IMG/VR virus record: IMGVR_UViG_3300020154_000003
Location: 302,039 to 366,038 of that record
Strand: one strand, 5' to 3'
Length of the DNA: 64,000 nt
Positions 1 through 64,000 of the stretch are shown here, piece by piece (positions within the stretch are counted from its first letter, which is position 1; each line of letters opens with the position of its first letter). The notes under the pieces were generated by a model. The model was given only the letters and a program-made list of their open reading frames with translations. It did not search any database and was not told the origin of the DNA. A program made the translations under genes and the position numbers.

Positions 1-79
1 TTTGTTCGTTACCTTCATTCCGAACATCATCGTAAATTCGTTTGATTATTGTGGTTAATTCATCCCACTCGTGTTTCAT
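1..79 (-). CDS. 5' fragment of a hypothetical protein running off the left edge
   Basis: ATG at 79 after an A/T-rich leader reads MKHEWDELTTIIKRIYDDVRNEGNEQ with no stop to the edge (my translation). Confidence 0.5.
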   Translation of the reverse strand, partial: MKHEWDELTTIIKRIYDDVRNEGNEQ

Positions 80-94
80 ATATTTTAAAAAGCA

Positions 95-120
95 AATGCT
101 TTGACGTTAATCAAAGCATT
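95..120 (-). terminator. Putative intrinsic terminator hairpin
   Basis: Perfect 10-bp stem AATGCTTTGA/TCAAAGCATT with 6-nt loop; T-run follows on the minus strand. Confidence 0.55.
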
Positions 121-158
121 AAAAGTACGTAAAATTCAAACAATAAACAAACTAAAAT

Positions 159-659
159 TTAGCCCCAATGTTTGTACTGTACATAATCATGTAGATACGG
201 AAATGTTTGTAAAAACATATCCAAAACTCCATTACGGAATTGCGGATTTGAGAAGGCTACCTGTTTAAAAGGTGTATTATACTTATTTCTACCAGTATAA
301 ACGTTCTCAAAGTGCTTGTACAATTCGATAACCTTTTCCTTTTCTGATTCACCAGAATCGAACCTAGGCATATTCACCCCTCCATTGCTTCTAAGTGCGT
401 TATTTTCTTGGGTCAAAAGAAGAATTTTATTCTCCATTTCTTCAACCTGCTGATTCAATGCATTTAGTTGTTGTTCTAACCATCTCGAAGCCTTGTCTTC
501 ATCTGCAACAGGAGAAATCATCTCTTCAGTTGCCACTTCTTGTTGATTTTCATCCGGTTCTTCCAAACCAGTACCTTTAAGAAGGTCATTAACCTTCTTT
601 TTCGCTTCCTTTATTTTTTCTTCGTCAACGGTGCTCACCGCAGATTTTTTTTTAGCCAT
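159..659 (-). CDS. Hypothetical protein with coiled-coil segment
   Basis: 166-aa ORF in a co-oriented run; heptad stretch LEQQLNALNQQVEEMENKILLL. Confidence 0.7.
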   Translation of the reverse strand: MAKKKSAVSTVDEEKIKEAKKKVNDLLKGTGLEEPDENQQEVATEEMISPVADEDKASRWLEQQLNALNQQVEEMENKILLLTQENNALRSNGGVNMPRFDSGESEKEKVIELYKHFENVYTGRNKYNTPFKQVAFSNPQFRNGVLDMFLQTFPYLHDYVQYKHWG

Positions 660-671
660 TGTAATTATAAT

Positions 672-2186
672 TTAAATAATATTATGTGAGAACTCAGCAA
701 CCAATCCGTTATCTTTCGCATATAGGAATGCTATTGCTGATTTCATACTCATATATCCTTTTCTGTTATGCCAATCATCAGTTCCACTCAGCGATGGCAA
801 TATTCTTACCGTAAAACCTTGAAATTCTTGTACATCCAAATATTTGGTTGTTTTTCGAGAGTGGAAGTGACCCAAATGCATTTGTCTACATTTTGTTTTA
901 GCCCACAGATCAGGTTTTTCAGTTGCCATGATCAATCCCAATTCTTGATGCTTCTCTTCATTACCGTGAGTAAATCCGATCAGGTTAATACCGTAAACAT
1001 GGTACTTTCTTTGTGTTGCATCATTATTGATTGTGACATTCGTAGACTTATGATAATAAGCTTGCAATACACATCCCAAATAGTACACTGTTTGATAATC
1101 ATGGTTACCACTAACCATCATTACTTTTACAGGCGCAATTGCAGATAATTTATTGATGTTTTCAATCAACAAATCCTTTGCTTTCTGAAACATTTGTTGC
1201 CATCTTGAGTCAACTCTTTGATCAGTACCTGCAGTAGTCTTATTCAACATGTTATCGATGTTGAATAAATCATTACCTACTGGAAGTAGTATTTCTTCGA
1301 TTTCATCTTTATAATGTGCAACGTGTGAAAGGAGTTTTTCAACAGATTCGTTGTATCGCTGAATAGCAATTTTTGTGTCGTAGTTTTCACCGCTTTCATC
1401 TTCCCAAGCCAATTTACCAATATGAAGATCAGGGAGTGAAAGTTCCAACATATACTTCTTTCCTTGTGCAGAATGAGGTTTAGTCAGATATGAAAGGTCG
1501 GGAGCATTATCACGAATGTTAACCAAGAAATTTTCCCACACTCGTTGTTCTTCTTGGGTGCGAATTCTTGATAAGAATAATTTAACTTGGAAGTTCTGGA
1601 AAGTTGCGGGGTCAGTAGTTGTTTGAACTGGTTTACCGTTTTCATCGTACTCAGTCTTTTTCAACTTCATGGTAACATCCCATTTGTTGGCAATTTCTTT
1701 GTCGATTTTCCAAACATTAAGATCAATATCTGCTGCCTTAACTAATTGTTCAGCAGTCTTGATAATCTCATTACCTCTATAATCAACTTCTATCGTATTA
1801 TCGGTTTTTGTTTGATGTGTTTGTTCTTTTTCGATGATTGTTTCGCCACCAAGTAAACCGTCATCACCACTCTCTTCAAGAATCTCTTTCTTGAGATCAT
1901 CAAATTGATTTGATATAAATGAGTTGTATTTTTTTATGAATTTGTCGTATATTTCTTTTTCTTCAGGAGTTGTTGGAGTTGATCCTCTTAAAGTTCTAAG
2001 AAATCTTTCTGGTCTTTTATAGAATATACAAGCTTGGGTTAGTGTGGTGTCATTTAATGCTGCGTGATCTATGATTTTGATGCCTGCAAGTAATCTAATT
2101 ATAAGCGTTTCTAACATTCGTTTCTTTGTTGAATAAGATAATTTTCTCTCGTTCGTAAATAAAAATAGTATTTTATTACCAAACAA
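672..2186 (-). CDS. Calcineurin-like metallophosphoesterase with N-terminal extension
   Basis: Motifs PDLHIG, GNDLF, SGNHD, FTHG, HLGHFH; track start is TTG, true start may be ATG at 2117. Confidence 0.85.
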   Translation of the reverse strand: MFGNKILFLFTNERKLSYSTKKRMLETLIIRLLAGIKIIDHAALNDTTLTQACIFYKRPERFLRTLRGSTPTTPEEKEIYDKFIKKYNSFISNQFDDLKKEILEESGDDGLLGGETIIEKEQTHQTKTDNTIEVDYRGNEIIKTAEQLVKAADIDLNVWKIDKEIANKWDVTMKLKKTEYDENGKPVQTTTDPATFQNFQVKLFLSRIRTQEEQRVWENFLVNIRDNAPDLSYLTKPHSAQGKKYMLELSLPDLHIGKLAWEDESGENYDTKIAIQRYNESVEKLLSHVAHYKDEIEEILLPVGNDLFNIDNMLNKTTAGTDQRVDSRWQQMFQKAKDLLIENINKLSAIAPVKVMMVSGNHDYQTVYYLGCVLQAYYHKSTNVTINNDATQRKYHVYGINLIGFTHGNEEKHQELGLIMATEKPDLWAKTKCRQMHLGHFHSRKTTKYLDVQEFQGFTVRILPSLSGTDDWHNRKGYMSMKSAIAFLYAKDNGLVAEFSHNII

Positions 2187-2189
2187 GCA

Positions 2190-2498
2190 TTATTTGAAAT
2201 ATGTATTATTTTCTTTTAAAAACTTAAATGTTTCCTCATACTTTTTACAAAGTTCAAGAAATCCAATTTCCTCTTCCAATGAAAAAGAAAACCATTCGCC
2301 AGTTTTTTTGAACGGGCTATAATAATTCTTTAAAGTTGTTTCGAGAAGATGTGGGTTTTCGCTTTCAAAGACATGTATGATACTAATGTTCTCTGCATTG
2401 CCAGTCTGATGCTGCTTACGCCTCTTGTGAGGATTTTTGCTCACTCCTATCTTATAGCATCCACTTTCATCGGATTGCATTAAATACACATATTTCAA
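2190..2498 (-). CDS. GIY-YIG nuclease, T5orf172-like single domain
   Basis: YVYLM...YKIGVSKNPHKRRKQHQTGN...LETTL...GEWF. Confidence 0.85.
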   Translation of the reverse strand: MKYVYLMQSDESGCYKIGVSKNPHKRRKQHQTGNAENISIIHVFESENPHLLETTLKNYYSPFKKTGEWFSFSLEEEIGFLELCKKYEETFKFLKENNTYFK

Positions 2499-2533
2499 AT
2501 TTTAGGTATGTTACAAAAGCAATAATAGTTAAA

Positions 2534-3148
2534 CTATTTAACAATTCCAAGCACCTTTAATCCTGAAAATCCTACCACATACGCATCAGACATATCATAG
2601 CTGGTCTCTTTCACCGCGCCACTCTTCTTATACATCCACTTAATTTGAGGCTCCATTTTCGAGACTTTATGCCATAGGTAAACCTTCTTATCCACGTCCT
2701 TCGGGAAGCTTAACGTTTCCTTAACTTTGCCCTTAACTTTCTTAACTTTAACTAATTCAGGACAGAATAACTTTCTTGAATTATACACAGAAATCAGGTA
2801 AGGTGGTACTCCAAAAATTTCTTTAAGAATATAACAAGCAATCCCATTGAAAGCCAGTAATTTAGCTGTAGTTTCAATATTAACGGGAGTGTTCATCAAA
2901 GGTGCCTCCACAAAAATATTCTTTATGGTGCAGTTATATTCCTTTTCTACTCGCTCTCTAAATAAGTGTACATATTGTTTAAATATGTCAGCCTTATCCA
3001 AATACCTAACTTCTTCAGGTACATTTTTATTCGTTTCCAACTTTAAATGCCTCAATTCCACGAGTTTACCCCGCTCATCCCATAATGCCATACCGACATT
3101 AGTTGTTGAGATGTCCAACGACCATGAATATTCTAACTCAGTACCCAT
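2534..3148 (-). CDS. RuvC-like Holliday junction resolvase
   Basis: SLDISTTNVG (D), FVEAP (E), DMSDAYVVG (D-x2-D) RNase H-fold acidic set. Confidence 0.75.
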   Translation of the reverse strand: MGTELEYSWSLDISTTNVGMALWDERGKLVELRHLKLETNKNVPEEVRYLDKADIFKQYVHLFRERVEKEYNCTIKNIFVEAPLMNTPVNIETTAKLLAFNGIACYILKEIFGVPPYLISVYNSRKLFCPELVKVKKVKGKVKETLSFPKDVDKKVYLWHKVSKMEPQIKWMYKKSGAVKETSYDMSDAYVVGFSGLKVLGIVK

Positions 3149-3154
3149 CCTTAA

Positions 3155-3358
3155 TTAATTACCGTTTAGCTTATCAATTTGCTTCTGCAACTCTTTAGGG
3201 TCGCTTAGGTAAAGCTTAATTAAGTCTTCGATCACGCCACCAATTTTTCTTTTGCTGCCCATACAATACTTTTTCATTCTCGCATGGAGTGCGCCATCAA
3301 TAATTACTGACTTAGATTTTTGATCGTCTTTCAGTGTGTTTTTTACTAATTCTTCCAT
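3155..3358 (-). CDS. Small ribbon-helix-helix DNA-binding protein
   Basis: KSVIIDGALHARMKKYC...IGGVIEDLIKLYL strand-helix-helix pattern. Confidence 0.6.
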   Translation of the reverse strand: MEELVKNTLKDDQKSKSVIIDGALHARMKKYCMGSKRKIGGVIEDLIKLYLSDPKELQKQIDKLNGN

Positions 3359-3441
3359 TTTTCATATTTATTACAATCAGATGATTTTATAATAAATACT
3401 AAAAATTTAGAAAAAAGAATAAAAATTTATAAGATTTTCTC

Positions 3442-4224
3442 TTAAAAATCCAAACTAAATTGGACTGTTCTAAATATTGTTGAATCCTTCGCAATAGGGT
3501 TGTTTAACTTACCCACAGCAACAAGATTATTATTATCGTCAAACACACCCACTTCACTGATTTGTACGGGGCTTGTGCTATCCCAAGTTGGGTTTGTTGT
3601 TGAATTATATTGATTCAAAGGCAATACAATTGAAATATCTGTTGTGTAAGCAATCGCTTGAATTTCACTCCTAACATTACCAAAGAAGAAAGCTTCTTCT
3701 CCAAATGCTAATTTATTTGTATCGCCACTCAGGGCACTTGGATAATTTAAATAATCTAACGTATAGGTCTCAGCATCATTGATCTCTTGAACGCCAATAG
3801 TTACTATGGTAGCAGAATTAAATGCAGCCTTAGGTATAGTTGTGCCTGAAAAAGATTCATAACCATCTAATTGATTGGTCAAATCAAGAATTTTCCATCC
3901 ATCCACATCAGGAGTGACCGTTGATCCAGTACCATCTACAATTTGAGCAACGCCAAAGAATTTAGTAGCTGACCAACCTTCACCCGTTTGTCCTGAAGCA
4001 ATGTCTAAGGTATTTTTCATAAATGGGAAGAGAGACCCATCAGGAACAATAATGCTCAACGTCTTATTCACCAAAGAATTCGTTTCCAATTTCTCAATGT
4101 AATTACAATGAATACTAGGCGAATAACCATAAGATTTTCCTAATTCATATGCATTGGCAGTACCGCCAGTAACTGAGTTATCTCCTAGTAAGTATGTAAA
4201 AAATATTGTTTTACCTAAACTCAT
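3442..4224 (-). CDS. Tail/baseplate structural protein
   Basis: C-terminal ISEVGVFDDNNNLVAVGKL motif typical of tail-collar/baseplate proteins; structural-gene context. Confidence 0.6.
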   Translation of the reverse strand: MSLGKTIFFTYLLGDNSVTGGTANAYELGKSYGYSPSIHCNYIEKLETNSLVNKTLSIIVPDGSLFPFMKNTLDIASGQTGEGWSATKFFGVAQIVDGTGSTVTPDVDGWKILDLTNQLDGYESFSGTTIPKAAFNSATIVTIGVQEINDAETYTLDYLNYPSALSGDTNKLAFGEEAFFFGNVRSEIQAIAYTTDISIVLPLNQYNSTTNPTWDSTSPVQISEVGVFDDNNNLVAVGKLNNPIAKDSTIFRTVQFSLDF

Positions 4225-4226
4225 AA

Positions 4227-5813
4227 TTATGAATTATTTACAAATGTAACTGAACCATCAGTCAAGGTTATTTCTACCGTATCAGTTAACGTATTGTTAG
4301 GTGCTGGTACAAAATTATCAGTAACAACAATTGTGTATGTTCCAGTACCCAAATTACTGAAGACATTTGATGCTTGACTAACGCCACCATTAATCGAATA
4401 AACTGGTTCAACAGCATTGCTAACGAATACAGTGATTTTACCATCGCTGACGCTAGATGATGTTGGATTGTTAATAACAAATGACATGTTAAACATATTG
4501 TTAACTGGCTCACAAGCAGATAAGTTGAAGCCAATCGTGGCTCTAGGTAGTGTCCAGTTTCTATTCGATTTATATGTCATGGCGAATAACAATTCCTGAT
4601 CTTCGATAACAAAAATCTTAAGATCATTGAAAACTTTCCCAACTACGTTTCCAAATCTGTCAACCAGATCATGATACGTTGCAGTCAATCCGCTCAACAC
4701 TTTTGGTGTGCTGTCACAACTCAACTTCAAACCAATAGTCCCACCAGTTTCATAATGCCACATGATTGTTGGTAGTTCCAGCACCGGAGTATCTTCAAAA
4801 AGTCCTTCACCATAATGATTTGATGGAGATGCATTGGTGAAATGGATAATACCAATTTTTTTTATCTCCGGGGTTAAACGTTCTATGTAACGAACAAACC
4901 CACCAAAGCTTTTAGTATAATATTGTGAATAATTTCTATCTGTCGATGCAACACCTGCAACTTCCTCAGTAAAAACAATCGCCATATTCCAAACTGGAAC
5001 ATCTCTAACTGGACATATACAGTTCTCCAAAAATGCAATCACACTTTCTTCAATGAAATCAGTTACATATGGTGCGCTATAATATGTTTGAATTGAATCA
5101 CCGCTAATTTCTCTATTGTTATTGTTTGGATACAAAAATGCTCCTGCAGCTATCGATCCTCCTTCACCATTGAAGTTAGGAAGTGGTTTATCAACAGTCA
5201 CAACTAAATTATCTGTGCTCAAAGCACCTGAAATCTTGTTTTCTATTTTATACCAAATATAAGGTACAGCCTCACTCACTGTCGGACTGACAGTTCCACC
5301 GCTTATCAATGGATTTGACCATTTTACAAGTAAATAATCACCAATTACAGGTTCTGTAATATTTGCCAAATAAGTTGGTGATTTTCTGATGGTTAACGTG
5401 GTTCCACCTGCTACTGTTGCAATGTTTATCTGCATGTCAGCCTGTTTCATTGTGAATGAATCGGTCAACAGCGTTGCGGATGTGCCAGTTATTGAGAAGA
5501 ATCCACGTTCAGTAGCACTATTTGTTAAAATATTAGTGTTCGAAACAACGGTAGGTAGTGCAGTATATATTGTTTCCTCATCATCGCTATTCTGTAGAAT
5601 ATGCGAAATAAAAGTCGGATTATTGTCCTTTGGCCTGAGAATATTGGCCATAAACGCATCAAAACTGATGTCATTATTAAACCCATAGTCAATCTCACTA
5701 TCACCAACAGCCCACTTAGTCATGGTCAATTTACCTTGTGAAAGTAATTGTCTACCAACATTCGTTAATTTAATGTTAATTACCGTAGGGTTATTTTTTA
5801 GTATGAAAGACAT
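4227..5813 (-). CDS. Tail/baseplate structural protein with C-terminal Ig-like domain
   Basis: N-terminal KLTNVGRQLL...VGDSEIDY; C-terminal YSINGG...GTYTIVVTD beta-sandwich pattern. Confidence 0.55.
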   Translation of the reverse strand: MSFILKNNPTVINIKLTNVGRQLLSQGKLTMTKWAVGDSEIDYGFNNDISFDAFMANILRPKDNNPTFISHILQNSDDEETIYTALPTVVSNTNILTNSATERGFFSITGTSATLLTDSFTMKQADMQINIATVAGGTTLTIRKSPTYLANITEPVIGDYLLVKWSNPLISGGTVSPTVSEAVPYIWYKIENKISGALSTDNLVVTVDKPLPNFNGEGGSIAAGAFLYPNNNNREISGDSIQTYYSAPYVTDFIEESVIAFLENCICPVRDVPVWNMAIVFTEEVAGVASTDRNYSQYYTKSFGGFVRYIERLTPEIKKIGIIHFTNASPSNHYGEGLFEDTPVLELPTIMWHYETGGTIGLKLSCDSTPKVLSGLTATYHDLVDRFGNVVGKVFNDLKIFVIEDQELLFAMTYKSNRNWTLPRATIGFNLSACEPVNNMFNMSFVINNPTSSSVSDGKITVFVSNAVEPVYSINGGVSQASNVFSNLGTGTYTIVVTDNFVPAPNNTLTDTVEITLTDGSVTFVNNS

Positions 5814-5832
5814 ATATTTTTTAAATAAATAC

Positions 5833-6774
5833 TTACTCCTTTAATTTTAACGCTGCGGCTGTTTCACATATTTCATTGACATAGAAGCTTGAGCAGTACA
5901 TGTTACTTACATACGACAAATCTTCATCGAATGGCGATTTTGCAATGAAATCACCTTTATAAAACATATGTGATCTATCATTTTCGGTAACACCTGCATT
6001 ATGATAGATATTATTACTTTCTAGTTCAGATACTGGCGAAGTTGCCCAACAAAACGACAATTCATCAATTATTTCCGTATCCAGACCCATCAACCAAATA
6101 TTCCACAACAATGCCCACATATCAGCAGTCCACGATTGTATTGGTGATTGAACTGCGTTCTTCTCAGAGGTTACCAACATTGTTTTATATAAAATGTTAC
6201 AATCTCGTTCCACTTTATTCCAGAAATCGTATGATAAATTAAAATTTGAAGTAAATAAGTACTGAGCACCACCGGACATTTCTTGGTTGTTGATTACATG
6301 TGTTGGATTGATTCCCACTACTCGACACATTTTTTCTAATAACCCTAAACCCTTTTCTCTAATATATGCTGCACCGATATACGACCTAGTATCGGACACG
6401 TATATTTTTCTTTTGTCAATATAATCTTTCAAGTTTGGTATTTTTGTAAATATTACATCGCAGTCCATATATAAAACTGCTTTATTTTGTAATATGTCTG
6501 CGTATTCTCCAGTATATAATTGTTTAATTATATGAGGTCTAAGACTAGGTAAATATAATCTTTGAGACAAGTCCCTCGTATCTGGGAGAAAAATTACTCT
6601 AGCATCAGTAGTTTCTTTAAACTCAATTGCTTTTTCATTTATCCCAATTTTAGGATTATAACCAAATAGTATAATAGTTTTATCTTCAATTCCAAATTTT
6701 TTGAAATTGTGCATTTGAACTTGTAGTTGCCAAACGTAGTAATCTGTATCTGGTTGAGCAGTTAAAAACTTCAT
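5833..6774 (-). CDS. GT-A glycosyltransferase resembling protein O-glycosyltransferases (HPAT GT95 / SERGT GT96)
   Basis: DxD motif YMDCDVIF; N-terminal YYVWQxxxxMHNFKK and C-terminal WTADMWA recall plant HPAT/SERGT motifs. Confidence 0.65.
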   Translation of the reverse strand: MKFLTAQPDTDYYVWQLQVQMHNFKKFGIEDKTIILFGYNPKIGINEKAIEFKETTDARVIFLPDTRDLSQRLYLPSLRPHIIKQLYTGEYADILQNKAVLYMDCDVIFTKIPNLKDYIDKRKIYVSDTRSYIGAAYIREKGLGLLEKMCRVVGINPTHVINNQEMSGGAQYLFTSNFNLSYDFWNKVERDCNILYKTMLVTSEKNAVQSPIQSWTADMWALLWNIWLMGLDTEIIDELSFCWATSPVSELESNNIYHNAGVTENDRSHMFYKGDFIAKSPFDEDLSYVSNMYCSSFYVNEICETAAALKLKE

Positions 6775-6788
6775 ATTCTATTGATTAA

Positions 6789-8201
6789 TTATACTGTAAG
6801 AGGCAGCTTAGAAGAAGACACACCAATACTTCCAGATAAAGTATCAAGTGATGCGTGATCCGAAATATTCCATGTAATTCCTCCATTATTAGAGTATAAA
6901 TACGATTTATTTAGAACTGTAGCACCAACAAATATTAACATACCTATGTGAGAGTCATCAGGGCTTTCAATTTGTGAGAATGAACTTCCAGCGGTGCCTG
7001 CTCCCAATATATCTTCAATAGGTTGTGTTATTGTCCAAGTTGCCCCATTATCAGTAGACCTACAAATATTTAATTTTGATGAACTTCCAATAGGTTTAGC
7101 TTGCAATACTAAAGTACCATCAGAAAGTACTACCAATCCAGTATAGTTCATACCTGCTGGCGATGTAGCTAACGTAGTCCATGTCAATCCACCATCGGTA
7201 GTATTAATTAAAACATCTGAAGTAGAACTACCGCCATTTGTTCTAATCATCCAACCAAATCCACTAGTATTTATTGAAAGTGAAGAGAAAGTCGATGATG
7301 GACTACCTAGACCAGTTGTCAAACTACCAGTAATATTTGTCCAAGTTACACCACCATTAACAGTTTTAATTAAACAAGACGTGAAAGGGCCGGGGTAATG
7401 ATACAAACCATATCCTATAGAAGCATTTGCGAAATGCCATTCTTGAACAGCCATAAGAAGACCCGGAAAAGTTACTACACTCCAACTATCCCCACCATTA
7501 GTTGATCGGTAGATATTATTACTCACCGTAGGGCCAGCCATCAATAAATTTTCTGTTACTGCGTATACGCTAATAATATTACTAACACCTGCAGGTTTAT
7601 TAGTCCAAGTAGTACCACCATCAGTAGTTTTCATAAACCCATCATACGTACTATTAATAACGTAACCAGTTAAATTACGGAATGATCCCCGATATGCTGA
7701 TGTAGTCATACCCGGAATTGTAATTTCGCTCCAATTAGCACCTCCATCAGCAGTTTTTAACATTTTTCCTCCAATTGTAGGCGAACCAAATCCTAACCAG
7801 TAATAAACTGGTGGTGGTAAGGTTGTTGTGGTCGTAGTGGTTGTCGTTGTTGTGGTCGTAGTTGTAGTTGTGGTGGTTGTTGGTGGTAAAATAATTGGAC
7901 ATGCAGTATAATCAATACCAACCGATTGAGTTTTTAATGTAGCTATTTGACCACTAGTGATGTCTGTAACCAATTCTAAAAATTCATCTCTTCTTGCATA
8001 GTATTCAGCATCAGTCATTAAACTAACATCACTTTCATTTATTGCTGGATATATATTAGTACTACCAGTAAACGCATTTTTCATATCAAATGAAAAATAT
8101 GTTGCGCCAGTAGTCGTTACTCCATACCAATCAGTGACACCAGTGATAACACTTTTTATCAGTACCGACCTTCTATATTCACCGTTTTGTATTATACTCA
8201 T
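6789..8201 (-). CDS. Virion protein with poly-Thr linker and 7-repeat Asp-box beta-propeller
   Basis: PP-T20-LPPP followed by seven (S/T)x(D/N)GGxxW-type repeats. Confidence 0.75.
   Translation of the reverse strand: MSIIQNGEYRRSVLIKSVITGVTDWYGVTTTGATYFSFDMKNAFTGSTNIYPAINESDVSLMTDAEYYARRDEFLELVTDITSGQIATLKTQSVGIDYTACPIILPPTTTTTTTTTTTTTTTTTTTTLPPPVYYWLGFGSPTIGGKMLKTADGGANWSEITIPGMTTSAYRGSFRNLTGYVINSTYDGFMKTTDGGTTWTNKPAGVSNIISVYAVTENLLMAGPTVSNNIYRSTNGGDSWSVVTFPGLLMAVQEWHFANASIGYGLYHYPGPFTSCLIKTVNGGVTWTNITGSLTTGLGSPSSTFSSLSINTSGFGWMIRTNGGSSTSDVLINTTDGGLTWTTLATSPAGMNYTGLVVLSDGTLVLQAKPIGSSSKLNICRSTDNGATWTITQPIEDILGAGTAGSSFSQIESPDDSHIGMLIFVGATVLNKSYLYSNNGGITWNISDHASLDTLSGSIGVSSSKLPLTV
7821..7880 (-). 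repeat. 20 consecutive Thr codons
   Basis: Plus strand is 20 NGT triplets = mixed ACC/ACA/ACG/ACT codons. Confidence 0.95.
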
Positions 8202-8202
8202 A

Positions 8203-11200
8203 TTATGATGTTATTGGGGTTCTCTCCCCTGAAAAGTTAATAAATAATTGTCCTGTTGGTTGATCGATAAATGTCCATGTCGTACCACCATCAGTAGTTC
8301 TAAAATATCCGTTATTGGACGTGCTCGGATCAATAATTAAATGACCAGATGCAACACCAATATTTTCATCAATGAAATAAAGTGCTGAATATGCACGACC
8401 AAGAGTATTAACTGCAGTCCACGTAGTACCACCATCTGTTGATCTAAGTATTTTTGCATCGTTTCCAGTATAACTCATTATCACGAAAACAATATTATCA
8501 TCAATAGCCCATACTTGATTAACACCAAATCCATCAGCAGGTAGATTAGCACTAATATCAGTCCACGTATCGCCACCATCAATTGATTTGTATAATACGT
8601 TATCTGTACTCGTGCTATGTGTAAAGTATGCAACATTATTAGATGGTGCGAACGAAAGAGCCTTAGGTTGGCCAACAGGAGTCGCCAATATTTTAGTCCA
8701 TGTTGTACCACCATTTGTGGTTTTATAAACGCCTTGATAACCACTATTAAACCCGTGATACCCTATTGCGTAACCAATATTTAAATCTTTAAAGTGTATA
8801 CCATTTACAGCCTGACTAACTGCCCCAATAACTAACTCAGATCGAGACCAAGTTACACCGCCATCTGTTGATTTTAAAAATCCGTTAGCCCCAACAGCAC
8901 ATAACACATTACTATTTAATGCTAACACAGCCTTAATACCACCACCATTATATCCTGCAGAATTTAATGCAGGTCTTCTACTAGTCCATGTAGCACCTCC
9001 ATCATTTGTTGTAATTATGTGAGGGAATGTTGCGTTTGAAGTAGATATGGTTGCACCCATAATACCAACTTGCCCAACAAAACTAACATGACTATATCCA
9101 ACACTATCAATTGTGGTTTGTGTGTTGACTGAAGTGAAGTTAAGTCCACTATCAATTGATCTATATGCTGATTCGTTAGTTGTGTACCCAAAATAATCTG
9201 CTGCCCAAAATGATGGTATAGAACCAGCAGGTATTGTTATGGCTTCATTAACTGAGAACGGTAAAGGAGCGTCAATTATAGCACCGCTATCTGATGCTGT
9301 TATGGTGTTAATGTTAAGTGTTAGTGAAGTAGATGCGTCATCACTACTATTAGGACTGTGTGCGCTCATAGTTATCTGAATTGTCAGAGAATCGCTGCTT
9401 AACATAGTGAAGGATGATGAATTGTTTTCAGTACCATCAGTCACTTCGTTCGAATATATCACACTGCCATTCTTTATAATTTCCACTAAATTGCTTGCAT
9501 CACTATCACCTTCTACCGTTGCAATTTGCCCCAAATCAAACCCTAACGTAAATATTGTTCCGTTAGATAAACTTGGGGTTATAGCAATTTCATATTCTAA
9601 GAATATGTCTGCATTACGATTTCCAGTAGTTGCACCGGAAGAGTATACTCTTTCAATTTCAGTCATAAAGAATTCATATTCATTAATAACATATTCTTGT
9701 TGAACACAAATAATATCATCCCACGCAAATGAAAATGTAGTATCCTGTACTCTTCTAACAAATTCACTACCGTCATTACCTAAATGGTTTAATGACTGGT
9801 CAAAACTAACTCCCCTTCTATATGGAAATTTTTGCTTAGTAAATGCTGTGTTTCTAACCAGTACACCACCTTTCTTTAGAATTATTGTGGCACTTAATAA
9901 TTGATCTATGAATCTATGGAAAAAGCTATTGAACTTATTGATAAATGGATAAACGTTAGTAAACGTATATCCATTACTACGTACTGTTGGATGATTGCTT
10001 CGCTTTAAATATTCTTCATACAACTTCTGAACTGTTGGATATAACCCACCTTCATGATCTGTCAGAGTTTTTCTATTTTTAACGTTAATTAATCGTCTAT
10101 TAATAAGTTCAAGGTATTCCAAGAAACTAATCTCGGACAAGTTAGGAAACTCAAAGTCGCCAAAATTAATACCAGTATCAGTACTACCATCAGCAGTAAT
10201 GTAGAAGACATTTATTAAATATCCTATGTTCAAAGCACTAGTATTGAATAAAATTTGTTTCCTATTGGATGAATTCAAAGTAAAATCTTTACCATTTTGA
10301 AGGGTAAGACCATTAATCACAACTTTAATAGCATCCACGTTAGGTGGCTCATAGTCCATAACATAGATGTATTTGTTGATACCACTATTGTAGAAAAATT
10401 TAGAGGTTGAAAAACTATCAATTCTATGACTTTCAGATTTTTTAAGTATCGGATCATTACCAGACGATTTGATGTAACTGATAACCACAACAGGATTTGC
10501 AATCAGGTAATTTTTCAAATCATTATTAACCACAATAATTTCACCAGAATTGATCACATAATCACCAGTATATAGCGAGTTACCTTTGGTTAATGTCATT
10601 CCATTTACCACTAATTGTACCTCACCCAATGGGTCTTCCAATAATGGGATAGACAATCCATCAGGATTGGCAGTAATTTTTGTAACCACGTAATCTACTT
10701 GATTATAAGTACCACCAGTAGATTTGTCGTTGAGATATGTTAATGTAATAACGTCTTTATGTCCATTCGTATAACTTTGTGCAGTCCCTCCTATCAAGAT
10801 AGCCTCTTTACTATCTAAAGGATTTATGTAATAATCAGCACTAGGATCAGTTGATCCTGAACCCTTGGTTAAAGTAAGACCATTAAAACTAACCTGTATA
10901 TCACCTTGAGGAACTTCTGGAATAGTAAATGAAGATGCAGAGGCACCATAAGTGAATGGTATATTAATGTAAAGATAAGGTTTAGTTACACCGCTAGTTG
11001 TAATTGGAAAATTGTGTTCAAGGTTGTAATTCCAAACATCAAATTCAATACCTCTTGAAATATCAAGAGTTATGTCAACTTCTTTAGTATTCAACACTAA
11101 ATTACTATCATTTTGATAATAGTTTGGTGTCGTGTAATGTCTTCTTTCAGTAGTACCTGATTGTACCCACGACTTTTTGTTGTCAACTTTTCTATTCAAT

Positions 11201-12819
11201 CTAAAACCAACATCTCTGAATACATCCATGTATTGTTGTCCAGAATCGGTACTACCGCTTACTTGGAAATAAAATGTTTTCGTTTCCTTAGGTGCTATTG
11301 GGTAACCTTCAGAATTGTATGGTAATGAAGCTGAAGGTAAATCAGCAAGACTAACAGTTACTGTGTTAGGATTAATTTTCTCATCTACAGTATAGATGTA
11401 TTCAGTTATATTAATAAATGGCTCAGGTATACCGACCATTAATAACATTGTTTTTATTGCATCCCTAGTACCTTTGGCTTTGAAAAGATAGTTGGTATTT
11501 AACAAAATTCTTCTCCACAACTCAACGTCTACCTCAGGCGGTAACAAATCATTTACACTTCTTTGCTCAGTTGAAAAGAAGCTATTCAATAAATCATCAT
11601 CATTCACCAAAGTGACTGCATCCCAACCCATCGTTTTAGCTAAGTTCTTAACCAATAGATCAGGAATGTTCTTTTTCTTATTATAGGATAATTTATTGAT
11701 TGTAACTAAAGCATCAATGAATAATTTCACATTGTCGAAACTACGACCATAAATTCTCAATAATTTAGACATTTTTTGAGATTCAGTATTGTCGCCTTCG
11801 ATCAATGACTCTGGAACCAACATTCTAATCAATAGATCAGACTTAAATTGATCATACAGAGTTCCAATTGCACCTAATTCACTCAAGAACACATCGTAGT
11901 TATAACCATCGATGTCTACGTTATATCCATCTGATGCGCTCCATATTATTTCTTGATCGCTATATGTAACGCCACCGTCTTCAAGTTGAATTGGTGATTG
12001 AAATTCGGTACGGTATCCTTTTGCAATTTTTTCATTCAATAAATATGATTCTAATCTTGAAAGATTCGATTTAAATTTATTGAAGTGAAGTGGTTTGGGT
12101 TTCAAATGATATTTGAATTTTCCTGCAGTAGTTCCACCAGAGGATAACTCAGGGAAAGGATCGCCTTTAACGACCACACTTATATACTGCTTACTCGTAG
12201 AAAAGCCAGTAAAACCTAAAATTTCTAAAGTATTTTCATCAGGTGTATCTTCCCTCCAAATTAAATATTCGTTATATGAAATATTTAAATTACGTAACGC
12301 TTGATCTTGGGGTAATTGATTATTTGTACTGTTAATTACTAATCCAAACTTATTGACTAACGTATTGAATGGAATGATAAATGACGAAACATCTAATGAA
12401 GGATCATACACATAATCAACCACACTATTAGAATTTGTGAATGTTGAAATTTGTGAAGTAACACGAATACTGGCAGGAAATTCAAGAATGATATTTTCAA
12501 CTGAAACTCTTAATATTTCTCTAAGTGAGCCAAATCTAGCATACGAAGTTAAGTCAGTTTTGTCAAAATTTAGGGCAACTTCTTGGGTACTATTATATAT
12601 TACTTCTGATTCATCGTCAGTAATATTTAATGACTCTAACGTGATGGGCTTAACGAAGGAACTTAAGGTGTTCGAGTAATTTCTTACATTTCTTACACCA
12701 AAATTCGTATCTACTGTGAATCTTCCGAAAGTGAATACTGTTTCAGATGTTATATTTCTGAAACTTGCACCAACCAAATCAGAACCAAGACGCTTATTTC
12801 TAACTTTTACCTTTGCCAA
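8203..12819 (-). CDS. Large baseplate wedge-like protein with C-terminal Asp-box propeller
   Basis: 1538 aa, TTG start; KGTRDAI motif of baseplate proteins; three V.(F/V/I)NG(L/M)TL repeats; seven C-terminal Asp-box repeats. Confidence 0.65.
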   Translation of the reverse strand: MAKVKVRNKRLGSDLVGASFRNITSETVFTFGRFTVDTNFGVRNVRNYSNTLSSFVKPITLESLNITDDESEVIYNSTQEVALNFDKTDLTSYARFGSLREILRVSVENIILEFPASIRVTSQISTFTNSNSVVDYVYDPSLDVSSFIIPFNTLVNKFGLVINSTNNQLPQDQALRNLNISYNEYLIWREDTPDENTLEILGFTGFSTSKQYISVVVKGDPFPELSSGGTTAGKFKYHLKPKPLHFNKFKSNLSRLESYLLNEKIAKGYRTEFQSPIQLEDGGVTYSDQEIIWSASDGYNVDIDGYNYDVFLSELGAIGTLYDQFKSDLLIRMLVPESLIEGDNTESQKMSKLLRIYGRSFDNVKLFIDALVTINKLSYNKKKNIPDLLVKNLAKTMGWDAVTLVNDDDLLNSFFSTEQRSVNDLLPPEVDVELWRRILLNTNYLFKAKGTRDAIKTMLLMVGIPEPFINITEYIYTVDEKINPNTVTVSLADLPSASLPYNSEGYPIAPKETKTFYFQVSGSTDSGQQYMDVFRDVGFRLNRKVDNKKSWVQSGTTERRHYTTPNYYQNDSNLVLNTKEVDITLDISRGIEFDVWNYNLEHNFPITTSGVTKPYLYINIPFTYGASASSFTIPEVPQGDIQVSFNGLTLTKGSGSTDPSADYYINPLDSKEAILIGGTAQSYTNGHKDVITLTYLNDKSTGGTYNQVDYVVTKITANPDGLSIPLLEDPLGEVQLVVNGMTLTKGNSLYTGDYVINSGEIIVVNNDLKNYLIANPVVVISYIKSSGNDPILKKSESHRIDSFSTSKFFYNSGINKYIYVMDYEPPNVDAIKVVINGLTLQNGKDFTLNSSNRKQILFNTSALNIGYLINVFYITADGSTDTGINFGDFEFPNLSEISFLEYLELINRRLINVKNRKTLTDHEGGLYPTVQKLYEEYLKRSNHPTVRSNGYTFTNVYPFINKFNSFFHRFIDQLLSATIILKKGGVLVRNTAFTKQKFPYRRGVSFDQSLNHLGNDGSEFVRRVQDTTFSFAWDDIICVQQEYVINEYEFFMTEIERVYSSGATTGNRNADIFLEYEIAITPSLSNGTIFTLGFDLGQIATVEGDSDASNLVEIIKNGSVIYSNEVTDGTENNSSSFTMLSSDSLTIQITMSAHSPNSSDDASTSLTLNINTITASDSGAIIDAPLPFSVNEAITIPAGSIPSFWAADYFGYTTNESAYRSIDSGLNFTSVNTQTTIDSVGYSHVSFVGQVGIMGATISTSNATFPHIITTNDGGATWTSRRPALNSAGYNGGGIKAVLALNSNVLCAVGANGFLKSTDGGVTWSRSELVIGAVSQAVNGIHFKDLNIGYAIGYHGFNSGYQGVYKTTNGGTTWTKILATPVGQPKALSFAPSNNVAYFTHSTSTDNVLYKSIDGGDTWTDISANLPADGFGVNQVWAIDDNIVFVIMSYTGNDAKILRSTDGGTTWTAVNTLGRAYSALYFIDENIGVASGHLIIDPSTSNNGYFRTTDGGTTWTFIDQPTGQLFINFSGERTPITS

Positions 12820-12861
12820 TGTTTTAAGATTTAATTATAAATACCCGCTAATTTAAAACAA

Positions 12862-13770
12862 TTAGCTGCCACTTAAATCTTCTAGTACATTATCAAAAGT
12901 TTGTGAATTGTCAATATTGGTTCGTTTTTGCTTCACTTCAAACAGTGAATCGTTGGTCACATCGTCCTTAATTTCAAATAGATCAAATTGCTTAACGATT
13001 TCTCTATCCTTATTAAATTGAGTTAGTATACCATTATCCACGTCCATTATCTGCTCACCAGCGACCACATCCATGATTGAATCGATAGTATTTTCAACTA
13101 ATTCAACCTCAATTACTTCAGGCTTAAAGTTGGTGTTTGAGATCAATATGGTCTGATTGGGCTTTCCAATGAATGGATTCACGTTAGGTTTAACATTTGA
13201 GGCACTACTTGGTGTAACCTGTAAAAACAAGAGATTACCAGCGTCATCGAATCTGTATCTTACTGCCGTTTGACTAGTATTGCCAATATTTTCTGTAACA
13301 GGGATGGCCTTATTTGACGTTGTGACGTATCTTACTGTATTTCTTATCTTAGTGCCATCGCTTTCGATATATTCAATTTTATAGCCCTGTAATGCGTTAT
13401 TTGAAACTAGATTTGACGGTAGATCACTAGAATTCAATACAATGCCTTTTATCGCTGGTAATGATGAAAGTACACCACAATCCTGAATATCAATGCGTAT
13501 TACTTTGGGTCTAATATATACCGTGTATATCCCAACCTGATTAAAAATGGTTGATGGCAATTTCAAATTGTAAAGCCCTTCCAAAAGATTTTCCTCACCA
13601 CTTTCCTGCTCATCTGTCGGAATTTTAACTTCTGAAATAACGTCAGACGCATTCAACCTTAAAAACGTAGTTGCTGCAGTGTCCCTATTAGGGGCAAATG
13701 AGTAGTATACATCTAAATCATCAATATCTACATCAGCAGGTCTAACCGTACCATAAATTCCCGTTGCCAT
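12862..13770 (-). CDS. Putative baseplate structural protein
   Basis: 302-aa beta-rich ORF between baseplate genes. Confidence 0.5.
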   Translation of the reverse strand: MATGIYGTVRPADVDIDDLDVYYSFAPNRDTAATTFLRLNASDVISEVKIPTDEQESGEENLLEGLYNLKLPSTIFNQVGIYTVYIRPKVIRIDIQDCGVLSSLPAIKGIVLNSSDLPSNLVSNNALQGYKIEYIESDGTKIRNTVRYVTTSNKAIPVTENIGNTSQTAVRYRFDDAGNLLFLQVTPSSASNVKPNVNPFIGKPNQTILISNTNFKPEVIEVELVENTIDSIMDVVAGEQIMDVDNGILTQFNKDREIVKQFDLFEIKDDVTNDSLFEVKQKRTNIDNSQTFDNVLEDLSGS

Positions 13771-13772
13771 TT

Positions 13773-14375
13773 TTACGTATTTTCATATATTGTAAAATAA
13801 TTACCACCCGCATATAAACTTACTTGATTAAGGTTGCCTATAGCCCTCAACCTTACTGAATTTTCAAATACAGGTAATTCTTGTCTAATAATAAATACGT
13901 CACTATCAATAAGTGGATTCTCAGCCATGTTCTGTTTGGCTTCAATCTTTAATATCGGTCTATTCTCAAAATTTACTGTAGACAATCCAGTACTTGTGAA
14001 GGTAAAGGTGGTCGCAGTCGTACTAGTCGTTTCAATATTGGTGTATGTTATGCCTCCGATGTAATAAATCAACGTTTTAGTTGAACCAGTAGTCGTTGAA
14101 GCACCTACATTCAATCCGTCCGTTGATGGGCTGGTTGAAGTTCTGTATCGAATCGAGTAGTCTGGATTGGAATTGTATTTTCTTAACTCAGGCAACCTAT
14201 TTGAGGAAGTTCCTGTGACTGTATATGAGCCGCTATAACCCGACAGGGAAGTAGAACCGCTATAGTATTCGCCTTCATAGGTGTCAAAAAAACCGTAGTC
14301 CAGACTATTGGATGTCAGGAGAACGTTCATATGGTATGAACTTCCAGAAACAAAGGGGAACGACTTTTTTATCAT
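13773..14375 (-). CDS. Ser/Thr-rich putative structural protein
   Basis: 200-aa ORF in the baseplate operon. Confidence 0.5.
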   Translation of the reverse strand: MIKKSFPFVSGSSYHMNVLLTSNSLDYGFFDTYEGEYYSGSTSLSGYSGSYTVTGTSSNRLPELRKYNSNPDYSIRYRTSTSPSTDGLNVGASTTTGSTKTLIYYIGGITYTNIETTSTTATTFTFTSTGLSTVNFENRPILKIEAKQNMAENPLIDSDVFIIRQELPVFENSVRLRAIGNLNQVSLYAGGNYFTIYENT

Positions 14376-14378
14376 GGA

Positions 14379-16235
14379 TTATACGAATAAATCAGTTTTT
14401 TTACGCAAAGTCAACTTAATATCCCTCTCAGGAAATTTGATTTCAAACATAGAATCTTCTACCGAATAAACTGTGTTATTAACCAACCTAATCTCTCTTG
14501 TAGTTGAATCAGCATACTCTTGTTCTATTTGATTTAGCGAATAACCATTTCCGACCTTATTATAGGCTGTTACACTTATGATGTTCAATACACCGTTAAT
14601 GTCATTAATTTGGTTTTGAAGATCACCTAAGAAAATATCCTCATTCATTTTCTTATCACTAACCGAGAAGTATGAGGCAACCGTTCTAATCACATTATTC
14701 GCTAACTCAGACTGATTAATAGAATCTGATATGTAAAGTTCTAAATCAAAAGCAAGGTTAAATATTTTTCCATCTCTAATTTCAACATAGTCATTGACCA
14801 TTCTATAACCACTCAAATATTCAGCAATATTTTCCTTCAATAGACTATTACTAGTATTATTCAATTTTCCATCACTACCTAATCCAAGAATCGATATTAC
14901 TACCTTATTATTTTCCTTGAATGCATTTGCTCTGAATGGTGAACCATAACGTCCGGGCATTTTAAACACCTGTAAAAGGTAATCATTAATGGTTACGTCT
15001 CTGTTCTGAGCACTGAAATTGTATCTTATAAGATTTCTGATCTGATTGATCGATAATCCATCGTTACCACCAATGGCAGGTATAGGGTTGGTTACACTTA
15101 AACTTCTTCTAACTTGGATATTAAAGTCTTGTCTAGGGCCATTTACTACTAAATTAACATTACCCAATGCATTTAACACACTAGCACCAACATTAGAATT
15201 AGCACCACCACCAGTACGATATTTTACAAATAGTGTGTAGTCTTTTTTTAGTTTTTCACCCAAAGATGTGTTCGATAAATAATTATCTAAAAACATCTGA
15301 TTGGTTATTCCAGCCTTCGCAAATCCATCTAAAAACAAATCACGTTCTCCGTTTCCACCACCAAAAATCAATTTACAAAATCCATTAGAAGTAAATTCTT
15401 TAATGAATTTGCGTTTAACATCAATCCACTTTGCAGCTTTCATGTAACTATTACCACTCGTAGCTGAATTTGACCCACTATTAGGATCATCAACAAAGAC
15501 ACGCTGTTGCGCCAAGTAATCAACTTCAAAATATCTATTATCAACATCAAGGAATTCTTCATCAGGAGGATTGCCAGAATAATTAGTACCAGCCAAAGCA
15601 ATCACACTAACAATTTCTATTACATCACTATCAGGCAAAAACAACTCATAAAACGGAACTGTTTCAGCATCTCGAATAACCTTCTTATAAATGTTTGTCG
15701 CACCATTAACAACAACCTCACGCTTTGTGATTGAATACCCTTGAATGATACCATTTCCATCAAATAGTGGTAATTCAGTCTTATTAGGATCACCTAAGTT
15801 ACTGTAGGGAGAAGCCCAATCAATATTGTCAGATGTTTCGAAAATCTTACCACCGCCCACTACTTGAGCACCTGCAGCCAGTACTGGCAAGTATGCTTCA
15901 TTAGGTCTATCACCTTTCGCAGGTACTTGGACTGTGAAGTCAACAACAGTAACTGACGATCTTTTACCCGGAATGTTAAAACCTAAGTTTTTTGCAATAT
16001 TTAGTATGGATTCGCTCTGTTGAGCATTATCCAATTGAGTTTCTTGAAACGCTCTGTCAGTGTTGACAGACAAATTATTGGCAACACCAGCATTGAGATC
16101 GATTAATAATGAACCAACGTTAGAGTCTGTGAAATCCTGAAACGTATCTGGATACATTTCCCTGATCATGCCAATCAACTCATCATGAATCTCACTAAAT
16201 GTTCTCTTATTATATGATACTTTATTATCTGCCAT
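14379..16235 (-). CDS. Baseplate wedge protein, T4 gp6 / baseplate J-like
   Basis: N-terminal YNKRTFSEI...FQDF..SNVGSLLIDL; GGA.SNV and QNRDVTINDY motifs. Confidence 0.85.
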   Translation of the reverse strand: MADNKVSYNKRTFSEIHDELIGMIREMYPDTFQDFTDSNVGSLLIDLNAGVANNLSVNTDRAFQETQLDNAQQSESILNIAKNLGFNIPGKRSSVTVVDFTVQVPAKGDRPNEAYLPVLAAGAQVVGGGKIFETSDNIDWASPYSNLGDPNKTELPLFDGNGIIQGYSITKREVVVNGATNIYKKVIRDAETVPFYELFLPDSDVIEIVSVIALAGTNYSGNPPDEEFLDVDNRYFEVDYLAQQRVFVDDPNSGSNSATSGNSYMKAAKWIDVKRKFIKEFTSNGFCKLIFGGGNGERDLFLDGFAKAGITNQMFLDNYLSNTSLGEKLKKDYTLFVKYRTGGGANSNVGASVLNALGNVNLVVNGPRQDFNIQVRRSLSVTNPIPAIGGNDGLSINQIRNLIRYNFSAQNRDVTINDYLLQVFKMPGRYGSPFRANAFKENNKVVISILGLGSDGKLNNTSNSLLKENIAEYLSGYRMVNDYVEIRDGKIFNLAFDLELYISDSINQSELANNVIRTVASYFSVSDKKMNEDIFLGDLQNQINDINGVLNIISVTAYNKVGNGYSLNQIEQEYADSTTREIRLVNNTVYSVEDSMFEIKFPERDIKLTLRKKTDLFV

Positions 16236-16246
16236 GTTTAATGTGT

Positions 16247-16645
16247 TTAAAATGTTAAGTCAATACTGCCTGAGGATGAAAATGCATCATCGGTATATGT
16301 AAAAAATATTCTTACGCTAATTTCAGTTTCATTCAAATCCTCATATCCAGAATCAGTATTTGTGAAGAAAGAAACACCATTTATAGTAATGGATGGCATA
16401 TATCGTCTAACGGCCTCCTTTAAATCTTGAACTATTTCATCTTCCGTAATGTCATCCTTTGGTTGGAAAAGGTGTTTTTCAAGGTTGGTGCCATAATCAG
16501 GCATGTAATACCTCTGTCTTCGCTTAGTTTTGAATAAAAGTGTCAAATCAGATACTAAAGCATCCTTAGTCACCGAATTCATCTTGAAAAGATTGTTTTT
16601 CTCAGTATCGTCTTCTAAAGGGAATTTAATATTGATTGATTTCAT
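16247..16645 (-). CDS. Baseplate wedge subunit, T4 gp25-like
   Basis: IKFP...SDLTLLFKTKRRQRYYMPDYGTNL..LF; start moved to ATG at 16645 because the intergenic motif lies at 16660. Confidence 0.85.
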   Translation of the reverse strand: MKSINIKFPLEDDTEKNNLFKMNSVTKDALVSDLTLLFKTKRRQRYYMPDYGTNLEKHLFQPKDDITEDEIVQDLKEAVRRYMPSITINGVSFFTNTDSGYEDLNETEISVRIFFTYTDDAFSSSGSIDLTF

Positions 16646-16673
16646 GTATTTACTTTTCAATAAATACATTTGA

Positions 16674-16705
16674 AATAAAAAAATCCGTCATTTCTAACGG
16701 ATTTT
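16674..16705 (-). terminator. Intrinsic terminator
   Basis: Stem AAATCCGT/ACGGATTT with T-run on the minus strand. Confidence 0.7.
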
Positions 16706-16735
16706 CAAACTAAACAAAAAAACGAGAAACTATAA

Positions 16736-17077
16736 TTATTCTTCAAATTCAAAGCTTTCTTCCACATGGTGTGCTGGTGTGTATTTTCCTTCGATCACAT
16801 CAAGCAAGGCCAATTTACCGTCTCTTACTCCATATATTTCCTTGATTGCCTTTCCAAATGGCGACTCTGGCAAGATACCATTGGTTGTTGTGTATTGGAC
16901 AGTAGCCTCACGCAAATAAATGACCTCAATAACTTCATCCTTAACTACAACGTTCTTCAATATTTTTTCGCCATACCCATCCCATACAAAGGTTGAAGTG
17001 GTGACAAAATTCACCCCGTTTGTATGATCACTCGAATTGGTTAGGATGTGATCTGTTTTATTATCTGCTGTTTCCAT
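16736..17077 (-). CDS. Hypothetical protein
   Basis: 113-aa ORF abutting the upstream stop codon. Confidence 0.6.
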   Translation of the reverse strand: METADNKTDHILTNSSDHTNGVNFVTTSTFVWDGYGEKILKNVVVKDEVIEVIYLREATVQYTTTNGILPESPFGKAIKEIYGVRDGKLALLDVIEGKYTPAHHVEESFEFEE

Positions 17078-17967
17078 TATTTTAATTCCTCAATTATTTC
17101 TCCTTTAAATTTTATTACATCATAGCGATACTTGTTTTCACCATCTTCTACATAATCCATGTAGGTTCCTCTTTTATAAAATTCAGTTATACGATAGGCG
17201 TGTTTATCACCATAATCGTCTTGAAACCAAATTTGTTCTATGTCGATCAATTCCTTGAATACTGCGCTTTCATTATCGAAATTCTTTAATTTGTACTTGG
17301 CGGGTATGAATAGTTCAATAATGAAATGTTTGGATGTTACTGACTTAACATGAACAAACTCAGATAATTGCTCTACTTTATTTTTAACCTCCCTCGATCT
17401 TACTACCATTAAAGGGAATTTCTGTTTTTGAGCCATTTCAGACAACTCAGGAACTTGAAACGACTCTTCCTTTTCTTTAAGTATGTTTAATGCATCAACA
17501 AAAGATAATTCGGCCTTGTTAGTGAACATGATAAGGATAGGATAATCATCATCCTTCAACTTCCTTTCCTGAATTTCAAGATCACGTATCTCTTTTAATG
17601 TTTTACCGTAATACTTATGTTTTGGATCAAGAAACCCGTGATGATCCCATCGCATACCCCACTTATCTTTCGCTCCAATGTTCACACCATGTCTATCCGC
17701 TACTTTAGCAGCCTTATCAGGATTTGTAGATCGAACAAACTCATCAGCCTTTTTTAATATCTCGTAAAACTGTTGAGTATATCTTTCGTCCTGTTGACCC
17801 TGATCCATTTTATTAAGGACAGGGTTTCTATGACGCTTTTTATGCTCAATAACATTACCTCTAAATAAATCTGCAGCATTAGCCCTTAGATCATCGTCAA
17901 TGTTCTTTAGTGCTAAGGAAATTCTTATTAGTATTGTTAATAAAAACGTTTTTAACCACTTAATCAT
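17077..17967 (-). CDS. Hypothetical protein, possible N-terminal hydrophobic anchor
   Basis: 296-aa ORF; MIKWLKTFLLTILIRISLAL N-terminus. Confidence 0.65.
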   Translation of the reverse strand: MIKWLKTFLLTILIRISLALKNIDDDLRANAADLFRGNVIEHKKRHRNPVLNKMDQGQQDERYTQQFYEILKKADEFVRSTNPDKAAKVADRHGVNIGAKDKWGMRWDHHGFLDPKHKYYGKTLKEIRDLEIQERKLKDDDYPILIMFTNKAELSFVDALNILKEKEESFQVPELSEMAQKQKFPLMVVRSREVKNKVEQLSEFVHVKSVTSKHFIIELFIPAKYKLKNFDNESAVFKELIDIEQIWFQDDYGDKHAYRITEFYKRGTYMDYVEDGENKYRYDVIKFKGEIIEELK

Positions 17968-18467
17968 AATTTAGAATTCTCCAACTTCAAAAAAGCAATC
18001 AAATCTTTATTCTTTAAAATTTTTAATTCAAACACCTTAATCTCGTCTTCAAGAAGTTTAATGTTTGCATTATTCATTTCAATTTTCTCATCCTTTTCTC
18101 TTGAAGCTTTATACGTTTCTAAAGTTTTTTCATTATGGCGTTTCACTTCATCACTTGTTAAGGGAACGGTAGTATCTTCAAGAAATTCTTTAACTTCGCC
18201 TAAATGAGTTATCCTATCTTGCATTGGATTAGAGATACCCTCAACATCTCCCATCCCTTTCAGAAATTCACTAACTTCGTTGATGTAGTTCATCTCTTCA
18301 CCCTGTTCATATTTTCTTACCCTCACTTCATCTATCCTTTTAGTTTCTCTTTCTATGGTTTTCTCTGTCGCCTTCTCAAGAATTTCATAATGAATTTTCT
18401 TAACAGCATCGTCAGCTTTACCAGTCTCAAGAGATTCTTTTAATTTTTTTAAGAAATCACCTTCCAT
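17964..18467 (-). CDS. Hypothetical coiled-coil protein
   Basis: 167-aa charged helical ORF with 4-nt overlap coupling. Confidence 0.6.
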   Translation of the reverse strand: MEGDFLKKLKESLETGKADDAVKKIHYEILEKATEKTIERETKRIDEVRVRKYEQGEEMNYINEVSEFLKGMGDVEGISNPMQDRITHLGEVKEFLEDTTVPLTSDEVKRHNEKTLETYKASREKDEKIEMNNANIKLLEDEIKVFELKILKNKDLIAFLKLENSKL

Positions 18468-18478
18468 CGATTCTAAAT

Positions 18479-19882
18479 TTATGATGGTACTGTAACGTTT
18501 ACAATTGACTTATAAAATTGCGCACGAGTTTCAGTAACATTTTTAAGGTTATATTTAACTTTAAAATCTTCATATAATTGATTCCCCAAGTCTTCTCTCA
18601 AATTAGGTTCAGTTGCTAGAAGCTTGATAGCTTTAGCCCAATCTCTATCGATTTTTCTATTGTATAAACTATTTTTAGTATATGGAATCAATATACAGTT
18701 CTTCATATGTACACCATCCACGTTATATGGGGGTATATCACTACAAATAATTGGAATTTTGCGTGTCCAGACTTCAACCTGCTTCAAATTTGATTTCATT
18801 CTGTTAAACATATTGTCAGCCAAAGGAGCGAGAGCAACATCCGTTTCATTCAATACTTGAGCGTAAGTATTTGCTTTCTGTGTCCATCTTCGAACATAAT
18901 TTACATTAGACTCATCATAATAATTATCTCTTTCAAATTTTTCCAACCATTTTATATAGTCTTCATTTCTAATCAACTTATGTTCGTCAGTAAAAATTTT
19001 TTCATAGTCCAAATAAACAGATTCTACTGAATGGATAGCCCTACGACTAACATCAAATACTTTTCCTCTGAAACGATCTTTAATGTCTGAGGGAAGTCCT
19101 TTAATCAAATCAACGTTACCATCGCATTTTTTTATTGACTTATACATTTCTTTGGTTAGAAGTCTTCTTTTTTGAAGTACATCAGCAAACTCAGGGTTAA
19201 ACTTAATGTCTGTAGTTACACCTTCGGTGTCCCATCCAGCGACAATGTATTTAACCTTATTCTTTAGTTTAACATCATTGTCAACAAGCTTAGTAACCCC
19301 AATCAATTGTTGAACGTCATTCTTGTGAGAAGAACCAGCCATGTATGTGTATCTAACATACTTTTCATCAGTGATTCTATTATCTTGAAATTGCTTCATC
19401 CATTCAGGATTAACTGAGTTAGGTAGAACAATCACATTATCCTTACGAGTAATTTTTCTAATTTCAGTGGCAAACAATTCAGTCGTAGTGGTAACATAAT
19501 CTGCCAACTTAAGATTGTCAATTATGTCGAGATGCATCTTATTTTTAAATGCAGTAGGATACATTGGGTGAGTCTTGTCGAGCAACCAATAGTCATCAAT
19601 ATCCATGATGAGAATTGTACCGTTCGCTCTAAGTTCCTGAACAAGCTTAATCATACCATTGACTGAAGGTACAATCGTTCTGTGGAAGTGAATTATTTGA
19701 AATGTCTTAAGGTAAGCTAATGCACCTTCAAAATCATTCAAATTAATGTCAGAGTTTATTTCAATTTGAAAGTCAGATGAGTGATCTCTTTCAAGCTGCA
19801 TCGCAGGGGTCAATGTTCTGTAATAATTTACACCCGCAACATCTTTGTTATAGAATAGAATTTTAATTTTCTCGCTCTCCAT
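18479..19882 (-). CDS. GT-B (GT4-like) glycosyltransferase
   Basis: GVNYYR, MDIDDYW, DYVTTTT, DVALAPL..N.FN.MKSNLK.VE...IPIICSDIPPY. Confidence 0.8.
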   Translation of the reverse strand: MESEKIKILFYNKDVAGVNYYRTLTPAMQLERDHSSDFQIEINSDINLNDFEGALAYLKTFQIIHFHRTIVPSVNGMIKLVQELRANGTILIMDIDDYWLLDKTHPMYPTAFKNKMHLDIIDNLKLADYVTTTTELFATEIRKITRKDNVIVLPNSVNPEWMKQFQDNRITDEKYVRYTYMAGSSHKNDVQQLIGVTKLVDNDVKLKNKVKYIVAGWDTEGVTTDIKFNPEFADVLQKRRLLTKEMYKSIKKCDGNVDLIKGLPSDIKDRFRGKVFDVSRRAIHSVESVYLDYEKIFTDEHKLIRNEDYIKWLEKFERDNYYDESNVNYVRRWTQKANTYAQVLNETDVALAPLADNMFNRMKSNLKQVEVWTRKIPIICSDIPPYNVDGVHMKNCILIPYTKNSLYNRKIDRDWAKAIKLLATEPNLREDLGNQLYEDFKVKYNLKNVTETRAQFYKSIVNVTVPS

Positions 19883-19974
19883 ATTTATAATAATTTATAG
19901 TTTATTATAAATACTGGAGTTTTTCGGAAAATTTATTGTTTTTTAGTAAAAACTGTAAAAAACTGTAATTTTTT

Positions 19975-20328
19975 TTATTTTTCTTTTCTGTACTTATTTT
20001 TCTTATCTGAATAAGACTGATAAGACGATTCTTCGACCTTTTTTGTTTCTTTTTTAGGAGTTGCTGGCTTTACTAATGCAGATTTAGCCTTATCATGCGC
20101 AGCACAGATTTTGATAAAGGTATTTTTGTCGATTTCAATAACACTCACAGTACCTTCGGCTCTAAGTTTATGAAGACTGATAGGTAAAAAATTGCATTCT
20201 AATGCACATTCGCCATTAGGTTCAAGAGTTACTTTTGAAGTTTTAATCTCAAATGATTGAGCGGTATTAAGTTTAGCGTGTCTTTTAGGTAAAAGATTAG
20301 TTATGTTCTTTATTTTGTAGTATCCCAT
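19975..20328 (-). CDS. Hypothetical protein
   Basis: 117-aa ORF with Lys-rich tail. Confidence 0.6.
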   Translation of the reverse strand: MGYYKIKNITNLLPKRHAKLNTAQSFEIKTSKVTLEPNGECALECNFLPISLHKLRAEGTVSVIEIDKNTFIKICAAHDKAKSALVKPATPKKETKKVEESSYQSYSDKKNKYRKEK

Positions 20329-20333
20329 AGTAT

Positions 20334-21140
20334 TTATTTGTCATCAATTGATTGAAGTAATTTTTCTCCGTAAAGTATTCCATCAATACCTTTTGTTCTT
20401 GCTTTCTCAGCCACCAAGGTGTTAATTAAGTCAGTTTCACTCATTCCAAAATCTTTAGTTTTGGCTTTAAAATCTAAAGTAGGAAACCAAAGTTCAGCCA
20501 AAGCCTTCATCGGATTTTCGTTATTGCCAATGCTCTTATCAATGGTATCAGTTTTCAATACTGACTTAAATTCAATTTCGTATGGTTTGTATCCGGGTAA
20601 CGGCTTTATCACAAAGAAATTACCTGATATATTCTTTTTCAAAGGAGCCTTACGGTATGCTTTAAGAACTTCTTTCTTAGTTTTTACTGGCTTATCGGGT
20701 ATATACATTGATTCATCTTCTTCAGATAAAACTCTCAACATATCACTCTGATCGTGCTTTAATTTAAATTCCTTAAAAGCATTTTGGATGGTATTCAATA
20801 TTTCCATTGCTGTTTTCTTATCACACTTCAATCTAATTGAAGGGACTGCAGCATCAGGTCTTACCAATAGATATGCTGCCAATCTGGAATGACCATCCAG
20901 TACATCATTATCTTTAGCCACCCATATAGGTGATAACTCTTCGCCCTTATTCAGTTTATCAACAAAGTAACTTACTGAATCATTATCAATAAAAGGTTGG
21001 GTTGGATTTAAGTCATTGACATTAATTCCAGCCACTTCATACGGGTGCTGAGTGTTATTCAACTCGCTAGTAACAAATTTAAAGGGAGCACTTACTTGAG
21101 GACTATCCTTAGGTTTGTATATATTGGTTTGAATTTCCAT
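20334..21140 (-). CDS. ParB/Srx-like N-terminal domain protein
   Basis: LSPIWV...VLDGHSRLAAY matches the ParB/Srx DGHxR motif. Confidence 0.65.
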   Translation of the reverse strand: MEIQTNIYKPKDSPQVSAPFKFVTSELNNTQHPYEVAGINVNDLNPTQPFIDNDSVSYFVDKLNKGEELSPIWVAKDNDVLDGHSRLAAYLLVRPDAAVPSIRLKCDKKTAMEILNTIQNAFKEFKLKHDQSDMLRVLSEEDESMYIPDKPVKTKKEVLKAYRKAPLKKNISGNFFVIKPLPGYKPYEIEFKSVLKTDTIDKSIGNNENPMKALAELWFPTLDFKAKTKDFGMSETDLINTLVAEKARTKGIDGILYGEKLLQSIDDK

Positions 21141-21175
21141 CGTACCAATAAATACTGGATATTTTATAAATTTAG

Positions 21176-24100
21176 TTATTGAGGCTCCTGAGGAACTATT
21201 TGTCTCAATAAAATTTCCTTATTGTTTCTTTGCTTACCAGAATAAATATCGAAAAGAAGTTTCTTCAGAATTTCACCGATCTGCTGACCACTATAACCCA
21301 AGGCCAATAAATCATTTCCATTAACTTGCAGTTCTCGCAACGAGAACGGCATACCCATAGACCTCATCTCCTTGATACTGTCTTTTATCTTATCAGGAAT
21401 TATTTGGGAGTTGATCGCATCGGGATAAATCTTATACATGTTGAAGACGGTGATTTTGTTTTTAACTGCACTATCCGAATCGTCTTTAAATGCAAGTTCC
21501 AATGCTCTCATCTCATTGTATGTTGTAAGGTCACCTTTCAAGCTGTTCTTATAAAACTCAGCAGGGTTAGGTATGCCGTACTTTGTCAATTGGTAAATAA
21601 ATTCACCCATAGTTTTAACGTTGTTGAATTCAGCAACGTTGATCTCAGTGTCAACACTAAATATCTGTTCATACAAACCAGTTTCTTTCAATAATTGAGC
21701 ACCAACTGTTGGCTTACCTTTCTTCACAATCTTATCGAATTCAATCAATATTCTCTCAGGAGAAATTTCTCTTATTTTAAAGGCATTTTGTTGGATTGCC
21801 TTTAATGTTTGAGGTTCTATTTTGAAATCAAATCTGGATGCAAATTGAACAGCACGTAGCATTCTCAAAGGGTCTTCCGAAAAGGCTTTCGGATTAACCA
21901 TTCTGATGAGTTTATCTTTTATGTCCTGACTTCCACCGTATGGGTCAATCATTTGTCCATGAGAATCCTTAGCGATTGCATTTATGGTGAAATCCCTTCG
22001 TTCTAAGTCTTTTTCAATGGGTAACGTGTGATCTGACGTAACTTCAAATCCCTGATACCCACCCTGACCCGTGGCCCTTTCGGTTCTTGGTACTGCAATA
22101 TCCAACTCCCCTGTTTGAGGGGTCGTAAATTTGATGATTCCAAACGATTTACCGACATTATCCACGCGACCGTACTTGGCTAAGATTTTCTCAATATCTT
22201 CCAATGGAACGCCTGTAATGAGCAAATCCAAGTCTTTAGATGGTTTGTTCAACATCCCATCACGAACAGCACCACCCACGGAGTAGATTTTACCGCCTGC
22301 GAGTTCAATATCGTTTTTGAAGGGTAGCATGTCTAAATTTGCAATATTTTCGTTGATTTTGCCCTTTTTTGGCTTTAAAACGGTTTTTTTCTTGTCTTTC
22401 GTTGAAAAAACTAGCTTTTCAGACTGCAATTTAATGTTTTTCTTGAACTTCTTACCATATTTCTTACCAGTACCCTTTTTAACATAAGAAATAGTCATGT
22501 GAGGATGATAATCCTTAAATCTATTGGTGTAAGGGAGTTCTTTTAACGCCTTATTTAAGTTTTTCAAGGTTTGAGTAGGGACAACATCAAATTTAACTAC
22601 GTCAAAGTCAGGAGTTTCGAAGTGAGACACCTCTTTTAACTCTATTTCGATGGGTTTTGAGATGTCGATGATGCTTTCCACAATAGCCCTTACCTGATTC
22701 GCGTCAACTCCATCATGGAAGCCATAAAGAATGGTTATATGCGGGTCTTTTTCAATACCAAAGGTTGGTTTGTCATAAATATCGTCTTTTTCGATCATGG
22801 ACGTAATTTCATCCCAATTCGAAACCTTTATTTCTAACATCAACACACCGAATTCTACCTTCTCCTTTCTTTCGGCTTCGGCAAGCATTTCCTTAATTAA
22901 GGGTTCTGCCATGTCCTGTACCTCACCGTCTTGATCCATAAACTCGTCCCAATATCCGCTCATGTCTTGTATTTCAACCATCTCAGGCTGAAATTTAACA
23001 TCAGGTATTTTCTTCCACGTATATCCACCACCAGTTTCATAGTTATATGGCGAAATATCAACATGCATCAATATTCTGTTAGCTGTATCATAAACATATA
23101 TCGAAGTGTGACATTCGTATTCACTGTATCTTGTAAAACACCCATAATCACTATTACTAGTGACTACATCACACATTTTATCTGCAATATCATCGCATAT
23201 ACCACCAGAACCATACATTTCATCATATCCTTCATGATCTTGTTCCCATTCATTATATACTTCCTGAGCAACTGTAGCAAATTGTGTCTTCAAGGATTCC
23301 AATTTAGACTTCAATGCTAAAACAGGAGAATTTTCATTCAGAGATTCATACATCTCATCTGTATCGTCAACTATTTTAATTGATGATGGTTCGAATACAA
23401 TATAGTTGGTTGCATCAGGATTGGTTTTATCACTCATCATATTCCCCACGTATCCAGCTTTACTTAGAAACATTGATGCTGCTTTATTACTACCTAGCAC
23501 GGCAGCTAACCATTCATATACTTGTTTATTTGTGATGTCATAACGATATGATTCATCGTAAAAGTCACTTTGAAACTGTTCAATATCAATATCACTCAAA
23601 CCTAAATTTCTGCCGCGACCAAGTATGTATGAAGCTAAATGATCATCGATGGTTTCATCAAAATTCAAATACCTTCCGTCTCTCAATTGAACGTTCAATA
23701 TCTTATCACCATAGATGGATGCCACTTGAGGGTCATTAGTGAAGTAAAAACCCCATCCTCCCAATTCTCTACCGTCTGATGAACCTATTTTTTTTAATGA
23801 GAAAGCATTAAATTTACTTTTACTGGAAGTACCGTGGTAAGCATCGATTTCACTTACTCTACTTAATTCTTCCTTAATTGTTTGTGTTACTATCGCATTG
23901 ATGTCGCCTTGGTTGCAGGGAGTACTGGTGCCATCACCATTACCGTTTATTTGACACTTCTTCTTGATACCAACAGCTTTCGCATCAGGCATGTACGTCA
24001 TTACTCTTTCAAGAATAGCATTTTCAAGCTTGAGCAATTCAACCTGATCCATCTCTTTATGTGCTGAATATCCAAGATCATAATATGCAAGTACACCCTT

Positions 24101-25393
24101 TCTAAAACCAAAATTCTCTTCAGTAAAATCCGCGCTTCTCACACCATGATCCATGAGTTCTTTAATAACCGCAAGCATTAGTCCAACATTGCGTTTCAAT
24201 TGAGGATTTTGAATCGTTGCCGATTTCTTAACTATTTCATTAAATGCAGGTCTGTCAGATTTTTTTATCATATCTGCAATTTGACTCCATCCAGCAGGTG
24301 ATAAATCCATAAAACCCATGAAGTCAGCGATTATGTCAATTACTCTTTCAGGATCAACGTCAAGTTTTTCACGAAGAATTATATAAATTTTGTCGTTCGG
24401 TTCGTTTAATCTATATGACCCATAAAAACGTCCAATATGTTTTGTGTTCTTACCAACCAATCTTGATGCTTCAATTGCTTCACCTCTATCTGAGGTAATC
24501 TTCAAGATTTTATTACCTCCAATATCAAACGCATAACCTTGAGTTCCCTTACCTAAATTAGCAACAATGCTATGACCTAATTTATTTGCTACTTTAGTGG
24601 CGAAATCATTGATATTAGAATTCTGCCTCATGAGATGTCTTTCTATATCTTCTACCGCCTCATCAACAACTACATTCTCCAATGCCAGTACATCCGCATT
24701 AGGTTTGTCCTTATCACCAGTCATCCCATAATCAAAAAATCCTATCTGACCATTCTTCTTATATCCTAAATTATTGGCACTCAAATCCAAACTTTTCATG
24801 TTATTGGATTTAAGTTCTTTCACAATATTTAAAAGTGAATTGTAGAAATGTTTTTCATTGGGATAATCATTAAGTAAATGCTCAATGTCTGCAGCAAAAT
24901 GTTCATACATTTGAGGTTTACTGGTAGCCATGTCGATAAAGGCTACAGCAAAAAATTTATGGCCAAATCTACTTTGCAATAAATCATCTAAATTTTCAAA
25001 AAGTGTATCAAATTTGGTGGGATCAACCGTTAGTTTTTCACAGATAATGAGGAATACTTTTTTGTTAACACCCCTTTTGTCGATTTCGTAAACTTGATAT
25101 ACATCTGCTAGAAGTTTGTTCCGTTTGCCTTTGATTTTTAAAGCTTCAATAGCTTCAGAGGGATCAATAGTCAATTTATAAACCTTGTCACCAGAAATGT
25201 ATGCGATACCATTGTATCCTTCGCCAGCATAAGTTGGGAGTTTTAAGATTCCTAATTTACCTACCACATCCTTTAATATTTCATCAGCTACTTTTCTATC
25301 CAAAATAGTTTCATTGATAATATTGGAAGCAATGAAGTCTTCAGCAATTACTCGTATAAATTCTCTTCTAATAATTTCTGGCTGTTTACTCAT
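21176..25393 (-). CDS. Polyvalent protein: kinase-like x2, ADP-ribosyltransferase-like, unknown domain, 2H phosphoesterase (Acb1/gp57B-like), CCA-adding nucleotidyltransferase
   Basis: Kinase 1 GEGYNG/VYK/DLSANN/FDYG; kinase 2 GKGTQG/LKI/DFTEEN/YDLG; AYHGT..GFYFT; HITI and HMTI; VGGAVRD..DLD, RRDFTINA, DPLRMLRA. Confidence 0.85.
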   Translation of the reverse strand: MSKQPEIIRREFIRVIAEDFIASNIINETILDRKVADEILKDVVGKLGILKLPTYAGEGYNGIAYISGDKVYKLTIDPSEAIEALKIKGKRNKLLADVYQVYEIDKRGVNKKVFLIICEKLTVDPTKFDTLFENLDDLLQSRFGHKFFAVAFIDMATSKPQMYEHFAADIEHLLNDYPNEKHFYNSLLNIVKELKSNNMKSLDLSANNLGYKKNGQIGFFDYGMTGDKDKPNADVLALENVVVDEAVEDIERHLMRQNSNINDFATKVANKLGHSIVANLGKGTQGYAFDIGGNKILKITSDRGEAIEASRLVGKNTKHIGRFYGSYRLNEPNDKIYIILREKLDVDPERVIDIIADFMGFMDLSPAGWSQIADMIKKSDRPAFNEIVKKSATIQNPQLKRNVGLMLAVIKELMDHGVRSADFTEENFGFRKGVLAYYDLGYSAHKEMDQVELLKLENAILERVMTYMPDAKAVGIKKKCQINGNGDGTSTPCNQGDINAIVTQTIKEELSRVSEIDAYHGTSSKSKFNAFSLKKIGSSDGRELGGWGFYFTNDPQVASIYGDKILNVQLRDGRYLNFDETIDDHLASYILGRGRNLGLSDIDIEQFQSDFYDESYRYDITNKQVYEWLAAVLGSNKAASMFLSKAGYVGNMMSDKTNPDATNYIVFEPSSIKIVDDTDEMYESLNENSPVLALKSKLESLKTQFATVAQEVYNEWEQDHEGYDEMYGSGGICDDIADKMCDVVTSNSDYGCFTRYSEYECHTSIYVYDTANRILMHVDISPYNYETGGGYTWKKIPDVKFQPEMVEIQDMSGYWDEFMDQDGEVQDMAEPLIKEMLAEAERKEKVEFGVLMLEIKVSNWDEITSMIEKDDIYDKPTFGIEKDPHITILYGFHDGVDANQVRAIVESIIDISKPIEIELKEVSHFETPDFDVVKFDVVPTQTLKNLNKALKELPYTNRFKDYHPHMTISYVKKGTGKKYGKKFKKNIKLQSEKLVFSTKDKKKTVLKPKKGKINENIANLDMLPFKNDIELAGGKIYSVGGAVRDGMLNKPSKDLDLLITGVPLEDIEKILAKYGRVDNVGKSFGIIKFTTPQTGELDIAVPRTERATGQGGYQGFEVTSDHTLPIEKDLERRDFTINAIAKDSHGQMIDPYGGSQDIKDKLIRMVNPKAFSEDPLRMLRAVQFASRFDFKIEPQTLKAIQQNAFKIREISPERILIEFDKIVKKGKPTVGAQLLKETGLYEQIFSVDTEINVAEFNNVKTMGEFIYQLTKYGIPNPAEFYKNSLKGDLTTYNEMRALELAFKDDSDSAVKNKITVFNMYKIYPDAINSQIIPDKIKDSIKEMRSMGMPFSLRELQVNGNDLLALGYSGQQIGEILKKLLFDIYSGKQRNNKEILLRQIVPQEPQ

Positions 25394-25400
25394 AAATGTA

Positions 25401-25426
25401 GAAAACCCACGATTTTGTGGGCTTTC
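25401..25426 (-). terminator. Hairpin plus T-run just upstream of the polyprotein ATG
   Basis: CCCAC/GTGGG stem with AAA/TTT extension. Confidence 0.5.
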
Positions 25427-25452
25427 ATATAATAAATACTTTAAAAAGTCGA

Positions 25453-26184
25453 TTATTTCAGGTTTTGTTTCCTCTTTTGAATGTCAAGAATCGTTTCAAC
25501 CACAACTTTCTTAAATTTACCTGAGTCGATAAATTCGTTAATAACATTTTCGATTTTCTCTCTAGTATACATCTCAGTGATAACGTTTCTGAAGGTTTCT
25601 TCAACCAATTTATCAAAGGTGTTACCACCCAAAACATCAATCATAGTCTTACGAATCTGCTCATTCAATAAAGCGGGGTTAACTGCACCATAATGCTGCA
25701 CTTCATTCAAAGGCTGTTGTGGAGCACCAGCACCAACATACTGGCTTGTAGAATACTCGGCTAATTGTTGTGACAATCCAGCATTCGGATTGCTTGTAGG
25801 CTTTTTAGTGATTAATTCCTTGGCTCTAGCCATTTGTTCCTCAAAAAAAGTATCTCTCTTATCAACCATTTGACTTTGTTGTACTGGTTGAGTATACTCA
25901 TTTACTGCTTGTCTACTTGCAGACTGTGTTGGAGGATTATAGTGTGATTTAGCAACAGCTACTGGCACTCCGTGATTGGCTTCAGTACTTTCTGATACTG
26001 CTCTGATTGCCTGAACCGCAGGAGTAGGAACACCACTGTTTACTGAATTAAGTAATTCAACTATGAATCTCTTGCTATCACTTTTACGAATCCCACTACC
26101 AGTACCAAGAGTTTCTTCCTTGATTATTGATTGATTTCTTCTTTCTTCAATCTCTTTCTTAATATTATCTAAATTAAAATTCAT
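25453..26184 (-). CDS. Hypothetical protein, possible internal head protein
   Basis: 243 aa, Q/P-rich linker, several IxE/LNE motifs. Confidence 0.6.
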   Translation of the reverse strand: MNFNLDNIKKEIEERRNQSIIKEETLGTGSGIRKSDSKRFIVELLNSVNSGVPTPAVQAIRAVSESTEANHGVPVAVAKSHYNPPTQSASRQAVNEYTQPVQQSQMVDKRDTFFEEQMARAKELITKKPTSNPNAGLSQQLAEYSTSQYVGAGAPQQPLNEVQHYGAVNPALLNEQIRKTMIDVLGGNTFDKLVEETFRNVITEMYTREKIENVINEFIDSGKFKKVVVETILDIQKRKQNLK

Positions 26185-26848
26185 TTTGATTATCTTGTTT
26201 TTTTATGGTATTATCAAACTCACGTTTCTTTTGATCAAACCAGCTTTTTGAAGCATTATCATTGTCCACACCCTTGTTTCTATTGAAGAATGAAGATTTT
26301 TTAAATCTATCCAACTGTGTCTGAAACCAATTTTTATCGTTAGTCATCCCTTGATAAGTGTCAGGCTGGTTTATTGATTTATCACCTGAAACTTGCTGTG
26401 GTTCTTCACTGCTTGGCTCTGCAGCCAATATTATTTGGGTCATTTGACTATCCTTCGGATTATAATTTGGCCTGTTTGTGCGCATATAATTCGCATCAGT
26501 CTCAAATTTTTTCAATGTTTTAGCCATTGAAGTAATCCCATCCAATCTGAATAATCTCCAGCCCGGAATCTCATCATTTGGCCTCTTTGGTGCGTTCCCT
26601 GTATCGGTAGCACCTGCTTGCTGCCATGCTCTTAAAACTAAATTCCCTGCTTTAGATACACCTAAAACATACGGTTCAATTGTACGATAACCTCTATTCA
26701 CGGTTTCATCGCCTGCATAGTAAATAAAGACAACATCTTTATTGTTGATTGCATTGGCGACAGTATTCCTATCGACCCATTCATTCAAACTTCTAAGTTT
26801 GTCGATTTGGGCCTTAAGATCGTCCTTTCCGAGAATAGGTTTATCCAT
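26174..26848 (-). CDS. Stand-alone WYL domain protein
   Basis: FIYY...YRTIEPYVLG...LRAWQ...WRLFRLDGI. Confidence 0.75.
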   Translation of the reverse strand: MDKPILGKDDLKAQIDKLRSLNEWVDRNTVANAINNKDVVFIYYAGDETVNRGYRTIEPYVLGVSKAGNLVLRAWQQAGATDTGNAPKRPNDEIPGWRLFRLDGITSMAKTLKKFETDANYMRTNRPNYNPKDSQMTQIILAAEPSSEEPQQVSGDKSINQPDTYQGMTNDKNWFQTQLDRFKKSSFFNRNKGVDNDNASKSWFDQKKREFDNTIKKQDNQNEF

Positions 26849-27108
26849 TATACTTTCGATCCGTCATAAGGATTATTCGAAGAATAAATGTTCTTTGCTT
26901 GTTGAGCATTTCTAGTAACGATGTCTGTACGACTACCAATACTACCATTTTTTTCTCCTTTACCTAACTCATCACCATCCGACAATGAATCAGGGTGTGT
27001 TCCTTCATAGGCATTATTTCTACCGTACTTGTTTTTAGCAAGTTCCTTTTGTCTAAATTGAACGCTGTACTCATCAAGAGGTACGTTCTTTCCATCGATA
27101 ATTGGCAT
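26848..27108 (-). CDS. Small protein with internal two-fold repeat
   Basis: RQKELAKNKYGRNNAY vs RNAQQAKNIYSSNNPY. Confidence 0.65.
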   Translation of the reverse strand: MPIIDGKNVPLDEYSVQFRQKELAKNKYGRNNAYEGTHPDSLSDGDELGKGEKNGSIGSRTDIVTRNAQQAKNIYSSNNPYDGSKV

Positions 27109-27155
27109 TTTGTTTCTGTTAACTAAATTATTAAGTTATTTATCAATAAATACTC

Positions 27156-27989
27156 TTATTGATTTAATGTATCATCATTATCTACTGACCATACAATTAA
27201 TTTTTGCTTTGCAAGAGCGATAAAATCATCCAAATGAGGTGTTTTATCTAAATCTCTTATCTGATCGGTTGAAAACCATGCGTATTCAGTATGCTCTTCG
27301 TTAATAACTACGGCAGGTTGACCCTCAACGGAGGTAACAAACACATATTCTACGCTATCTTCAGAAGTTCTAATCACAAAATCACCAATGAAATCAGTTA
27401 TTTGAAGACCAGCTTCTTCCCAAATTTCTCTTTTAGTCCCTTCCTCAGGAGTTTCGCCTGCTTCAATTTTACCACCAACTAACGCCCATTTATTAGGTTC
27501 CCAATGATCGTCTGGATTACGCTTTACAAGCAATACCTTTTCATCACCATCTCCACGACTAAAAATCACTGCCAAACCATTCTTTTGCAATCCTTCAAAC
27601 TCTTCAGTAATCCCCAAGTTAACAGCACCGCCTTGTGCATGTAGTGTTCTATTATCTAATTGAGGCATGAACATAACGTTAGTATTTTTTTTACTTGCCA
27701 CAAGGTTCCTTTCTGCACCTAATGTTCTTTCCACAAAATCCTTCATGTCCTTTCCACCTGCCAACTCATACTCATCTTTCTGAACGGCAGGATTAGCATA
27801 ATCGAAAAAGTTTTTCAATCTTTTAAGCATGGCATAAGTACAAATACCATTATTTACAATCCATTTTCCTCTTTTCGTACCGTTTGTAACTCCATTAACA
27901 GTTGCAAGCTTTGCACGAATCTTTTCAACGATATGTTGTGGTATTCTATATGGTCTTTCTTTGCTCTTATTATAGAGTTCTCTATTCAT
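27156..27989 (-). CDS. Nudix hydrolase with uncharacterised N-terminal domain
   Basis: Full Nudix box GGKIEAGETPEEGTKREIWEEAGL. Confidence 0.85.
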   Translation of the reverse strand: MNRELYNKSKERPYRIPQHIVEKIRAKLATVNGVTNGTKRGKWIVNNGICTYAMLKRLKNFFDYANPAVQKDEYELAGGKDMKDFVERTLGAERNLVASKKNTNVMFMPQLDNRTLHAQGGAVNLGITEEFEGLQKNGLAVIFSRGDGDEKVLLVKRNPDDHWEPNKWALVGGKIEAGETPEEGTKREIWEEAGLQITDFIGDFVIRTSEDSVEYVFVTSVEGQPAVVINEEHTEYAWFSTDQIRDLDKTPHLDDFIALAKQKLIVWSVDNDDTLNQ

Positions 27990-28531
27990 TACTTCAACTG
28001 TTTTATTAAATCACCTTTATCTCTGTCGGATAAATCCGCGAACAGTGATTTGATTTTCACCACTTTATCGCTCATTAAATCATTATCGTTTTTCTTATTT
28101 TTCAATGAAGAATCTTTTCTTTTAGTAATCACATCTTCAATGATGCTTGCCATTTCAGATTCTGTTAATGTTTGATCTTCCTTACTTTTAGGTTTAAAGA
28201 GATCAGTAATTTTACTTGAAAAGAGCAAATACTTATCCTTAACTTCCTCGCTCAAACCATCCCATCCTTTATCTCCAAGTCCATCGTCACCGTCAAAATA
28301 ATTGTAGGCTACCCTAGCTATTCGTAAATTGATAGGCTCATTACCTTCAGATTCGTTATAGTACCCGAAAATTCCCAAAAAATCGTTGGCATAATGCTGA
28401 GAATGTATCCTCGCATTATGATCCGTGGTTCCGTCTGCCGTTACCTGATTAGGTTGATTCTGTGGTTTATCGTCATTTCCAATCAAATTGCCATCAGAGT
28501 CCAAAATTTCTGAGATTTCACGCTTTTTCAT
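27989..28531 (-). CDS. Hypothetical protein
   Basis: 180-aa ORF coupled to the Nudix gene, upstream motif at 28544. Confidence 0.65.
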   Translation of the reverse strand: MKKREISEILDSDGNLIGNDDKPQNQPNQVTADGTTDHNARIHSQHYANDFLGIFGYYNESEGNEPINLRIARVAYNYFDGDDGLGDKGWDGLSEEVKDKYLLFSSKITDLFKPKSKEDQTLTESEMASIIEDVITKRKDSSLKNKKNDNDLMSDKVVKIKSLFADLSDRDKGDLIKQLK

Positions 28532-28555
28532 AGTTTTTTACTTATAAATACTAGA

Positions 28556-31500
28556 TTAATCATCATCTTCTTCACTATCCTCATCATTATCATCCTCTTC
28601 GTCATAAGCTTCTGCAGCTAACAAGTCATAATATTCATCATCGCTGGTCATTTTCTTCTTTTTGTTCAGTTTTTTCAGCGCAGCAAGTTCGATTGCATAA
28701 TATTCCTCAAAAATCTCAACACCTCTAGGGATGGTTGATAATTTTACCTCATCAGGGATGTTGAATTGGTTTTTGAATTTTTTCACGAATTGGGTTTTCA
28801 ATCCAAAGGTAGCCTTAGACATACCTGCATTTAAAAAGTCGTATTCTTTCATATCCTTATCAGCGAATAAATCTTTACGGGCACAGCTTAAATAAAGCCC
28901 ATTAAAATGATAGAGATCATAAACTCTAAAGTTCTTTATCAGTACGAAATCACCCTTTTCAAGAGTATCATTAACTGATTTAACTACTTTATTCTGATTG
29001 CTTTCCTTCAGCTTATCATTTAAAGTTTTGATCTTTTCTTGGTATTCATCCAACTCTTCCAAAGCATTCTCTGCAGGTAGTTTAAACCCTTTCCAAATCA
29101 ATTCTGGATTATAACCAGTACGGTTCCAGAACTCTAATTCCTTTTCTTCGAGAACTAACGATTCTTCATAGTCATCAGCATCAAAATTTTTCAATTTCAA
29201 TTCATCGCCTCCAAAATATTCTCTTTTCGCAGGGTCTTTAATAAGTATCTGCTTTCTTATTTCAGGGGCGAATCCTTCAAGCAACGCACTAACCCTTTTA
29301 TTGAATGATGCAACATATTTTCCAACGTTATAATCGCCAGTCATCTCAGGGTTTTCTTCCAAATCCTTCGGAGATATTAATTGAGATGCAATTATGTCCT
29401 CTCCCTTTTCATTCTTAATCATGGCACTATCACCATGTCCGGGTTTCGTACCGATATTTACATAATATACATAACTATCTTGTTCAGGTTCTGGTGGCAA
29501 CATATGTGCAGCCTTTTGATATTTTTCTTCTAACGTAGAATCATCCTGACCATAAATTTTTTCATACTCTGCAATGACTTGTTGGTTTCGTTGCTGAATA
29601 AGTAACTCCATGTGCGCCTGCTTGGCCTTCTTTTTACCTGTCTTATCATTCCCTCTATTTACATAGGTGGAGATACTATTTTTCAATTTCTTCTTAGTAG
29701 CAATTTTCTTTAAAGGAATTTGTTTGTAATAAATTTTCTTCAAATACTCATTGTAGTATTCCACAAATTCATCACCCTTACCCATCAAGATCAACTTCAA
29801 ACCTTTGTCAATGAAATCTTCAATATATTCAGACATAGTTTTGGATTTGATTGTATTACCAGTCAACTTGATTTTTGGTGGGACAACCTTTCCAGTTTTT
29901 TCATCAATGCTTTCTTCAGTTAAGTTGGCATAATTGATACGAGACAAGTTTAGTGAACTCTGCCACATACCATCCAAGTCAACTCCGATATAAGGTGAAT
30001 CCATTAGATCGTTGAATTTCTCAACAACCGCTTCAACACCCGTATATTTTTTACCACCACTTTCATATACCCATGCATCTTCAATGGATATTGGCTCTTC
30101 TCTACATACATTTCCCTCAATATCCAATAGAGTAAATTTAGGGTACGAAAAGTTAATACCGTCAGTTACCGCCAGCAACGGTACGAAAGTGTACTTCTTA
30201 AAATAAGTTATCGCTTGACGTAATTGAATACGTCCAGTACATGTAATCCTAGCTGCACAAATGTTATCAGACCAGTTAAAAGCAACACCTGAACCCAAAG
30301 CACCAAACAATGAGTTGTTCAAGATTTTAATAGGTAGCTGCTTAACCTTAAACTTATTTCTCTGATCTTTCGGTAGCGGAGATTTATCACCAGCTAAAAA
30401 CTTAAACTCATTACGAGTCGTAGTCAGGTATAAAAGAATTTTCTTAATAACGCCAGTGATGTCGAAAGTAGGGAAGATACCATAATGCAACTGATTTGAA
30501 GGGTACATACCCTTGAAGTCAATTTTCGTAATATTCTCACTAAACCCTTTTTTAAAACACCTTGCAAGGCCACCAGAGAACTTTTCTTGCTTATCGGGGC
30601 AAGGTATCGCCAATCCATTTTCATAACTCCATGTGGTCATAATCAAGTTCCACACAGCAGCATTACCCATTGTACAAACCCTTTGATATGAGGTTGGTAC
30701 AATTTTAGCCAACAAGAATGAACTTTGATTGTACAGAGAATCTACCTTATCGGTTTCCCACAAGTCATCCAACAAATAACGTCTTACAATGTCAGCACCC
30801 TTAATGAATTTATATTTACCGTACTGTACAGTTTTAGACTTGAGCCACGTAATTGCCTCAGGACTCATTTGAGACAAAATTGAATTTCTTAAATTCTTGC
30901 GAGTCTCTTCATCGGCTTGAGATAACTGTAAATCGTATAAGTGAACAGCTTGATCCTGATATTGTAATGGTACACGTTCATACTCATTATTTTCAGGATT
31001 AATAATATAGACCTTATTCTCACGCCATGTTTCATGAATGAATTCACCATCCACGTACATACGATTAGGTTTTGCAATTTTCTCGAATTTGCAAATATAT
31101 TTTAACTTATTACTTTTTATCTCGCTATTTACTGCTGCAGTCTTTTTAACTGCATGAAGAATATCGAGAATTGAGTAGCCCCACATTTTTGTGGCTTTGT
31201 ATCGCTCAGTAGTGCCTCCGAATTTCACACTACTCTTTTTAGTTTCGTCCTTCTTAATTCTACGACTAAACCTTCTCACTCCATCTTTGTCAACATATTC
31301 AGTGTTGTCTAATGTTGTGCGAATCAACGACAAATTAATACCTAATATCCCTGCTCTCCCAAGAATAAAATCAAAGTCAAAGTCTTCCGAGTTAAATCCT
31401 GCAATTACTGCTGGTTTGATGTGGTTAACTAAGTTAAAGAACTTGATGATTAGACCCTTCTCTTCTTCATCATCATTTTCTTTTTTTACTTCAAGAATTT

Positions 31501-32365
31501 CTTCAAATCCTCGATTATCCCTTACACCTATTTGAAATATTCTACCATTTTGCCATTTCAAACTAGTTGTCTCAATATCGAAAACTAATTTATGTAAGTC
31601 TTCATAATCTTCAAACCCTTTATACAAACGGCAACCTGTCGATATGAAAAATTGTTCATCTGGCTTAATGGAATAGAAGAGGTGTTTATATTTATATTCA
31701 TTCTTTATCAATTTCAGTAAGAAATCACAAAGATCATTCGCCCATTTCAGAACGCTTTTCTTAAAAACATTTCCAGCAAACTCGTAATAAGCTTTACTGA
31801 TAAAGTTCAAAGCTTCTATTTTATTATCGACCTTACTACCACCTTTATCATCGTCTTTTTTCGTGTCTTTGTTATTTTGTTTTAACAACTTAACAACGTC
31901 ACTATGAAATTCCTCATTATAAAAGGAGGGGAGTGGTAATGGAAATTTAATGTCTTTGAATCTTGTCAATTCGTATTTTTCCCACATATCAATACCGCCT
32001 TGCTTCAAAAATTCAAGAATGGCATTGTATGATTTAGTACTTGATACTTTGATAGTAAATCCATCTTCGAGCCTTGGATGCTTACCAGTAGCAAGATTCT
32101 CCATTTTGATCTCGAACTTTTGTTCGGCATCTCTGCGTTTATTTATGTCGCCACCAAACAGTTCAATACCGTTTTTTTCAAGGTTCTTAAGATAAACGAA
32201 TGGAGTATATTGTATTCTTTTAAGTGCAGGTTCCTTTTCAGGATGATGAATTATACAATCTGCATAATTCGTGTGATAGTATGTTTCAACATTAACTAAA
32301 TACTTTAAATCGTTGTGCCCTTCTAAAAATGAACTAATTTCTTTTATTATCGCTTCTTTCTGCAT
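28556..32365 (-). CDS. Family B DNA polymerase with 3'-5' exonuclease
   Basis: ExoI FDIET, ExoII FNSEDFDF, ExoIII YLLDD; motif A DFKGMYPS, motif B KILNNSLFG, motif C AVTDG. Confidence 0.92.
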   Translation of the reverse strand: MQKEAIIKEISSFLEGHNDLKYLVNVETYYHTNYADCIIHHPEKEPALKRIQYTPFVYLKNLEKNGIELFGGDINKRRDAEQKFEIKMENLATGKHPRLEDGFTIKVSSTKSYNAILEFLKQGGIDMWEKYELTRFKDIKFPLPLPSFYNEEFHSDVVKLLKQNNKDTKKDDDKGGSKVDNKIEALNFISKAYYEFAGNVFKKSVLKWANDLCDFLLKLIKNEYKYKHLFYSIKPDEQFFISTGCRLYKGFEDYEDLHKLVFDIETTSLKWQNGRIFQIGVRDNRGFEEILEVKKENDDEEEKGLIIKFFNLVNHIKPAVIAGFNSEDFDFDFILGRAGILGINLSLIRTTLDNTEYVDKDGVRRFSRRIKKDETKKSSVKFGGTTERYKATKMWGYSILDILHAVKKTAAVNSEIKSNKLKYICKFEKIAKPNRMYVDGEFIHETWRENKVYIINPENNEYERVPLQYQDQAVHLYDLQLSQADEETRKNLRNSILSQMSPEAITWLKSKTVQYGKYKFIKGADIVRRYLLDDLWETDKVDSLYNQSSFLLAKIVPTSYQRVCTMGNAAVWNLIMTTWSYENGLAIPCPDKQEKFSGGLARCFKKGFSENITKIDFKGMYPSNQLHYGIFPTFDITGVIKKILLYLTTTRNEFKFLAGDKSPLPKDQRNKFKVKQLPIKILNNSLFGALGSGVAFNWSDNICAARITCTGRIQLRQAITYFKKYTFVPLLAVTDGINFSYPKFTLLDIEGNVCREEPISIEDAWVYESGGKKYTGVEAVVEKFNDLMDSPYIGVDLDGMWQSSLNLSRINYANLTEESIDEKTGKVVPPKIKLTGNTIKSKTMSEYIEDFIDKGLKLILMGKGDEFVEYYNEYLKKIYYKQIPLKKIATKKKLKNSISTYVNRGNDKTGKKKAKQAHMELLIQQRNQQVIAEYEKIYGQDDSTLEEKYQKAAHMLPPEPEQDSYVYYVNIGTKPGHGDSAMIKNEKGEDIIASQLISPKDLEENPEMTGDYNVGKYVASFNKRVSALLEGFAPEIRKQILIKDPAKREYFGGDELKLKNFDADDYEESLVLEEKELEFWNRTGYNPELIWKGFKLPAENALEELDEYQEKIKTLNDKLKESNQNKVVKSVNDTLEKGDFVLIKNFRVYDLYHFNGLYLSCARKDLFADKDMKEYDFLNAGMSKATFGLKTQFVKKFKNQFNIPDEVKLSTIPRGVEIFEEYYAIELAALKKLNKKKKMTSDDEYYDLLAAEAYDEEDDNDEDSEEDDD

Positions 32366-32706
32366 TTTGTAATCTTAAGCGTCTTCTTTGACGGATTGTA
32401 AATATAGTTTTTATCTTGAAAAATACACACATGTTTCTTTAAATATTTTTCAGGATTGGGAGGGAATACGTTGATTATCCACAGTGCTGACATCAAATTA
32501 CCACCAAATATTTCAACCAGAGAATAATCTGAAGAAATTAAGAATTCCATCGATAATTTTTCAACTATTTCTGGCCTTATTTCCTTTTGTGTGATTAAAA
32601 ATCGACCACATTCATTAACTATTTCTCGTAAACGTTCTTCGGTAAAATCTTGTATGAGAAAACTTTCTAGTATTTCTTGTATAGAACTGTAAGGATATTC
32701 ACTCAT
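32347..32706 (-). CDS. Hypothetical protein
   Basis: 119-aa ORF overlapping the helicase stop and polymerase start. Confidence 0.55.
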   Translation of the reverse strand: MSEYPYSSIQEILESFLIQDFTEERLREIVNECGRFLITQKEIRPEIVEKLSMEFLISSDYSLVEIFGGNLMSALWIINVFPPNPEKYLKKHVCIFQDKNYIYNPSKKTLKITKCRKKR

Positions 32707-34520
32707 TTTTTATATTTCTTCCTTAAGAAAGCAAGGACTTCTGACAAGACAGTTTCATCTACATTGGATTTGTAATCCTCATTGTCCATTACTTTAGTTA
32801 TTTCCTTTCTCTTCTTTTCAATCATATTGAATACATGCTCATCAATACTATCCTTTATAATTATTGGATAAATGAATACCGTGTCTTTTTGCCCGATCCT
32901 ATGTAAACGATCAGATACTTGATCATATTCACCCACACTAAATGGTAACGAGGTCATAAATAACTTGCTTGCTGCTGTTAGAGTAAGTCCATACTTTGTT
33001 GTAGCCACACTAGCAATAAAAACTTTGGCTTTTCCGTTAGGGTCTTGGAAATCGTTCTTTACCCTATTTCTTTCAATTTCATCTTGATCGCCAGTATGAA
33101 GTACCGCAACGTCCTTCCCTATTTTTTCATAAAGTTTAAGAAGGGGAGGTTTGAACATATCAACGATTACTGCTTTCTCACCCTCATCCAATAATCTATG
33201 TGTTAAATCGGTAACTGCATCAATCTTCAATAAAGAAGTGTATTGTCTTAGTCTCAGCATGATTGTGAGTACGTTAACTGCACTCATCTCATCGGACGAG
33301 AAGATTTCATTAGCAACTCCTTCTTCAATCTTATTGTATGTTTCGAGTTGGTCGGGGTTCATCTCAATGACAATTCTATTATAGATTTTGTCAGGTAAGT
33401 TTTTAAGAACATCAACCTTTCTCTTGCGATATGTATATGGTGTAATTTTGTGGAATAACTCTTCCAATTTGGCCATCCCTTCTTCGAACCTCCAACCACC
33501 GCGAACATTTTTGTCCTGAACCATTCCGCAATAGCTTTCATAAAAGACTTTCTTGGTAGGAAAATCGAGAGGTGCAATCTGATTCAAGATTGTGTAAAGT
33601 TCTATCGCTTTATTTGGTGCAGGAGTACCTGAAAGAAATACTTTACATGGAATTTCTTTAAAAATTCGTTTAAAATTCTTGTAAGTGTTCGAATCAGTAT
33701 TCTTCAAAAGATGTGACTCATCACAAATGATACATTCAACAAATCCTAAGTCAAGATCAAGAAATTTTTTCATTGTCTTTTTCTTATCACCACCATTAAA
33801 GTAGTCATAATTAACAATGACATATTTAGCTTCCTTGATTGAATATTTATTGTGTTTAAAATTTATAATGTGCGCCTTGGAGCCTCGACTAAACTTATCA
33901 ACCTCATCGTAATAATTGAATTTTAAACTGTTAGGAGTAATTACAAATACCTTTTTAAAGCCCATCATCTCAGCGAAGGCAATGGAGCACAAGGTCTTCC
34001 CTAATCCCATTTCTAATGAAAGAAGACCAGATTTGACCTTTTTAAGAAACATTGCAGCAACAACCTGATGCGGATATAATTTAGTACCTTCCTTTAAGTA
34101 CCTTAATACTTCAGGTTCATACTGCTGGTAGTTTTTTTCGAGTTCATCTTTAAAGGCAATCGCTTCGGTATTTTTTAGCCGCAACGCCTCTAACTTGTTA
34201 ACCTTTTCAACCTCAATTTCATCAAGTTTTTTTATTTGGGCGAGGAATTCTTGTCTACCTTCTACACCAAATTCGAATTTGATTTTTTCTGATCTCTTGT
34301 ATGATTTAATAATTTCATACAATCCTTTTGTATGGACATGCCAGCAATGATCTTCTACACTGAAGGTTCTCAATTCTGCTGGCAACGCTTTTATACGGTC
34401 GTTGAGTTGGTTATTTGACAAAAACCTAACCAGATACCATGCTTGTTTTTTAATTCTTTCGCAGGTAACAACAAATACAGGTTTGGTTAATATAACACCT
34501 CCACGCCCAAAATTACTCAT
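32703..34520 (-). CDS. SNF2-family (SF2) helicase/ATPase
   Basis: LYPHQ, EMGLGKT, CDESH, LSGTP, GLTLT, DRLHRIGQ. Confidence 0.92.
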   Translation of the reverse strand: MSNFGRGGVILTKPVFVVTCERIKKQAWYLVRFLSNNQLNDRIKALPAELRTFSVEDHCWHVHTKGLYEIIKSYKRSEKIKFEFGVEGRQEFLAQIKKLDEIEVEKVNKLEALRLKNTEAIAFKDELEKNYQQYEPEVLRYLKEGTKLYPHQVVAAMFLKKVKSGLLSLEMGLGKTLCSIAFAEMMGFKKVFVITPNSLKFNYYDEVDKFSRGSKAHIINFKHNKYSIKEAKYVIVNYDYFNGGDKKKTMKKFLDLDLGFVECIICDESHLLKNTDSNTYKNFKRIFKEIPCKVFLSGTPAPNKAIELYTILNQIAPLDFPTKKVFYESYCGMVQDKNVRGGWRFEEGMAKLEELFHKITPYTYRKRKVDVLKNLPDKIYNRIVIEMNPDQLETYNKIEEGVANEIFSSDEMSAVNVLTIMLRLRQYTSLLKIDAVTDLTHRLLDEGEKAVIVDMFKPPLLKLYEKIGKDVAVLHTGDQDEIERNRVKNDFQDPNGKAKVFIASVATTKYGLTLTAASKLFMTSLPFSVGEYDQVSDRLHRIGQKDTVFIYPIIIKDSIDEHVFNMIEKKRKEITKVMDNEDYKSNVDETVLSEVLAFLRKKYKK

Positions 34521-34595
34521 TTCGTAAATATATTTAATTATTTGAATTTGTTACAATATTCTCACAATATTTGTGAAATATGTGACAGAAATGAA

Positions 34596-34988
34596 TTATA
34601 TCACCGTAGTTTTGGTGATGCTGTCTTGGATGATGATATTTATTTTATGATCTACAGGAAAACTGATTTTTCCGCAATATTTACCTAAAAAATCAACCTT
34701 GAATTCGCCTTCAAAGTGCCCTGCTTTCGAAGTTTCACTTAACGAAAATTTGTAAACTAAAGTAAATTTATCCTCATCGGGATAGTTGATCCTATCATCG
34801 TTAATTAAGAGTTTGGCCTCTTTGTTCGCTATTTTATACACATCATCAGCGACATTATACATAGAAAATGTAACAGCACAGTCCTCCAACATATCTTCGG
34901 TGATGTCGTATTTTTCCATTAACCTTTCAGTTAAGGGAAATTTCAACATTGGTAAAGTGCTATTCTTTTTTATGAAAAAAGTCATCAA
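34596..34988 (-). CDS. BppU-N-like beta-sandwich structural protein
   Basis: FFIKKNSTLP..L..VTFSM...Y.F...T.KAG.FEGEF pattern. Confidence 0.45.
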   Translation of the reverse strand: MMTFFIKKNSTLPMLKFPLTERLMEKYDITEDMLEDCAVTFSMYNVADDVYKIANKEAKLLINDDRINYPDEDKFTLVYKFSLSETSKAGHFEGEFKVDFLGKYCGKISFPVDHKINIIIQDSITKTTVI

Positions 34989-34989
34989 A

Positions 34990-35361
34990 TTATAGTTGTT
35001 CAGGTTCCTCTTTACCGCCTTTGTCTATTTTTTCTTGGCGAAATTTATCCATTGCTACCCGACCAGTAAGTGCAAAAAGTATGATAGCATCTAAACTCCA
35101 AAACACTGCTTCAGTCGCATGTAAGTCCAAAAACACGTCAGCTAAGACGATTACAGGGTATAAAATCATGCAAATAGTTATGATAATTTCAGGCAATTCG
35201 AGTACTCCATCCTTACCTTTAATGCCCTCCCATAAATCCTTCTTCTTTTTAATACTTATATACAATAAGTATAATAATACAGAACCCATGATTACAAAAC
35301 CGATGAGTTTCTCAATTGAGATCGTTGAAAATTGATTGAGGATGTGTTCGAATAAGAGCAT
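34990..35361 (-). CDS. Small membrane protein, holin-like candidate
   Basis: Three hydrophobic segments and a charged C-tail (KFRQEKIDKGGKEEPEQL). Confidence 0.45.
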   Translation of the reverse strand: MLLFEHILNQFSTISIEKLIGFVIMGSVLLYLLYISIKKKKDLWEGIKGKDGVLELPEIIITICMILYPVIVLADVFLDLHATEAVFWSLDAIILFALTGRVAMDKFRQEKIDKGGKEEPEQL

Positions 35362-35393
35362 TGGGTCGTTGTTTATTAATAAATACGTATATC

Positions 35394-35660
35394 TTATAGT
35401 TTAGCTGCTCTTACTCGCTTAAATTCAATAATTTCAGTGAACCTTTTTTTATCACCACAGTAGCCCATACCTGTAAAAAAGTCTGGATTAGCATCATGTA
35501 TAACTAAACCGTCCTCTATCAATTGAGTAAATTCTGCTGCTTTTTCGAGTATTAATTCTTTATTTTCAAGAGTTACAGGAGTTACTTGTAGTAATTCAGC
35601 AATCTCCCTTGTTTTAGTTCTACGATATTCTAAATCGGCAATCATTTCTTCTTTTGTCAT
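35394..35660 (-). CDS. Hypothetical protein, possible fibre accessory
   Basis: 88-aa ORF downstream of the fibre/LRR genes. Confidence 0.55.
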   Translation of the reverse strand: MTKEEMIADLEYRRTKTREIAELLQVTPVTLENKELILEKAAEFTQLIEDGLVIHDANPDFFTGMGYCGDKKRFTEIIEFKRVRAAKL

Positions 35661-35688
35661 TGTATTATAAAAATTTTACGTTGTGTTA

Positions 35689-36171
35689 TTATTCAATACC
35701 CAAGTATGTGTTTATTTTTCCCACAAAATAATCTTGATGCCCTTGCGTCCAAAAAGAACCAAAATCAGTAGTACTGATCAAAAGAATTTGATTTTTAGCT
35801 TGGATAACATTACCCATTTGAAGGGCAAATAGTACATATTGAAAAGCATCAATCATTTGTTTATATATTTCAGCAGGAACGCTGGTTTCTTGCTCCTGAG
35901 CGTTAAATTCGTCCAGTAATCCTTGGCAGAATGCCTTATCTTTTAACGTTTTTTTCATATCTTCTAGTAATGGAATGTCAATATTATTTTGTTCAATAAA
36001 GTCCAATATCGGTTGAGGGGATAGCCCAAATGATAATGCTTGAGGGAGTATAGCTTCTGCTCCACCCTGTAGTATCCCCATAGTTTTTTCATTAAAAGCA
36101 GTTAATCCATCTGCAGATAATAAGATGGTTGTCACTTCTTTTGTTTCTATTTCATAAACTATTCGTATCAT
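35689..36171 (-). CDS. Hypothetical protein, possible fibre assembly chaperone
   Basis: 160 aa directly downstream of the LRR genes, with its own upstream motif. Confidence 0.5.
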   Translation of the reverse strand: MIRIVYEIETKEVTTILLSADGLTAFNEKTMGILQGGAEAILPQALSFGLSPQPILDFIEQNNIDIPLLEDMKKTLKDKAFCQGLLDEFNAQEQETSVPAEIYKQMIDAFQYVLFALQMGNVIQAKNQILLISTTDFGSFWTQGHQDYFVGKINTYLGIE

Positions 36172-36207
36172 ATCACTTATTTTTTATAAATACTTATTTA
36201 TCAACTT

Positions 36208-38418
36208 TTAATTCATCGTGATTATCCATTCATAATTGTTAACTAACACATATACCTCTTCCTTGGCACTTGCAGGAGTTCCGTCATTCGACCCTAAAAC
36301 AAATCCAGTAGGTGCTTGGAAAGTACCTGAAGGTGCTGAATTAGTACCACCAATATTCAGAGTTTTACTCCCTACAGGCCATTTCGCCCTGTTGGTGTAA
36401 ATATTATTTAATGTATTATCCACATTAGTTCCTGACATTCCATTGTTCTGTAGAAGGATATTATTCGGAAGAAAATTATTACTACCTATTTGAAAGGTAA
36501 TATTTAACGAACAATTGTCTCCAAAGAACCCTTTGTTTGTTGCACCGTAATTTATATATTCATGGTTTGTGATTGCTGTTAATGATGGACAACTATCAAA
36601 CTGAACGTTATTATTGAATTTACACGTAGCTTCGCTTGTAGGGAACGTTATCCTTTCCAAATTAAGTGAAGTATTTATCGCAAATGAAGAAATTCCTGCA
36701 GTGGAAGTGATACCCGATAAATTTAAGTGAGTAAGACCACAGTTTGATGCAGTAAAAAAAGCAACATTTTTCATAACAGATAAATCAATATCCAAGGACG
36801 AGCAATCATAGATATTTAAGGTGGAAATGTTTGTGGCATGTCCATTAAAATTTTCAATAGTTGTTAAACCTGTATTCCCTCTAACTACTAATTGACGAAG
36901 ATATAACCAAGGTTGTGCCTCTAAACCAGTTAGGTCTGGTAAATATAATGATCCCGATATTTTACAGTGGTTTAAATACAATTGTTGGAGATTTATTAAA
37001 TCACTGAAATCAGGATTTGCACCTAAACCATTAGCAGATACTTGTCCAGACGTGCCTGCGTCACCTAAGTGTAAATATAATAGGTTAGTATACCCATTTA
37101 TTTTACTTATTAAATCAGAATTCGTTACAATATCCAGTTTGTTATCATACGCAAATAGAGTTGTCAAAGATGATAAACCAGAAGGAAGAGTTAAATCTTC
37201 ACATTCCACTCCCTGAAGATGAAGTGTCGTTAATGCACCACCATTTAACCCACTTAAGTCAATATTAGCAAATCTATTAAGTTCACTTGCTGAAATACCT
37301 AATCGCAAATCCTTAAGTAGCGTTTGGGAATTGGTAAGAGTAAAATCACCAGTTATTCGATTACCATAGAGATATAATCCAATTAAAGAGGGTGATATAT
37401 CACCATTAGTAAAACTTTTTGTCCAAAGTCTATTGGATTGGTGTATTCCAAAAAATTCTAAATTACTTGAAGCCAACGCATCATTAAAAATACTATCTGG
37501 TGTTGATGCTACTGCAGCGTTGCATAACCACATGAAGAAAATGCGCCAATTATTGGCGGGCACTGTAGGGTAAGTTACACCAGTAAGATTAACCAATCCT
37601 AATGCTAACTCTTTTAGATTTGTCATATGAGCAATATCCAAATTACCACTCAAGGCATCATAAGTATTTAGGAAATTGGGACTTGGTGACCAATGACCAA
37701 ATTGAATGACTTCACAATTAACTGCATCTGAAAGGAAATTATTAATATTGTTTAATGGCGTAACACTCCCTATTTTAAATTTCTTAGTAGATGCGGGGGC
37801 TTTACCATTCAATGTACTTAAATTTAATAATTCAGTTAGTTCAATAGTTTCTATCTTACTTAAAGAATCAGCATTGAAATTTAGAGTATCAATCCACATC
37901 TCATTTAATGTTACATTCTTTAAATTTTCAAATCCCTTTAAATTTAATGTCAATGTGCCAGTGCCATTATTGTTAGTTGATGTTCTCCCTTGATTATTAG
38001 TTCTAGGTACAATTGATATTACTTCCACAATTCTAGGATCAGTAATAACAAATTTATATTTACGAGTTGCAGGTGTTAACACACTTGAACTAGTATATCG
38101 CCATCCTCGAAGTGTTGCATTTTTAGGTAGATATGTTTCATCAAATAATCTGTTTCCTATCTGATTTGCTTCGTTCCAACCACCAACCAATAATGGAACT
38201 GATTCGACCCCATATGTATCTAAAGTATTTGTCTGCGTATTGTCAGGTTTAGTACCACTAACATTTTCAATATCAAATAACATGAAACCACCACGAGATT
38301 GACTAGGCACAGGTACTATTTCACTACCTAAATAAAAATCAAAAAAACGATTAGTACTTGGTAGACCGTTACTTTCAACCTCAATTTGACCCTGATGTTT
38401 ACCTATAAATCCGAACAT
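36208..38418 (-). CDS. Leucine-rich-repeat protein A
   Basis: LxxLxxLxLxxN/C repeats (LINLQQLYLNHCKISG etc.); paralogue of the next gene. Confidence 0.8.
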   Translation of the reverse strand: MFGFIGKHQGQIEVESNGLPSTNRFFDFYLGSEIVPVPSQSRGGFMLFDIENVSGTKPDNTQTNTLDTYGVESVPLLVGGWNEANQIGNRLFDETYLPKNATLRGWRYTSSSVLTPATRKYKFVITDPRIVEVISIVPRTNNQGRTSTNNNGTGTLTLNLKGFENLKNVTLNEMWIDTLNFNADSLSKIETIELTELLNLSTLNGKAPASTKKFKIGSVTPLNNINNFLSDAVNCEVIQFGHWSPSPNFLNTYDALSGNLDIAHMTNLKELALGLVNLTGVTYPTVPANNWRIFFMWLCNAAVASTPDSIFNDALASSNLEFFGIHQSNRLWTKSFTNGDISPSLIGLYLYGNRITGDFTLTNSQTLLKDLRLGISASELNRFANIDLSGLNGGALTTLHLQGVECEDLTLPSGLSSLTTLFAYDNKLDIVTNSDLISKINGYTNLLYLHLGDAGTSGQVSANGLGANPDFSDLINLQQLYLNHCKISGSLYLPDLTGLEAQPWLYLRQLVVRGNTGLTTIENFNGHATNISTLNIYDCSSLDIDLSVMKNVAFFTASNCGLTHLNLSGITSTAGISSFAINTSLNLERITFPTSEATCKFNNNVQFDSCPSLTAITNHEYINYGATNKGFFGDNCSLNITFQIGSNNFLPNNILLQNNGMSGTNVDNTLNNIYTNRAKWPVGSKTLNIGGTNSAPSGTFQAPTGFVLGSNDGTPASAKEEVYVLVNNYEWIITMN

Positions 38419-38419
38419 A

Positions 38420-40648
38420 TTAATTCATCGTTATTGTCCACGCATAATTATTTACTAATACGTAAACTTGTTCTTTAGCACTCGCAGGAGTACCATCATT
38501 TGATCCCAATATAAATCCGGTAGGGGCTTGGTAAATTCCGGTTGGAGTGGCATTTGTTCCTCCAATATTCATACTTCTAGCTACACTCACATTAAAAAAA
38601 CTCCATTTAGACCTATTTGTGTATAAATTATTTATTGTAGCATCAACATTAGTAAGATTTATTCCATTATCTTGGATAAGAATATTTGTTGGTATAAAAT
38701 TATTTGTTCCAAACGGGAATGTCATATCTAAATTACAACCATTGAAATGGAATAAGGCTGGTACGGCTGGACTGTTGTAATTAACGTTTTCTAAATTTAT
38801 TATTGTTGTTAATCCAGTACAACCAATACCACTAAACGCATGACTATTAGTGAATCTACTACGTGCTTCAGTTGTCGGCATAACCAATTCAGTTATTGGA
38901 GTATTATCAATAATAATAGCAGTAAATTGTGAAGTACTTGTTTTACCACTTAAATTCAACGAGGATAATTGAGTATCAATTGCACGTATATCTGTCAATG
39001 AGGTAAAAGTACTTGGTATTGATGCATCCAATTGAATACATCCATTACATCTGAACGATAATAACCCTGTGTGGGCTGTAAAATTGACTAAATTAGTTAA
39101 GCCAGTATTAAATCCAACGCCAATATGTTGTAATTTGTTTACGTTAGGCAGTATCCAATTACCACCTATCTTACAACTACCTATCATCAGAGTAGTCATA
39201 TTTATCAATCCACTCAAATCGCCATCATCACCTAATCCATCAGAAGTTTGAGAAAAATATGAATTACTTGCAGTATTTACATTATTTGAAAATGATAATT
39301 CGGTTAAAGATGAGTAACCGTTAATTTTAGTTAATAAATCAGGAGTTGTGGTTATAGATAATTCATTATCATATAAAACCAAGTCTTGAATAAATGGTAG
39401 TGTATTGGGTAATGTTATGTTACTACATAACACACCCGGAATATGTAATGATCTTAATTCTCCACCATCCAGACCACTTATGTCAATATTGTCAAATCTA
39501 TTAGTTTCACTTTGATTTAAACCAACTCTAAAATCACGTAAGGTAGAACGTGATTCAGTAATACTTATATCACCAGTCCAATTATTACCATAACAATAAA
39601 ATGCTAATAAATTTGATGAAATTTCATTATGTGTTATATTTTTACTATACGTTTTATTATTACTAATAAAAACCATACACCTCAAATTCGGGCTATTAGT
39701 AATAATTTCTTCAAAAACATTCATATTGAATGAAGATGAAGCACTAGCAGAGAGATTTTGAATATGTACCCAACTCCAATCTGTTTTACCACTCGGCAAG
39801 ACCAAAGAAGTCATATTAGTATTCGTTGATATAAGGAACTCTTTCAAATTAGTCATATGACTAACATCTAAAACACCCCTCAATGTAGTTGTACCTACTG
39901 CAGGACTAGATATTAAGCCAGAATACAATCCAAACACTAATGCACGAGCATTTGTGGCTTCTGACAAGAGAGTAGTTACCCCTGTTAAATTACATTGTGC
40001 TAGAACAATACTTTCAACAGTTGAAGGGATTTGTCCAGTTACACCAGTCAGACCTAACGTCTCTCTAAGTTGAAAATGTATTAATTTTGGATTATTAAAC
40101 TTAAAATTTACTCTTGTGATAAATGATTCGTGTATATCAACAGCCTCTAAATTGGGAAATTGCCTCATATCCAAATCAATTTCACCAACCAAATTGTTTA
40201 TTGTAGCTTGAGGTGTTGAATTTAGTAAGTGAGCAAATTGTACCAAAACAGTTTCATGATATGGAAGTATTGTTTTAATTTTTCTGGTTGGTGGAGAAAA
40301 TGCCGCACTTGAACTATGACGGAAATATCGAATCTCAGTATTTGTGTAAACAAATGTGTATTCCATTGAATAGTTTATACCCCCTATTTGAGCACCGCCA
40401 GCAAAAATTTGAACCCTAGCTGGTAATAGTGTTTTTGGATTGCCATCATAAGCGGTTAATACAGTAGATAATAATGCTTGTAAATTCGGATTCGTTCCAC
40501 TAACATCATCAAAATCAAATATATAACGAGCATTAATTCCCCCGTATTTACTTCCATGTCGAGATGCAATATCTCGATTAGAACCATTGACAATGCCGTT
40601 GGCTTCCTGTATAATAAAACATGTTGGTGTTCCTTTAAATCCAAACAT
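38420..40648 (-). CDS. Leucine-rich-repeat protein B
   Basis: LRRs; C-terminus QAPTGFILGSNDGTPASAKEQVYVLVNNY.W.ITMN nearly identical to LRR A. Confidence 0.8.
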   Translation of the reverse strand: MFGFKGTPTCFIIQEANGIVNGSNRDIASRHGSKYGGINARYIFDFDDVSGTNPNLQALLSTVLTAYDGNPKTLLPARVQIFAGGAQIGGINYSMEYTFVYTNTEIRYFRHSSSAAFSPPTRKIKTILPYHETVLVQFAHLLNSTPQATINNLVGEIDLDMRQFPNLEAVDIHESFITRVNFKFNNPKLIHFQLRETLGLTGVTGQIPSTVESIVLAQCNLTGVTTLLSEATNARALVFGLYSGLISSPAVGTTTLRGVLDVSHMTNLKEFLISTNTNMTSLVLPSGKTDWSWVHIQNLSASASSSFNMNVFEEIITNSPNLRCMVFISNNKTYSKNITHNEISSNLLAFYCYGNNWTGDISITESRSTLRDFRVGLNQSETNRFDNIDISGLDGGELRSLHIPGVLCSNITLPNTLPFIQDLVLYDNELSITTTPDLLTKINGYSSLTELSFSNNVNTASNSYFSQTSDGLGDDGDLSGLINMTTLMIGSCKIGGNWILPNVNKLQHIGVGFNTGLTNLVNFTAHTGLLSFRCNGCIQLDASIPSTFTSLTDIRAIDTQLSSLNLSGKTSTSQFTAIIIDNTPITELVMPTTEARSRFTNSHAFSGIGCTGLTTIINLENVNYNSPAVPALFHFNGCNLDMTFPFGTNNFIPTNILIQDNGINLTNVDATINNLYTNRSKWSFFNVSVARSMNIGGTNATPTGIYQAPTGFILGSNDGTPASAKEQVYVLVNNYAWTITMN

Positions 40649-40656
40649 TTCATAAA

Positions 40657-43600
40657 TTAATTAGACTGCATATCAGGAGTGGTCACAACATCTAACCTAC
40701 CACCATTCATGCATATTGCAGTTATTATATCTTCTGAATGCGCTGGAGAACTACCATTTGTTGTTGGATTAGTAAGTACAGGAGTAGTTCCGAATGGGAA
40801 TCTATAACGACCACTAGCCCAAGTAAATGATTTGTTTGATGTATCCATTATAATCTTAAACATATACTGTTTACCAATTGTTTCACCAGTATAATTGAAC
40901 GATGTTACGTTACCAGTAACATTAAGTAAGAATATATCGGCAGTTGTAAGGTCTACTACAACATTTCCAGCAACACTACCGCTAAATACAACTAGAGTTG
41001 GTGTTATTTGACTGGTTATACCTGTCACATAATTCACATCAACCAACGAATGTTTGGTGAAACCAGTTGCATAATTACCTTTATATTCAATACCTGCTTT
41101 TATCGCTCTACCATCAGTAAATGTAGTACCTGTTTTAGTGATAATGAATCTAGCAAGTTCATCATCATCATTGTTTCTAAAAGTAACATCAAATCCGTAT
41201 GGTGAGAACAACACATCATTAGCAGTGCCATCATCTTCAATGATTTGTTGAAGTACTTGAGGTTGCTCATCTGGTTTATCGTATTGATTTGCATTACTTA
41301 CGTCTAAATGTGCATACCTACCGAAGTTATTCCCGTTGGCAGTCGCTTCAATACCTGAACTACGAACTTTAAATTCATTATATTTATCTGTCAAATCATC
41401 AAAGCTGATGGTCGTTCCATTAAAGTGTTTTACTTCAAAAGAAGTTGAACCCATCGTAAAACCATCATCATATTCAGTTGTTACCGAAAGAGCAGCATTA
41501 AAAGCACTGTTACCGAACGTAACTGTACTGCTATGACTCAAACTAGTTGAGTCTAACGAAGTATCACCACTCAATGAACCACCCAATATTATCACACCAT
41601 TATTGTCTGTCAAACCATTACCAACAAGAATGCTAGTACTACCACCAGTTAACGTGGAAGTTATGCCAGTTACATAAGCAACATCAGGTATTGATCTGGC
41701 AGTATATAATTCATGTAGATTTTCATTATACTCAATGACAGCATTTCGCATCACTAATTTACCAGCATCAAGTAATCCATTTTCGTCTAATCGGTAAAGT
41801 CCTGTATTTAATGTTTTGGGATCGTGGTATGTATATCCGTTTAATAATATCTTATTTTCAGGCAGTAATGAGACAAACCCACCAGTTAGACTTATACTAC
41901 CACCACCGTATCCTAATTTGAAATCATGGTTAATAGTACCATCGATATTCAAGTTTATTAAATTACCTCCTTGTCCATTTTCATCTGATAGATTATTACC
42001 ATTATATCTATTAAATGCTCCCGATGCTAAAATAGTACCGTTTGGCAACCAACATACTTTACTTACCTCAGTAGATGGTATATGAAATGTATATGTAAAA
42101 CCAGTACCCGGATCAAAACTACCCACATTAGTTCCACCACTAGTTATAAGCTTTAATCTAGGATTATTGAATCTGGCAATAATAACTTCACCAGTCTCTT
42201 GATTAACATCAAACCACATACCTCTTTCACCGTCAGAAAGAACATTAAAACCAGCAACTCTCGAACCGTCTGAATTTAATTTTGTAAAACCCGGAGAAAA
42301 CACACCATCATAATAATTATACGCACCGCAGGCATATATTGATCCACCAGACAATTGAAATACTCTCTCAACCCAACTATTGGCTGTTCCACCTGCGCCA
42401 CCCCATCTAAATCCACTACCATAAGTAAATCCTGTATCAACACCCCCATTCTCATTTAGACGAACAATACTCCATGCACTAGTCCCATCAAATTCTGTGA
42501 AAGTACCACCTACAAGAATCTTATCATCATCCTGTACGAAGATTGAATAAACAGAACCGTTAAAACCAGTACCGCCTGAGAAAGTAGCGTCATAACTACC
42601 ATCTGAATTCAATCTAGCTATTCTATTTACCGTATTTCCATCAATTTGAGTAAAATCTCCACCAATAATTATCTTACCATCTTGTTGCACATCGACAGCC
42701 CTTATTGTGTTATTAATGGAGGCAGGGTTAAAATCACCACTATTAGTACCATTTTCAATTAAGACTGTTATATATTTTTTAGTTAAATCGGTATTCCATG
42801 ATGTGAAATTACCTACAACAATCACTTTATATGCTCCATCACTCGGAAATTGTGGATCAATAACTTTAGTTTGAGAAACATAGCCAGAATTTCCACCTAG
42901 ACCAATATTAAATCCACTTTCAACATCGAAAAATAACCCCATTCCGTAATTTTGTAGCTGAAGTCTACTACTAGCGATATTAATTTCAGTATGTCCTTCA
43001 AGGGTTCCTCCGAGTCCAAAGTTTCCTGTACCACCTGTGTTCACTGTTCTAACCAATCCATTACTAGCGGTTTCACCTTGAGATATTACCCAAGCCTTAT
43101 CAACTAATGATCTATCAACATAATTTTCTGAATAATCAGCATCATAGATTGCAGCACTTCCACCGATAATGATTTGATCAATCACTGGAATAGTCCCAAT
43201 ATTTACTTCTCCATTACTTTTGAATCTAAAAACACCGGGATTGTTTAAATTAACATCTGTTGCGTATGTACCAGCATAAATAAAACCATCTGAATTTTCT
43301 ATAATAGTATACGAGTAAATCTGTGAATCCAGAGAGTCTCCAAAATTTAACTCATGTATACCATCAGCAGATAATTTACACAAATACTTAGTAGCCGTAC
43401 CGTTATAATTTTGAAAACTACCTGCAACAAGTATTTTATCACCTTCGGTGAGTTTCATTGCATTTATATCATTATCAAAACCAGTACCACTAGAGAAAGT
43501 AGTGTCATATGTGCCATCCTCATTAAGTCTATGAATACGACCTGTATGTCCTTCAAAAGTTGAGAACTCACCTCCTATGATCAATTTTCCTGATGACTGT

Positions 43601-44409
43601 TGTAAAATACCTCTAAAATAGCCTCCAGATGATCCTGTAACTATGTTTGCACTAAAAGTTGTATCTACGCTACCATCACTATTCAATCTAGCGATACCTA
43701 ATGCAGGTGTCGAATTAACTGCTTCAAAATAACCTCCAACAACAATTTTACCATCTTCTTGTATGCAAATAGCCGACACTTCACTATCAAAACCACTTCC
43801 AAGGTTGGTCATAAATGAGGTATCTTGAGTACCATCTGAATTCAGCTTAACAAAATGGCTACTAGAATTACCGTTAAAATCATCAAACCATCCACCAACA
43901 AATATTTCTCCGCTTTCAGACTTAGCTATACAGTTAGCATAATTACCCACACCACATGCAGTGCCAATAGCAGTGTTAAAATCAGTATCTAAAGTACCAT
44001 CAGCATTTAATCTAGTGAACCCATTTGTTGTTGTTCCATTAAATTCACTAAAGTAACCACCTATTAGTATTTTATCATCGTTTTGCATTGCAACACACAA
44101 ACCGTCACTGTCAAATCCAGTTCCCGTATTTGTTGTAAATGTGGCATCAAGTTCACCAGTCGCACTTACTTTTTGTATTCCGTAACCAGTCTCAACGCCA
44201 TTCCATGATGAATCTTCACTAGCCATTATTACACTACCATCCGCTTGAAGACCAAAACCATACGCAGTACTAAAATTAAGACCAGTACCGGGGACAAAGA
44301 ATGTCTCGCCTCTAAATGTAATTGTTGATGCTGATTTACCTATTGTTAGGTCATTTTCATGACCGTGATAAAATTTACTGTTATCTAGTAATTGTTTTGT
44401 TATTAACAT
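40657..44409 (-). CDS. Tail fibre/appendage protein with two delta-60-type beta-propellers
   Basis: Repeats of QxDGKI(L/V)(V/I)GGxF...RLNxDGxxDxxF; FTKHSLVDVNYVTGITS connector. Confidence 0.75.
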   Translation of the reverse strand: MLITKQLLDNSKFYHGHENDLTIGKSASTITFRGETFFVPGTGLNFSTAYGFGLQADGSVIMASEDSSWNGVETGYGIQKVSATGELDATFTTNTGTGFDSDGLCVAMQNDDKILIGGYFSEFNGTTTNGFTRLNADGTLDTDFNTAIGTACGVGNYANCIAKSESGEIFVGGWFDDFNGNSSSHFVKLNSDGTQDTSFMTNLGSGFDSEVSAICIQEDGKIVVGGYFEAVNSTPALGIARLNSDGSVDTTFSANIVTGSSGGYFRGILQQSSGKLIIGGEFSTFEGHTGRIHRLNEDGTYDTTFSSGTGFDNDINAMKLTEGDKILVAGSFQNYNGTATKYLCKLSADGIHELNFGDSLDSQIYSYTIIENSDGFIYAGTYATDVNLNNPGVFRFKSNGEVNIGTIPVIDQIIIGGSAAIYDADYSENYVDRSLVDKAWVISQGETASNGLVRTVNTGGTGNFGLGGTLEGHTEINIASSRLQLQNYGMGLFFDVESGFNIGLGGNSGYVSQTKVIDPQFPSDGAYKVIVVGNFTSWNTDLTKKYITVLIENGTNSGDFNPASINNTIRAVDVQQDGKIIIGGDFTQIDGNTVNRIARLNSDGSYDATFSGGTGFNGSVYSIFVQDDDKILVGGTFTEFDGTSAWSIVRLNENGGVDTGFTYGSGFRWGGAGGTANSWVERVFQLSGGSIYACGAYNYYDGVFSPGFTKLNSDGSRVAGFNVLSDGERGMWFDVNQETGEVIIARFNNPRLKLITSGGTNVGSFDPGTGFTYTFHIPSTEVSKVCWLPNGTILASGAFNRYNGNNLSDENGQGGNLINLNIDGTINHDFKLGYGGGSISLTGGFVSLLPENKILLNGYTYHDPKTLNTGLYRLDENGLLDAGKLVMRNAVIEYNENLHELYTARSIPDVAYVTGITSTLTGGSTSILVGNGLTDNNGVIILGGSLSGDTSLDSTSLSHSSTVTFGNSAFNAALSVTTEYDDGFTMGSTSFEVKHFNGTTISFDDLTDKYNEFKVRSSGIEATANGNNFGRYAHLDVSNANQYDKPDEQPQVLQQIIEDDGTANDVLFSPYGFDVTFRNNDDDELARFIITKTGTTFTDGRAIKAGIEYKGNYATGFTKHSLVDVNYVTGITSQITPTLVVFSGSVAGNVVVDLTTADIFLLNVTGNVTSFNYTGETIGKQYMFKIIMDTSNKSFTWASGRYRFPFGTTPVLTNPTTNGSSPAHSEDIITAICMNGGRLDVVTTPDMQSN

Positions 44410-47400
44410 TTTTTTATTTTATATAAATACTTAAATTATTATCCTAATATGGTGCCGCCCATCCAATTTATACCGTTATACACTAACATAATTGACGTAT
44501 AATTTGCGTTAATTATCGCTGTTGAACTTCCATTAATTAAATACCCATTACCATCAACAGTTATATTATTATCTAACGCACCACCTATTGCATCGCAAAT
44601 ATAAATCTGCTGTTTAAAAGTAGGCGATGGCGGTAAGTAAATAACTCCTGCGGTATCCCCAAAATAGTGAATGAAATGAGATGACGTTGACGCTGTAAAG
44701 GATGAGCCAGTTACAATCTCCAAACCAACTACATTTACTGCAATCCCTGATGTTATGCCAGTTACGTAGTTAACATCCACCAATGAATGTTTCGTAAAAC
44801 CTGACGATAGATCAGTAACATAACGGAACTTCTGTGTCGATAATAATTCAGGATGTACAACAAAATATTCTTCAAAATCAGAATAATTGCGCTTAAATAT
44901 TGGATTTTCCTGTACTCCACTATTGATATACATTAGAGTATCAAATACAAAAACCATATTATTAGGGTTGTTATCTGAACCTGTATGTTGATCAATATAA
45001 TTACCATTCAAATCTACCCTAACCATTTGAGATTTAGATGACATGAATATATGATAGTCTTCATTTACGAATACATTACTATATGTACCAATACTTGGTA
45101 CTTGAGCAACGTTCGTATTGAATTCTTCATCGAATACTCCTGTCGCATCAACAACCATAAGGCCAGTATTCACCGATGAACTTCCATATGTTGAAAATGA
45201 ACCTGATAGTAAAAATCTATCAGTACTATCCAATTTTATAATTGAAGAAACTTGTCCATCAAATATTTCAGGAATAAATGTTTCACTTATTGTCCCATCT
45301 GTATTTAAAGCAACTATATAAGGAGTGCTTAACGTATTTCCACTATACTCAGTAAAAGCCCCAACAACTATAAGAGTATCATCATTTAATACCGCAAAAT
45401 CATATGGAGTGTCATTAAATCCAGCACCAGTATCAAAAGTATTATCTAAAGTACCATCTGTGTTTACTCTTCTTATATAAGTCACACCACTTACGGATTC
45501 AGTTATTCTTATGTAAAGTTTACCATCACTCAAACCTAACACTTTACCCACATTATGGATAGATTCACCACTTAAATAAAACGTAAAACCAGTATCAACA
45601 GTACCATCATGTAATAATTTAACAAGACAAGTACATTGGAAGCTATTAAAACTGTTAAATACACCATACACATAAATGTTTTCATCGTCATCAACAAAAA
45701 TACCTGAAATATTATTCGATGGGCCTGAACCAATATTGCTTGAGAAATTTTCATTTATAACTCCATCACCACTTAATAATGCTATACCACTTGAATTAAT
45801 ATCGTTAACGTCAGTAAATGCACCTGAGATCAAAAGATCACCTGTTGAGGGTATTCTTGCCATCCTATTGATACTTGCATTGACAGAAATATAATTGAAC
45901 TGGTTTAGTTTTTCATATGATGTTGAAATAGTCTTTGACGTTTCAGAATAATCACGGAAATTTAAATGGAAACCATCATTAACTTTATCTAAAGTTAACG
46001 TAACTACATCACCAGAAATGGCTGTTTGACCTGTCAATTCACCACCCAAAACCACCGTGTCAAGAGCACGTTTAACGCCATTATCTGCCAGATTAAGTAA
46101 GTTGCTCGTTAAACCAGTTACATAGTTAACATCGGCAATACTATGTTTTGTAAATCCTGACGAATAATCAGAATTATAGTTCATTTTATCATTTAGAGTA
46201 ATATTTTCTAAAGGAAAATCTGCTTCAAGACCAGTATCTGAAAGTAATGCCAAGTTAATACACGAATTTCCTTGATATGTCGTAAATGCCCCTCCAACTA
46301 GATATTGAACTGGTGAAGAATCCACTTTTTCAATTACTTTTGGCCCTCCACTAAAACCAAACGCAGCATTGAAGCCAGTACCAATATTAAATGTATTATC
46401 ACGAGTACCATTACTATTCAAACGAACAATTCTATTTGTTGTTGTTCCTGATAAAATAGTAAATCTACCAACTGCAATAATTTTAGTACTATCTACTAAC
46501 ACATCATGTACTGTATGAATAACACTGCTACTAAAACCAGCATCCATATCAAAGGTATTGTCAACACTACCATCAGTATTTAAGCGAATTAATTTATTAT
46601 AACCAGTAACCCCGCTATATGAAGAAAAACTACCACCCACCAAAATTTTATCATCTGGTTGAATTTCAATCACAAATACTGTGCTATTAAAACCAGCACC
46701 AGCATCAAATGTATTATCAACACTACCATCAGTATTTAAGCGAATTATTCTATTGAATCCAGTAACACCACTGTATGAAGTAAAATTACCACCAACCAAA
46801 ATTTTATCATCAGATTGAATCTTAATTGTATTCACTGTACCATTAAAACCAACACCGACATCAAATGTGTCATCAATACTCCCATCATTATTTAATCTAA
46901 CAATACGATTAGATGTGACTCCATCATAACTAGTAAAATCACCACCAACCAGAACTTTACTGCCGACAACTAATTCATCTACTTCAATAATATTCACATC
47001 ACCATTAAAACCATCACCAACAATGAAGGTATTATCGAATGCAAGACTAGAATCGTTTAATCTTAGTATTCTATTTTGCGTTGAGGCATTAAATGTTGTT
47101 GAGAATCCACCACCAACATAAAGACCATCAGTAGTCCTCGCCAATGTTTTTATATTTGATATATTTACCGATCTTTCAAGATTATATTGTGTATCATACT
47201 TTAAAAGTGTTATGTCGTTTCCAACATAGATGGCCGCACCGTATGATAATATTGCTAATACTTCACCGCTACTATAAAATTTACTATTTAATTGAATTCC
47301 CTTACTATATGAGTTCCAAAGATTGAATTGGGATGACTTCTGTGTAAAAATACCATCACTAGCTATAGTTGTCGATTCGGTTAACTCCCCACCAATTTTA

Positions 47401-50400
47401 ATAACTCCATCACTGCTTTTTGTAATACCATTCTCACCTTGAATATAATTATCTACATACGATTTTGGTGTTAAATAAGAATCTCGTAATCTAGTTGCAT
47501 CATAAGTTCCATCATATGCTATAAAACTATTTTTAGCAATAATATTTGCCTCACCAGTTAGCAATTCACCTTCGGTGGAAATTTTAATAAATCTATTTAT
47601 ATCATTTCCGTTATAGCTAGTGAAATCTCCACCAGCATAAACACTACTTCCACTACTTTGGACGACCCACACATAACTATTAATTCCACCTTTAATGTTG
47701 AATAACTCATCAATAGTACCATCAGAATTTAATAAAACAATATCACTAAATGGAATTGAGTTATACGTATCAAAATCACCACCAAGCAGAATTTTACCGT
47801 CATCCCTAATCTTTACTGAGTTAACTGTTGATGTTCCCCCTTCTATTCCACTACCAATTTCAAAAGTATTGTCAACACTACCATCACTATTTAATCGAAT
47901 TACACTATTTGCAGAAACACCATTAAATCCAGTAAAAAGACCTGCTAACACTATTTTACCATCACTCTGTAGTCCCATTTTGAGAGCATATTCACTACCA
48001 ACAGCGAAGCCAGTTCCTACGTTGAATGTTTCATCAATGCCACCGTTAGAATTTAATCTTATTAACGAATTAGCGGTGACACCACTATATGTTGAATATA
48101 AACCAGCCACAACTATTTTACCGTCATCTTGTATCAAGATGTCAGAAACAAACGCATCAAACCCTGATCCAGTAACAAAGCTATCATCTAAACCACCATT
48201 ACTATTTAATCGAACAATCCTACCCACAGTAATTCCACTATAAGCAGTGAAATCACCACTCACAACTATTTTACCGTCATCTTGAATGGCCAAACCATTA
48301 TATATCGCCCCATCGAAACCACTACCCACTTCGAACGAATCATCAATAGTACCATTTGAATTTAATCTCACTATTCTATTAACTGATTGAGAATTGAAAG
48401 TAGTAAACTCCCCAACCAGCACTATTTTATTATCTGATTGTATCGCTATTCGTTGAACATATCCACTAGCACCAGCACCAATATTATTGTTAAAATCTTC
48501 ATCCAAAGAACCATCACTATTTAATTTAGCTAACCCACCAACAACAACTCCATCATATGCTTCGAAATCACCCCCAATTAATAATGATCCATCAACAAAA
48601 TATTGTATGTCCCATACAGTTCCAGTAAATCCGCTTCCAATCCTAAAATCATAATTAGTAATATCAATACCAACATTTTTAAATGTAGTTGTATCACCAC
48701 TAAGTTTAGAAATATATGTTTGACCAGTTAAAATTAACTGATCGTTTGAACCTTGATAAAACTTATCTTTACTTAATTTTTGTTTTGTAGTAAACATTTT
48801 TTATAATATTTTTATATTTTAATTTTATGCGAACGATACAACTGTCCAATTCACTGTGTTATAAATTAAAGTTACTGCGCCGTAATTTGTGTTAATTAAT
48901 GCAGTGATCGATCCATTTATTGTTTTTCCATTACCATTTATTGTGATGTTTGCCGTTAACGCATTGCCTTTTATGTCCGCAATAATTATTTTTTGATATG
49001 GTGTTGGCGCTAAAGGTAAATACAGAGTAACTGCACTTTCTCCTGAGATTCCAATGAAATCTGTAGTGGTCGTTGCAGTGTATGAACCACCAGTTATATT
49101 AATACCATTAATTGTGGTTGACCCACCAGTAATTCCACTTACTGCAGATGAAATAGCACTATCAACATATTTTTTATTAGGTATCCATAAATCACCATGT
49201 CTTGAAACACCTGATACTGTGTAATCTGCGTAATAACGCATACCTGATTCGTGGGCATCCTTAATAACAGTTAAAGTATCTGTCATTTCTATACTGCTAA
49301 CGAATTTACTCTCACTATTTATGTATCTTAGAGATGCAAGTGCGTTATTTGCTTGTAAACCATTTACTATATCAGTACCATTAGTTGACCCAACAATAAC
49401 TTGATGTTGATTAAATTGTGCAATTGAATAATTAGGACTAGATGCTGTTTTTAATACTAATGCATTTGCTCCTGAATCTATTGTTGTAAGACCACTTAAT
49501 GTTGTTGTTCCACTAGTTTTCCAAAAACTACCACCAACTAATGTTGATGTAATGCCAGTTACATAATTAACGTCAACTATAGAATGTTTACTGAAATTTG
49601 ATGAATAATCACCTCCATAAGTTAAACCTGATGAATTAAAGGTTACTGTTTTTGGTGACCCATCATAATCTTGGGTAAATACGATATTTCCTACCGAACC
49701 CATATATATTGTGTTGCTAGAAGCAATTGGTCTATAACCAGTTGTCGTACCTACGCCACTAGGGTTACCAATAACCATAACGTTATCGACCAGTAATGTC
49801 GATAAATGAAGACCAGTACTTGGGCCAATAAAAGTATTACCATTACCTGTAATCGTTGCTGTCATGAAACCACCATAAGGGCCAATACCCATGTTGTGAT
49901 GTCCACGAATTCTTGGAAGAGACCAAGAGCCGTATCCCGTATTCTTTTGACCTATTACAACCCCTTGTCCAGCCTCACAACCAACATAAGTGCCCTTTTC
50001 TGATGGCCCACTACCTTCCATTGCGTGAACACCAACAGCTACGTTGAATTGGTTGCTTCCTGTTCCGATAGCACCCGGAGAACCACCTTGTGAACCCCAC
50101 AATGCTCTTTCTCCAATACCAATATTTCCACGTCCAAGAGATGCTTCCTGACCAGCACCACCAATCAAGACTTCGTAATCTTCAAGCATGGTTGCATTCA
50201 TACCTGCACCATAACCAAGTAAAACAGTTCCATATCCATCTCTAAAAACAGCGTCTTTACCTGTATAACCACCTACTGCGGTTATATATCCATATGAGCC
50301 AGTGGCACCTGAAAGAAAATCTGCACCACTTAATGCATATGTACCTATTGCAACAGTGCTTTCCCATGTTGTTGCATCACCAGTAATTCCTGCAGAAGCT

Positions 50401-52240
50401 TCAAAACCCATTACAACACTATAACTGAACGGTTGAGAGGTTTTACCTGCTCGAACACCCATCATAATGTTTGATGTACCTTGATTCGACCCCATACTTG
50501 TCCATCCAGTTGCAATATCAAATCCGATACCTATATTTCTATCACCTCTAAATGTTGAGAACCACGGAGAAGTACTAAATGAACCAGATGTTACTAACGA
50601 TGTTAAAATATTTTGACCAATCGTAATATTACCTCCTGCAGGTGAATTCGGATTTCCTGCATTTGTTCCAAGTTTAATATCGGTAAATCCATGTGTTAAC
50701 GATCTTGCAGAATTATGTCTGAATGCTAAGTGTGCTACATCTTGAATACCCCCAACAGTTGCTCGTAATACAGGAGTGTTTCCAGTTTCAAAAGTAGTTC
50801 CGTAATCAAATATTAGTGAATGATTGTTTGAATCAATTATTGTAGCACCAGTTAATGTGCCTCCTAAAACGATGTTCTTACCAACGGTTGTCAATCCGTT
50901 AGATGAACCTGTGATTGATCCACCCCCTAAGTTTGATGTGAGACCAGTAACATAGTTTACATCAACTAATGAATATTTTGTAAAACCAGATGAAAAATCA
51001 GAGGGATATTTGATACTAGCCTTATCGATTTCAATGACTTTCTTTTCTAAGCCATTAGCATGTACAGTAACATCGTATCTACCATCTTCAGAAGATTCAG
51101 TTGCGTCATTCCAAATATATGCGATACCAGCCTCTGCATTAGGTACGTTTAATAATGAGTTGGTTAAATCAAAATTTAATTTAACACCAAAGCCTGTTTG
51201 AGGCCCACCAGAACCTGCAAATAATTCACGACTAACATATAATGAGGTCGTAACACCGCTTCTTACATTACTGGTATTACGTGCATATAATCCATTATAA
51301 TGGACATTTAATTCAGCTTTATTGCTCGTATTATCACCATTGAGTTTACTTTCTAATAAAACGCCTGAACCACCAAACGCTTTGAATTCTATGTCACCAT
51401 TTTCATAAGTGTCAACATGGAAACCACCGCCCAATAAATCATTGATGTAAATACCATAATCGGTATTCATTTCAAGATAACCTATCGGGCCACTACTACT
51501 ACCTAAATATAATTCTCTATAGTCAGTATCGTTGTCGCCAGTACCTTCAATTACGGTTGATTCAATATCCAATACACCACCTAATCTTACATTTATTCCG
51601 TTTTTCGTTAAACCATTATCTGCAGTGAATCCACCAGTTATACCAGTCACAAAATTCACATCAACCAAACTATGTTTTGTAAAACCTGACGAATAATCAG
51701 CAGCATATTTGATACCTGTTTCTCCAGTTCTAGTATCTGTTATAGTAAAACCGCTTAAAGAGAGATTTATCCCTATTGTTTCGCTTGTTGATAAATTTTT
51801 AGCACTTAAACTTATTTTGCGAGTATCTGTTATTGCAAAAGATTGATCATTACCTTCAATAAGTGTTTCTTGTGTTAATGGATTTCCTCCAAGAACTATT
51901 GTGTTATCAATTTTTAACAATCCACTACCCGCAAACGTCACACCAGATGCAGCAGCTATTTGGGAAGTTATACCAGTAACGAAATTAACGTCAACCAAAG
52001 AGTGTTGTGTAAATCCAGTTGAATAATCACCACCATACTCAAGACCTTTCTTAATTGCTCTGGTATCAACAAATATAGTATCACCAGTCAAAGTCCCACC
52101 AAGACCGATTACGTTATCTATCTTAGTTAATCCACCACCGGCCTGTGTGAAACCAGAACCAGCAGTCAAACCAGTTACGTAATTAACATCCACTAACGAA
52201 TGTTTTGTAAATCCGCTTGAAATGTTTGTAACGTATTCAA
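41011..52240 (-). repeat. Connector repeat Y-x-x-(D/N)-(Y/F/I/L)-S-x-x-F-T-K-H-S-L-V-D-V-N-Y-V-T-G-(I/L)-T (approximate consensus) shared by three fibre genes
   Basis: Eight close copies near 41020, 44760, 46120, 49560, 50950, 51650, 51975, 52180, plus four degenerate copies. Confidence 0.9.
44439..48797 (-). CDS. Tail fibre/appendage protein with three delta-60-type propeller regions
   Basis: Many 52-54-aa QxDxKI...RLNSxGxxDxxF repeats; connector modules; C-terminal fibre-tip domain. Confidence 0.75.
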   Translation of the reverse strand: MFTTKQKLSKDKFYQGSNDQLILTGQTYISKLSGDTTTFKNVGIDITNYDFRIGSGFTGTVWDIQYFVDGSLLIGGDFEAYDGVVVGGLAKLNSDGSLDEDFNNNIGAGASGYVQRIAIQSDNKIVLVGEFTTFNSQSVNRIVRLNSNGTIDDSFEVGSGFDGAIYNGLAIQDDGKIVVSGDFTAYSGITVGRIVRLNSNGGLDDSFVTGSGFDAFVSDILIQDDGKIVVAGLYSTYSGVTANSLIRLNSNGGIDETFNVGTGFAVGSEYALKMGLQSDGKIVLAGLFTGFNGVSANSVIRLNSDGSVDNTFEIGSGIEGGTSTVNSVKIRDDGKILLGGDFDTYNSIPFSDIVLLNSDGTIDELFNIKGGINSYVWVVQSSGSSVYAGGDFTSYNGNDINRFIKISTEGELLTGEANIIAKNSFIAYDGTYDATRLRDSYLTPKSYVDNYIQGENGITKSSDGVIKIGGELTESTTIASDGIFTQKSSQFNLWNSYSKGIQLNSKFYSSGEVLAILSYGAAIYVGNDITLLKYDTQYNLERSVNISNIKTLARTTDGLYVGGGFSTTFNASTQNRILRLNDSSLAFDNTFIVGDGFNGDVNIIEVDELVVGSKVLVGGDFTSYDGVTSNRIVRLNNDGSIDDTFDVGVGFNGTVNTIKIQSDDKILVGGNFTSYSGVTGFNRIIRLNTDGSVDNTFDAGAGFNSTVFVIEIQPDDKILVGGSFSSYSGVTGYNKLIRLNTDGSVDNTFDMDAGFSSSVIHTVHDVLVDSTKIIAVGRFTILSGTTTNRIVRLNSNGTRDNTFNIGTGFNAAFGFSGGPKVIEKVDSSPVQYLVGGAFTTYQGNSCINLALLSDTGLEADFPLENITLNDKMNYNSDYSSGFTKHSIADVNYVTGLTSNLLNLADNGVKRALDTVVLGGELTGQTAISGDVVTLTLDKVNDGFHLNFRDYSETSKTISTSYEKLNQFNYISVNASINRMARIPSTGDLLISGAFTDVNDINSSGIALLSGDGVINENFSSNIGSGPSNNISGIFVDDDENIYVYGVFNSFNSFQCTCLVKLLHDGTVDTGFTFYLSGESIHNVGKVLGLSDGKLYIRITESVSGVTYIRRVNTDGTLDNTFDTGAGFNDTPYDFAVLNDDTLIVVGAFTEYSGNTLSTPYIVALNTDGTISETFIPEIFDGQVSSIIKLDSTDRFLLSGSFSTYGSSSVNTGLMVVDATGVFDEEFNTNVAQVPSIGTYSNVFVNEDYHIFMSSKSQMVRVDLNGNYIDQHTGSDNNPNNMVFVFDTLMYINSGVQENPIFKRNYSDFEEYFVVHPELLSTQKFRYVTDLSSGFTKHSLVDVNYVTGITSGIAVNVVGLEIVTGSSFTASTSSHFIHYFGDTAGVIYLPPSPTFKQQIYICDAIGGALDNNITVDGNGYLINGSSTAIINANYTSIMLVYNGINWMGGTILG

Positions 52241-52943
52241 TAGCATGACTAAACTTAACTGTAGCACCTGAAATAGTAGTTCCTGATTCAACATTAGTTA
52301 CACCACTACTTTTCCAGTAGTTGTTACTTCCTCCCAATGCATCATTTACAAATTGGCCAACATACAAAAACGCTTCAACAAACCCCGGTCTTGCAGCACT
52401 TACATTATATCCTGCTGGAGGGTCTTGCACAAATAAAATACCATTGTAGGTATCTAAATACCAATTTATAGAGTCAAATTTTGTTATTTGAGTACTACCA
52501 TTTGTTTGATATACTTTGGGATCATATTCGGTACTACCATCTGACTTCAACGTACCGTACAATGAAGGTACAACCTGCAGTTTACCTAACGTTTGATGTA
52601 AATATGTCCCTGCGCTAAAGCTAGGGAAAAGGTAACCGTTGGCATTGTAGTCTGCAGGAAGCTTTAATCTATAACCTTGTGAACGACCTACTAATATCTC
52701 AGTGTCGGGTATAATGTCAACTTCAAATTTTATGCGTTCAACAACACCATCATTTTGATATTCTGATACCAAGCCATTAGTTTCTGGTAAGCCATCTATT
52801 TCATTACCAAAAACTGTCGTATATGAGATTTGAATATTTGAAGAAATACCTTCCTCTGACACAGCAAAATTTTGTTGTGTATGAGCCTTACCACTTAACT
52901 TTTTAAATGAAATCGCGTCAGTATTTTGTGTATTTAATGCCAT
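48825..52943 (-). CDS. Tail fibre protein with YadA-like beta-roll
   Basis: Five connector repeats; NxxIGxxA-type repeats; C-terminal domain shared with the preceding gene. Confidence 0.7.
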   Translation of the reverse strand: MALNTQNTDAISFKKLSGKAHTQQNFAVSEEGISSNIQISYTTVFGNEIDGLPETNGLVSEYQNDGVVERIKFEVDIIPDTEILVGRSQGYRLKLPADYNANGYLFPSFSAGTYLHQTLGKLQVVPSLYGTLKSDGSTEYDPKVYQTNGSTQITKFDSINWYLDTYNGILFVQDPPAGYNVSAARPGFVEAFLYVGQFVNDALGGSNNYWKSSGVTNVESGTTISGATVKFSHAIEYVTNISSGFTKHSLVDVNYVTGLTAGSGFTQAGGGLTKIDNVIGLGGTLTGDTIFVDTRAIKKGLEYGGDYSTGFTQHSLVDVNFVTGITSQIAAASGVTFAGSGLLKIDNTIVLGGNPLTQETLIEGNDQSFAITDTRKISLSAKNLSTSETIGINLSLSGFTITDTRTGETGIKYAADYSSGFTKHSLVDVNFVTGITGGFTADNGLTKNGINVRLGGVLDIESTVIEGTGDNDTDYRELYLGSSSGPIGYLEMNTDYGIYINDLLGGGFHVDTYENGDIEFKAFGGSGVLLESKLNGDNTSNKAELNVHYNGLYARNTSNVRSGVTTSLYVSRELFAGSGGPQTGFGVKLNFDLTNSLLNVPNAEAGIAYIWNDATESSEDGRYDVTVHANGLEKKVIEIDKASIKYPSDFSSGFTKYSLVDVNYVTGLTSNLGGGSITGSSNGLTTVGKNIVLGGTLTGATIIDSNNHSLIFDYGTTFETGNTPVLRATVGGIQDVAHLAFRHNSARSLTHGFTDIKLGTNAGNPNSPAGGNITIGQNILTSLVTSGSFSTSPWFSTFRGDRNIGIGFDIATGWTSMGSNQGTSNIMMGVRAGKTSQPFSYSVVMGFEASAGITGDATTWESTVAIGTYALSGADFLSGATGSYGYITAVGGYTGKDAVFRDGYGTVLLGYGAGMNATMLEDYEVLIGGAGQEASLGRGNIGIGERALWGSQGGSPGAIGTGSNQFNVAVGVHAMEGSGPSEKGTYVGCEAGQGVVIGQKNTGYGSWSLPRIRGHHNMGIGPYGGFMTATITGNGNTFIGPSTGLHLSTLLVDNVMVIGNPSGVGTTTGYRPIASSNTIYMGSVGNIVFTQDYDGSPKTVTFNSSGLTYGGDYSSNFSKHSIVDVNYVTGITSTLVGGSFWKTSGTTTLSGLTTIDSGANALVLKTASSPNYSIAQFNQHQVIVGSTNGTDIVNGLQANNALASLRYINSESKFVSSIEMTDTLTVIKDAHESGMRYYADYTVSGVSRHGDLWIPNKKYVDSAISSAVSGITGGSTTINGINITGGSYTATTTTDFIGISGESAVTLYLPLAPTPYQKIIIADIKGNALTANITINGNGKTINGSITALINTNYGAVTLIYNTVNWTVVSFA

Positions 52944-52970
52944 TTATTTTTTTGTATATCTATCTTAATA

Positions 52971-55900
52971 TTATATGTTACTTACTGTTACAGTTTGTAT
53001 TCTGTTTGTCCAACCACTAGAAGCAATTATTCTCACAATTACAATATCACCCAACGCAACTCTAGGTACGGTCGATAAAGTACAACTTACTGTGGTCGTT
53101 GAACCAACATGAGATATTGATGTGTTTGCAATACCTTCAGTATTTCCTACTGATGCAAATGGGTTCGCCCAACCATGTTTTGCACCTCCCGATCTCATAA
53201 TTAAGAATTCAAATTTTATATTATTACCACTCACCGTACCGCCAGTACCGCCATTGGTTAAGAAATTCGATGAGGTTCCATTATGTACTATAGCGAATGT
53301 CAACGTTGACTGTGTTGCACCTGCTGTAGATTTAAATAGTCTATAATGACTTCTATTACCTGACGCAGATGTGTAATTATCATTTCCTACTGGAGCATTT
53401 GTAACTGCAGCAAAATTACCTGTTGTTATACCGTATTGTGTTGTTAAATATGCTGCATTTGGATACATCAATTCGTCATTGAACACTAACAAACCTGTAT
53501 TATGGAATGCACTAGCACCAACTAAACTTGATGTTGAATCCCAATTATAAGTACCACCATCCACATTCGCATAAGTCAACGAAGTATAATCTCTAGTCTG
53601 TAATCTATAAGTTTCACCAATAAAAGGTTCACTTTTTTCTGTTGCACTATCGCTTACATTATAGAATAAGAAACCAGTTAATGTTGAAAGACCACCACTA
53701 ACTTGTTTTGACGTGAATGGATGTGCAACTGATATTGCTGATGCTATTCTACCTGTAGAGCCTACGTTACCCAAAAGTTTGGTTGTTGAGATAGGTAAAG
53801 TTGCAAGTACACTCAAACTTGTCAAATGAGAATTAGTACTTGTAAGTAACGGAGGTAAGGTTTTAAGAGTTGAAGATGTTCTTCCTGTCGTACCAGTGCC
53901 TATAACGTTCATTGACGTAATATCACCAAGGTTTTCCCTATTAGGGAAATCAATTGCCGATGATGATGTACTATACACATTTCTATAAGCGTTTGAAATT
54001 GTACCTTGGTACTGTACAGTACCTGACGTATGGAATTTAACACCAGAAACCCATTTAGTACCACTCAACGTTAAATTGGTCAAACCAGTTGAACTTAATG
54101 CGATGTTATTTGCATTATTATCGTAAACAAATTCCAAATAATTAGTCAAAGTACTGAAAGTTGCACCAGTATGCATAATGCGAATGTAATTGAAACCACC
54201 AGTCATTCCTGAAACAGGAATTGTGTATGTACCTGTTCTATATTTGAATGTCGTTACAGGACTTCCATTATCTGACTTAACATTTTTAACAGAAGTTACT
54301 GAGAAATAAGAATTACTTGTTGCTGCAGTTGTTCCTGATAAAGTTAATTGAGCAATTATACTTCCGTTGCGATACATGACCAACTTACCTTGATCACCAT
54401 TACTAAATGCATTATCTAAATATGGAATACCAGATGAATCGCCAGTAACTGCGCTATTTAATGTACCTGAAACAGGGCCATTTATAATACCAAGTCTGGT
54501 TCCTGATGCACTGTATGTTCCGTTCAAATCCACTGCAGCATTACCTGCATTTGTTCCAACGTTTACATAACCACTCATCGTTTTACTTACACCCCAAGTC
54601 AATTTTCCACTAACAAAAGAATTAATTGTGTTGATACTTGTTAATGAAGATGGTTGTGCAGGCAACAAAAGCAAGAATAACTCATTAAATCTATCAATTG
54701 CAGTACCAGTAGGAGTTGTTGGAGTAAAATCAGTAAATACACCGTCAGTATAATCACCATCTTCGGCAGGGCCGATAACGCTTGCAGGAAGATCGATGAC
54801 ATTGAATGTATCACCAGTGCCTCTAACAACAAACTGACCAGTTGTCCCCCCCGTTGTTTGGAATTTAACTCTTGTTGCATCAATTGATGACTCCTTAACT
54901 TGTAATGAATTTCCATTCACATCGATGTAAACATCATCATAATCAACACTAACTGTCGTATTTCCAGTACCACTATTTGTTACATCAATTCCATCTCCAG
55001 CCGTTATTTGATTAACAAGTGCTGGTATATCCGTTATATCATTATAGGAAATGTGGACTGTACTTGTAGTAGCAGACCATTCCAAGAAACCTGTCGTGTC
55101 AATAAATTCTACAGACCCTGTAAGACCTGAAGTTGTACCTGTCGATCCTGATGTTTGTATTACAAACACTTTCAAACCTTCAAAAGATTCGATCTGTCCA
55201 GCACCCGGAGTGGCACCACTAGCCACAAATCTTGAGTCTCTTTCAGCAATATTTGCTACAACAAAAATTTCTTTAAGGTTTCCGGGGATGTATGAAATAT
55301 CAATTTTAGAATCAACACCCAATGGGACAATACCACCCGGAGCACCGATTTCAGATGAATCTATTTTACTGTCTAACTCTGTTTGTAGGTTTGTAATACC
55401 TGAGATTGGTAAAAATGTTGGAGTACCTTTCTGATTAACTACAATACCATCAAATGCATTGATAGATTGGTATATCGGTTTTACTAACTGCCCTGCTGCT
55501 GTAGGTTTTGTTTTTGTTAATTTACCGGGAGATGTTGGTGAAAGATAATATGTTGTGCTGGCTGTGATAGGACTTCCTAAATCATCAGTTGCGGTATTCA
55601 TCCCTTCAATATAACCAGCGAAGGTCAACATAAAGGTGTTCGCATCAAATATTTCACGTACCAAACCTACTGGAAAACCGTGTATAGATTCAAGTGCGAC
55701 TGCTTTGTGATAGCTACCACCACTATACATAACAACATCACCCAACGAAAAGCCATGACCAGTTTGTTCGGTCTGTCTTTCAATTCTTAAACCACTTGCA
55801 GTACCACCAGTAATAGATTCACTAGAAACTGTAAAACTTCTCATCATCAAAACAAGACCCTTTGTTGACTCTTGTGTCATTAATATTGGTCTTGAAGATT

Positions 55901-56525
55901 GACCCGGAGAAAACGGTTCTACTGGTGTAATTGCTCCCGGAATGGTTGGGGATACAAAGTATGTTGTGTTCGCACTCATACCAGTAAGGGATGTTAAATC
56001 CATGAAACCAGCATAGGTCAATGTAAAAGTATCTGCATCGATGACGCTACTTACAAGACCAAGGAACTCATATGTATTTGCTTCATCAGCAATACCTTTT
56101 ACGTAACTCGTACCGTTAAATGACACAACATTACCAACTGAGAAACCGTGACTAGGTTGTGAGTATTTTTTCTTGATCGCATCACCACCACCTGAAGAAA
56201 ATTCAATCCAATTGGAGTTGTTCGCAAGTGCTGATACTTTTTGTGAACTGGTTAATCCAGTCCATGAAGGATACGGTAAAAATAATTGATATATAGTATC
56301 TGTTTCTGCAACATATACCAACATACCTAAACGTCTTCTACCTGATCCTAAACCAGATGCATCAAGATTACCTAATGTATCAGTTGGGATGTTATTTCTC
56401 TCATTTAGAGAGGCAAATTCTTGCCAACCTCCAACTCCAAGATATGAATAATGTGTTCCGTATGTGTCACCCGATGAACCGCCTACTACTGGCGAAGCTA
56501 CTACTGTACCTAAAGGATATGCCAT
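52971..56525 (-). CDS. Large virion structural/fibre protein with tandem duplicated domain
   Basis: GGWQ...R..IP...RRRLGMLVYV N-terminus; two HGFS(V/L)G.VV...Y.K domains; G/T/S-rich. Confidence 0.65.
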   Translation of the reverse strand: MAYPLGTVVASPVVGGSSGDTYGTHYSYLGVGGWQEFASLNERNNIPTDTLGNLDASGLGSGRRRLGMLVYVAETDTIYQLFLPYPSWTGLTSSQKVSALANNSNWIEFSSGGGDAIKKKYSQPSHGFSVGNVVSFNGTSYVKGIADEANTYEFLGLVSSVIDADTFTLTYAGFMDLTSLTGMSANTTYFVSPTIPGAITPVEPFSPGQSSRPILMTQESTKGLVLMMRSFTVSSESITGGTASGLRIERQTEQTGHGFSLGDVVMYSGGSYHKAVALESIHGFPVGLVREIFDANTFMLTFAGYIEGMNTATDDLGSPITASTTYYLSPTSPGKLTKTKPTAAGQLVKPIYQSINAFDGIVVNQKGTPTFLPISGITNLQTELDSKIDSSEIGAPGGIVPLGVDSKIDISYIPGNLKEIFVVANIAERDSRFVASGATPGAGQIESFEGLKVFVIQTSGSTGTTSGLTGSVEFIDTTGFLEWSATTSTVHISYNDITDIPALVNQITAGDGIDVTNSGTGNTTVSVDYDDVYIDVNGNSLQVKESSIDATRVKFQTTGGTTGQFVVRGTGDTFNVIDLPASVIGPAEDGDYTDGVFTDFTPTTPTGTAIDRFNELFLLLLPAQPSSLTSINTINSFVSGKLTWGVSKTMSGYVNVGTNAGNAAVDLNGTYSASGTRLGIINGPVSGTLNSAVTGDSSGIPYLDNAFSNGDQGKLVMYRNGSIIAQLTLSGTTAATSNSYFSVTSVKNVKSDNGSPVTTFKYRTGTYTIPVSGMTGGFNYIRIMHTGATFSTLTNYLEFVYDNNANNIALSSTGLTNLTLSGTKWVSGVKFHTSGTVQYQGTISNAYRNVYSTSSSAIDFPNRENLGDITSMNVIGTGTTGRTSSTLKTLPPLLTSTNSHLTSLSVLATLPISTTKLLGNVGSTGRIASAISVAHPFTSKQVSGGLSTLTGFLFYNVSDSATEKSEPFIGETYRLQTRDYTSLTYANVDGGTYNWDSTSSLVGASAFHNTGLLVFNDELMYPNAAYLTTQYGITTGNFAAVTNAPVGNDNYTSASGNRSHYRLFKSTAGATQSTLTFAIVHNGTSSNFLTNGGTGGTVSGNNIKFEFLIMRSGGAKHGWANPFASVGNTEGIANTSISHVGSTTTVSCTLSTVPRVALGDIVIVRIIASSGWTNRIQTVTVSNI

Positions 56526-56529
56526 TTTA

Positions 56530-57456
56530 TTATGCTACGCTAAAATTAAAGTTACCTGTCAATAAATTGTTTGTTCTCCAAACGACAAACGACTCAGAAT
56601 ATCCATTAGGATTTGTGAACGTAAATGTTTGAGATGAAAAGTCTGTGTTTGATAAACCATTAATTACAAATGATGGTGTACCGAAAGATGCTGGTATTAC
56701 GTAATAGAAGAATTGACTTGCAAGGGATACCGAGAATGTGCTTTTTACTCTTGAAGTTGCAAATTCGGCCTGACCTGACGTTTCATTTAAATTTACATTG
56801 TTACTAATGTCAGTATCAGATTGTCCTATTAAATTCTGGTTATCACCATAATAATATCGCTTATGTCTGAATGTGATGGTCGTTGAAGCACTATCAGAAG
56901 CACCGTTAGTATCAGTTACCAATAAAGTGAATGTTTGATTGGTGTTCGGAGTGGTTAACGTTTTACCGCTAGTTCCTGATTGTGTGTTCCCATCAACAAC
57001 GGGAACACTAACACCATCTAAGGTTATTGTTTGTATAGGAAGGGTATTTCTTGTGGCTGTGAACGATAAATTAACTATCGCGTTATTACCGAACATTCTA
57101 GTACCACCACCAGAGATAGAAGCCGCAGGGGCCACTGAAGGAAAGAAATATCCTTCAAGAAATTCTGTCACCGTTGCACCACCCACATTTACGGCAGGAA
57201 TGCCTGATCTTGTCGTGGCTCTAGCACTATCAAAGTCAGTCTCACCACCTCCTGTAGGGGGCTGTAATTGAATTTTACCACCAATATATGTAAGCACATG
57301 ACCTGAAGCAGATGCACCAGATACTGTCGCATCAATTTCAATGTTTTTGGATTTTAATATCCCTAGAATATTGGTTGTTCCAGACAACGTGAGCGTGTCG
57401 CCTGAAAGCTGTTTAACCTGAATATCGTTTAACGGTAATTTTGTAAAAAAGCCCAT
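56530..57456 (-). CDS. Virion structural protein
   Basis: N-terminus FFTKLPL..Q..D.L.LSG similar to the fibre N-termini; Ig-like YTL.VTD..GAS and YYG motifs. Confidence 0.6.
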   Translation of the reverse strand: MGFFTKLPLNDIQVKQLSGDTLTLSGTTNILGILKSKNIEIDATVSGASASGHVLTYIGGKIQLQPPTGGGETDFDSARATTRSGIPAVNVGGATVTEFLEGYFFPSVAPAASISGGGTRMFGNNAIVNLSFTATRNTLPIQTITLDGVSVPVVDGNTQSGTSGKTLTTPNTNQTFTLLVTDTNGASDSASTTITFRHKRYYYGDNQNLIGQSDTDISNNVNLNETSGQAEFATSRVKSTFSVSLASQFFYYVIPASFGTPSFVINGLSNTDFSSQTFTFTNPNGYSESFVVWRTNNLLTGNFNFSVA

Positions 57457-57561
57457 TTATATAGTATTTATTTTTGTAACTTACCGACCGTTCAATGAGT
57501 TACAAGAATTCATTGATTTCGCTCGTCTTTCGTTACAGATAAATACTATCTAAACCGATAG

Positions 57562-57598
57562 AAAATAAAAAAACCTTATCAATTTCTCGATAAGGTTT
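57562..57598 (-). terminator. Intrinsic terminator after the TerD-domain gene
   Basis: Perfect 10-bp stem AAACCTTATC/GATAAGGTTT plus long T-run on the minus strand. Confidence 0.8.
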
Positions 57599-57632
57599 CA
57601 TTGGGATTTACCCCTAAGTTGTTTCGCGTTCT

Positions 57633-59771
57633 TTACATCAACTGTGCAGCTTTGTCGTAGCTGGTTATAAAGTCTTCATACTTGAATTGAGTAGTGCTAC
57701 CATCAGGTGAAGATACCGCCACGCCTCTACTTCTAGCATGTAAACATGCAAGATCGTACACGGATAATTTGTCTTTGGTGATCAACGATCTCAGAATTTG
57801 TGAAGTCTGACCTCTACTGTTCTCCAGAGTAGCAAGACTTCCTGATTCCAGTTCCAAATCAGCCCAAATGTATTCTTTCATCAACAAATCGATGATACAG
57901 ATAACCACTGTCGAACTCTCATTAGCCAATGTCATGGCATTACTGATCGTTTTAGGAACGAAAAGAGGGTTCGATTCAGGATATTCTCTTTCCATCAGAC
58001 CAAACACGCAATCCTTCATGGTATGCATAGGTCTGCTTTGGAAATTATGTACTTGAACCACAGCATATCTCGCACCAGCATCATTACATGCGTTCACGTC
58101 AATATCAACGTATTCAGCACAAGCACCTTGTCTATGTCTTACGTCACCTGAGTGGCAAGAATTCAACGCAGCACTTTGCAAACGAGTAAATGATATATGA
58201 TCAACATTTTTCAAATCATTTGCATGAAATGAAACACTCAAATCCAAATCTTCGTAACCCTGTTCATCAAACCAATGGATGTAAGGTCTGATAACTTTTG
58301 CAGACTCAGCAAAAGGAATTCTTGTTCCTCTCACGTAAGTTTTAACAGAAGTATTGATACTTCTCATTGCCGATGGCAATGGAATGTTTTTCAACCTTTC
58401 ATCAATCCAGACACTACCCAACGGTTCAAGGTTACCAAACTGATCGGAGATACAGTTCAAAATAACTCTCTGAATTAAGGAAATTAACTCAGCATTTATC
58501 GGAGGTAGTGGCTCCAACTGCTTTTTGATTGATCTCTTACCTTTGATCATCACGCTTCTCGGAACATTTACTGTTGCTCTGTTTAAGAAATGGTTATATA
58601 GTTCCCACAAAACCTTTCTACTCACTTTAGGAGCGATTTTTTGAAATGTTTCCAGTACTGGAACAGCATCAAAGTTTCTCAACATCCAGTCAAGCCTTCT
58701 AGCATATTCTCCGGGTCTTTGGGATAGAACAGCCATACCTTTCAATTGACTTTCCTTAAAAGCAGCCTCAACTAAACCATTGAAGGTCTTAATTTCCTTT
58801 GCAGCGTTTCTCAACACATCGAAGGCAGATGCAGTTCTAGGAAACTGTTTTGCATATTCGGATGGGTGAAGAATTTCACCGAGTCTCAACCATCTTCCGA
58901 TTTTGAGTTTCATTTCACCCAAGTCGAGATTGGTTTTTTCAAGTAACCCAAGAAGATACTTTCTTTCACTTCTTGAAAATTTCTTGAACTTAAAACGTTC
59001 TCTTGCAGCTTCTTGAAACGCTTTGATATTGTTAAAAAACCATTTTTTTCTACCGTCTTTAACCTCACCGATAGTGACTTTTGGAACAGCAGGCAATGAA
59101 ATATCACCACCTGAAAGGTGTGTAGCGATTCTCAACACATCGGTTGCTGTTTTAACAGGTACGTTTAAACCATGACCAGCAAGCAAGCACAATGTTTCCT
59201 TGAAAGGAACCGTTGATGGCATAACCAAAGAATCACGCTGATTCAATATAAACCATTCAACTACAGCTTTATCGTTTTCAGTGATTGACTGATTGATAGA
59301 TACAAGTCTTGTGAAGATATTCGCAAACCCTTCTTCAGTACCAAGCTGGATAAGTGAAAACTCAGTGTTTTCAAACTTAATACCTCTGTCAAGTAATTCT
59401 TGATCAGGTTCCCATTTACCTTCAGACCAGTAATGTTTAACAGCCATTCTGAACAAGCCTATAAGACTTGTTTCCATGACTTGCTTAGGAAAATTCTTAA
59501 AAAGAGGGGAATAGTTGCCAACACCTAATTTCTTTTGAAGATGGGCAACAGCTTCGATATACCAATCGATGGAAACTACTTCCAAAGCTTCGGGGGATAG
59601 GATGTACCCCAATTGCATTAACTCAGCTTGGATTGTGTCAGCCACCGCAGACGAAACTGAACCGTCAGAAGTCGGAATCATCATCCCTCTTTGGAGGGCA
59701 ATGATATTTTTGGTTAAAGAACTTTCATTAGTTCTAACTTTAACGGCAGCGTTCGCAGTAGATGTACTCAT
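57633..59771 (-). CDS. Large alpha-helical protein with C-terminal TerD-like domain
   Basis: C-terminal DLDLSV...HSGDV...AEYVDID...RYAVVQVHNF TerD pattern; helical N-terminal region of about 480 aa. Confidence 0.7.
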   Translation of the reverse strand: MSTSTANAAVKVRTNESSLTKNIIALQRGMMIPTSDGSVSSAVADTIQAELMQLGYILSPEALEVVSIDWYIEAVAHLQKKLGVGNYSPLFKNFPKQVMETSLIGLFRMAVKHYWSEGKWEPDQELLDRGIKFENTEFSLIQLGTEEGFANIFTRLVSINQSITENDKAVVEWFILNQRDSLVMPSTVPFKETLCLLAGHGLNVPVKTATDVLRIATHLSGGDISLPAVPKVTIGEVKDGRKKWFFNNIKAFQEAARERFKFKKFSRSERKYLLGLLEKTNLDLGEMKLKIGRWLRLGEILHPSEYAKQFPRTASAFDVLRNAAKEIKTFNGLVEAAFKESQLKGMAVLSQRPGEYARRLDWMLRNFDAVPVLETFQKIAPKVSRKVLWELYNHFLNRATVNVPRSVMIKGKRSIKKQLEPLPPINAELISLIQRVILNCISDQFGNLEPLGSVWIDERLKNIPLPSAMRSINTSVKTYVRGTRIPFAESAKVIRPYIHWFDEQGYEDLDLSVSFHANDLKNVDHISFTRLQSAALNSCHSGDVRHRQGACAEYVDIDVNACNDAGARYAVVQVHNFQSRPMHTMKDCVFGLMEREYPESNPLFVPKTISNAMTLANESSTVVICIIDLLMKEYIWADLELESGSLATLENSRGQTSQILRSLITKDKLSVYDLACLHARSRGVAVSSPDGSTTQFKYEDFITSYDKAAQLM

Positions 59772-59798
59772 AACAGGTATAAGGTTAAAATAAAAAAA

Positions 59799-59870
59799 CT
59801 CTGGTAATTAATTACAGTAATTGGTCAAACATGAATTGATTTTTAGAAGTAACCATATTTGTAGCCAGAG
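59799..59870 (-). ncRNA. Structured 72-nt RNA unit 3 (closed by CTCTGG/CCAGAG)
   Basis: Terminal inverted repeat; GGCTA-N6-TGGTTACTTCTAAA...AATTACTG-N10-CC; followed by T7. Confidence 0.65.
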
Positions 59871-59880
59871 TAAATTGTAA

Positions 59881-59953
59881 ATATAAGGAAATTTGAATCA
59901 GTAGTTGTTTATCCATTTGTAGTTTAGAAGTAACCAACCCGATAGCCTTATAT
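59881..59953 (-). ncRNA. Structured 73-nt RNA unit 2 (closed by ATATAAGG/CCTTATAT)
   Basis: Terminal inverted repeat; same motif spacing as unit 3; carries TTCAAAT, a T-loop-like heptamer. Confidence 0.65.
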
Positions 59954-59968
59954 TGTACCTTTGAAAAG

Positions 59969-60040
59969 TAGGGATTAAGGGATTTGCACCCATATCTGTG
60001 TTCGCAATGAACACCGTTCTAAAAGTTAAACTAAGCCCCT
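59969..60040 (-). ncRNA. Degenerate 72-nt tRNA-like RNA unit 1
   Basis: Cloverleaf AGGGGCT-TA-GTTT/GAAC-G-GTGTT CATTGCG AACAC-AGAT-ATGGG TGCAAAT CCCTT-AATCCCT-A; lacks D-loop GG, TTC, U33 and CCA. Confidence 0.7.
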
Positions 60041-60058
60041 ATTTTTCTTATGAGGTTG

Positions 60059-60089
60059 CAAATATAGTTAAAAGTAACTTATTGTCAAC
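60059..60089 (-). promoter_or_regulatory. Bacteroidetes-type housekeeping (early) promoter
   Basis: GTTG-N19-TATATTTG matches TTTG-N19-21-TAnnTTTG with one mismatch; also reads TTGACA-N16-TATATT. Confidence 0.7.
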
Positions 60090-60197
60090 CTCTTTTTGAT
60101 ATTTTTTTGTGGTTTTACCCTTATTTTTCGAAGGGTAAAGATAAATACGAATTTTAATGGAAAAAGTTATAGAATTTTATAACTTTTTCCTATTTTT

Positions 60198-61274
60198 TTA
60201 GAATTTGAACTCGCTAAAATCGTCATTGGACGAATCTTTATTGAGAGAACCCACAATATAACTTGAAATTTGCGTTTCTTGGGGTGCCACTTGCACATTC
60301 TTGTTCTCAATCCAGTCGTTAATCCACGTTATCGGATTGCTGGTTTTTTCGAAGATCGGATTCAGGCCGATGGTCTTCATTCTCTGATTAGTAAGAAACA
60401 TCATGTATTTCTTAAGAATTTCAGAGTTTAAACCCAACATACTTCCGTTGCTGAACAGGTAATCAGCCCATTGCATCTCTTCTTTTGCCGCATCTTCAAA
60501 CATTTTAACCACCAACGGCTCACATTCTTTCACAACTTCCGTAAATCCTTCAGTCGGCTCTTCTTTCAGTTTTTTCAACAAGAATTGTGTAAAGCCAAGG
60601 TGAAGATTTTCGTCACGACAGATCAACTTAATGATTTTCGCGTTACCTTCCATTTTCTTGTTTTCAGCAAAGCAGAAAGAACAGGCAAAACTTACGTAAA
60701 ATCTTATGCCTTCAAGAATGTTGATTGAATTCAACGTCAGGTACAATTTCTTTTTCTTCTCATGATCGTCTTCGTCCGAAAGGGCATTGATCATGTTGTC
60801 ATAATATTCAGTAACTGATGAGGTTCTTTTCAGTACTTCGTTATCGTTCAACACGTTATCAAATATTTCAGAAGGACTAGGATAGACATTCTTAATAATA
60901 TAAGTGTACGAGTACGAATGTAATTGTTCAAAGAACTCCCATGCTTTGGCAAACGCCTCTACTTCCGGGGACGAACAATTTTCAAGCAAGTTAGAGATAC
61001 CTCTGGACTGCACTGAGTCCAGAAGTATTTGGTAACTTAAGTTTTTCGTGAAAATGAACTTCTCGTTCTTTGATAATGTCTCAAAATCCGCTCTGTCCTT
61101 ACCAGCAATATCCACTTCCTCAGGTCGCCAGAAGAATCCTAGCTGCTTTTTGTAAAGTTCGAACAAATTCGAGTATCTGAATCTGTCATACCGTTGGATA
61201 TTCAAACCTTCGCCAAAAAACATTGGCTCTTTCGTAAAATCTACAGAGTTGTTGAGATTTATTATTTTTTTCAT
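60198..61274 (-). CDS. nrdB: Class Ia ribonucleotide reductase beta subunit
   Basis: FFWRPEEVD, LLDSVQSR, EQLHSYSY, LEGIRFYVSFAC, RDENLH, VAPQE; probable start MKKII at 61274. Confidence 0.95.
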   Translation of the reverse strand: MKKIINLNNSVDFTKEPMFFGEGLNIQRYDRFRYSNLFELYKKQLGFFWRPEEVDIAGKDRADFETLSKNEKFIFTKNLSYQILLDSVQSRGISNLLENCSSPEVEAFAKAWEFFEQLHSYSYTYIIKNVYPSPSEIFDNVLNDNEVLKRTSSVTEYYDNMINALSDEDDHEKKKKLYLTLNSINILEGIRFYVSFACSFCFAENKKMEGNAKIIKLICRDENLHLGFTQFLLKKLKEEPTEGFTEVVKECEPLVVKMFEDAAKEEMQWADYLFSNGSMLGLNSEILKKYMMFLTNQRMKTIGLNPIFEKTSNPITWINDWIENKNVQVAPQETQISSYIVGSLNKDSSNDDFSEFKF

Positions 61275-61288
61275 TTTATAAACTGTTT

Positions 61289-63586
61289 TTAAATTGAACA
61301 AGCACCACTTTCACATGAAGCGTCAGCAAAATTGGATGAGAAATCATCGGTAGACGCATCGTTAATGTTCGCATAATATAGAGTTTTAAGTCCCATTTTA
61401 TATGAATACATTATATCTTTTATAACCACGGACAAAGGTAATTCATTATTTGGATAATTACTATAGTCGTAGTAATGATTTGCACTAATTGATTGATCCA
61501 TCCACTTCTGCATTACAGCACAGATGTTAGTAATTCCACGGTTATCCCCCATTCCGAAAGCAAATTGGTATTTATTCTTCAATTTGCTAATGTCAGGCAC
61601 AACCTGTCTCAAAACCCCCTGTTTTGACACTTTAGCGACAATAAGTGAACGTACTGGCTCGATACCGTTCGTTGAATTGGTGGTTAAAGAACTGCTTTCA
61701 CAAGGCATTTGAGCACTTAGGGTTGAATTTCTCAATCCGTGCTGAAGAATGCTTGCTCTAAGCCCTTCCCAATCCAAAGAATACGATCTTTTCACTAAAT
61801 TATCGACTTCTCTATTATAAGTATCAATCGGAAGTATGCCTTTTGAGTATTTTGTTCTATCAAACCACTCACAAGCACCCTTTTCTTTCGCAAGTTCGTT
61901 GCTGGCCTTCAAAAGATAGTACTGGAAGTGCTCCATAAGTTCATCAATCAATGGCAATGCTGCCTTATCGGTATAAGATACGTCATTTTTCGCTAGGAAA
62001 TAGGCCAAATTTGTCAAACCAACGCCAATTGATCTTCTTTTCAACATTTTTGTTGCTGCCTTCACCGGATAATCTTGATTATCGATTACAAAATCCAGAC
62101 TTCTCACAATATTATCACAGATACCTTCCAATTCACTTAAATTTTTAAGTTCACCAACATTAATTGCAGACAATACACACAATGCTATCTCACCAGCATC
62201 ATCAATTGAGTTTTCAATGTGAGTAATCGGTGTTGTTGGTAAGGTAATTTCAACACAGAGATTTGACATCTTTATAGAATCTAAGAAAGAACTATGAATA
62301 TTTGCATGATCCATGTTCATAACATACATTCTACCAGTTTCAATTCTTTCCTGAGCGAAATTATTCATCACATCTTTTGCGGGAATTTTTTTCACAGATA
62401 TTTTTTTCTTCCCTTCATATTCTTCGTACAACTTTTCGAAGGCATCATTATCGCCTGATACGAATGCTTCATACAGATCAGGTACTTCACCCGGAGAAAA
62501 GAGTGTAATATCTTTTCCTTCAACGAATCTCTTATAGAATAAACGGTTGAATTGAATTCCATAATCCATTTTACGCACTCTGTTGTCATCAGTACCTTTG
62601 TTATTCTTCAATACTAGAATATCCAATATTTCCTTATGCCAGAACGGAAAAAATGTTGTTGATGCTCCACCTCTAATACCATTCTGAGTACATGATTTTG
62701 TGGTGGATTCAAATTTCTTTAAGAAAGGAATTACACCAGTATGAATTACTTCACCATTTCTAATCTTATCTCCAATCGCACGAATACGTCCGAAGTTCAA
62801 ACCAATACCAGCACGTTTCGATGTGTAATACATCACTGCTAAATCGCTGTGGCCAATACTATCCAACGAATCTCCAACATCAACTAGCGTACAGCTTGAA
62901 TACTGTCTGTTAGGGGTTCTAACTCCTGACATGATAGGTGTGGGCAACGAAATTTTAAAGTTGCTTATATCGTTGTAGAATGATCTAATTTTTTGAAGTC
63001 TACTCTCAGTCTCTTCAGCATACAAGGTCATCGCGATCAACATAAACATGAACTGTGGAGTCTCATACACTTTACCAGTCTTTCTATCTTTCAATAGATA
63101 CTTATCAATCAACTGTTGCAGACCAGCGTAAACGAATGTGAAATCTCTTTGATGTCTTAGATAAGAATTTAATTTTTCAAATTCTTCTTCAGTGTATTTT
63201 TCTAAAACTATTTTATCATATACTCCCACCTTCACATTTTTTTTCACAACCTCATAAAGAGATGGTAAGTTATCGCCAGCAGAATTAAAAACTTGTTTTC
63301 TCAATAAATAATTTTGAAGGTTCGCTGCAACGAATTGATAGTTGGGGGTTTCTTCCTTAATCAATGATGCTGCTGACTGAATCAATATTTTATGTATTTC
63401 CTCAGTTTTAATCCCGTTGAACAACTGCAGATTAGCATTCATCGCAATATCTGATGCAGAGACATTATTTATCCCCTCTGTTGCCCATATTAGGACTTTA
63501 TTAATTTTTTCATAATCAAGCTGAACTTTAGTGCCATCGCGCTTAATAATTTGTATGTTATCTGTTTCTACGTTATTTGAACCCAT
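61289..63586 (-). CDS. nrdA: Class Ia ribonucleotide reductase alpha subunit with ATP cone
   Basis: IIKRDG ATP cone, PTPIMSG, YSSC, SNLCVEI, LCVLSA, MPCESS, GLKTLYY, C-terminal CESGAC. Confidence 0.97.
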   Translation of the reverse strand: MGSNNVETDNIQIIKRDGTKVQLDYEKINKVLIWATEGINNVSASDIAMNANLQLFNGIKTEEIHKILIQSAASLIKEETPNYQFVAANLQNYLLRKQVFNSAGDNLPSLYEVVKKNVKVGVYDKIVLEKYTEEEFEKLNSYLRHQRDFTFVYAGLQQLIDKYLLKDRKTGKVYETPQFMFMLIAMTLYAEETESRLQKIRSFYNDISNFKISLPTPIMSGVRTPNRQYSSCTLVDVGDSLDSIGHSDLAVMYYTSKRAGIGLNFGRIRAIGDKIRNGEVIHTGVIPFLKKFESTTKSCTQNGIRGGASTTFFPFWHKEILDILVLKNNKGTDDNRVRKMDYGIQFNRLFYKRFVEGKDITLFSPGEVPDLYEAFVSGDNDAFEKLYEEYEGKKKISVKKIPAKDVMNNFAQERIETGRMYVMNMDHANIHSSFLDSIKMSNLCVEITLPTTPITHIENSIDDAGEIALCVLSAINVGELKNLSELEGICDNIVRSLDFVIDNQDYPVKAATKMLKRRSIGVGLTNLAYFLAKNDVSYTDKAALPLIDELMEHFQYYLLKASNELAKEKGACEWFDRTKYSKGILPIDTYNREVDNLVKRSYSLDWEGLRASILQHGLRNSTLSAQMPCESSSLTTNSTNGIEPVRSLIVAKVSKQGVLRQVVPDISKLKNKYQFAFGMGDNRGITNICAVMQKWMDQSISANHYYDYSNYPNNELPLSVVIKDIMYSYKMGLKTLYYANINDASTDDFSSNFADASCESGACSI

Positions 63587-63627
63587 GTCTATGTTAATAT
63601 AAAATGATTAAAGTAAAGCATCCCCAT

Positions 63628-63650
63628 CCCTCACCATGAATGAGGGTTTT
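63628..63650. terminator. Hairpin upstream of nrdA
   Basis: CCCTCA/TGAGGG stem; T-run on the plus strand only. Confidence 0.4.
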
Positions 63651-63747
63651 GAATACATAATAAATTTTGGTTTTACGACTTCCGAAGTGTTTTTATAAAT
63701 ACAACTCAGACTTTTAATTTTCCAGAAGAAAGTGAAATTTTATCTTC

Positions 63748-63999
63748 CTATATATCAGTCGGTTGTAAATTCACTGTTTGCCCAATTATTGGTTGCTCAA
63801 CTACTTCGTCTTTCTTTTTGATGGTCTTTTCTCGCTCAATGTAATCGTCCTTGGCTTTATCAAGTGCTTTATTCAAAAATTCACTTTTCATCTGCCTATC
63901 CAAATCTGAATCTAAAGAACCAGTAGTATTTTTAGTGATTGTTGCGTTAGGCTTCGAATGTTCGATACACCTAATCTCCAATGTATCATTATTAAGAAT
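63748..63999 (-). CDS. 3' fragment of a gene entering from beyond the right edge
   Basis: Frame stays open from the edge (ILNNDTLEIRC...); track start is an internal TTG. Confidence 0.55.
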   Translation of the reverse strand: MLNNDTLEIRCIEHSKPNATITKNTTGSLDSDLDRQMKSEFLNKALDKAKDDYIEREKTIKKKDEVVEQPIIGQTVNLQPTDI

Positions 64000-64000
64000 A

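Follow-up and report, generated by a model that had tools for sequence, protein, structure and literature searches.

A predicted seven-module enzyme polyprotein with conserved head-protease-type cleavage motifs at its module junctions in a soil jumbo phage

In this study, we analysed a 64,000-nt stretch of a 366-kb jumbo-phage genome (the window) and found that a single open reading frame encodes a chain of 1405 residues (P0001) with seven modules: two kinase-like domains, a short conserved cassette, an ADP-ribosyltransferase, a domain of unknown function, a 2H phosphoesterase and a tRNA CCA-adding enzyme. Each module junction carries the short hydrophobic-x-Glu motif that T4-type head proteases cut. 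The explanation we favour, as somewhat more likely than not, is that the protein is loaded into the phage head, cut into separate enzymes and injected with the DNA, although packaging and cleavage are inferred from sequence and predicted structure alone. The features of the gene and the evidence for each of them are collected in Table 1.

Table 1. Features of the P0001 gene and its upstream region (window coordinates)
Position (strand)	Feature	Residues and border motif	Supporting evidence
21176..25393 (-)	Whole ORF, P0001, polyvalent precursor with seven modules	1-1405	Translation; Pfam and PHROG searches; two AlphaFold models
25432..25439 (-)	Promoter-like motif GTATTTAT (extended form A-GTATTTAT-W), candidate late promoter		46 nt upstream of the ATG; 12 matches in the window against 1.3 expected
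25405..25422 (-)	GC-rich hairpin (GCCCAC..GTGGGT followed by a T run) between the promoter-like motif and the start codon, function putative		Hairpin of like sequence at the same place in a 371-kb relative
25310..25393 (-)	N-terminal leader, predicted propeptide and possible capsid-targeting peptide	1-28, ending I26-N-E28 (also I16-A-E18)	pLDDT<50 at 17-27; motif at this column in 91% of 116 homolog segments; other leader types in homologs also end in [ILMV]xE
24659..25309 (-)	Kinase-like domain 1	29-245, border site V243-D-E245	Foldseek matches to protein-kinase and aminoglycoside-phosphotransferase folds, E about 3e-4; Gly-loop, Lys, D..N and D-x-G motifs visible; motif column conserved in 83%
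24008..24658 (-)	Kinase-like domain 2 (paralog of domain 1)	246-462, ending I460-L-E462	BLAST matches to homologs; AlphaFold model; Foldseek; sequence motifs
23870..24007 (-)	Conserved 46-aa two-Cys cassette (R..KKKC..G.G..TS..CNQGD..), predicted disordered	463-508, conserved x-E|R site before it and I506-K-E508 after it	Family alignment; pLDDT 30-44; downstream motif in 90% of 105 segments; found in only 193 clusters of 1.84 billion; flanking motifs seen again in 126 new proteins
23333..23869 (-)	Short spacer plus ART-PolyVal ADP-ribosyltransferase domain	Spacer 509-515 (V513-S-E515); domain 516-687, ending L685-N-E687	Pfam PF18760, 1.2e-9; pLDDT<50 at 677-687; V513-S-E515 kept in 10 of 11; domain-end motif kept in 4/5 to 6/10 of the few homologs
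22877..23332 (-)	Domain of unknown function (helices plus a beta sheet, Cys/His-rich)	688-839, ending L837-A-E839	Confidently folded in both models; no Pfam, PHROG or protein-atlas match; motif at 837-839 in 95% of 64 homologs
22349..22876 (-)	2H phosphoesterase (LigT/Acb1-like) domain, with the two H-x-T/S motifs of the duplicated fold, H885-I-T and H965-M-T	840-1015, ending I1013-N-E1015	Pfam PF13563 1.8e-11 (44.8 bits) and PF23474 2.6e-4; pLDDT<50 at 1010-1017; motif in 97% of 118 homolog segments
21179..22348 (-)	Class II CCA-adding enzyme (tRNA nucleotidyltransferase), with GGAVRD at 1040, DLD at 1054, RRDF at 1132 and EDPLR at 1173	1016-1405	Pfam PF01743, PF12627, PF13735; phrog_2244 2e-69; head domain with the GGxVRD, DxD, RRD and EDxxR motifs of the class, plus an RNA-binding body

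The initial annotation had proposed that (I/L)-x-E motifs fall at every domain junction of this protein. To test this observation, we defined the junctions independently of the motif, using the low-confidence (pLDDT<50) segments of two AlphaFold models at residues 17-27, 240-243, 459-513, 677-687, 805-830/839-845 and 1010-1017, which agree with the ends of BLAST matches to homologs. The observation was confirmed. Seven motif-bearing strings, at residues 25, 236, 454, 505, 683, 832 and 1012, lie at the seven module junctions. However, two of the stretches that had been named, LALEN and LKLEN, are not themselves (I/L)-x-E, since they read A-L-E and K-L-E. The same strings do contain V243-D-E245 and I460-L-E462, so that six of seven junctions carry a motif with strict I/L and all seven do with I/L/V. 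Another named site, I833-K-E835, is not conserved (0 of 51), and the conserved site at that junction is L837-A-E839.

We then examined whether the motifs are enriched in linkers over the in-domain background, a test that had been set beforehand. [IL]xE occurs 23 times in P0001 against about 17 expected from composition, which is not a significant excess. 7 of 23 [IL]xE (p=0.04) and 12 of 37 [ILMV]xE (p=0.005) lie in or next to the 14.8% of positions that count as linker, while the control tripeptides ([ILMV]xD, xK, xN, [AGST]xE, [KR]xE) show no enrichment. Thus, the enrichment in this protein alone is modest. The whole proteome carries 12.4 [IL]xE per 1000 aa, so most in-domain copies are background.

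The decisive evidence came from conservation across the family. More than 200 relatives with shuffled modules, from jumbo-phage contigs, keep [I/L/M/V]-x-E at each module border, whatever the neighbouring module is. Since family members are related, the percentages here and in Table 1 overstate the number of independent events. Without any alignment, 107 of 113 distinct homolog contexts carry [ILMV]xE 25-26 aa before GGxVRD, against a background of 3.1 per offset. One shared pattern was found at four unrelated borders: P3 is I/L/M/V in 98%; P2 is Asn in 45%, followed by Lys, Asp and Ser; and P1 is Glu in 94% and Asp in 1.7%. In T4, Asp at P1 blocks gp21 processing (PMC9026906). The phage's own preference appears to be [I/L/M/V]-(N>K,D,S)-E. 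In an unbiased test on about 2500 similarity breakpoints among 120 family proteins, the density of [ILMV]xE was 0.31-0.37 per 5 aa against a background of 0.12, and the xD and xK controls were flat. All conserved junction sites fall in or next to pLDDT<50 linkers, whereas the conserved in-domain copies (117, 340, 1207, 1216, 1262, 1352) lie in folded regions and have other P2 residues.

To determine whether the phage has a matching protease, we searched the genome and found a T4 gp21-type (Peptidase S77) prohead protease at genome positions 68995-69729, outside the window (PF03420, 78.7 bits against a cut-off of 27). Its catalytic His and Ser align with T4 gp21 and are invariant in 39 relatives. 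The protease has [IL]xE|[SA]K near its N-terminus and [ILV]xE about 15 aa before its C-terminus in 116 of 117 relatives. The capsid protein has M-I-N-E|S 18 aa before PVIRR in 120 of 120 relatives, corresponding to T4 gp23 L-T-E65|A. The scaffold-like protein carries 35 motifs in 497 aa, the densest in the proteome. The protease and the polyvalent homologs occur on the same large contigs.

The extended promoter-like motif lies 6-60 nt upstream of 46 genes. Every one of these with a recognisable function is a late-type gene: sheath, portal, large terminase, scaffold, protease, a lysozyme-domain protein, and gp25 in relatives. The motif precedes P0001 here and its homologs in 371-kb and 326-kb contigs, and DNA polymerase and helicase lack it. 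The label 'late' rests on about seven annotated genes, and the public sequencing runs, which come from soil metagenomes, gave no transcript ends or timing, because those labelled RNA are probably DNA and are kept only as contigs. The P0001 gene lies beside DNA polymerase, helicase and NUDIX genes and not in the head module, although its position between the polymerase block and the baseplate genes is conserved. This conserved position and the late-type promoter motif give only indirect support for packaging in the virion and delivery with the DNA.

Taken together, these data suggest that P0001 is a polyvalent precursor of host-takeover and tRNA-care enzymes made late in infection. In this view, the precursor would be co-assembled into the prohead core, and the S77 protease would cut it after the Glu of [I/L/M/V]-x-E in each disordered linker. 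The predicted products are the leader 1-28, the kinase-like domains 29-245 and 246-462, the 46-aa cassette 463-508, the ADP-ribosyltransferase 516-687, the unknown domain 688-839, the 2H phosphoesterase 840-1015 and the CCA-adding enzyme 1016-1405. The free enzymes would stay in the head and enter the next host with the DNA, where they would act before any phage gene is expressed, modifying host proteins, removing 2',3'-cyclic phosphate ends or cyclic-nucleotide signals, and rebuilding tRNA 3' ends. Our analysis establishes the domain identities, the motif positions, their conservation across the family, the presence of the protease and the matching sites in the capsid protein and the protease, while late timing, packaging, cleavage, ejection and the targets of each enzyme are inferred. 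The interpretation in the initial annotation, that one precursor is packaged and cut by the prohead protease into enzymes ejected with the DNA, is partly supported. No recognisable capsid-targeting sequence has been shown, and the leader and the Cys cassette are candidates only. The N-termini resemble the T4 capsid targeting sequence MKTYQEFIAE (PMC8442874), since P0001 starts M-S-K-Q..E-F-I-R-V-I-A-E and many relatives start M-T-Y-D-E-F, but this match is very short and is a lead only. A complex prediction for the protease plus the cassette, from their alignments, returned a score of 0.00, which is not evidence either way.

An alternative that we consider possible but unlikely is that the protein works uncut in the cytoplasm as one multi-enzyme for tRNA maturation and repair and for host modification, like fused RNA-repair enzymes, with the border motif as a linker or domain-capping feature unrelated to proteolysis. 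The phage has 54 tRNA genes, about 46 of them without an encoded CCA, which gives the CCA domain an ordinary cytoplasmic job that needs no packaging. The 2H and CCA domains act on the same substrate, a 2H + CCA + kinase set could work as one intact RNA-repair enzyme, relatives add tRNA-ligase CPD and GNAT modules, the neighbours are replication and nucleotide genes, and the protein has no recognised peptidase domain. But this view does not explain why six unrelated module types share one Glu-specific motif with the same P3 and P2 preferences, why the sites lie in disordered linkers and not packed against domains, or why the same motif marks the capsid-protein and protease maturation sites. It also leaves the 46-aa disordered cassette flanked by two sites unexplained.

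Less likely still, the precursor may be cut at these sites without being packaged, or only trimmed at its leader, by the S77 protease or another Glu-specific protease in the cytoplasm, so that processing would release enzymes in the producing cell. This reading rests on the same motif evidence, on the location of the gene outside the head module and on the lack of a demonstrated targeting signal. However, T4-type prohead proteases act inside the assembled prohead (PMC9026906), late expression of counter-defence enzymes makes little sense unless they are carried over to the next cell, and no other candidate protease was seen in a search that was not exhaustive. Chance placement of motifs in a proteome rich in I, L, E and N is very unlikely. 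The motif is common, its total in P0001 is not significantly above expectation and 16 of 23 [IL]xE copies lie inside domains, but position-specific conservation reaches 83-97% across more than 100 relatives with shuffled neighbours, against about 3% background. The family alignments do not come from a handful of near-identical genomes, as identities are 25-65%.

P0001 is a polyvalent protein in the sense of Iyer, Burroughs, Anand, de Souza and Aravind 2017 (PMC5512222), a class with two to fifteen distinct, mostly enzymatic, conflict-related domains in one polypeptide of a phage or conjugative element. It carries signature domains of the class: ART-PolyVal, a short kinase (a kinase-like fold from Foldseek), 2H phosphoesterase and Pol-beta-type nucleotidyltransferase, with PF18760, PF13563 and PF01743 above their cut-offs. 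Module shuffling between relatives is extreme. That paper predicted packaging, delivery with the DNA and proteolytic release of the domains, and assigned processing to a peptidase domain within the protein, either a zincin-like MPTase or, rarely, a C-terminal assemblin-like peptidase. Such a domain is frequent in the class but not obligatory. We found no peptidase family in P0001 at E<=0.1 in Pfam and none in PHROGs, with the domain at aa 688-839 unidentified. Instead, P0001 carries a conserved motif at every junction and appears to be processed in trans by the prohead protease. A CCA-adding enzyme as the constant module and the 46-aa Cys cassette were not found in that paper by searches for selected terms, short of its full text.

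The T4 head-internal proteins cut by gp21 (Alt, IPI-III) share with P0001 a gp21-type S77 protease in the same phage, a hydrophobic-x-Glu motif with strict Glu at P1, a short N-terminal leader ending in the motif, an ADP-ribosyltransferase among the cargo and a gene near baseplate genes, as alt is in T4. T4 Alt is packaged, trimmed by gp21 at both ends and injected (PMC9026906). T4 cargo proteins are single enzymes trimmed at their ends, whereas here seven modules would be separated by internal cuts, and the P2 preference for Asn is specific to this lineage. In the phiKZ-like giant phages (phiKZ gp175, SPN3US gp245), many proteins are packaged in a giant head and cut after Glu by a gp21 homolog, and propeptides contain several redundant sites (PMC10052503, PMC9026906). 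Those proteases prefer small residues at P3, with A-x-E in SPN3US (PMC10052503). The phiKZ motif is S/A/G-x-E. Almost all reported cuts remove N-terminal propeptides, and none is reported to split enzyme modules apart. The phage studied here has a T4-like head and is not related to them (its capsid protein is no more than 32% identical to that of any cultured phage). The polyproteins of RNA viruses, in which one translation product is cut at linker motifs by a viral protease into separate enzymes, are an analogy only, since here there is a dsDNA phage, one gene among about 550, a protease encoded elsewhere and linked to capsid assembly, and products that would be destined for delivery and not for replication complexes.

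If the favoured explanation is true, it shows how a phage can deliver a whole set of ready-made counter-defence and tRNA-care enzymes with its DNA from a single gene, with the head protease as the releasing enzyme and a three-residue linker code as the only requirement for adding a new module. This would explain the extreme module shuffling in this family, extend the T4 Alt/IP principle to a true polyprotein and replace the self-processing model in those polyvalent proteins that lack a peptidase. It would also give a simple sequence rule ([ILMV]-x-E in a disordered linker, conserved across relatives) for predicting injected proteins in uncultured T4-like jumbo phages, and suggest a natural design for loading several foreign proteins into phage heads. 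A more speculative reading, which we consider unlikely on present evidence, is that this clade has a general pack-and-cut system, in which any enzyme module can be added to the injected arsenal by inserting it between [I/L/M]-N-E linkers of one late precursor. The two-Cys cassette, present in nearly all family members whatever their enzymes, would then be the portable element that targets the precursor to the prohead core or presents it to the protease, after which it is discarded.

Megablast of the gene against cultured phages found no match, and tblastn found only the CCA domain, at no more than 42% identity and in no fused context, so no virion proteome could be borrowed. Likewise, tblastn of the capsid protein found no cultured relative above 32% identity over most of its length. 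A protein-atlas search with the unknown domain (aa 688-835) gave no usable hit, and Foldseek on the 860-aa model was dominated by kinase matches, so this domain stays unidentified. We also considered that the junction motif might be a recombination scar that eases module exchange. This seemed improbable as the main cause, because conservation is at the protein level, with P2 and the codons varying.

The window is the last 64 kb of a 366,038-bp virus record from a soil metagenome, with GC 36%, and the interval under study is exactly one minus-strand ORF. To determine the domains of its product, P0001, we searched Pfam and PHROGs, and identified an ART-PolyVal ADP-ribosyltransferase, a 2H/LigT/Acb1-like phosphoesterase with the motifs H885-I-T and H965-M-T, and a complete class II CCA-adding enzyme with the motifs GGAVRD, DLD, RRDF and EDPLR. 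No peptidase domain was found in the Pfam search. We then built two AlphaFold models on homolog alignments, covering residues 1-860 (mean pLDDT 79.8) and 688-1405 (mean pLDDT 83.4). These models added two paralogous kinase-like domains of about 215 aa, which showed Foldseek matches to protein kinases and aminoglycoside phosphotransferases (E about 3e-4) and carry Gly-loop, Lys, D..N and D-x-G motifs. They also added a folded domain of unknown kind and a 46-aa stretch, referred to here as the Cys cassette, that is strongly conserved yet predicted to be disordered. The coordinates of these and other features are listed in the table.

Coordinates of the polyvalent gene, its modules and other features of the phage and of two related contigs (L014, the 371-kb relative; L015, the 326-kb relative)
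Feature	Position	Strand	Size or remark
P0001 gene	window 21176-25393	minus	1405 aa
Cys cassette	P0001 residues 463-508		46 aa
ART-PolyVal domain	P0001 residues 519-677		Pfam/PHROGs
Folded domain of unknown kind	P0001 residues 688-830		predicted, AlphaFold models
2H/LigT/Acb1-like phosphoesterase	P0001 residues 859-993		Pfam/PHROGs
Class II CCA-adding enzyme	P0001 residues 1036-1397		Pfam/PHROGs
Peptidase_S77 (T4 gp21) homolog	genome 68995-69729		78.7 bits
Promoter-like motif GTATTTAT of P0001	window 25432-25439	minus	46 nt before the ATG
Promoter-like motif A-GTATTTAT-W	window 25431-25440, 21147-21156, 19906-19915, 27145-27154, 28543-28552, 36185-36194, 44422-44431, 5824-5833, 3391-3400	minus (all)
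GC-rich hairpin followed by a T run	window 25405-25422	minus
GC-rich hairpin followed by a T run	L014 about 9915-9940
Low-complexity Q/P/S-rich protein, gene just upstream of P0001	window 25453-26184	minus	243 aa
Neighbour with a leader ending L-N-E	window 26174-26848	minus	224 aa
NUDIX protein	window 27156-27989	minus	277 aa
DUF5122 beta-propeller giants	window 40657-44409 and 44439-48797	minus	1250 and 1452 aa
Two giants without a family match	window 48825-56525
tRNA genes	genome 89-126 kb (outside the window)
tRNA-Gln	window about 59968-60040
Repeated ends of the record	window about 63860-64000 and genome 1-140		roughly 130 bases
Protein with weak ArdC-N match	L015 15110-16708		532 aa
Start region of homolog P0028	L014 about 9945-10000

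The initial annotation had listed seven strings with (I/L)-x-E motifs in the linkers between domains, and proposed that a prohead protease cuts the protein there. The observation was confirmed, with minor corrections. All seven strings exist, and they fall at seven junctions that were defined independently by segments of pLDDT<50 (17-27, 240-243, 459-513, 677-687, 805-830/839-845 and 1010-1017) and by the ends of homolog matches. However, 'LALEN' and 'LKLEN' read A-L-E and K-L-E, and the triplets in those strings that conform to the motif are V243-D-E245 and I460-L-E462. In addition, one of the listed sites, I833-K-E835, is not conserved.

To test the enrichment in linkers over in-domain positions, as had been suggested beforehand, we compared the two within this protein, and found a modest signal. 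There are 23 [IL]xE triplets against about 17 expected. Seven of the 23 (p=0.04), and 12 of 37 [ILMV]xE (p=0.005), lie in or beside linkers that make up 14.8% of positions. Control tripeptides with D, K or N at the third place, or with other residues at the first place, showed no enrichment. The proteome as a whole has 12.4 [IL]xE per 1000 aa, so most in-domain copies are background.

To examine whether the junction triplets are conserved, we searched 5.8 billion proteins and found more than 200 relatives of 830-2400 aa, many on contigs of 320-375 kb. They share the CCA module and combine it with different sets and orders of other modules (kinase-like, ART, 2H, GNAT, tRNA-ligase CPD, ParB and unknown). 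Module alignments with flanks revealed a hydrophobic-x-Glu triplet at fixed positions at module borders, whatever lies on the other side. The triplet was found before kinase-like domains (I26-N-E28 column) in 91% of 116 segments, at the paralogous V243-D-E245 column in 83%, immediately before the invariant Arg that opens the Cys cassette, at the end of the cassette (I506-K-E508) in 90% of 105, before the ART domain in 10 of 11, before the 2H domain (L837-A-E839) in 95% of 64, and before the CCA domain (I1013-N-E1015) in 97% of 118. An anchor test that needs no alignment showed the triplet 25-26 residues before GGxVRD in 107 of 113 distinct contexts, against 3.1 per offset elsewhere.

The four best-sampled borders share one pattern, with I/L/M/V at P3 (98%), Asn at P2 (45%) followed by Lys, Asp and Ser, Glu at P1 (94%, with Asp 1.7%), and a small or acidic residue at P1'. 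An unbiased test on about 2500 similarity breakpoints among 120 family proteins showed a threefold peak of [ILMV]xE, and none for [ILMV]xD or [ILMV]xK. Some in-domain triplets (117, 340, 1207, 1216, 1262, 1352) are also conserved, but they lie in confidently folded regions and have other P2 residues. For homolog P0028, the called start is probably too far downstream. An in-frame upstream ATG adds M-P-K-Y-R-L-I-V-T-E-E-Y, the leader type seen in other family members, which also ends in a hydrophobic-x-Glu triplet.

The Cys cassette has the consensus R-K-x-S-Y-M-P-G-S-x-x-V-x-V-K-K-K-C-R-L-G-G-x-G-x-T-S-x-A-C-N-Q-G-D-I-N-N-L, and is better conserved than the enzymes around it (44-58% against about 30%). 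A role in targeting to the prohead or in presentation to the protease is only a guess, and a predicted fold of the protease plus the cassette gave no verdict. The cassette is always bracketed by two sites, and is confined to 193 clusters among 1.84 billion representatives.

The genome encodes a Peptidase_S77 (T4 gp21) homolog, located next to a scaffold-like protein and a gp23-type capsid protein. The His and Ser that align with T4 gp21 are invariant in 39 relatives. The capsid protein has M-I-N-E|S 18 residues before PVIRR in 120 of 120 relatives, the position corresponding to the T4 gp23 site L-T-E65|A in the T4 record. The protease relatives keep [IL]-x-E|[SA]-K near the N-terminus and [ILV]-x-E about 15 residues before the C-terminus in 116 of 117, which fits the terminal self-processing described for gp21 and gp245 (PMC9026906, PMC10052503). 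Co-expression with a recombinant protease was done previously for SPN3US gp245 and phiKZ gp175. The scaffold-like protein has 35 triplets in 497 aa, the highest density in the proteome. Thus, the protease of this lineage very probably has T4-like L/I-x-E specificity (PMC9026906) with a preference for Asn at P2, and the junction triplets of P0001 (I-N-E, L-N-E, I-N-E, I-K-E, L-A-E) match it. Protease genes were found on the same large contigs as polyvalent homologs (371,504, 362,603 and 182,834 bp).

The low-complexity protein encoded just upstream of P0001 has 13 [ILMV]xE triplets, four of them x-N-E, the fourth-highest density in the proteome. It looks like a scaffold or internal-protein type of protease substrate, and is syntenic in relatives (247 and 228 aa). 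The 224-aa neighbour has a 23-aa leader ending L-N-E, and the NUDIX protein carries a 135-aa N-terminal extension and lies in an operon behind the promoter-like motif described below. Both may be further packaged proteins.

We also found a strong phage-specific promoter-like motif, GTATTTAT (extended form A-GTATTTAT-W, then an A-rich stretch), which occurs 87 times in the genome. Fifty-two of these sites are intergenic and within 150 nt upstream of a gene on the same strand, although only 8% of the genome is non-coding, and the motif lies 6-60 nt upstream of 46 genes. In the window the 10-mer occurs 12 times against 1.3 expected. Every bearer with a recognisable function is a late-type (structural, packaging or lysis) gene, namely tail sheath, portal, large terminase, scaffold-like protein, protease and a lysozyme-domain protein, plus the gp25 baseplate gene in two related contigs. 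DNA polymerase, helicase and the small RNR subunit lack it. The motif precedes P0001 and its homologs in the 371-kb and 326-kb contigs, and is conserved upstream of the orthologous genes in two related contigs. Between the motif and the start codon of the polyvalent gene, a GC-rich hairpin followed by a T run was found in this phage and in the 371-kb relative, whereas in the 326-kb relative a hairpin comes before the motif instead. It could be a terminator of the upstream operon or a 5'-UTR element.

Gene order is conserved in those contigs: helicase, DNA polymerase, small ORF, NUDIX, three small ORFs, polyvalent gene, and a few kb further on the gp25/gp6-like baseplate genes. In L015, the gene after the polyvalent gene encodes a protein with a weak match to ArdC-N, an anti-restriction DNA-binding domain typical of proteins transferred with DNA, and the slot appears to be a variable island of counter-defence genes. 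The rest of the window is largely structural, with a baseplate wedge protein and giant beta-propeller fibre-like proteins. Two of the giants are made of 7 and 12 DUF5122 beta-propeller repeats and are probably fibres or receptor-binding proteins, and two further giants showed no family match at all.

Taken together, these data suggest that P0001 is made late, enters the prohead core, and is cut by the S77 protease after Glu 28, 245, 462, 508 (and/or 515), 687, 839 and 1015. In this view, each cut would lie just outside the first secondary-structure element of the next module in the models, so every enzyme would be released intact, and the pieces would remain in the head and enter the next cell with the DNA. 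We consider this explanation somewhat more likely than not. Our analysis establishes only the anatomy of the protein, the conservation of the triplets and the presence of the protease, and it supports the timing indirectly, while packaging, cleavage and ejection are inferred. The processing proposed in the initial annotation is therefore partly supported. The mechanism would extend the principle of T4 Alt and the internal proteins (PMC9026906), and fits the prediction that polyvalent proteins are packaged and processed (PMC5512222), but differs in that the releasing protease would act in trans and is the head-maturation enzyme.

Polyvalent proteins, gp21-type processing of packaged proteins, and phage CCA-adding enzymes were each described previously (PMC5512222, PMC9026906, PMC7824862). 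What is new here is the cassette and a putative trans-acting prohead-protease code conserved at every module junction of a large polyvalent family, and we found no description of either in the literature searched.

Other explanations appear less likely. P0001 could work uncut in the cytoplasm as a multi-enzyme, since the phage has 54 tRNA genes, about 46 of them without an encoded CCA, which gives the CCA module an ordinary job, and the 2H and CCA domains share a substrate. This reading, which we regard as unlikely, leaves both the cassette and the Glu-specific code shared by the junctions unexplained. Cleavage without packaging, or trimming of the leader only, seems less likely still, and chance is made untenable by the family data. 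Mixtures of these readings, and explanations not thought of, account for the remaining doubt.

The tRNA genes cover nearly all amino acids, and two have a CUA anticodon (amber-suppressor-like). The ORFs in the window read through normally under table 11, so there is no sign of recoding here. Finally, the last roughly 130 bases of the record repeat its first bases with one mismatch, suggesting a circularly permuted or terminally redundant genome that was assembled as linear.

What the first reader, a model, noticed from the sequence alone, without database searches (positions are those of the whole stretch)
21176..25393. Six-domain polyprotein: kinase, kinase, ART, unknown, 2H phosphoesterase, CCA-adding enzyme
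Seen (approximate spans): kinase-like 24720-25250 and 24065-24570, ART-like YHGT/GFYF 23370-23850, unknown 22930-23330, 2H HxT..HxT 22400-22860, class II nucleotidyltransferase 21176-22330. Established: phage 2H enzymes (Acb1) degrade CBASS cyclic nucleotides, phage kinases and ARTs modify host proteins, and CCA enzymes repair tRNA ends. I do not know this combination in one chain. Inference: a bundled host-takeover and counter-defence payload.
Basis: partly seen in the sequence, partly recalled or inferred. Interest (0 to 1): 0.88.

Follow-up and report, generated by a model that had tools for sequence, protein, structure and literature searches.

The report
Six-enzyme polyvalent protein, huge phage
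A 366-kb uncultured phage encodes one 1405-residue protein that strings together six intact enzyme modules (two stripped-down kinases, an ADP-ribosyltransferase, a small thiol enzyme, a 2H phosphoesterase and a tRNA CCA-adding enzyme); it is the most compact member of a large, undescribed, heavily domain-shuffled branch of the known "polyvalent protein" class, and its conserved core looks like a tRNA 3'-end repair cassette.

Summary
ORF 21176-25393(-) is uninterrupted at 1405 aa, and all six segments are real domains. Pfam supports ART-PolyVal, 2H and a class II CCA-adding enzyme. The two N-terminal segments are paralogous, truncated protein-kinase-like domains with every catalytic residue invariant. 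The "unknown" segment is an autonomous ~150-aa module (1,223 relatives) with a conserved Cys-His-Asp set and repeated sub-threshold transglutaminase-like hits. An 89%-identical orthologue in two other samples, gap-free and with per-module dN/dS of 0.01-0.13, excludes a chimera or decay. The combination is not unique. More than 200 proteins share the CCA module at 50-70% identity, occupy the same syntenic slot in a clade of ~250-370-kb uncultured phages, and show 60 architectures among 120 members. The usual order is kinase(1-3) – a novel Cys motif – variable region – CCA ± 2H. The 2H module lies within 35 residues of CCA in 46 of 65 cases, on either side, which points to tRNA 3'-end healing more than to an Acb1-like role. 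Conceptually this is a polyvalent protein (Iyer et al. 2017), but CCA-anchored versions, the Cys motif and the thiol module are not in the literature I could search. Verdict: new variant of a known kind. Virion delivery and proteolytic processing remain untested.

The parts
21176..25393 (-). Whole ORF, 1405 aa plus stop: polyvalent multi-enzyme protein
   Evidence: Single uninterrupted ORF. 89%-identical gap-free orthologue in two other samples; overall dN/dS 0.055. Same syntenic slot in about 25 loci.
24674..25393 (-). Kinase-like module 1 (aa 1-240): truncated protein-kinase-like domain. Gly-loop G57/G59/G62, K73, E80, D203...N208, D221-x-G223
   Evidence: Paralogue of module 2 (E=1e-20). 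Catalytic residues invariant or nearly so in family alignment A1. dN/dS 0.037.
24014..24673 (-). Kinase-like module 2 (aa 241-460): Gly-loop G281/G283/G286, K298, E305, D422...N427, D439-x-G441
   Evidence: 27-copy alignment A2 has all these positions invariant. AF2 core pLDDT above 90. All top Foldseek hits in the PDB are kinases or aminoglycoside phosphotransferases, probability about 1.0, E about 2e-4. Copies in relatives hit Pfam APH/ABC1/WaaY. dN/dS 0.126.
23864..24013 (-). Conserved Cys motif (aa 461-510): ER..SYMP...V.VKKKC-x12-CNQGDI...I.E. Function unknown
   Evidence: Invariant C480, G484, T489, S490, C493, N494, G496. Occurs once per chain after the last kinase copy in 93-99 of 120 relatives. 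Found nowhere else in 1.56 Mb of loci. dN/dS 0.009. Poorly modelled, pLDDT 40-55. Synonymous sites are not extra conserved.
23354..23863 (-). ADP-ribosyltransferase module (aa 511-680), H520 / Y552 / E668
   Evidence: Pfam ART-PolyVal PF18760 E=1.2e-9, above gathering. The alignment of 11 full ART cores shows H, Y and [D/E] conserved, with VFDP in most relatives and VFEP here. dN/dS 0.035.
22904..23323 (-).
   Evidence: 39 and then 1,223 relatives, mostly free-standing at about 150 aa. Cys and Asp invariant, His at 90% or more. AF2 pLDDT 93.4, with Cys at a helix N-terminus and His and Asp on the following strands. Sub-threshold Transglut_core/DUF553 hits in 5 of 9 other members scanned, best E=4.8e-4. 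JGI names two members transglutaminase-like cysteine protease. However, there is no Foldseek neighbour in PDB or BFVD. dN/dS 0.086.
22364..22843 (-). 2H phosphoesterase module (aa 851-1010), H885-I-T and H965-M-T
   Evidence: Pfam 2_5_RNA_ligase2 PF13563 E=1.8e-11, above gathering. Acb1 PF23474 E=2.6e-4 and LigT 1.4e-3 are both below gathering. PHROG 755 and TIGR02258 give weaker matches. Within 35 aa of CCA in 46 of 65 relatives. dN/dS 0.054.
21179..22333 (-). Class II CCA-adding enzyme module (aa 1021-1405): GGAVRD 1040, DLD 1054-1056, RRD 1132, EDPLR 1173, plus body and tail domains
   Evidence: PF01743 1.6e-23, PF12627 3.2e-17, PF13735 4.8e-5. NCBIfam's best match is the CCA tRNA nucleotidyltransferase PRK13299, covering 14-390 of 396 positions at 5.8e-52 but below its equivalog cut-off. 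PDB 1MIV at 4e-31. phrog_2244 tRNA nucleotidyltransferase at 2e-69. 50-70% identical in more than 200 fusion proteins. dN/dS 0.034.

Best explanation
The gene encodes a polyvalent, multi-enzyme phage protein: six catalytically intact modules kept in one chain by a clade of uncultured huge phages. Shown: every module retains its catalytic residues and is under purifying selection; the gene sits at one orthologous locus whose domain content is reshuffled between phages; the kinase, Cys motif and CCA module form the recurrent frame. Inferred: the C-terminal part is a tRNA 3'-end repair and maturation cassette. The 2H phosphoesterase would open the 2',3'-cyclic phosphate left by metal-independent host tRNA nucleases. 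The CCA-adding enzyme would then rebuild the acceptor end, and would also finish phage tRNAs that lack an encoded CCA. This parallels the HD-phosphohydrolase domain fused to the E. coli CCA enzyme. The small thiol module may clean another 3'-end adduct, or act as a peptidase or deamidase. The two truncated kinases and the H-Y-E ADP-ribosyltransferase most likely modify host proteins, or possibly nucleic-acid ends, to aid takeover, as proposed for other polyvalent proteins. Whether the protein travels in the virion, and whether it is cleaved into pieces, is unknown.
For: Domain identities and motifs. Kinase fold and invariant catalytic residues across 27 copies; Pfam APH/ABC1/WaaY hits in relatives. 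ART H-Y-[D/E] as in the polyvalent ART clade. Thiol module. Purifying selection on every module (dN/dS 0.009-0.126). Family and plasticity: more than 200 relatives and 60 architectures among 120, all in one syntenic slot. 2H-CCA coupling: within 35 residues in 46 of 65, on either side of CCA. A phage tRNA-Gln in the window lacks an encoded CCA. Relatives also carry PF08302 (tRNA-ligase CPDase), GNAT, InPase (a domain named in the polyvalent-protein paper) and a weak T4 RNA-ligase match. Established knowledge: 2H enzymes process 2',3'-cyclic phosphate RNA ends and CCA enzymes restore tRNA ends (PMC7824862, PMC9503650, PMC5512222).
Against: No biochemical data exist for any member. A 2H CPDase normally leaves a 2'- (or 3'-) phosphate, and no phosphatase module was recognised that would free the end for CCA addition. 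The CCA module scores below NCBIfam's equivalog cut-offs (177 against 290 bits), so a CC-adding, A-adding or poly(A) activity is not excluded. The kinase module is much more widespread than the CCA fusion: only 20 of 127 kinase-selected representatives carry CCA, so the modules need not cooperate. The gene is not next to portal, MuF or head genes, and there are no tRNA genes near it in 18 related loci. The thiol module is next to a CCA gene in only 1 of 7 free-standing contexts. PADLOC gave no match.
Confidence: 0.6

Rival explanations
1. Independent-effector model. The modules do not cooperate. The 2H module is an Acb1-like sponge or degrader of cyclic-oligonucleotide immune signals (CBASS, type III CRISPR, 2'-5' oligoadenylate-like), as Iyer et al. 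proposed for polyvalent-type 2H domains. The CCA enzyme is one more independent payload.
For: Pfam Acb1 PF23474 gives a weak hit here (E=2.6e-4) and is among the precomputed hits in many relatives. Iyer et al. argue that polyvalent 2H domains never associate with RNA-repair enzymes and may degrade nucleotide signals. In 19 of 65 relatives the 2H module lies 99-676 residues from CCA.
Against: The Acb1 hit is below the gathering score while the generic RNA-end 2H family is above its own. Tight 2H-CCA adjacency in both orders in 46 of 65 proteins is hard to explain without functional coupling.
Confidence: 0.25
2. Housekeeping model. The protein mainly matures the phage's own tRNAs (CCA addition), and the other modules are accessory metabolic or regulatory domains fused for co-expression, without a counter-defence role.
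For: The window's tRNA-Gln lacks an encoded CCA. Free-standing CCA enzymes are common in large phages that carry many tRNAs (PMC7824862). The gene neighbours replication and nucleotide-metabolism genes.
Against: Hosts already have a CCA enzyme. ART-PolyVal, truncated kinases, GNAT and InPase are conflict-type domains (PMC5512222). Extreme domain shuffling at one locus (60 architectures among 120) is typical of arms-race genes and not of housekeeping ones.
Confidence: 0.2
3. True polyprotein. The chain is cut at the inter-module linkers, by a prohead-type protease or by its own thiol module, to release separate enzymes, possibly inside the capsid.
For: [L/I/M]-x-E tripeptides occur in all four inter-module linkers (aa 506, 685, 833, 1013). 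They occur upstream of CCA in 110 of 113 relatives and at the end of ART modules. Precedents for processing of polyvalent proteins are discussed in PMC5512222.
Against: The same L-x-E lies inside the N-terminus of free-standing CCA enzymes, so it is an ancestral structural feature. [LI]xE occurs 23 times in the chain, so chance matches are likely. The thiol module is present in only 7 of 120 relatives. No prohead protease was found in the window.
Confidence: 0.15
4. NAD-dependent end-healing pathway within one chain. 2H opens the cyclic phosphate to a 2'-phosphate, the ART module removes it in a Tpt1/KptA-like manner, the neighbouring NUDIX gene clears the ADP-ribose product, and CCA rebuilds the end.
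For: The 2H then KptA logic is established for RNA repair (PMC9503650). A NUDIX gene is conserved three genes upstream in 23 loci.
Against: The ART is of the H-Y-[D/E] clade and not the KptA type. Full ART cores co-occur with 2H in 6 of 11 proteins, the same rate as 2H overall (65 of 120), so there is no enrichment.
Confidence: 0.07
5. Artefact: an assembly chimera or a fused pseudogene.
For: None found.
Against: An identical-length orthologue occurs in two other samples with the same neighbours. There are no frameshifts or stops, and dN/dS is 0.055. Synteny holds across about 25 loci.
Confidence: 0.01

Closest known systems
Polyvalent proteins of phages and conjugative elements (Iyer, Burroughs, Anand, de Souza, Aravind 2017, PMC5512222)
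   Same: A large single chain combining several disparate catalytic domains. It contains the ART clade named after them (Pfam ART-PolyVal, H-Y-D/E), a 2H phosphoesterase, and kinase domains lacking the C-terminal subdomain. Relatives add GNAT, ParB and InPase. It is phage-encoded, and its domain architectures are very variable.
   Different: A CCA-adding enzyme is never mentioned in that paper (0 occurrences). Here it is the most conserved module. That paper reports that polyvalent-type 2H domains are not linked to RNA-repair enzymes, whereas here 2H lies within 35 residues of CCA in most cases. There is no MuF, portal, zincin-peptidase or ArdC hub domain. The Cys motif and the transglutaminase-like module are not among its listed domains (transglutaminase has 0 occurrences). 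Virion association is unproven.
E. coli-type multifunctional CCA-adding/repair enzyme (class II head fused to an HD phosphohydrolase domain)
   Same: A class II nucleotidyltransferase physically coupled to a phosphoesterase that could clear blocked tRNA 3' ends. NCBIfam PRK10885 matches the head at 5e-50.
   Different: The phosphoesterase here is a 2H domain and not HD, and it can sit before or after the CCA module. The CCA body and tail resemble the Bacillus type (PRK13299, 1MIV). It is embedded in a 1405-aa multi-enzyme chain.
Free-standing phage tRNA nucleotidyltransferases and RNA-repair genes of jumbo phages (Iyer et al. 2021, PMC7824862)
   Same: The same enzyme family is found in many large phages and is proposed there to restore CCA ends after host attack on tRNAs.
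   Different: Those are separate genes of about 350-450 aa. Here the enzyme is fused to kinases, ART, 2H and a thiol module, and the locus is a hot spot of domain shuffling.
Acb1 anti-CBASS 2H phosphodiesterase
   Same: 2H fold with two HxT/S motifs, phage-encoded.
   Different: The Pfam Acb1 model is below its gathering score (21.2 against 27 bits). Context ties this 2H to a tRNA enzyme and not to signal degradation.
Polymorphic toxin systems (constant N-terminal part, conserved junction motif, variable C-terminal domains)
   Same: A constant N-terminal frame (kinase copies) is followed by a short, extremely conserved peptide motif and then a highly variable set of domains. There are many architectures at one locus.
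   Different: The products are repair and modification enzymes and not toxins. The far C-terminal CCA module is conserved too. There is no sign of DNA-level recombination joints at the motif, and no adjacent cassette arrays were seen.

Membership tests
Polyvalent proteins (Iyer et al. 2017) | Multiple domains with disparate catalytic activities in one polypeptide | tested here: met
   Six modules from five different enzyme superfamilies.
Polyvalent proteins (Iyer et al. 2017) | Encoded by a phage, plasmid or conjugative element | tested here: met
   366-kb IMG/VR viral contig. Neighbours include baseplate gp25/gp6-like genes, DNA polymerase, helicase and RNR.
Polyvalent proteins (Iyer et al. 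2017) | Contains domain families characteristic of the class (ART of the H-Y-D clade, 2H, truncated kinase, InPase and others) | tested here: met
   PF18760 above gathering. H-Y-[D/E] active site. InPase PF18823 in a kinase-sharing relative.
Polyvalent proteins (Iyer et al. 2017) | Located near late/virion genes or fused to MuF or portal | tested here: inconclusive
   Baseplate genes lie 4.5 kb downstream on the same strand, but replication genes lie directly upstream. There is no MuF or portal. The promoter/terminator scan is at chance level.
Polyvalent proteins (Iyer et al. 2017) | Packaged in the virion and delivered with the DNA | not testable with these tools
   This needs virion proteomics of an isolate. 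No cultured relative exists: DNA polymerase is about 23% identical to the nearest deposited phage.
Class II CCA-adding enzyme | Head-domain motifs A (GGxVRD...DxD), B (RRD) and D (EDxxR), plus neck/body RNA-binding domain | tested here: met
   GGAVRD 1040, DLD 1054, RRD 1132, EDPLR 1173. PF01743 and PF12627 above gathering. 1MIV alignment.
Class II CCA-adding enzyme | Scores as an equivalog of a characterised CCA enzyme (as opposed to poly(A) polymerase or CC-/A-adding enzymes) | tested here: not met
   Best NCBIfam hit is PRK13299 at 177 bits against a cut-off of 290. The ranking is CCA > PcnB (117) > A-adding (77). This supports the superfamily and the likely activity, but not equivalog status.
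Class II CCA-adding enzyme | Adds C-C-A to tRNA 3' ends | not testable with these tools
   This needs an enzyme assay.
2H phosphoesterase superfamily | Two H-x-T/S motifs in a duplicated fold; Pfam family above threshold | tested here: met
   H885-I-T and H965-M-T. PF13563 at 44.8 bits against a cut-off of 27.
Acb1 (anti-CBASS 2H) | Matches the Acb1 family model above its curated cut-off | tested here: not met
   PF23474 at 21.2 bits against a cut-off of 27.
ART superfamily, H-Y-[E/D] clade (ART-PolyVal) | His in strand 1, Tyr in strand 2, acidic residue in strand 5; family model above cut-off | tested here: met
   H520, Y552, E668, with D in most relatives. PF18760 at 39.5 bits against a cut-off of 31.2.
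Protein-kinase-like superfamily | Gly-rich loop, ATP-binding Lys, helix-C Glu, catalytic Asp...Asn (D+5), Mg-binding Asp-x-Gly | tested here: met
   All are invariant in 27 copies. N1 and N2 both keep them.
Protein-kinase-like superfamily | Kinase fold | tested here: met
   AF2 core pLDDT above 90. All top 50 Foldseek PDB hits are protein kinases or aminoglycoside phosphotransferases, with probability mostly 0.96-1.0. E-values are only about 2e-4 and TM about 0.3 because the C-lobe is mostly missing.
Protein-kinase-like superfamily | Sequence match to a curated kinase family | tested here: inconclusive
   This protein gives only ABC1 at E=0.021, and none of the 27 copies reaches significance. 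Copies in more distant relatives do hit APH, ABC1 and WaaY.
Truncated polyvalent-protein kinase clade of Iyer et al. 2017 | Loss of the C-terminal kinase subdomain with the active site retained, plus clade-specific residues listed in their File S2 | tested here: inconclusive
   The domain ends about 20 residues after the DxG motif, so the C-terminal subdomain is missing. Their alignment is not available, so clade identity could not be tested.
Transglutaminase-like / papain-like cysteine peptidases | Cys at a helix N-terminus, His and Asp on the following beta-strands, all conserved | tested here: met
   C733 and D779 invariant, H762 at 90% or more in 39 sequences. Secondary-structure placement in the pLDDT-93 model.
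Transglutaminase-like / papain-like cysteine peptidases | Significant sequence or structure match to the family | tested here: inconclusive
   Pfam Transglut_core/DUF553 hits in 5 of 9 other members scanned, all below cut-off (best 20.0 against 20.5 bits), with no hit for the window's own copy. Foldseek finds no neighbour in PDB or BFVD.

The most novel reading that the evidence does not exclude
A clade of uncultured huge phages carries, at one fixed locus, a polymorphic-effector-like gene. It has a constant chassis (1-3 truncated kinases plus a novel KKKC-x12-CNQGD peptide) that carries interchangeable enzyme payloads. The commonest payload is a new tRNA acceptor-end repair cassette (CCA-adding enzyme + 2H phosphoesterase, sometimes with a new thiol hydrolase). 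On this reading the cassette lets the phage reverse host immune nucleases or modifiers that attack tRNA 3' ends, making it a dedicated counter-defence against tRNA-3'-end-targeting immunity delivered as one protein.
Probability: 0.3. Interest if true: 0.75.

Novelty: new variant of a known kind. Interest (0 to 1): 0.6.

Why it matters
Host defences that disable tRNAs are now known to be widespread, for example anticodon nucleases, acceptor-end nucleases and tRNA-modifying toxins. Known phage answers are spare tRNAs and the T4 kinase/ligase repair pair. A fused 2H–CCA cassette conserved in hundreds of huge-phage proteins would be a different, testable answer aimed at the tRNA 3' end. The window's protein is the most compact member of the family: 98% of its chain is assigned to modules, against a median of 47% in relatives. 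That makes it the natural entry point for biochemistry.

The work also defines three items that current databases do not annotate:
- a kinase-like family with 2,414 representative clusters
- a 1,223-member small thiol-enzyme-like family
- an extremely conserved Cys motif of unknown function

The work also shows that domain shuffling of polyvalent proteins can occur at a single orthologous locus.

Tried and rejected
- **Close relatives among deposited phages.** There are none at DNA level. At protein level only the CCA part matches.
- **Sequence searches of N1, N2 and the middle segment against the PDB.** Single sequences and profiles gave nothing significant.
- **Pfam on all 27 kinase copies.** Nothing significant. 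The kinase assignment rests on the invariant motifs, the fold search and hits in more distant relatives.
- **Fold search for the unknown module.** No neighbour in PDB or BFVD despite a pLDDT-93 model. The transglutaminase-like reading therefore stays provisional.
- **Junction [M/L/I]-x-E as a relic start codon or protease site.** Rejected as specific evidence, because free-standing CCA enzymes carry the same L-x-E 6-15 residues inside their N-terminus.
- **Cys motif as a DNA-level recombination joint.** Rejected, because the same-codon fraction is equal inside and outside the motif (0.49-0.57).
- **Cys motif as a tag shared by other proteins.** It was not found outside these ORFs in the window or in 1.56 Mb of loci.
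- **ART acting as a Tpt1-like partner of 2H.** No co-occurrence enrichment: 6 of 11 against 65 of 120.
- **General linkage between the thiol module and CCA genes.** Seen in only 1 of 7 free-standing contexts.
- **PADLOC defence models.** No hit.
- **Promoter/terminator scan.** At chance level.
- **tRNA genes near the gene in 18 related loci.** None.
- **Prohead protease in the window.** Not found.

Full report
**1. The observation**

The window has low GC (~35%) and almost all of its genes are on the minus strand. A single ORF runs from an ATG at 25393 to a stop at 21176: 1405 codons with no internal stop. The database copy of the protein sits on a 366-kb contig that IMG/VR lists as viral.

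The neighbours on the same strand are:
- ribonucleotide reductase
- a helicase
- a family-B-like DNA polymerase
- a NUDIX protein
- a glycosyltransferase
- gp25-like and gp6-like baseplate wedge proteins

This is therefore a huge tailed phage. It has no close cultured relative. There is no DNA match in 50,697 phage records, and its DNA polymerase is about 23% identical to the nearest deposited phages.

**2. The six segments**

*CCA enzyme, aa 1021-1405.*
- Pfam PolyA_pol head (E=1.6e-23), the RNA-binding neck (3.2e-17) and the C-terminal tRNA_NucTran2_2 domain all match.
- PHROG 2244, tRNA nucleotidyltransferase, matches at 2e-69.
- NCBIfam's best hit is the Bacillus-type CCA enzyme, aligned over almost its whole length.
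- The best solved structure is 1MIV.
- Motifs A, B and D are present.
- The score is below NCBIfam's equivalog cut-offs, so the exact nucleotide specificity is inferred and not shown.

*2H module, aa 851-1010.* It matches PF13563 above threshold and has both HxT motifs. The Acb1 and LigT models match only below threshold.

*ART module, aa 511-680.* It matches ART-PolyVal above threshold. An alignment with ten relatives shows the H-Y-[D/E] triad. This is the configuration Iyer et al. describe for ARTs of polyvalent proteins.

*The two N-terminal segments.*
- They are paralogues (29% identity, E=1e-20).
- I aligned 27 copies from related loci. The Gly-rich loop, the Lys, the helix-C Glu, the Asp...Asn catalytic pair (spacing 5) and the Asp-x-Gly are all invariant.
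- An AlphaFold model built on that alignment has a core pLDDT above 90.
- Its Foldseek neighbours in the PDB are exclusively protein kinases and aminoglycoside phosphotransferases, with probability about 1. E-values and TM-scores are moderate, as expected for a domain that ends about 20 residues after the DxG motif.
- Neither sequence profiles against the PDB nor Pfam on the 27 copies reach significance. Copies in more distant relatives do hit APH, ABC1 and WaaY.
- Iyer et al. describe a kinase clade in polyvalent proteins that has lost the C-terminal subdomain. Whether this is the same clade could not be tested.

- It is an autonomous module. There were 39 relatives in a first search and 1,223 with a profile, and almost all are free-standing proteins of about 150 aa without any Pfam domain.
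- A GGIC Cys, an Asp and a YE.G.GY.WKK stretch are invariant, and a His is nearly so.
- The model is very confident (pLDDT 93.4). It places the Cys at the N-terminus of a helix and the His and Asp on the next strands.
- Foldseek finds no neighbour in the PDB or in BFVD.
- Five of the nine other members scanned give sub-threshold hits to Transglut_core or the transglutaminase-like DUF553, with the best at 20.0 bits against a cut-off of 20.5. The window's own copy gives no hit. JGI's pipeline named two members transglutaminase-like cysteine protease.
- I therefore read it as a minimal transglutaminase/papain-like thiol enzyme, with roughly 60% confidence.

**3. Not an artefact, and every module is in use**

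An 89%-identical protein of exactly 1405 residues occurs in two independent Logan assemblies with the same neighbours. A codon-wise comparison gives an overall dN/dS of 0.055. Per module the values are 0.037, 0.126, 0.009 (Cys motif), 0.035, 0.086, 0.054 and 0.034. Synonymous sites are near saturation, so the ratios are approximate, but none of the modules is decaying.

**4. The family**

- A full-length search found more than 200 proteins of 800-2400 aa whose CCA module is 50-70% identical to this one.
- I mapped the six modules onto the best 120. CCA is in 120 (by selection), the kinase module in 104 (1-3 copies), 2H in 65, a full ART core in 11, and the thiol module in 7.
- There are 60 different architectures among the 120. 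A median of 53% of each chain remains unassigned, against 2% for the window's protein.
- The usual order is [~335-aa unknown N-terminus] – kinase(s) – Cys motif – variable region – CCA – [2H] – [tail].
- In about 25 IMG/VR loci (contigs up to 372 kb) the gene occupies the same position between the same neighbours. This is one orthologous locus with reshuffled content.
- An exhaustive profile search with the kinase+motif alignment found 2,414 representative clusters, 221 of them at E≤1e-30. Most are long proteins with up to six copies. Only 20 of 127 new representatives carry a CCA module.
- Some of these others carry InPase (a domain named in the polyvalent-protein paper), cytidylyltransferase-like domains and a weak T4 RNA-ligase match.
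- Other lineages also embed CCA enzymes in giant proteins, for example a 4072-aa ORF in L052.

**5. The Cys motif**

A motif lies directly after the last kinase copy: ER..SYMP…V.VKKKC-x11-12-CNQGDI..L…I.E. Two Cys and several Gly/Thr/Ser/Asn are invariant.
- It is the most strongly constrained part of the chain (dN/dS 0.009).
- It occurs once per protein and nowhere else in the window or in 1.56 Mb of related loci.
- It is poorly modelled.
- Synonymous sites inside it are no more conserved than outside it, so it is a functional peptide and not a DNA recombination joint.
- Its function is unexplained.

**6. How it most likely works**

*Shown.* There are six intact enzyme modules, all selected. 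The frame is conserved and the middle is variable. The 2H module lies within 35 residues of CCA in 46 of 65 proteins, after it in 48 cases and before it in 17.

*Inferred.*
- 2H and CCA act together on tRNA 3' ends. The 2H enzyme opens the 2',3'-cyclic phosphate left by metal-independent nucleases, and the CCA enzyme rebuilds the acceptor end.
- This is functionally analogous to the HD domain fused to the E. coli CCA enzyme (established knowledge; compare NCBIfam PRK10885).
- The same enzyme would complete phage tRNAs such as the window's tRNA-Gln, which has no encoded CCA.
- A weak point is that no phosphatase was recognised to remove the phosphate a CPDase leaves behind.
- By analogy with polyvalent proteins and with the T7 kinase and T4 Alt (PMC5512222), the kinases and the ART most likely modify host proteins. 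Action on nucleic-acid ends is not excluded.
- The thiol module's substrate is unknown. It is fused directly before CCA in two relatives. It lies 12 nt upstream of a free-standing CCA gene in one independent contig, beside NadR-like, PnuC and Macro genes. It does not do so in six other contexts.

**7. Comparison with what is known**

The protein fits the definition of a polyvalent protein: multiple disparate activities in one phage protein, with ART-PolyVal, 2H and a truncated kinase. Two defining expectations remain open. Proximity to virion genes is ambiguous, and delivery in the virion is untestable here.

The differences from the published class are:
- the CCA-adding enzyme as the conserved anchor ("CCA" never occurs in PMC5512222)
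- the tight 2H–CCA coupling, where that paper states polyvalent-type 2H domains were never seen with RNA-repair enzymes
- the absence of the usual hub domains (zincin peptidase, ArdC, MuF)
- the new Cys motif
- the transglutaminase-like module

The jumbo-phage survey (PMC7824862) lists CCA enzymes and 2H enzymes only as separate RNA-repair genes. Five literature searches found no description of this fusion family. The library lacks most subscription-journal papers, so absence there is not proof.

**8. Verdict**

Novelty: new variant of a known kind.

Interest: 0.6. It is still a large, unannotated and experimentally tractable family, with a specific and testable hypothesis about repair of tRNA 3' ends.

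Noticed in passing
window 23864-24013 (-): An extremely conserved peptide (ER..SYMP...V.VKKKC-x12-CNQGDI...I.E) follows the last kinase copy. It has a dN/dS of 0.009, occurs once per chain in most relatives and nowhere else, is poorly modelled by AlphaFold, and has no known function.
   Followed up: partly
window 59968-60040 (-): tRNA-Gln (anticodon TTG) whose gene is followed by TTTT. The CCA end is not encoded, so it needs post-transcriptional CCA addition.
   Followed up: partly
window 36208-56525 (-): Six consecutive very large ORFs (736, 742, 1250, 1452, 1372 and 1184 aa) with essentially no annotation. Two of them (40657-44409 and 44439-48797) share phrog_5490 of unknown function, so they may be paralogues.
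   Followed up: no
window 8203-12819 (-): A 1538-aa ORF with a TTG start and no PHROG match, lying downstream of the baseplate-wedge genes. It may be a tail or fibre component.
   Followed up: no
window 25453-28531 (-): A block of five genes is conserved upstream of the polyvalent gene in about 20-23 loci: 180 aa, NUDIX (277 aa with a 140-aa N-terminal extension), 86 aa, 224 aa (weak WYL hit, E=3e-4, below cut-off) and 243 aa. Their functional link to the polyvalent gene is unknown.
   Followed up: partly
L052 (IMGVR_UViG_3300011013_003468), ORF of 4072 aa: A different phage lineage embeds a CCA-type nucleotidyltransferase (GGxVRD at residue 1839) in a 4072-aa protein. L045-L047 and L079 also show 700-1100-aa CCA fusions.
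   Followed up: no
L084:6536-16765 (GCA_040384025.1, 378-kb contig): A gene cluster of TonB-dependent receptor, PnuC NMN transporter, NadR-like protein, the free-standing thiol module and a free-standing CCA-type enzyme, with a Macro-domain gene about 5 kb further on. This suggests a link between NAD/ADP-ribose metabolism and the tRNA-end enzymes.
   Followed up: no
relatives P0025-P0120 (for example L006:8948-9965): About 70 of 104 relatives carry a conserved ~335-aa N-terminal region, with no Pfam match, before the first kinase copy. The window's protein lacks it.
   Followed up: no
window 16679-16706 (-): A terminator-like hairpin with a 12-bp stem and a T-run lies just upstream of the gp25-like baseplate gene. 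It may mark a transcript boundary between the polyvalent-gene block and the baseplate genes. The overall scan was at chance level.
   Followed up: no

Follow-up and report, generated by a model that had tools for sequence, protein, structure and literature searches.

A paralogous LRR gene pair behind a fibre-like gene

The window analysed here is a 64,000-nt stretch (positions 302,039 to 366,038 of IMG/VR record IMGVR_UViG_3300020154_000003) from the 366-kb genome of a soil phage. Its minus strand carries, in 5' to 3' order, a gene for a 1250-aa protein (40657..44409), LRR gene A (P0002, 742 aa; 38420..40648), LRR gene B (P0001, 736 aa; 36208..38418) and, directly downstream, a 160-aa gene that belongs to a small family (35689..36171). 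The 1250-aa product is fibre-like, contains DUF5122 beta-propeller repeats, and its last ~110 residues (40660..40989, minus strand), the conserved extreme C-terminus, form a module that we refer to as the dock. Both LRR genes are intact ORFs without internal stops, readable without recourse to an alternative genetic code, and a single base separates the TAA of gene A from the ATG of gene B; a terminator scan found no convincing terminator between the genes. An earlier sequence-only reading of this DNA had announced a tandem pair of about 740-aa proteins with a common MFGF start, and both ORFs were recovered exactly as it gave them, each with that start. The gene A product consists of an N-terminal FGFxG motif, a beta-sandwich (residues ~9-139), an LRR solenoid (~154-660) and an alpha/beta cap (~661-742), the latter showing the highest conservation within the family. 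On the minus strand, its N-terminal domain (residues 1-150) maps to 40199..40648 and its cap to 38423..38668; gene B encodes the same architecture, with the cap at 36211..36456.

The two genes are paralogues, with about 37-39% identity overall (BLASTP 37% from end to end, E 2e-135). Binned by 40 columns, the alignment shows 17-33% identity across most of the first 350 residues (one bin reaches 42%), 47-53% at about residues 350-430, where the NRF.NID.SGL..GG.L..LH..GV.C..TLP stretch lies, and 78-100% over its final ~45 columns. The previously described divergence of the N-halves and alignment of the C-halves is thus borne out, and the ends are strongly alike, although "about 40 near-identical residues" was a slightly generous wording for 34 identities in 43 positions (79%). 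Over the final 60 codons nucleotide identity is 67%; 19 codons match exactly and 20 carry non-synonymous differences. As the remaining 21 differ only synonymously, recent gene conversion is ruled out as the origin of this likeness, which is best attributed, at the codon level, to purifying selection.

Predicted fold and distribution of the LRR family

The AlphaFold2 model (pLDDT 84.6, pTM 0.74) predicts a beta-sandwich, about 20 LRRs arranged as a curved solenoid with a parallel beta-sheet, and an alpha/beta cap; residues 1-6 of P0002 (MFGFKG) are disordered in it. Foldseek matched this model to BRI1 at E 8e-8, and VIA returned Z scores of 17.8 for FLS2 (541 residues aligned), 17.5 for YopM and 16.2 for the internalin InlF, as well as matches to the LRRs of SspH1 and IpaH. 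Tandem units of 20-30 residues with an LxxLxLxx(N/C)xL-type core are also recognisable in the primary structure, with sixteen units of LxxLxLxxN-like spacing between residues 167 and 598 of P0002, and a profile search against the PDB retrieved an internalin at E 3e-4. The initial label of LRR solenoid is therefore right by fold, while the matches to Pfam LRR_4, LRR_5 and LRR_EndoS all fall below gathering scores. The N-domain of P0002 folded alone gave an uninformative model (pLDDT 56.7), with generic beta-sandwiches as its best VIA matches (Z 5.7).

P0002 and P0001 belong to an undescribed family, which comprises 84 clusters at E<=1e-30 (full-length proteins of ~740 aa in many cases), is known only from uncultured phages and has no Pfam or PHROG counterpart. 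A tblastn search of 50,697 GenBank phage records gave no match, DNA searches of GenBank phages gave none either, and neither the IMG/VR searches nor the GTDB species genomes (query P0015) yielded any. On the other hand, LRR clusters of uncultured Caudoviricetes are numerous in BFVD and the ESM Atlas, so that the notion that LRR proteins are uncommon in phages applies to cultured phages but not to these. Among the family members listed, most begin with M(x0-3)FGFxGK/H and terminate in YVLVNNYxWTITxN. The backbones that carry the family are very different, namely the 366-kb jumbo phage and crAss-like contigs, and several adhesin-like domains (PKD, fn3, Gly_rich_2 and EPTP) are fused to the LRR proteins of relatives.

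Genomic partners and the attaching end

Gene order upstream of the LRR genes is conserved. The dock, ~105 aa long in relatives, precedes the first LRR gene in 12/12 relative loci, where it forms the end of fibre-like proteins that differ in length (module-bearing ORFs span 122-1250 aa). In the nine relative loci listed, the end of the module ORF lies -1 to +17 nt from the LRR ATG, and in three more loci found with the module as query the ATG lies 4-12 nt past the end of the match. P0017 in locus L005, the sole architecture without the N-domain, has no module upstream. The whole 366-kb genome contains one such module but two LRR genes, and LRR sequence recurs nowhere else in it; this stoichiometry counts against the attachment scheme proposed below. 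Two weak leads connect the module with tail fibres. Two of its sequences, independent of each other, matched PHROG 7760 ("tail fiber protein") at E 0.005, and in the Atlas the dock reached a feature score of 0.96 with a cluster that contains PF26209, a family covering the C-end of phiTE gene 241, whose annotation reads putative tail fiber protein. Precomputed tables list PF26696 (PTL_trimer), a family that none of the papers searched mentions, for two of the upstream proteins. A complex predicted between the dock (160 aa) and the P0002 N-domain (150 aa) scored 0.00, which speaks neither for nor against binding.

Around the LRR loci we found fibre-like DUF5122 propeller and YadA-like proteins, Laminin_G_3 and CBM proteins, crAss muzzle and ring proteins, adjoining SprB and collagen-like proteins, and GH108 and Amidase_3 lysins. 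Fibre-like and adhesin-like neighbours occur in all contexts, their identity as tail fibres resting on weak matches. In the window, the LRR locus lies ~20 kb from a recognisable baseplate (wedge) gene (14379-16235), between replication and nucleotide-metabolism genes. Both the distance and this setting count against a tail-fibre role. The position between replication and nucleotide-metabolism genes, together with the failure to find a signal peptide or a recognisable virion domain in the LRR proteins and the resemblance of their fold to that of injected effectors such as YopM, SspH1 and IpaH, would suit LRR effectors or decoys that act inside the infected cell by binding host proteins, perhaps to counter defence systems, and whose location beside fibre-like genes would be incidental. 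We regard such a role as very improbable, given that the LRR gene follows fibre-like proteins in backbones as different as those of jumbo and crAss-like phages, is tightly coupled in translation to the upstream fibre-like gene, and has relatives fused to domains of extracellular type.

Downstream, conservation is looser. Immediately behind the LRR gene(s), BLASTP among downstream ORFs detected distant homologues of the 160-aa gene in 7/14 examined relative loci, and the gene is absent from the other seven; the 88-aa second downstream gene is not a conserved neighbour. Accordingly, the idea that two small downstream genes serve the LRR proteins retains its first candidate but loses the second. 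The 160-aa protein has no Pfam or PHROG family, a PDB profile search gave no relevant match, and hhalign of its family with the phiTE tail fiber assembly protein reached E 0.51; these comparisons gave no similarity to known Tfa families.

Which end of the LRR proteins faces the virion was weighed from both sides. Mean pairwise column identity amounts to 0.5-0.7 in the cap and to 0.16-0.3 at residues 61-100, a stretch of the N-domain that is the most variable family-wide. In classical fibres, the strongest conservation would mark the attachment end; here it is at the C-end, which counts against attachment by the N-end. The sequence-only reading had indeed proposed a conserved virion anchor or chaperone site. 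With the conserved C-terminal ~100 aa in this role (the chaperone being, for instance, the 160-aa protein), the variable N-terminal beta-sandwich and N-terminal LRRs would form a distal receptor-binding tip. In line with this arrangement, the cap is the only part common to other phage LRR architectures, which would need an anchor too, and the 160-aa gene often comes next after the LRR gene(s). Nonetheless, it seems unlikely to us. The cap is shared by many other, including shorter, phage LRR proteins without this N-terminal domain, is followed by further, in several cases adhesin-like, domains in P0003, P0020, P0046 and P0059, and is internal in the giant proteins P0105 and P0151. Moreover, the invariant genomic partner sits on the N-terminal side, where the FGFxGK/H motif recurs, the residues that change fastest among close relatives (~350-650) adjoin the cap, and half of the examined loci do without the 160-aa gene. 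Because of the sharing of the cap with proteins devoid of the N-domain, and of the upstream partner and its recurrent N-terminal peptide, attachment to the virion is likelier to occur by the N-end than by the C-end.

Cassette replacement and a proposed role in host recognition

Comparison of loci from the same lineage revealed marked differences between the LRR genes and their surroundings. In L007, flanks are 85% and 89% identical while the LRR genes are 68% (slot 1) and 35-38% (slot 2) identical, and DNA homology resumes in the last ~160 nt of the gene B cap, past the replaced cassette; in L012, flanks are 75% and 90% identical and both LRR genes 36-39%. Such divergence of the LRR genes between well-conserved flanks indicates that they are replaced as cassettes between related phages. 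In addition, L016 carries a gene-B-type LRR (59% identical) directly after the module. Mosaicism is seen within genes as well: L007b and L012b are 78-91% identical at residues 1-350, 15-58% at 351-650 and 86% at the end, and the match to a soil relative that is 92-94% identical breaks at window position 36836, inside gene B. Close relatives thus differ by both replacement and mosaicism, the behaviour of a host-range cassette. The earlier view of variable, binder-type proteins with conserved ends is supported, and their genes sit among fibre-like ones.

Variation at the level of single residues was of a different kind. The concave x positions of the repeats are the least conserved family-wide (0.23 vs 0.37, p 4e-9), which is the default for LRRs, but no excess of changes at these positions was evident in close pairs, so the predicted hypervariability of the concave face holds only in the former, general sense. 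In three close pairs, dN/dS by domain and at concave positions was 0.06-0.39 everywhere, with saturated dS (pS 0.5-0.8), and gave no sign of positive selection. A search for the template/variable repeat pair of a DGR detected, between 34000 and 45000, only paralogous stretches with 71-76% identity; with no template-like repeats and no further LRR copy in the 366-kb genome, DGR-type hypervariation was rejected.

Since the LRR genes always come after a fibre-end module and are exchanged like cassettes, they most likely represent interchangeable host-recognition parts of the tail. We lean, if modestly, towards P0002 and P0001 being monomeric adhesins that would sit at the distal end of a tail fibre of this phage as its exchangeable part for recognising the host. 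Adhesins could also serve a purpose other than host recognition, namely holding the particle in its habitat by binding non-host material (soil or biofilm polysaccharide, mucus-like matrices), as Ig-like decoration domains do. The carbohydrate-binding or adhesin type of several neighbours and fusions (CBM, Laminin_G_3, fn3 and PKD) and the origin of the sequence in a soil metagenome fit this possibility, and an adherence role has been proposed for a phage LRR (PMC10945359). It is nevertheless quite unlikely in view of the coupling of the LRR genes to the fibre-end module, and of the cassette replacement and mosaic LRR segments, which typically mark host-range determinants.

As host-recognising fibre parts, the LRR proteins would plug their N-terminal FGFxGK/H peptide and domain into the ~105-aa socket that ends the upstream fibre-like protein, here the 1250-aa product, and the solenoid would project outward and bind a host surface structure. 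Conservation of socket, plug and cap would render whole LRR genes or C-terminal LRR segments swappable by recombination between phages, and the tandem pair may provide two alternative specificities on one type of socket. The 160-aa product could be an accessory that is common without being required, helping in assembly or acting as a partner. A bolder generalization, which we advance tentatively as possible rather than probable, is that uncultured phages, probably infecting Bacteroidota, share an undescribed "plug-and-socket" system for host range. In such a system, the socket on unrelated fibre proteins would accept any LRR-family member via the FGFxGK/H plug, LRR cassettes, single or tandem, would move freely between jumbo and crAss-like backbones, and the family would become the first defined LRR-based one among phage receptor-binding proteins.

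Phage host range is set by receptor-binding proteins, and almost all characterised examples belong to two types, the trimeric fibre and the beta-helix spike. A family of monomeric LRR binders with a conserved interface would, if confirmed, constitute a new structural class of host-recognition module, and this interface would help to explain host-range exchange among soil and Bacteroidota-type phages; the case for such significance is built on sequence and predicted structure. The dock module, the FGFxGK/H start and the YVLVNNYxWTITxN end would also provide an annotation handle for genes that have no Pfam or PHROG label.

Several known systems resemble parts of this arrangement. The dock shares with the C-terminal domain of phiTE gene 241 (PF26209, Phage_phiTE_241_C) its position at the extreme C-end and a G..(I/F).(I/F).F.QDTT....TF motif, but hhalign aligned just 21 columns at E 0.058, below significance. 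Internalins, YopM, BspA-type proteins and plant LRR receptor ectodomains have the same solenoid (VIA Z 16-18), built of LxxLxLxxN repeats with variable concave positions. Unlike them, P0002 and P0001 are phage-encoded, lack a cell-wall anchor, secretion signal or kinase, and possess their own N-terminal domain and a strongly conserved C-cap. T4 gp34-37 and the adaptor-tailspike systems of G7C, CBA120 and K1-5 build modular or branched fibres in which a protein attaches through its N-terminus to the one before it, with trimeric fibres or beta-helix tailspikes as binders. The LRR loci have tightly packed consecutive genes in common with them and, on the reading favoured here, also a conserved attachment interface, exchangeable distal binders and more than one binder per phage, but their binders are presumably monomeric solenoids and their interface, consisting of the C-terminal ~105-aa module and the FGFxGK/H peptide, is undescribed. 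A further parallel is the jumbo phage Goslar, for which LRR-bearing fibre proteins have been predicted among its DUF7941 proteins (gp86, gp92 and gp161; bioRxiv 10.64898/2026.04.21.720040). In both phages the LRR or beta-helix domain comes after an N-terminal module for attachment, putative in the present case, and a part in host recognition is proposed from predicted structures. P0002 and P0001 differ in having a small beta-sandwich with the FGFxGK/H peptide and no Pfam family at gathering score, in their pairing with the C-terminal module of the upstream product, and in bearing no sequence relation to cultured phages.

Genome setting and the tandem LRR genes

The window covers the last 64 kb (positions 302039–366038) of a 366,038-bp virus record from a soil metagenome, has a G+C content of ~35%, and carries on its minus strand all long ORFs without an overlapping partner. 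The record ends (1–133 and 365906–366038, the latter being window 63868–64000) overlap by 133 bp with 98.5% identity, which suggests a complete genome, either circular or circularly permuted. The window encodes a baseplate wedge gene (14379–16235), DNA polymerase and SNF2 helicase (28556–34520), ribonucleotide reductase (60198–63586), and a run of four giant ORFs (1184, 1372, 1452, and 1250 aa; 40657–56525, minus strand). DUF5122 beta-propeller repeats make up two of the four (E 1e-84 and 1e-129), while the remaining two yielded no Pfam or PHROG match; a ~45-aa motif recurs in the 1372-, 1452-, and 1250-aa ORFs.

P0002 (38420–40648, minus strand) and P0001 (36208–38418, minus strand) are intact ORFs of 742 and 736 aa, the stop of the former and the start of the latter being separated by one base, which confirms the tandem pair of ~740-aa proteins described in the sequence-only reading. 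They are full-length paralogs (37% identity by BLASTP, E 2e-135; 39% by MAFFT) and, again as proposed, share an MFGF start and diverge in their N-halves, identity being mostly 17–33% over the first 350 residues (42% in one bin). It rises to ~50% at residues 350–430 and to 78–100% across the final ~45 columns. The claim that the last ~40 residues are near-identical was thus right about the strong C-terminal likeness but slightly overstated its degree, since the BLASTP alignment has identical residues at 34 of the final 43 positions. The last 180 nt of the genes share only 67% DNA identity, and 21 of the last 60 codons show synonymous differences only, which argues that protein-level selection has kept the common C-end. 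The same figures rule out recent gene conversion as its source. No other copy of any part of either gene was found in the 366-kb genome. A 111-nt stretch (37201–37311 versus 39425–39535), 71% identical between both genes, encodes a mid-LRR block (residues ~350–430) with a family-wide conservation of 0.4–0.5.

Protein family and predicted fold

A word search retrieved 16 relatives. An exhaustive profile search yielded 1,387 proteins at E ≤ 1e-3, of which 233 remained at ≤ 1e-10 and 84 at ≤ 1e-30, the strictest set containing many full-length proteins (~740 aa). Most members listed start with M(x0-3)FGFxGK/H and end with YVLVNNYxWTITxN. Family relations are star-like, with all pairs 31–42% identical except for three close ones, and P0001 is as distant from P0002 as either is from any other member. 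Conservation peaks in the last 80 residues (0.5–0.7), is moderate at residues 1–20 and 350–500, and reaches its minimum at 61–100. LRR proteins had been called uncommon in phages; this holds insofar as no homologs of the family were found in GenBank phages, but LRR proteins in general are frequent in uncultured ones. P0001 and P0002 matched no PHROG family and Pfam LRR entries only below threshold; the LRR family, its N-terminal motif, its C-terminal cap, and the upstream module described below all lack a Pfam or PHROG label.

An AlphaFold2 model of P0002, built from a 15-sequence alignment (pLDDT 84.6, pTM 0.74), comprises a disordered N-terminal hexapeptide, a beta-sandwich (~9–139), a solenoid (~154–660), and an alpha/beta cap (~661–742). 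The predicted solenoid resembles long LRR ectodomains and bacterial LRR proteins (Foldseek against BRI1, E 8e-8; VIA Z of 17.8 for FLS2, 17.5 for YopM, and 16.2 for internalin), in line with a sequence profile match to internalin (E 3e-4) and LxxLxLxxN spacing in sixteen repeats. Folded alone, the N-domain reached a pLDDT of 56.7 and matched generic beta-sandwiches only (Z ≤ 5.7). The cap region alone (profile positions ~620–746) ends many shorter LRR proteins, resembles by structure viral LRR clusters of 458–538 aa (TM 0.78–0.82), lies internally in giant proteins such as P0105, and precedes additional domains in P0003, P0020, P0046, and P0059. Close relatives of both window genes (at loci L007, 2635–3444, and L016, from ~5557) continue past the WTITxN end into such added C-terminal domains. 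The extension of P0003 (270 aa) has PHROG matches of unknown function only, and that of P0020 (~300 aa) matches EPTP and DUF6242-type propellers.

Upstream module and downstream genes

We examined 14 contigs of full-length relatives, 11 recovered via full-length family members (L003, L004, L006–L012, L014, and the P0012 contig) and three by an independent search that used the upstream module as the query (L016, L018, and L020); an additional locus, L005, encodes P0017, a shorter protein of the PKD-LRR type. This ~105-aa module forms the C-terminal end of the ORF immediately preceding the first LRR gene in all 12 relative loci tested on DNA (L003, L004, L006–L012, L016, L018, and L020), with a mean column identity of 67%. 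The module-bearing ORF ranges from 122 to 1250 aa, and its remainder varies by context (propeller, collagen-like, or nothing). Its stop lies −1 to +17 nt from the LRR ATG at nine loci, and in L016, L018, and L020 the ATG follows the end of the module match by 4–12 nt. P0017 has the cap and lacks the N-domain, and no module was found upstream of it in L005. The whole 366-kb genome contains one module and two LRR genes.

Weak hints, which agree in direction, would place the module in tail fibers: matches of two sequences to PHROG 7760 'tail fiber protein' (E 0.005), an Atlas feature score of 0.96 to a cluster with PF26209, and an hhalign alignment of 21 columns with PF26209 in the corresponding position (E 0.058). 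PF26209 represents the C-terminal end of gene 241 of phiTE, whose annotation reads putative tail fiber protein. For two of the upstream proteins with the module (L009 5034–5999 and L011 35–3280), an entry of PF26696 (PTL_trimer) appears in precomputed tables. Neighbor genes in other contexts are of the fiber, adhesin, or lysis kind, including YadA-like, Laminin_G_3, and CBM proteins, crAss muzzle and ring proteins, SprB, collagen, GH108, and Amidase_3. The SprB and DUF5122 neighbors hint at Bacteroidota hosts. L004 and the P0012 contig carry the crAss-type tail markers (crAss_MUZ, CrAss_Ring_1, and CrAss_Ring_2), and one cassette type would thus serve both jumbo and crAss-like backbones.

The LRR proteins had also been proposed to be served by two small downstream genes, which fits one of the two. 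Homologs of the 160-aa ORF (35689–36171) lie downstream in 7 of 14 examined relative loci, among them close ones in L007 and L012, distant full-length ones (21–27% identity) that follow the LRR gene(s) in L006, L009, and L010, and a fragment in L011. None was seen in L003, L004, L008, L014, L016, or L020; L018 breaks off within its LRR gene, and the P0012 contig is without DNA. No recognizable relatives of the 160-aa family were found. The 88-aa ORF (35394–35660, minus strand), on the other hand, is not a conserved neighbor of LRR genes; its 39% identical homolog in L012 (429–632) lies upstream of a DUF5122 gene, apart from the LRR genes.

Cassette replacement and proposed attachment polarity

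L007 and L012 are two contigs of the window's own lineage. In L007, the module and the 160-aa gene are 85% and 89% identical to those of the window, the first LRR gene, extended by 270 aa, shares 68% identity with P0002, and the second is only 35–38% identical to either window gene; DNA homology ends with the first LRR gene and restarts within the final ~160 nt of the second one. In L012, the module (75%) and the 160-aa gene (90%) flank two LRR genes only 36–39% identical to either window gene. In L016, which comes from the same metagenome, the module is followed directly by a P0001-type gene (59% identical), and either window type would therefore fit the first slot. The close pairs have mosaic sequences, as in L007b against L012b (78–91% identity at residues 1–350, 15–58% at 351–650, and 86% at the end), and dN/dS peaks at residues 501–650 in all three close pairs. 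At the contig level, the match to a 92–94% identical soil relative (2025 runs X3 and X4) stops at 36836 inside P0001 and restarts in the 160-aa gene. Window 36165–36836, the C-terminal third of P0001, is unmatched in these contigs, one of which joins 36836 to a stretch resembling 38420–38498; this suggests a recombinant C-end.

The conserved gene order (a module-ended fiber-like protein, followed by one or two FGF-LRR genes and often by the 160-aa gene), taken with the replacement of cassettes, the fusion partners, and a fold of the adhesin type, best fits P0001 and P0002 being exchangeable receptor binders at the tail-fiber tip; variable receptor-like binders had been proposed from sequence. 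Set against this evidence, habitat adhesins are improbable, and intracellular LRR effectors slightly more so. As tip binders, the LRR proteins would attach by their N-end to the upstream module-bearing protein: the invariant partner is encoded upstream and goes together with a recurrent, disordered peptide at the N-terminus, additional domains are tolerated at the C-end, and the fastest-changing region among close relatives adjoins the cap. These same observations speak against the opposite polarity of the sequence-only reading, a conserved C-terminal virion anchor, which we consider unlikely even though capping alone does not explain why the cap is so highly conserved.

Adaptor or branched-fiber systems follow logic like that proposed here for N-terminally attached tip proteins. 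An LRR gene has been noted in a vibriophage tail module (PMC10945359), and the nearest published analogs of the window proteins are the predicted LRR-bearing DUF7941 fiber proteins of jumbo phage Goslar (bioRxiv 10.64898/2026.04.21.720040).

What the first reader, a model, noticed from the sequence alone, without database searches (positions are those of the whole stretch)
41011..52240. Reusable connector module strings different head domains along three giant fibres
Seen: FTKHSLVDVNYVTG(I/L)T (8 close and 4 degenerate copies), often followed by (A/S)xNGL(T)K-x4-LGGxLT, separates propellers, the beta-roll and tip domains. Inference: a trimerisation/spacer cassette that also provides homology for recombinational domain shuffling, a beads-on-a-string receptor-binding toolkit.
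Basis: partly seen in the sequence, partly recalled or inferred. Interest (0 to 1): 0.65.

Follow-up and report, generated by a model that had tools for sequence, protein, structure and literature searches.

The report
Trimer connector repeat in giant phage fibres
Three giant neighbouring genes of a 366-kb soil jumbo phage are strung together from different globular domains joined by one repeated ~80-residue connector that is predicted to form a three-chain fibre, belongs to a large unnamed family, and marks several places where relatives have gained, lost or swapped domains.

Summary
The 16-residue motif FTKHSLVDVNYVTGIT has 8 close and 4 degenerate copies in three adjacent minus-strand ORFs of 1250, 1452 and 1372 aa, against 0 in 2000 shuffles. 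It is the core of a ~65-85-aa module: G[IL]xY..DYS..F..RSLVD.xYVTGxT, a linker, then NGLTK.G..v.LGG.LTG.T. The module separates DUF5122 propellers, a Gly-rich repeat region, small unknown domains and a C-terminal beta-sandwich.

The window lies in a 366-kb soil jumbo phage. Pfam, PHROGs and NCBIfam have no model for the module, and PDB and 50,697 GenBank phages give no match. A profile search finds it in 4,267 protein clusters, with up to 31 copies per protein.

A three-copy model of gpC 215-480 scores ipSAE 0.81 against a best control of 0.00, with motif residues on the three-fold axis. This supports a trimer connector.

Relatives differ in domain number and order. Two indel junctions map inside the module's conserved motifs, and one 71%-identical domain block begins and ends at modules.

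The "DNA homology" part is not supported. The copies are ~75% identical in DNA, the longest exact run is 16 nt, and synonymous sites are random. A general breakpoint test was not significant.

Verdict: a real, unnamed structural connector family, which probably serves as a tolerated in-frame junction rather than a homology-driven hotspot.

The parts
40657..44409 (-). gpA, 1250 aa. Order: N-terminal ~45 aa like gpB, propeller region 1 (aa 46-405), degenerate connector, propeller region 2 (aa 489-873), degenerate connector, 127-aa unknown domain, connector, 118-aa C-terminal domain.
   Evidence: ORF list; translation; Pfam DUF5122 E 2e-84; modules.
44439..48797 (-). gpB, 1452 aa. Three DUF5122 propeller regions (aa 46-413, 489-856, 939-1303) separated by connectors, then an XD1-like C-terminal domain.
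   Evidence: Pfam DUF5122 E 1.5e-129; the third region scanned alone E 9e-16; modules.
48825..52943 (-). gpC, 1372 aa. Order: N-terminal domain (aa 1-214), three connectors, 154-aa unknown insert, connector, Gly-rich repeat head (aa 715-1086), connector, degenerate connector, XD1-like C-terminal domain.
   Evidence: no Pfam, PHROG or NCBIfam family.
52059..52301 (-). gpC connector M1 (aa 215-295; motif aa 245-260 at 52164-52211).
   Evidence: iE 2.6e-24.
51828..52079 (-). gpC connector M2 (aa 289-372; motif at 51966-52013).
   Evidence: iE 3e-27.
51534..51767 (-). gpC connector M3 (aa 393-470; motif at 51636-51683). In the trimer model L426, V427 and V432 touch their own copies in the other chains.
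50802..51071 (-). gpC connector M4 (aa 625-714; motif at 50937-50984). The 71% block shared with L004 begins here, at aa 641.
The fold was not verified.
   Evidence: Sequence; no Pfam hit; 71% identical to L004_14767; a ~92%-identical soil relative has 50197-50492 replaced by unlike sequence.
49437..49685 (-). gpC connector M5 (aa 1087-1169; motif at 49548-49595). The 71% block shared with L004 ends here, at aa 1136.
49047..49301 (-). gpC degenerate connector M6 (aa 1215-1299; ...DLWIPNKKYVDSAIS...).
   Evidence: iE 9e-20.
48828..49109 (-). gpC C-terminal beta-sandwich with the XD1 fold (CBA120 TSP4 XD1, T4 gp9/gp10-like). It is the conserved C-terminus of the family.
   Evidence: AF2 pLDDT 97-98; Foldseek E 1.5e-6; VIA Z 14.7, rmsd 1.7 A over 96 aa; present in 67 of 122 proteins.
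47334..47558 (-). gpB degenerate connector (aa 414-488; ...YLTPKSYVDNYIQGENGITKSSDGVIKIGGELT).
   Evidence: iE 6e-15.
45984..46229 (-). gpB connector (aa 857-938; motif at 46107-46154).
   Evidence: iE 2e-29.
44643..44888 (-). gpB connector (aa 1304-1385; motif at 44751-44798). It has the first half only and leads directly into the C-terminal domain.
44442..44726 (-). gpB XD1-like C-terminal domain, 49% identical to that of gpC.
42946..43194 (-). gpA degenerate connector (aa 406-488; YDADYSENYVDRSLVDKAWV...).
   Evidence: iE 1e-21.
41527..41790 (-). gpA degenerate connector (aa 874-961; motif YTARSIPDVAYVTGIT at 41659-41706). Against L003, identity jumps from 24-34% upstream to 70-75% downstream at this point.
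40927..41145 (-). gpA connector (aa 1089-1161; motif at 41014-41061). The junction of the 393-nt indel relative to L003 maps to the codons for VTGIT|S, about 41011-41028.

Best explanation
The repeat is a structural connector (shaft unit) of homotrimeric virion fibres of a jumbo phage.

How each module is built (~65-85 aa). It has a strand G-[IL]-x-Y, a loop ..DYS..F.., a short amphipathic helix (R/H)S(L/I)VD.xYVTG, a Gly/Ser linker, and in most copies a beta-hairpin NGLTK.G..v.LGG.LTG.T. In the model, the hydrophobic residues of the helix pack on the three-fold axis and the hairpin pairs with the hairpin of the neighbouring chain.

What it does (inferred). Three chains intertwine at every connector. 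This would keep them in register while each chain folds its own globular 'bead' between connectors. The beads are DUF5122 propellers, a Gly-rich repeat head and small unknown domains. The chain ends in an XD1-fold beta-sandwich that is conserved across the family.

Why domains can be exchanged. Every connector has the same structure. A junction that falls at equivalent positions of two connectors therefore gives an in-frame fibre that can still fold. As a result beads have been gained, lost and exchanged between genes and phages at these points.

What is shown and what is inferred. Shown: the copies, the protein-level conservation, the wide family, the variable bead order in relatives, and two junctions inside the conserved motifs. 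Predicted: the trimer. Inferred: the registering role, the location on the virion, and that the beads bind receptors. DNA homology between copies in this genome is too low to drive the exchange. Microhomology plus selection for in-register products is the more likely route.
For: - Copies and significance.
- Phage context: the record is 366,038 bp and CheckV-complete. The window also holds a baseplate wedge protein, DNA polymerase and ribonucleotide reductase.
- Protein-level selection: 13-16 of 16 residues are identical between close copies, but DNA identity is ~75% and codon identity is 0.515 against 0.470 expected.
- Monomer model: the motif forms a helix and NGLTK..LGG forms a hairpin, mean pLDDT 69.6.
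- Three-copy model: ipSAE 0.81 in each of 3 runs, best of 3 controls 0.00, ~1050 contacts, partner pLDDT 84, runs agree in >=97% of contacts, with self-contacts at L426, V427 and V432. By the tool's calibration, 20 of 30 proteins solved as homo-pairs and 1 of 23 solved as single chains reached the mark. That calibration used two copies and its own alignments, so it holds only roughly here.
- Family: 136 word-search hits, each with 3-14 modules. The profile search gives 4,267 clusters at E<=1e-3 and 403 at <=1e-30.
- Bead variation: L003 has one propeller where gpA has two, plus one extra module-and-insert unit. Parts of gpC lie in three different genes of the syntenic relative L004.
- Junctions inside motifs. 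In a screen for indels with a repeated junction, 16 of 18 lie on a module core.
- C-terminal domain: XD1 fold, Z 14.7.
Against: - There are no coordinates or experiment for the trimer. The score is the model's own confidence.
- The monomer model has no match in PDB, so the fold class is unassigned.
- No proteomic or imaging evidence shows that these proteins are in the virion.
- The generic breakpoint test is not significant.
- The indel screen can only detect junctions that lie in repeats.
- Connectors lie between domains by definition, so any domain-level shuffling will place breakpoints near them.
- One L004 chimera (gpC N-terminus fused to a gpD body) has its junction ~45 aa upstream of the first motif.
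Confidence: 0.66

Rival explanations
1. One reading: the connector is kept mainly as a stretch of DNA homology, so that homologous recombination between copies, within or between co-infecting genomes, shuffles head domains.
For: - Junctions lie inside the conserved motifs, and block ends lie at modules.
- The motif 'flavour' is lineage-specific. Window paralogues are 12-15 of 16 identical to each other but only 9-10 of 16 identical to their L004 orthologues. This looks like past homogenisation between copies.
Against: - The longest exact run between copies is 16 nt, and core DNA identity is 69-83%.
- Synonymous codon identity is at the chance level (0.515 against 0.470), so there has been no recent gene conversion.
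- Family-wide, copies within a protein are barely more alike than copies between proteins (0.456 against 0.435).
- Conservation is in the peptide, not the DNA.
Confidence: 0.2
2. The motif is conserved because it is a recognition site for a common partner, such as a fibre-assembly chaperone, another fibre, or a metal or ligand. The lineage-specific flavour would then reflect co-evolution with that partner.
For: - Eight copies keep an almost identical 16-mer while synonymous sites are randomised.
- The flavour differs from that of the orthologous copies in L004.
- Related branched fibre systems dock through dedicated domains (PMC8825819).
Against: - In the trimer model the hydrophobic motif residues are buried on the axis, which leaves little surface for a partner.
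- No candidate partner gene was identified.
- Helix burial alone explains strong conservation.
Confidence: 0.1
3. The proteins are not tail fibres. They could be head or neck decoration fibres, or secreted or surface adhesin-like proteins, and the repeat is simply their shaft unit.
For: - The XD1-like domain also matches a capsid spike of phage Pa223 (9ny6, Z 10.5) and glycan-binding domains of bacterial proteases (PMC8825819).
- One family member is named 'trimeric autotransporter adhesin' by its source.
Against: - The best fold matches are baseplate and tailspike proteins (CBA120 TSP4, phage KP1 baseplate, T4 gp10 and gp9).
- The locus is conserved in three related phage contigs.
- All hosts of the family that could be inspected are phage-like contigs, several of 290-390 kb.
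Confidence: 0.1

Closest known systems
Conserved motifs that delimit exchangeable segments in T-even tail-fibre adhesins: the glycine-rich motifs of gp38, and the motifs of gp37 described by Tetart et al. 1998 as cited in PMC3157838
   Same: Short, highly conserved peptide motifs alternate with variable segments in host-recognition proteins. Comparative data show segment swapping at the motifs (PMC3157838).
   Different: Here the motif is part of an ~80-aa trimer connector between whole globular domains of 100-400 aa, not between loops of one small domain. It has no sequence similarity to those motifs. DNA identity between copies is too low for homology-driven exchange.
Branched tailspike complex of Ackermannviridae (CBA120 TSP4/TSP2) and T4 gp10/gp9: XD domains
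   Same: The C-terminal domain of gpB and gpC has the XD1 beta-sandwich fold (Z 14.7, rmsd 1.7 A over 96 aa to TSP4 residues 77-178). These are also trimeric, modular fibres with short helical 'necks' between domains (PMC8825819).
   Different: In TSP4, gp10 and gp9 the XD1 domain is N-terminal or internal. Here it is the last domain. Sequence identity is only ~20%. No XD2 or XD3 domains were found. The connector module itself has no counterpart in those structures by sequence.
DUF5122 / delta-60 repeat beta-propellers (PF17164, TIGR02608)
   Same: The beads of gpA and gpB are clear members.
   Different: Here they are embedded, two or three per chain, in a phage fibre between trimer connectors. 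Full-text search found only one paper that mentions both DUF5122 and phage, and it is about modelling repeat proteins.
Triple beta-spiral shaft repeats of adenovirus fibre and reovirus sigma1 (recalled from knowledge, not tested)
   Same: The second half, NGLTK.G..v.LGG, has the alternating hydrophobic and Gly-turn pattern of a hairpin repeat. In the model it pairs with the neighbouring chain.
   Different: There is only one hairpin per module, combined with an axial helix.

Membership tests
Any named family for the connector module (Pfam-A, PHROGs v4, NCBIfam, PDB sequences) | A significant profile or sequence match over the module | tested here: not met
   Pfam on whole proteins and on the 12 modules at E<=5 gave nothing relevant. 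PHROGs gave none for gpC and NCBIfam gave none. A PDB profile search had best E 0.65. tblastn against 50,697 GenBank phages gave no match.
Homotrimeric phage fibre | Three identical chains associate along the fibre axis | tested here: inconclusive
   The three-copy model gives ipSAE 0.81 against a best control of 0.00, partner pLDDT 84, and >=97% contact agreement between runs. This is a prediction only, with no experiment and no coordinates.
Recombination-motif systems of tail fibres (T-even type) | Conserved motifs flank variable segments | tested here: met
   Modules alternate with unrelated inserts in 122 proteins.
Recombination-motif systems of tail fibres (T-even type) | Recombinant junctions lie inside the motif | tested here: inconclusive
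   Two junctions were mapped inside motifs, and block ends lie at modules in L004. However, the generic test gave 0.28 against 0.26, and one chimera junction lies outside a connector.
Recombination-motif systems of tail fibres (T-even type) | Motif copies share enough DNA identity to pair | tested here: not met
   The longest exact run is 16 nt and core identity is 69-83%. Codon identity is at the chance level.
DUF5122 / delta-60 beta-propeller | Tandem PF17164 / TIGR02608 repeats above the curated cut-off | tested here: met
   gpA scores 277.9 bits and gpB 422.4 bits against a cut-off of 27. TIGR02608 scores 183 and 227 bits against a cut-off of 76.5.
XD1 domain (CBA120 TSP4, T4 gp9 and gp10) | Nine-stranded mixed beta-sandwich that superposes on solved XD1 domains | tested here: met
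   The AF2 model has pLDDT 97-98 over the domain. Foldseek gives E 1.5e-6 with probability 1.00. VIA gives Z 14.7, rmsd 1.7 A over 96 aa, and T4 gp10 gives Z 11.4. This shows the fold only; sequence identity is ~20%.
   There is no Pfam hit at E<=1. Only 'faint' or precomputed PF05658 hits exist in relatives.
Collagen-like recombination repeats of Streptococcus thermophilus phage receptor-binding proteins (recalled from knowledge) | G-X-Y triplet repeats flank the variable region | tested here: not met
   The translations contain no G-X-Y runs in or beside the modules.
Triple beta-spiral | Inter-chain hairpin packing with the adenovirus-type repeat geometry | not testable with these tools
   Complex prediction returns contacts only and no coordinates. 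The monomer model gives no match.

The most novel reading that the evidence does not exclude
The module is a previously undescribed, very widespread trimer-connector domain (thousands of protein clusters, mostly on large phage contigs). It defines a 'beads-on-a-string' way of building giant fibres. Its two conserved sub-motifs would be the preferred in-frame junctions at which whole receptor-binding beads are added, deleted and moved between fibre genes. Lineage-specific motif flavours would record past homogenisation between copies. This would amount to a natural plug-and-play standard for fibre engineering.
Probability: 0.35. Interest if true: 0.7.

Novelty: new variant of a known kind. Interest (0 to 1): 0.58.

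Why it matters
Host recognition by uncultured soil jumbo phages is almost unknown. This work identifies a compact, recognisable connector module, for which a profile now exists (A5). The module can be used in three ways:
1. To find giant fibre genes in metagenomes.
2. To cut those genes into their functional beads.
3. To identify natural in-frame junctions at which beads have been exchanged.

If the trimer and the junction tolerance are confirmed, the module would be a ready-made linker standard for building chimeric receptor-binding fibres. It would also be a new domain family for Pfam and PHROGs. It further shows DUF5122 propellers, which have no known function, as probable receptor-binding heads of phage fibres.

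Tried and rejected
Searches that found nothing:
- PDB sequence searches with the module profile and with whole gpC.
- Foldseek and VIA-wide searches with the monomer model of gpC 215-480 (best Z 3.4). This says little, because a single chain taken from an intertwined trimer is not a fair query.
- Atlas feature search: best score 0.88, unnamed viral clusters only.
- megablast and tblastn against GenBank phages: no match.
- The search for related loci: no close relative of gpC in viral contigs. The alignments A1 and A5 were too variable for its pattern search, so genome contigs was not scanned.
- Source names for NCBI and JGI members gave nothing useful.

Analyses that did not work or did not support the idea:
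- Single-linkage clustering of inter-module inserts collapsed into one giant cluster and was abandoned.
- The generic test of block ends against module cores was not significant.
- Concerted evolution across the family was rejected: 0.456 within proteins against 0.435 between proteins.
- The second three-way junction alignment (P0027 against P0015) was ambiguous.

Reads:
- Contigs of the source run over the stretch itself were filtered out. Its apparent 'joints' are only paralogous module copies of the same genome, since their spacings of 623, 3737 and 1356 nt match the window.
- The X3 joints have 32-nt sides and were not trusted.

Full report
CONTEXT

The window is bases 302039-366038 of a 366,038-bp virus record that CheckV rates complete. 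G+C is ~35% and every gene in the window lies on the minus strand. PHROG matches identify ribonucleotide reductase, a helicase, a family-B DNA polymerase, a baseplate wedge protein and a repair exonuclease. This is a jumbo phage.

Its DNA polymerase is only ~24% identical to the nearest GenBank phages, which are Salinibacter phages. The sequencing runs that hold the region are all soil metagenomes, from four studies.

The finding covers three adjacent ORFs separated by 27-29 nt:
- gpA, 40657-44409, 1250 aa
- gpB, 44439-48797, 1452 aa
- gpC, 48825-52943, 1372 aa

They are flanked upstream by gpD (1184 aa) and downstream by two LRR-like paralogues, gpE and gpF.

OBSERVATION

Residue shuffles of the three proteins give none in 2000 trials.

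Aligning the copies shows a module of about 65-85 residues (A1): G-[IL]-x-Y-x-x-D-Y-S-S-G-F-T-K-H-S-L-V-D-V-N-Y-V-T-G-I-T-S, a Gly/Ser/Thr linker, then N-G-L-T-K-x-G-x-x-[IV]-x-L-G-G-x-L-T-G-x-T. The second half follows 9 of the 12 copies. It is absent or degenerate in the three copies nearest the C-terminal end domains: A1117 and B1334, which directly precede those domains, and C1117.

The modules separate:
- two DUF5122 / delta-60 propeller regions in gpA and three in gpB;
- a Gly-rich repeat region in gpC;
- unknown domains of 127 and 154 aa;
- the C-terminal domains.

Relaxed copies of the motif also occur outside the window, in a 979-aa ORF and a 65-aa ORF of the same genome.

PROTEIN CONSERVATION VERSUS DNA CONSERVATION

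The close copies share 13-16 of 16 residues. Their 48-nt cores are only 69-83% identical, and the longest exact run between any two copies, flanks included, is 16 nt.

At positions where two copies have the same residue, they use the same codon in 0.515 of cases. Codon usage alone predicts 0.470. Synonymous sites are therefore essentially randomised. The peptide is held by purifying selection, and there is no sign of recent duplication or gene conversion.

WHAT THE MODULE IS

No curated library has it. Pfam, PHROGs and NCBIfam give nothing, a PDB profile search gives nothing, and tblastn against 50,697 GenBank phage records gives nothing.

It is nevertheless common. The word search returned 136 unannotated metagenomic proteins of 750-2300 aa, several on contigs of 290-390 kb. 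Each carries 3-14 modules.

The family scans and the word search left the module unnamed, and the word search only sees proteins of similar length. I therefore ran the exhaustive profile search with 120 diverse modules (A5). It found 4,267 cluster representatives at E<=1e-3 and 403 at E<=1e-30, in proteins up to 5,546 aa with up to 31 matched stretches.

Over 568 copies the core consensus is [IL]xYxxDYSxx[FY]xxRS[LI][VP]D[KAV]xYV[TD]GxTS, with Y23 at 99% and V42 at 94%. The two halves also occur separately: 473 hits have both halves, 124 have the first only and 239 have the second only.

STRUCTURE

An AlphaFold2 monomer model of gpC 215-480 with 55 homologous rows is only moderately confident (mean pLDDT 69.6). 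It places a short helix on SLVDVNYVTG and a hairpin on GLTK..vIGL.

Three copies of the same segment were then modelled together:
- ipSAE was 0.80, 0.81 and 0.81 in three runs. The best of three controls was 0.00.
- There were about 1050 inter-chain contacts, partner pLDDT was 84, and the runs agreed in >=97% of contacts.
- In the tool's calibration, 20 of 30 proteins solved as homo-pairs and 1 of 23 solved as single chains reached the mark. The tool warns that this holds only roughly for three copies and a user-supplied alignment.
- Contacts run along the whole chain.
- Residues L426, V427 and V432 of the motif touch their own copies in the other chains, which places them on the three-fold axis.
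- The hairpin of one chain pairs with that of the next (for example residues 340-342 with 349-351).

This supports, but does not prove, an intertwined homotrimer in which both conserved sub-motifs form the axis. Neither Foldseek nor VIA finds a solved counterpart for the single chain. That result is uninformative for an intertwined fold.

C-TERMINAL DOMAIN

The last ~93 residues of gpB and gpC are 49% identical to each other. This domain is the conserved C-terminus of the family, present in 67 of 122 proteins, and a third copy ends a 662-aa ORF elsewhere in the genome.

The domain folds with pLDDT 97-98. It superposes on the XD1 domain of CBA120 tailspike TSP4 (Z 14.7, rmsd 1.7 A over 96 aa), on baseplate proteins of phage KP1, and on T4 gp10 and gp9.

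According to PMC8825819, XD1 is a nine-stranded sandwich whose role in TSP4, gp10 and gp9 is unclear ('spacer'). The same fold binds glycans in the bacterial proteases CpaA and StcE.

The domain is therefore not a variable tip. It may be a folding or registration cap, a conserved glycan binder, or a docking surface. gpA ends in a different 118-aa domain that is shared only with its L003 homologue.

DOMAIN ORDER IN RELATIVES

L003 (a 12.3-kb soil contig). It carries a gpA homologue followed by gpE-like, gpF-like and a 160-aa gene that is 90% identical.
- Its C-terminal 360 aa are 70-75% identical to gpA.
- Its propeller part is only 24-34% identical, and it has one propeller region instead of two.
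- It has one extra unit of 131 aa (module plus insert).
- At the DNA level both flanks of this 393-nt indel align to the same 80 nt of the window, 41015-41094.
- In a three-way alignment the window copy follows the upstream L003 module as far as ...ATGTGACAGGTAT and the downstream L003 module from ACCAGTCAAATAA onward. The junction therefore lies in the codons for VTGIT|S, at the end of the motif.

L004 (a 294-kb phage, syntenic; 55-58% identity in three flanking proteins). The parts of gpC lie in three different genes:
- gpC aa 1 to ~200 is fused to a gpD-like body.
- gpC aa 1-458 matches a 1007-aa protein.
- gpC aa 641-1136 (M4, the Gly-rich head and M5) is 71% identical to the middle of a 1202-aa protein whose N-terminus and post-M5 segment are different. 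This block starts at the beginning of M4 and stops 4 residues after the M5 motif.

Across the family:
- N-terminal (~100 aa) and C-terminal (~135 aa) domains are shared at 60-80% identity between proteins whose lengths differ by up to 1000 aa.
- A second recent indel (P0077 against P0070, 93-96% identical, 204 aa) switches inside LGGTLTGNT, the second-half motif.
- A screen for indels with a repeated junction found 18 cases, of which 16 lie on a module core. That screen can only see junctions in repeats.

Evidence against a special recombination role:
- The internal ends of blocks with >=65% identity are not closer to module cores than random positions (0.28 against 0.26 within 30 aa).
- The L004 chimera of gpC N-terminus and gpD body joins about 45 aa before the first motif.
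- Connectors lie between domains by definition, so domain-level shuffling will place breakpoints near them by any mechanism.

LINEAGE-SPECIFIC FLAVOUR

The window copies, and those of L003, share the ...FTKHSLVDVNYVTGIT form. The orthologous modules of L004 read FNPRSLPDVAFVTGVT and FSARSIPDTGYVTGLT, which is 9-10 of 16 identical to the window orthologue. Window paralogues are 12-15 of 16 identical to each other.

This points either to old homogenisation between copies, predating the window/L003 split and since erased at synonymous sites, or to a shared constraint. Family-wide there is no general concerted evolution.

INTERPRETATION

The best-supported reading is that the repeat is the trimer-forming shaft and connector unit of giant, bead-on-a-string fibres. 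Because all connectors are structurally equivalent, junctions at equivalent connector positions yield viable fibres. This explains the observed bead gain, loss and exchange.

The claim that the cassette supplies DNA homology does not hold for this genome. Microhomology (11-16 nt) plus selection for in-register products fits the data better.

The location on the virion, receptor binding by the propellers and the other heads, and the fold of the Gly-rich region all remain inferred.

NOVELTY

Modular fibres with conserved motifs at exchange points are known, for example T-even gp37 and gp38 (PMC3157838) and the Ackermannviridae tailspikes (PMC8825819). Three things are new here:
1. This particular connector family has no name and no solved structure, and it was found in none of the 50,697 GenBank phage records searched, yet it is abundant in metagenomes.
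2. It is used to string whole propellers and other domains along a single chain.
3. Junctions have been mapped inside its motifs.

I rate it a new variant of a known kind, with moderate interest.

Noticed in passing
window 50197-50492 (gpC aa ~817-915, inside the Gly-rich head): A ~92%-identical relative in another soil study (run X3) is collinear with gpC, but this 296-nt patch is replaced by 299 unlike letters. It may be a hypervariable patch of a receptor-binding head.
   Followed up: partly
L004:6359-9982 and L004:3809-6355 (syntenic 294-kb phage): L004 has two gpD-like genes. One lacks gpD aa 245-580. The other carries the gpC-type N-terminal ~200 aa in place of the gpD N-terminus, so the N-terminal domain is an exchangeable attachment unit. 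That junction is not at a connector.
   Followed up: partly
Own genome outside the window: G000:C1:48071-51010 (-) and 51038-53026 (-): This is a second fibre locus. The 979-aa protein has a gpB-like N-terminus (33% identity over 73 aa) and a relaxed motif (DNYSDRSLVDKAYANK). The 662-aa protein ends in the same XD1-like domain (profile E 4.5e-33).
   Followed up: partly
Own genome G000:C1:148314-148511 (+): A 65-aa ORF consists almost entirely of the first half of the module (GLVYATDYTATFTERSLVDRIYVDGE). It could be a fragment or a small stand-alone protein.
   Followed up: no
window 36208-38418 and 38420-40648 (-): gpF and gpE are 37%-identical paralogues with weak leucine-rich-repeat signals and a more conserved C-terminal ~110 aa (DNA 76%). 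Both are kept downstream of the gpA homologue in L003. They are probably further host-recognition proteins.
   Followed up: partly
window 52971-56525 (-), gpD: This 1184-aa protein has no connector module. It has an internal duplication (GHGFS[VL]G[ND]VV...TF[TM]LT[YF]AG) and a different junction motif (PISGITNLQTELDSKI) at the point where the L004 chimera joins.
   Followed up: no
window 21176-25393 (-): A 1405-aa ORF combines an RNA-ligase-like region and a tRNA nucleotidyltransferase region (PHROG 755 and 2244). It is a large fusion that looks like an RNA-repair protein.
   Followed up: no
gpA, gpB and gp979 N-termini (window 44275-44409, 48663-48797; G000:C1:~50790-51010): These proteins share an N-terminal segment of ~45-70 aa (M..TKQ.L...KFY.G..D.L...G). 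It is probably a common attachment adaptor, so several different fibres would dock on the same site.
   Followed up: partly
L001:14843-22198 (366,127-bp ENA phage contig): A 2451-aa protein with 15 connector modules lies in another jumbo phage of almost the same genome size but with a different locus layout.
   Followed up: no
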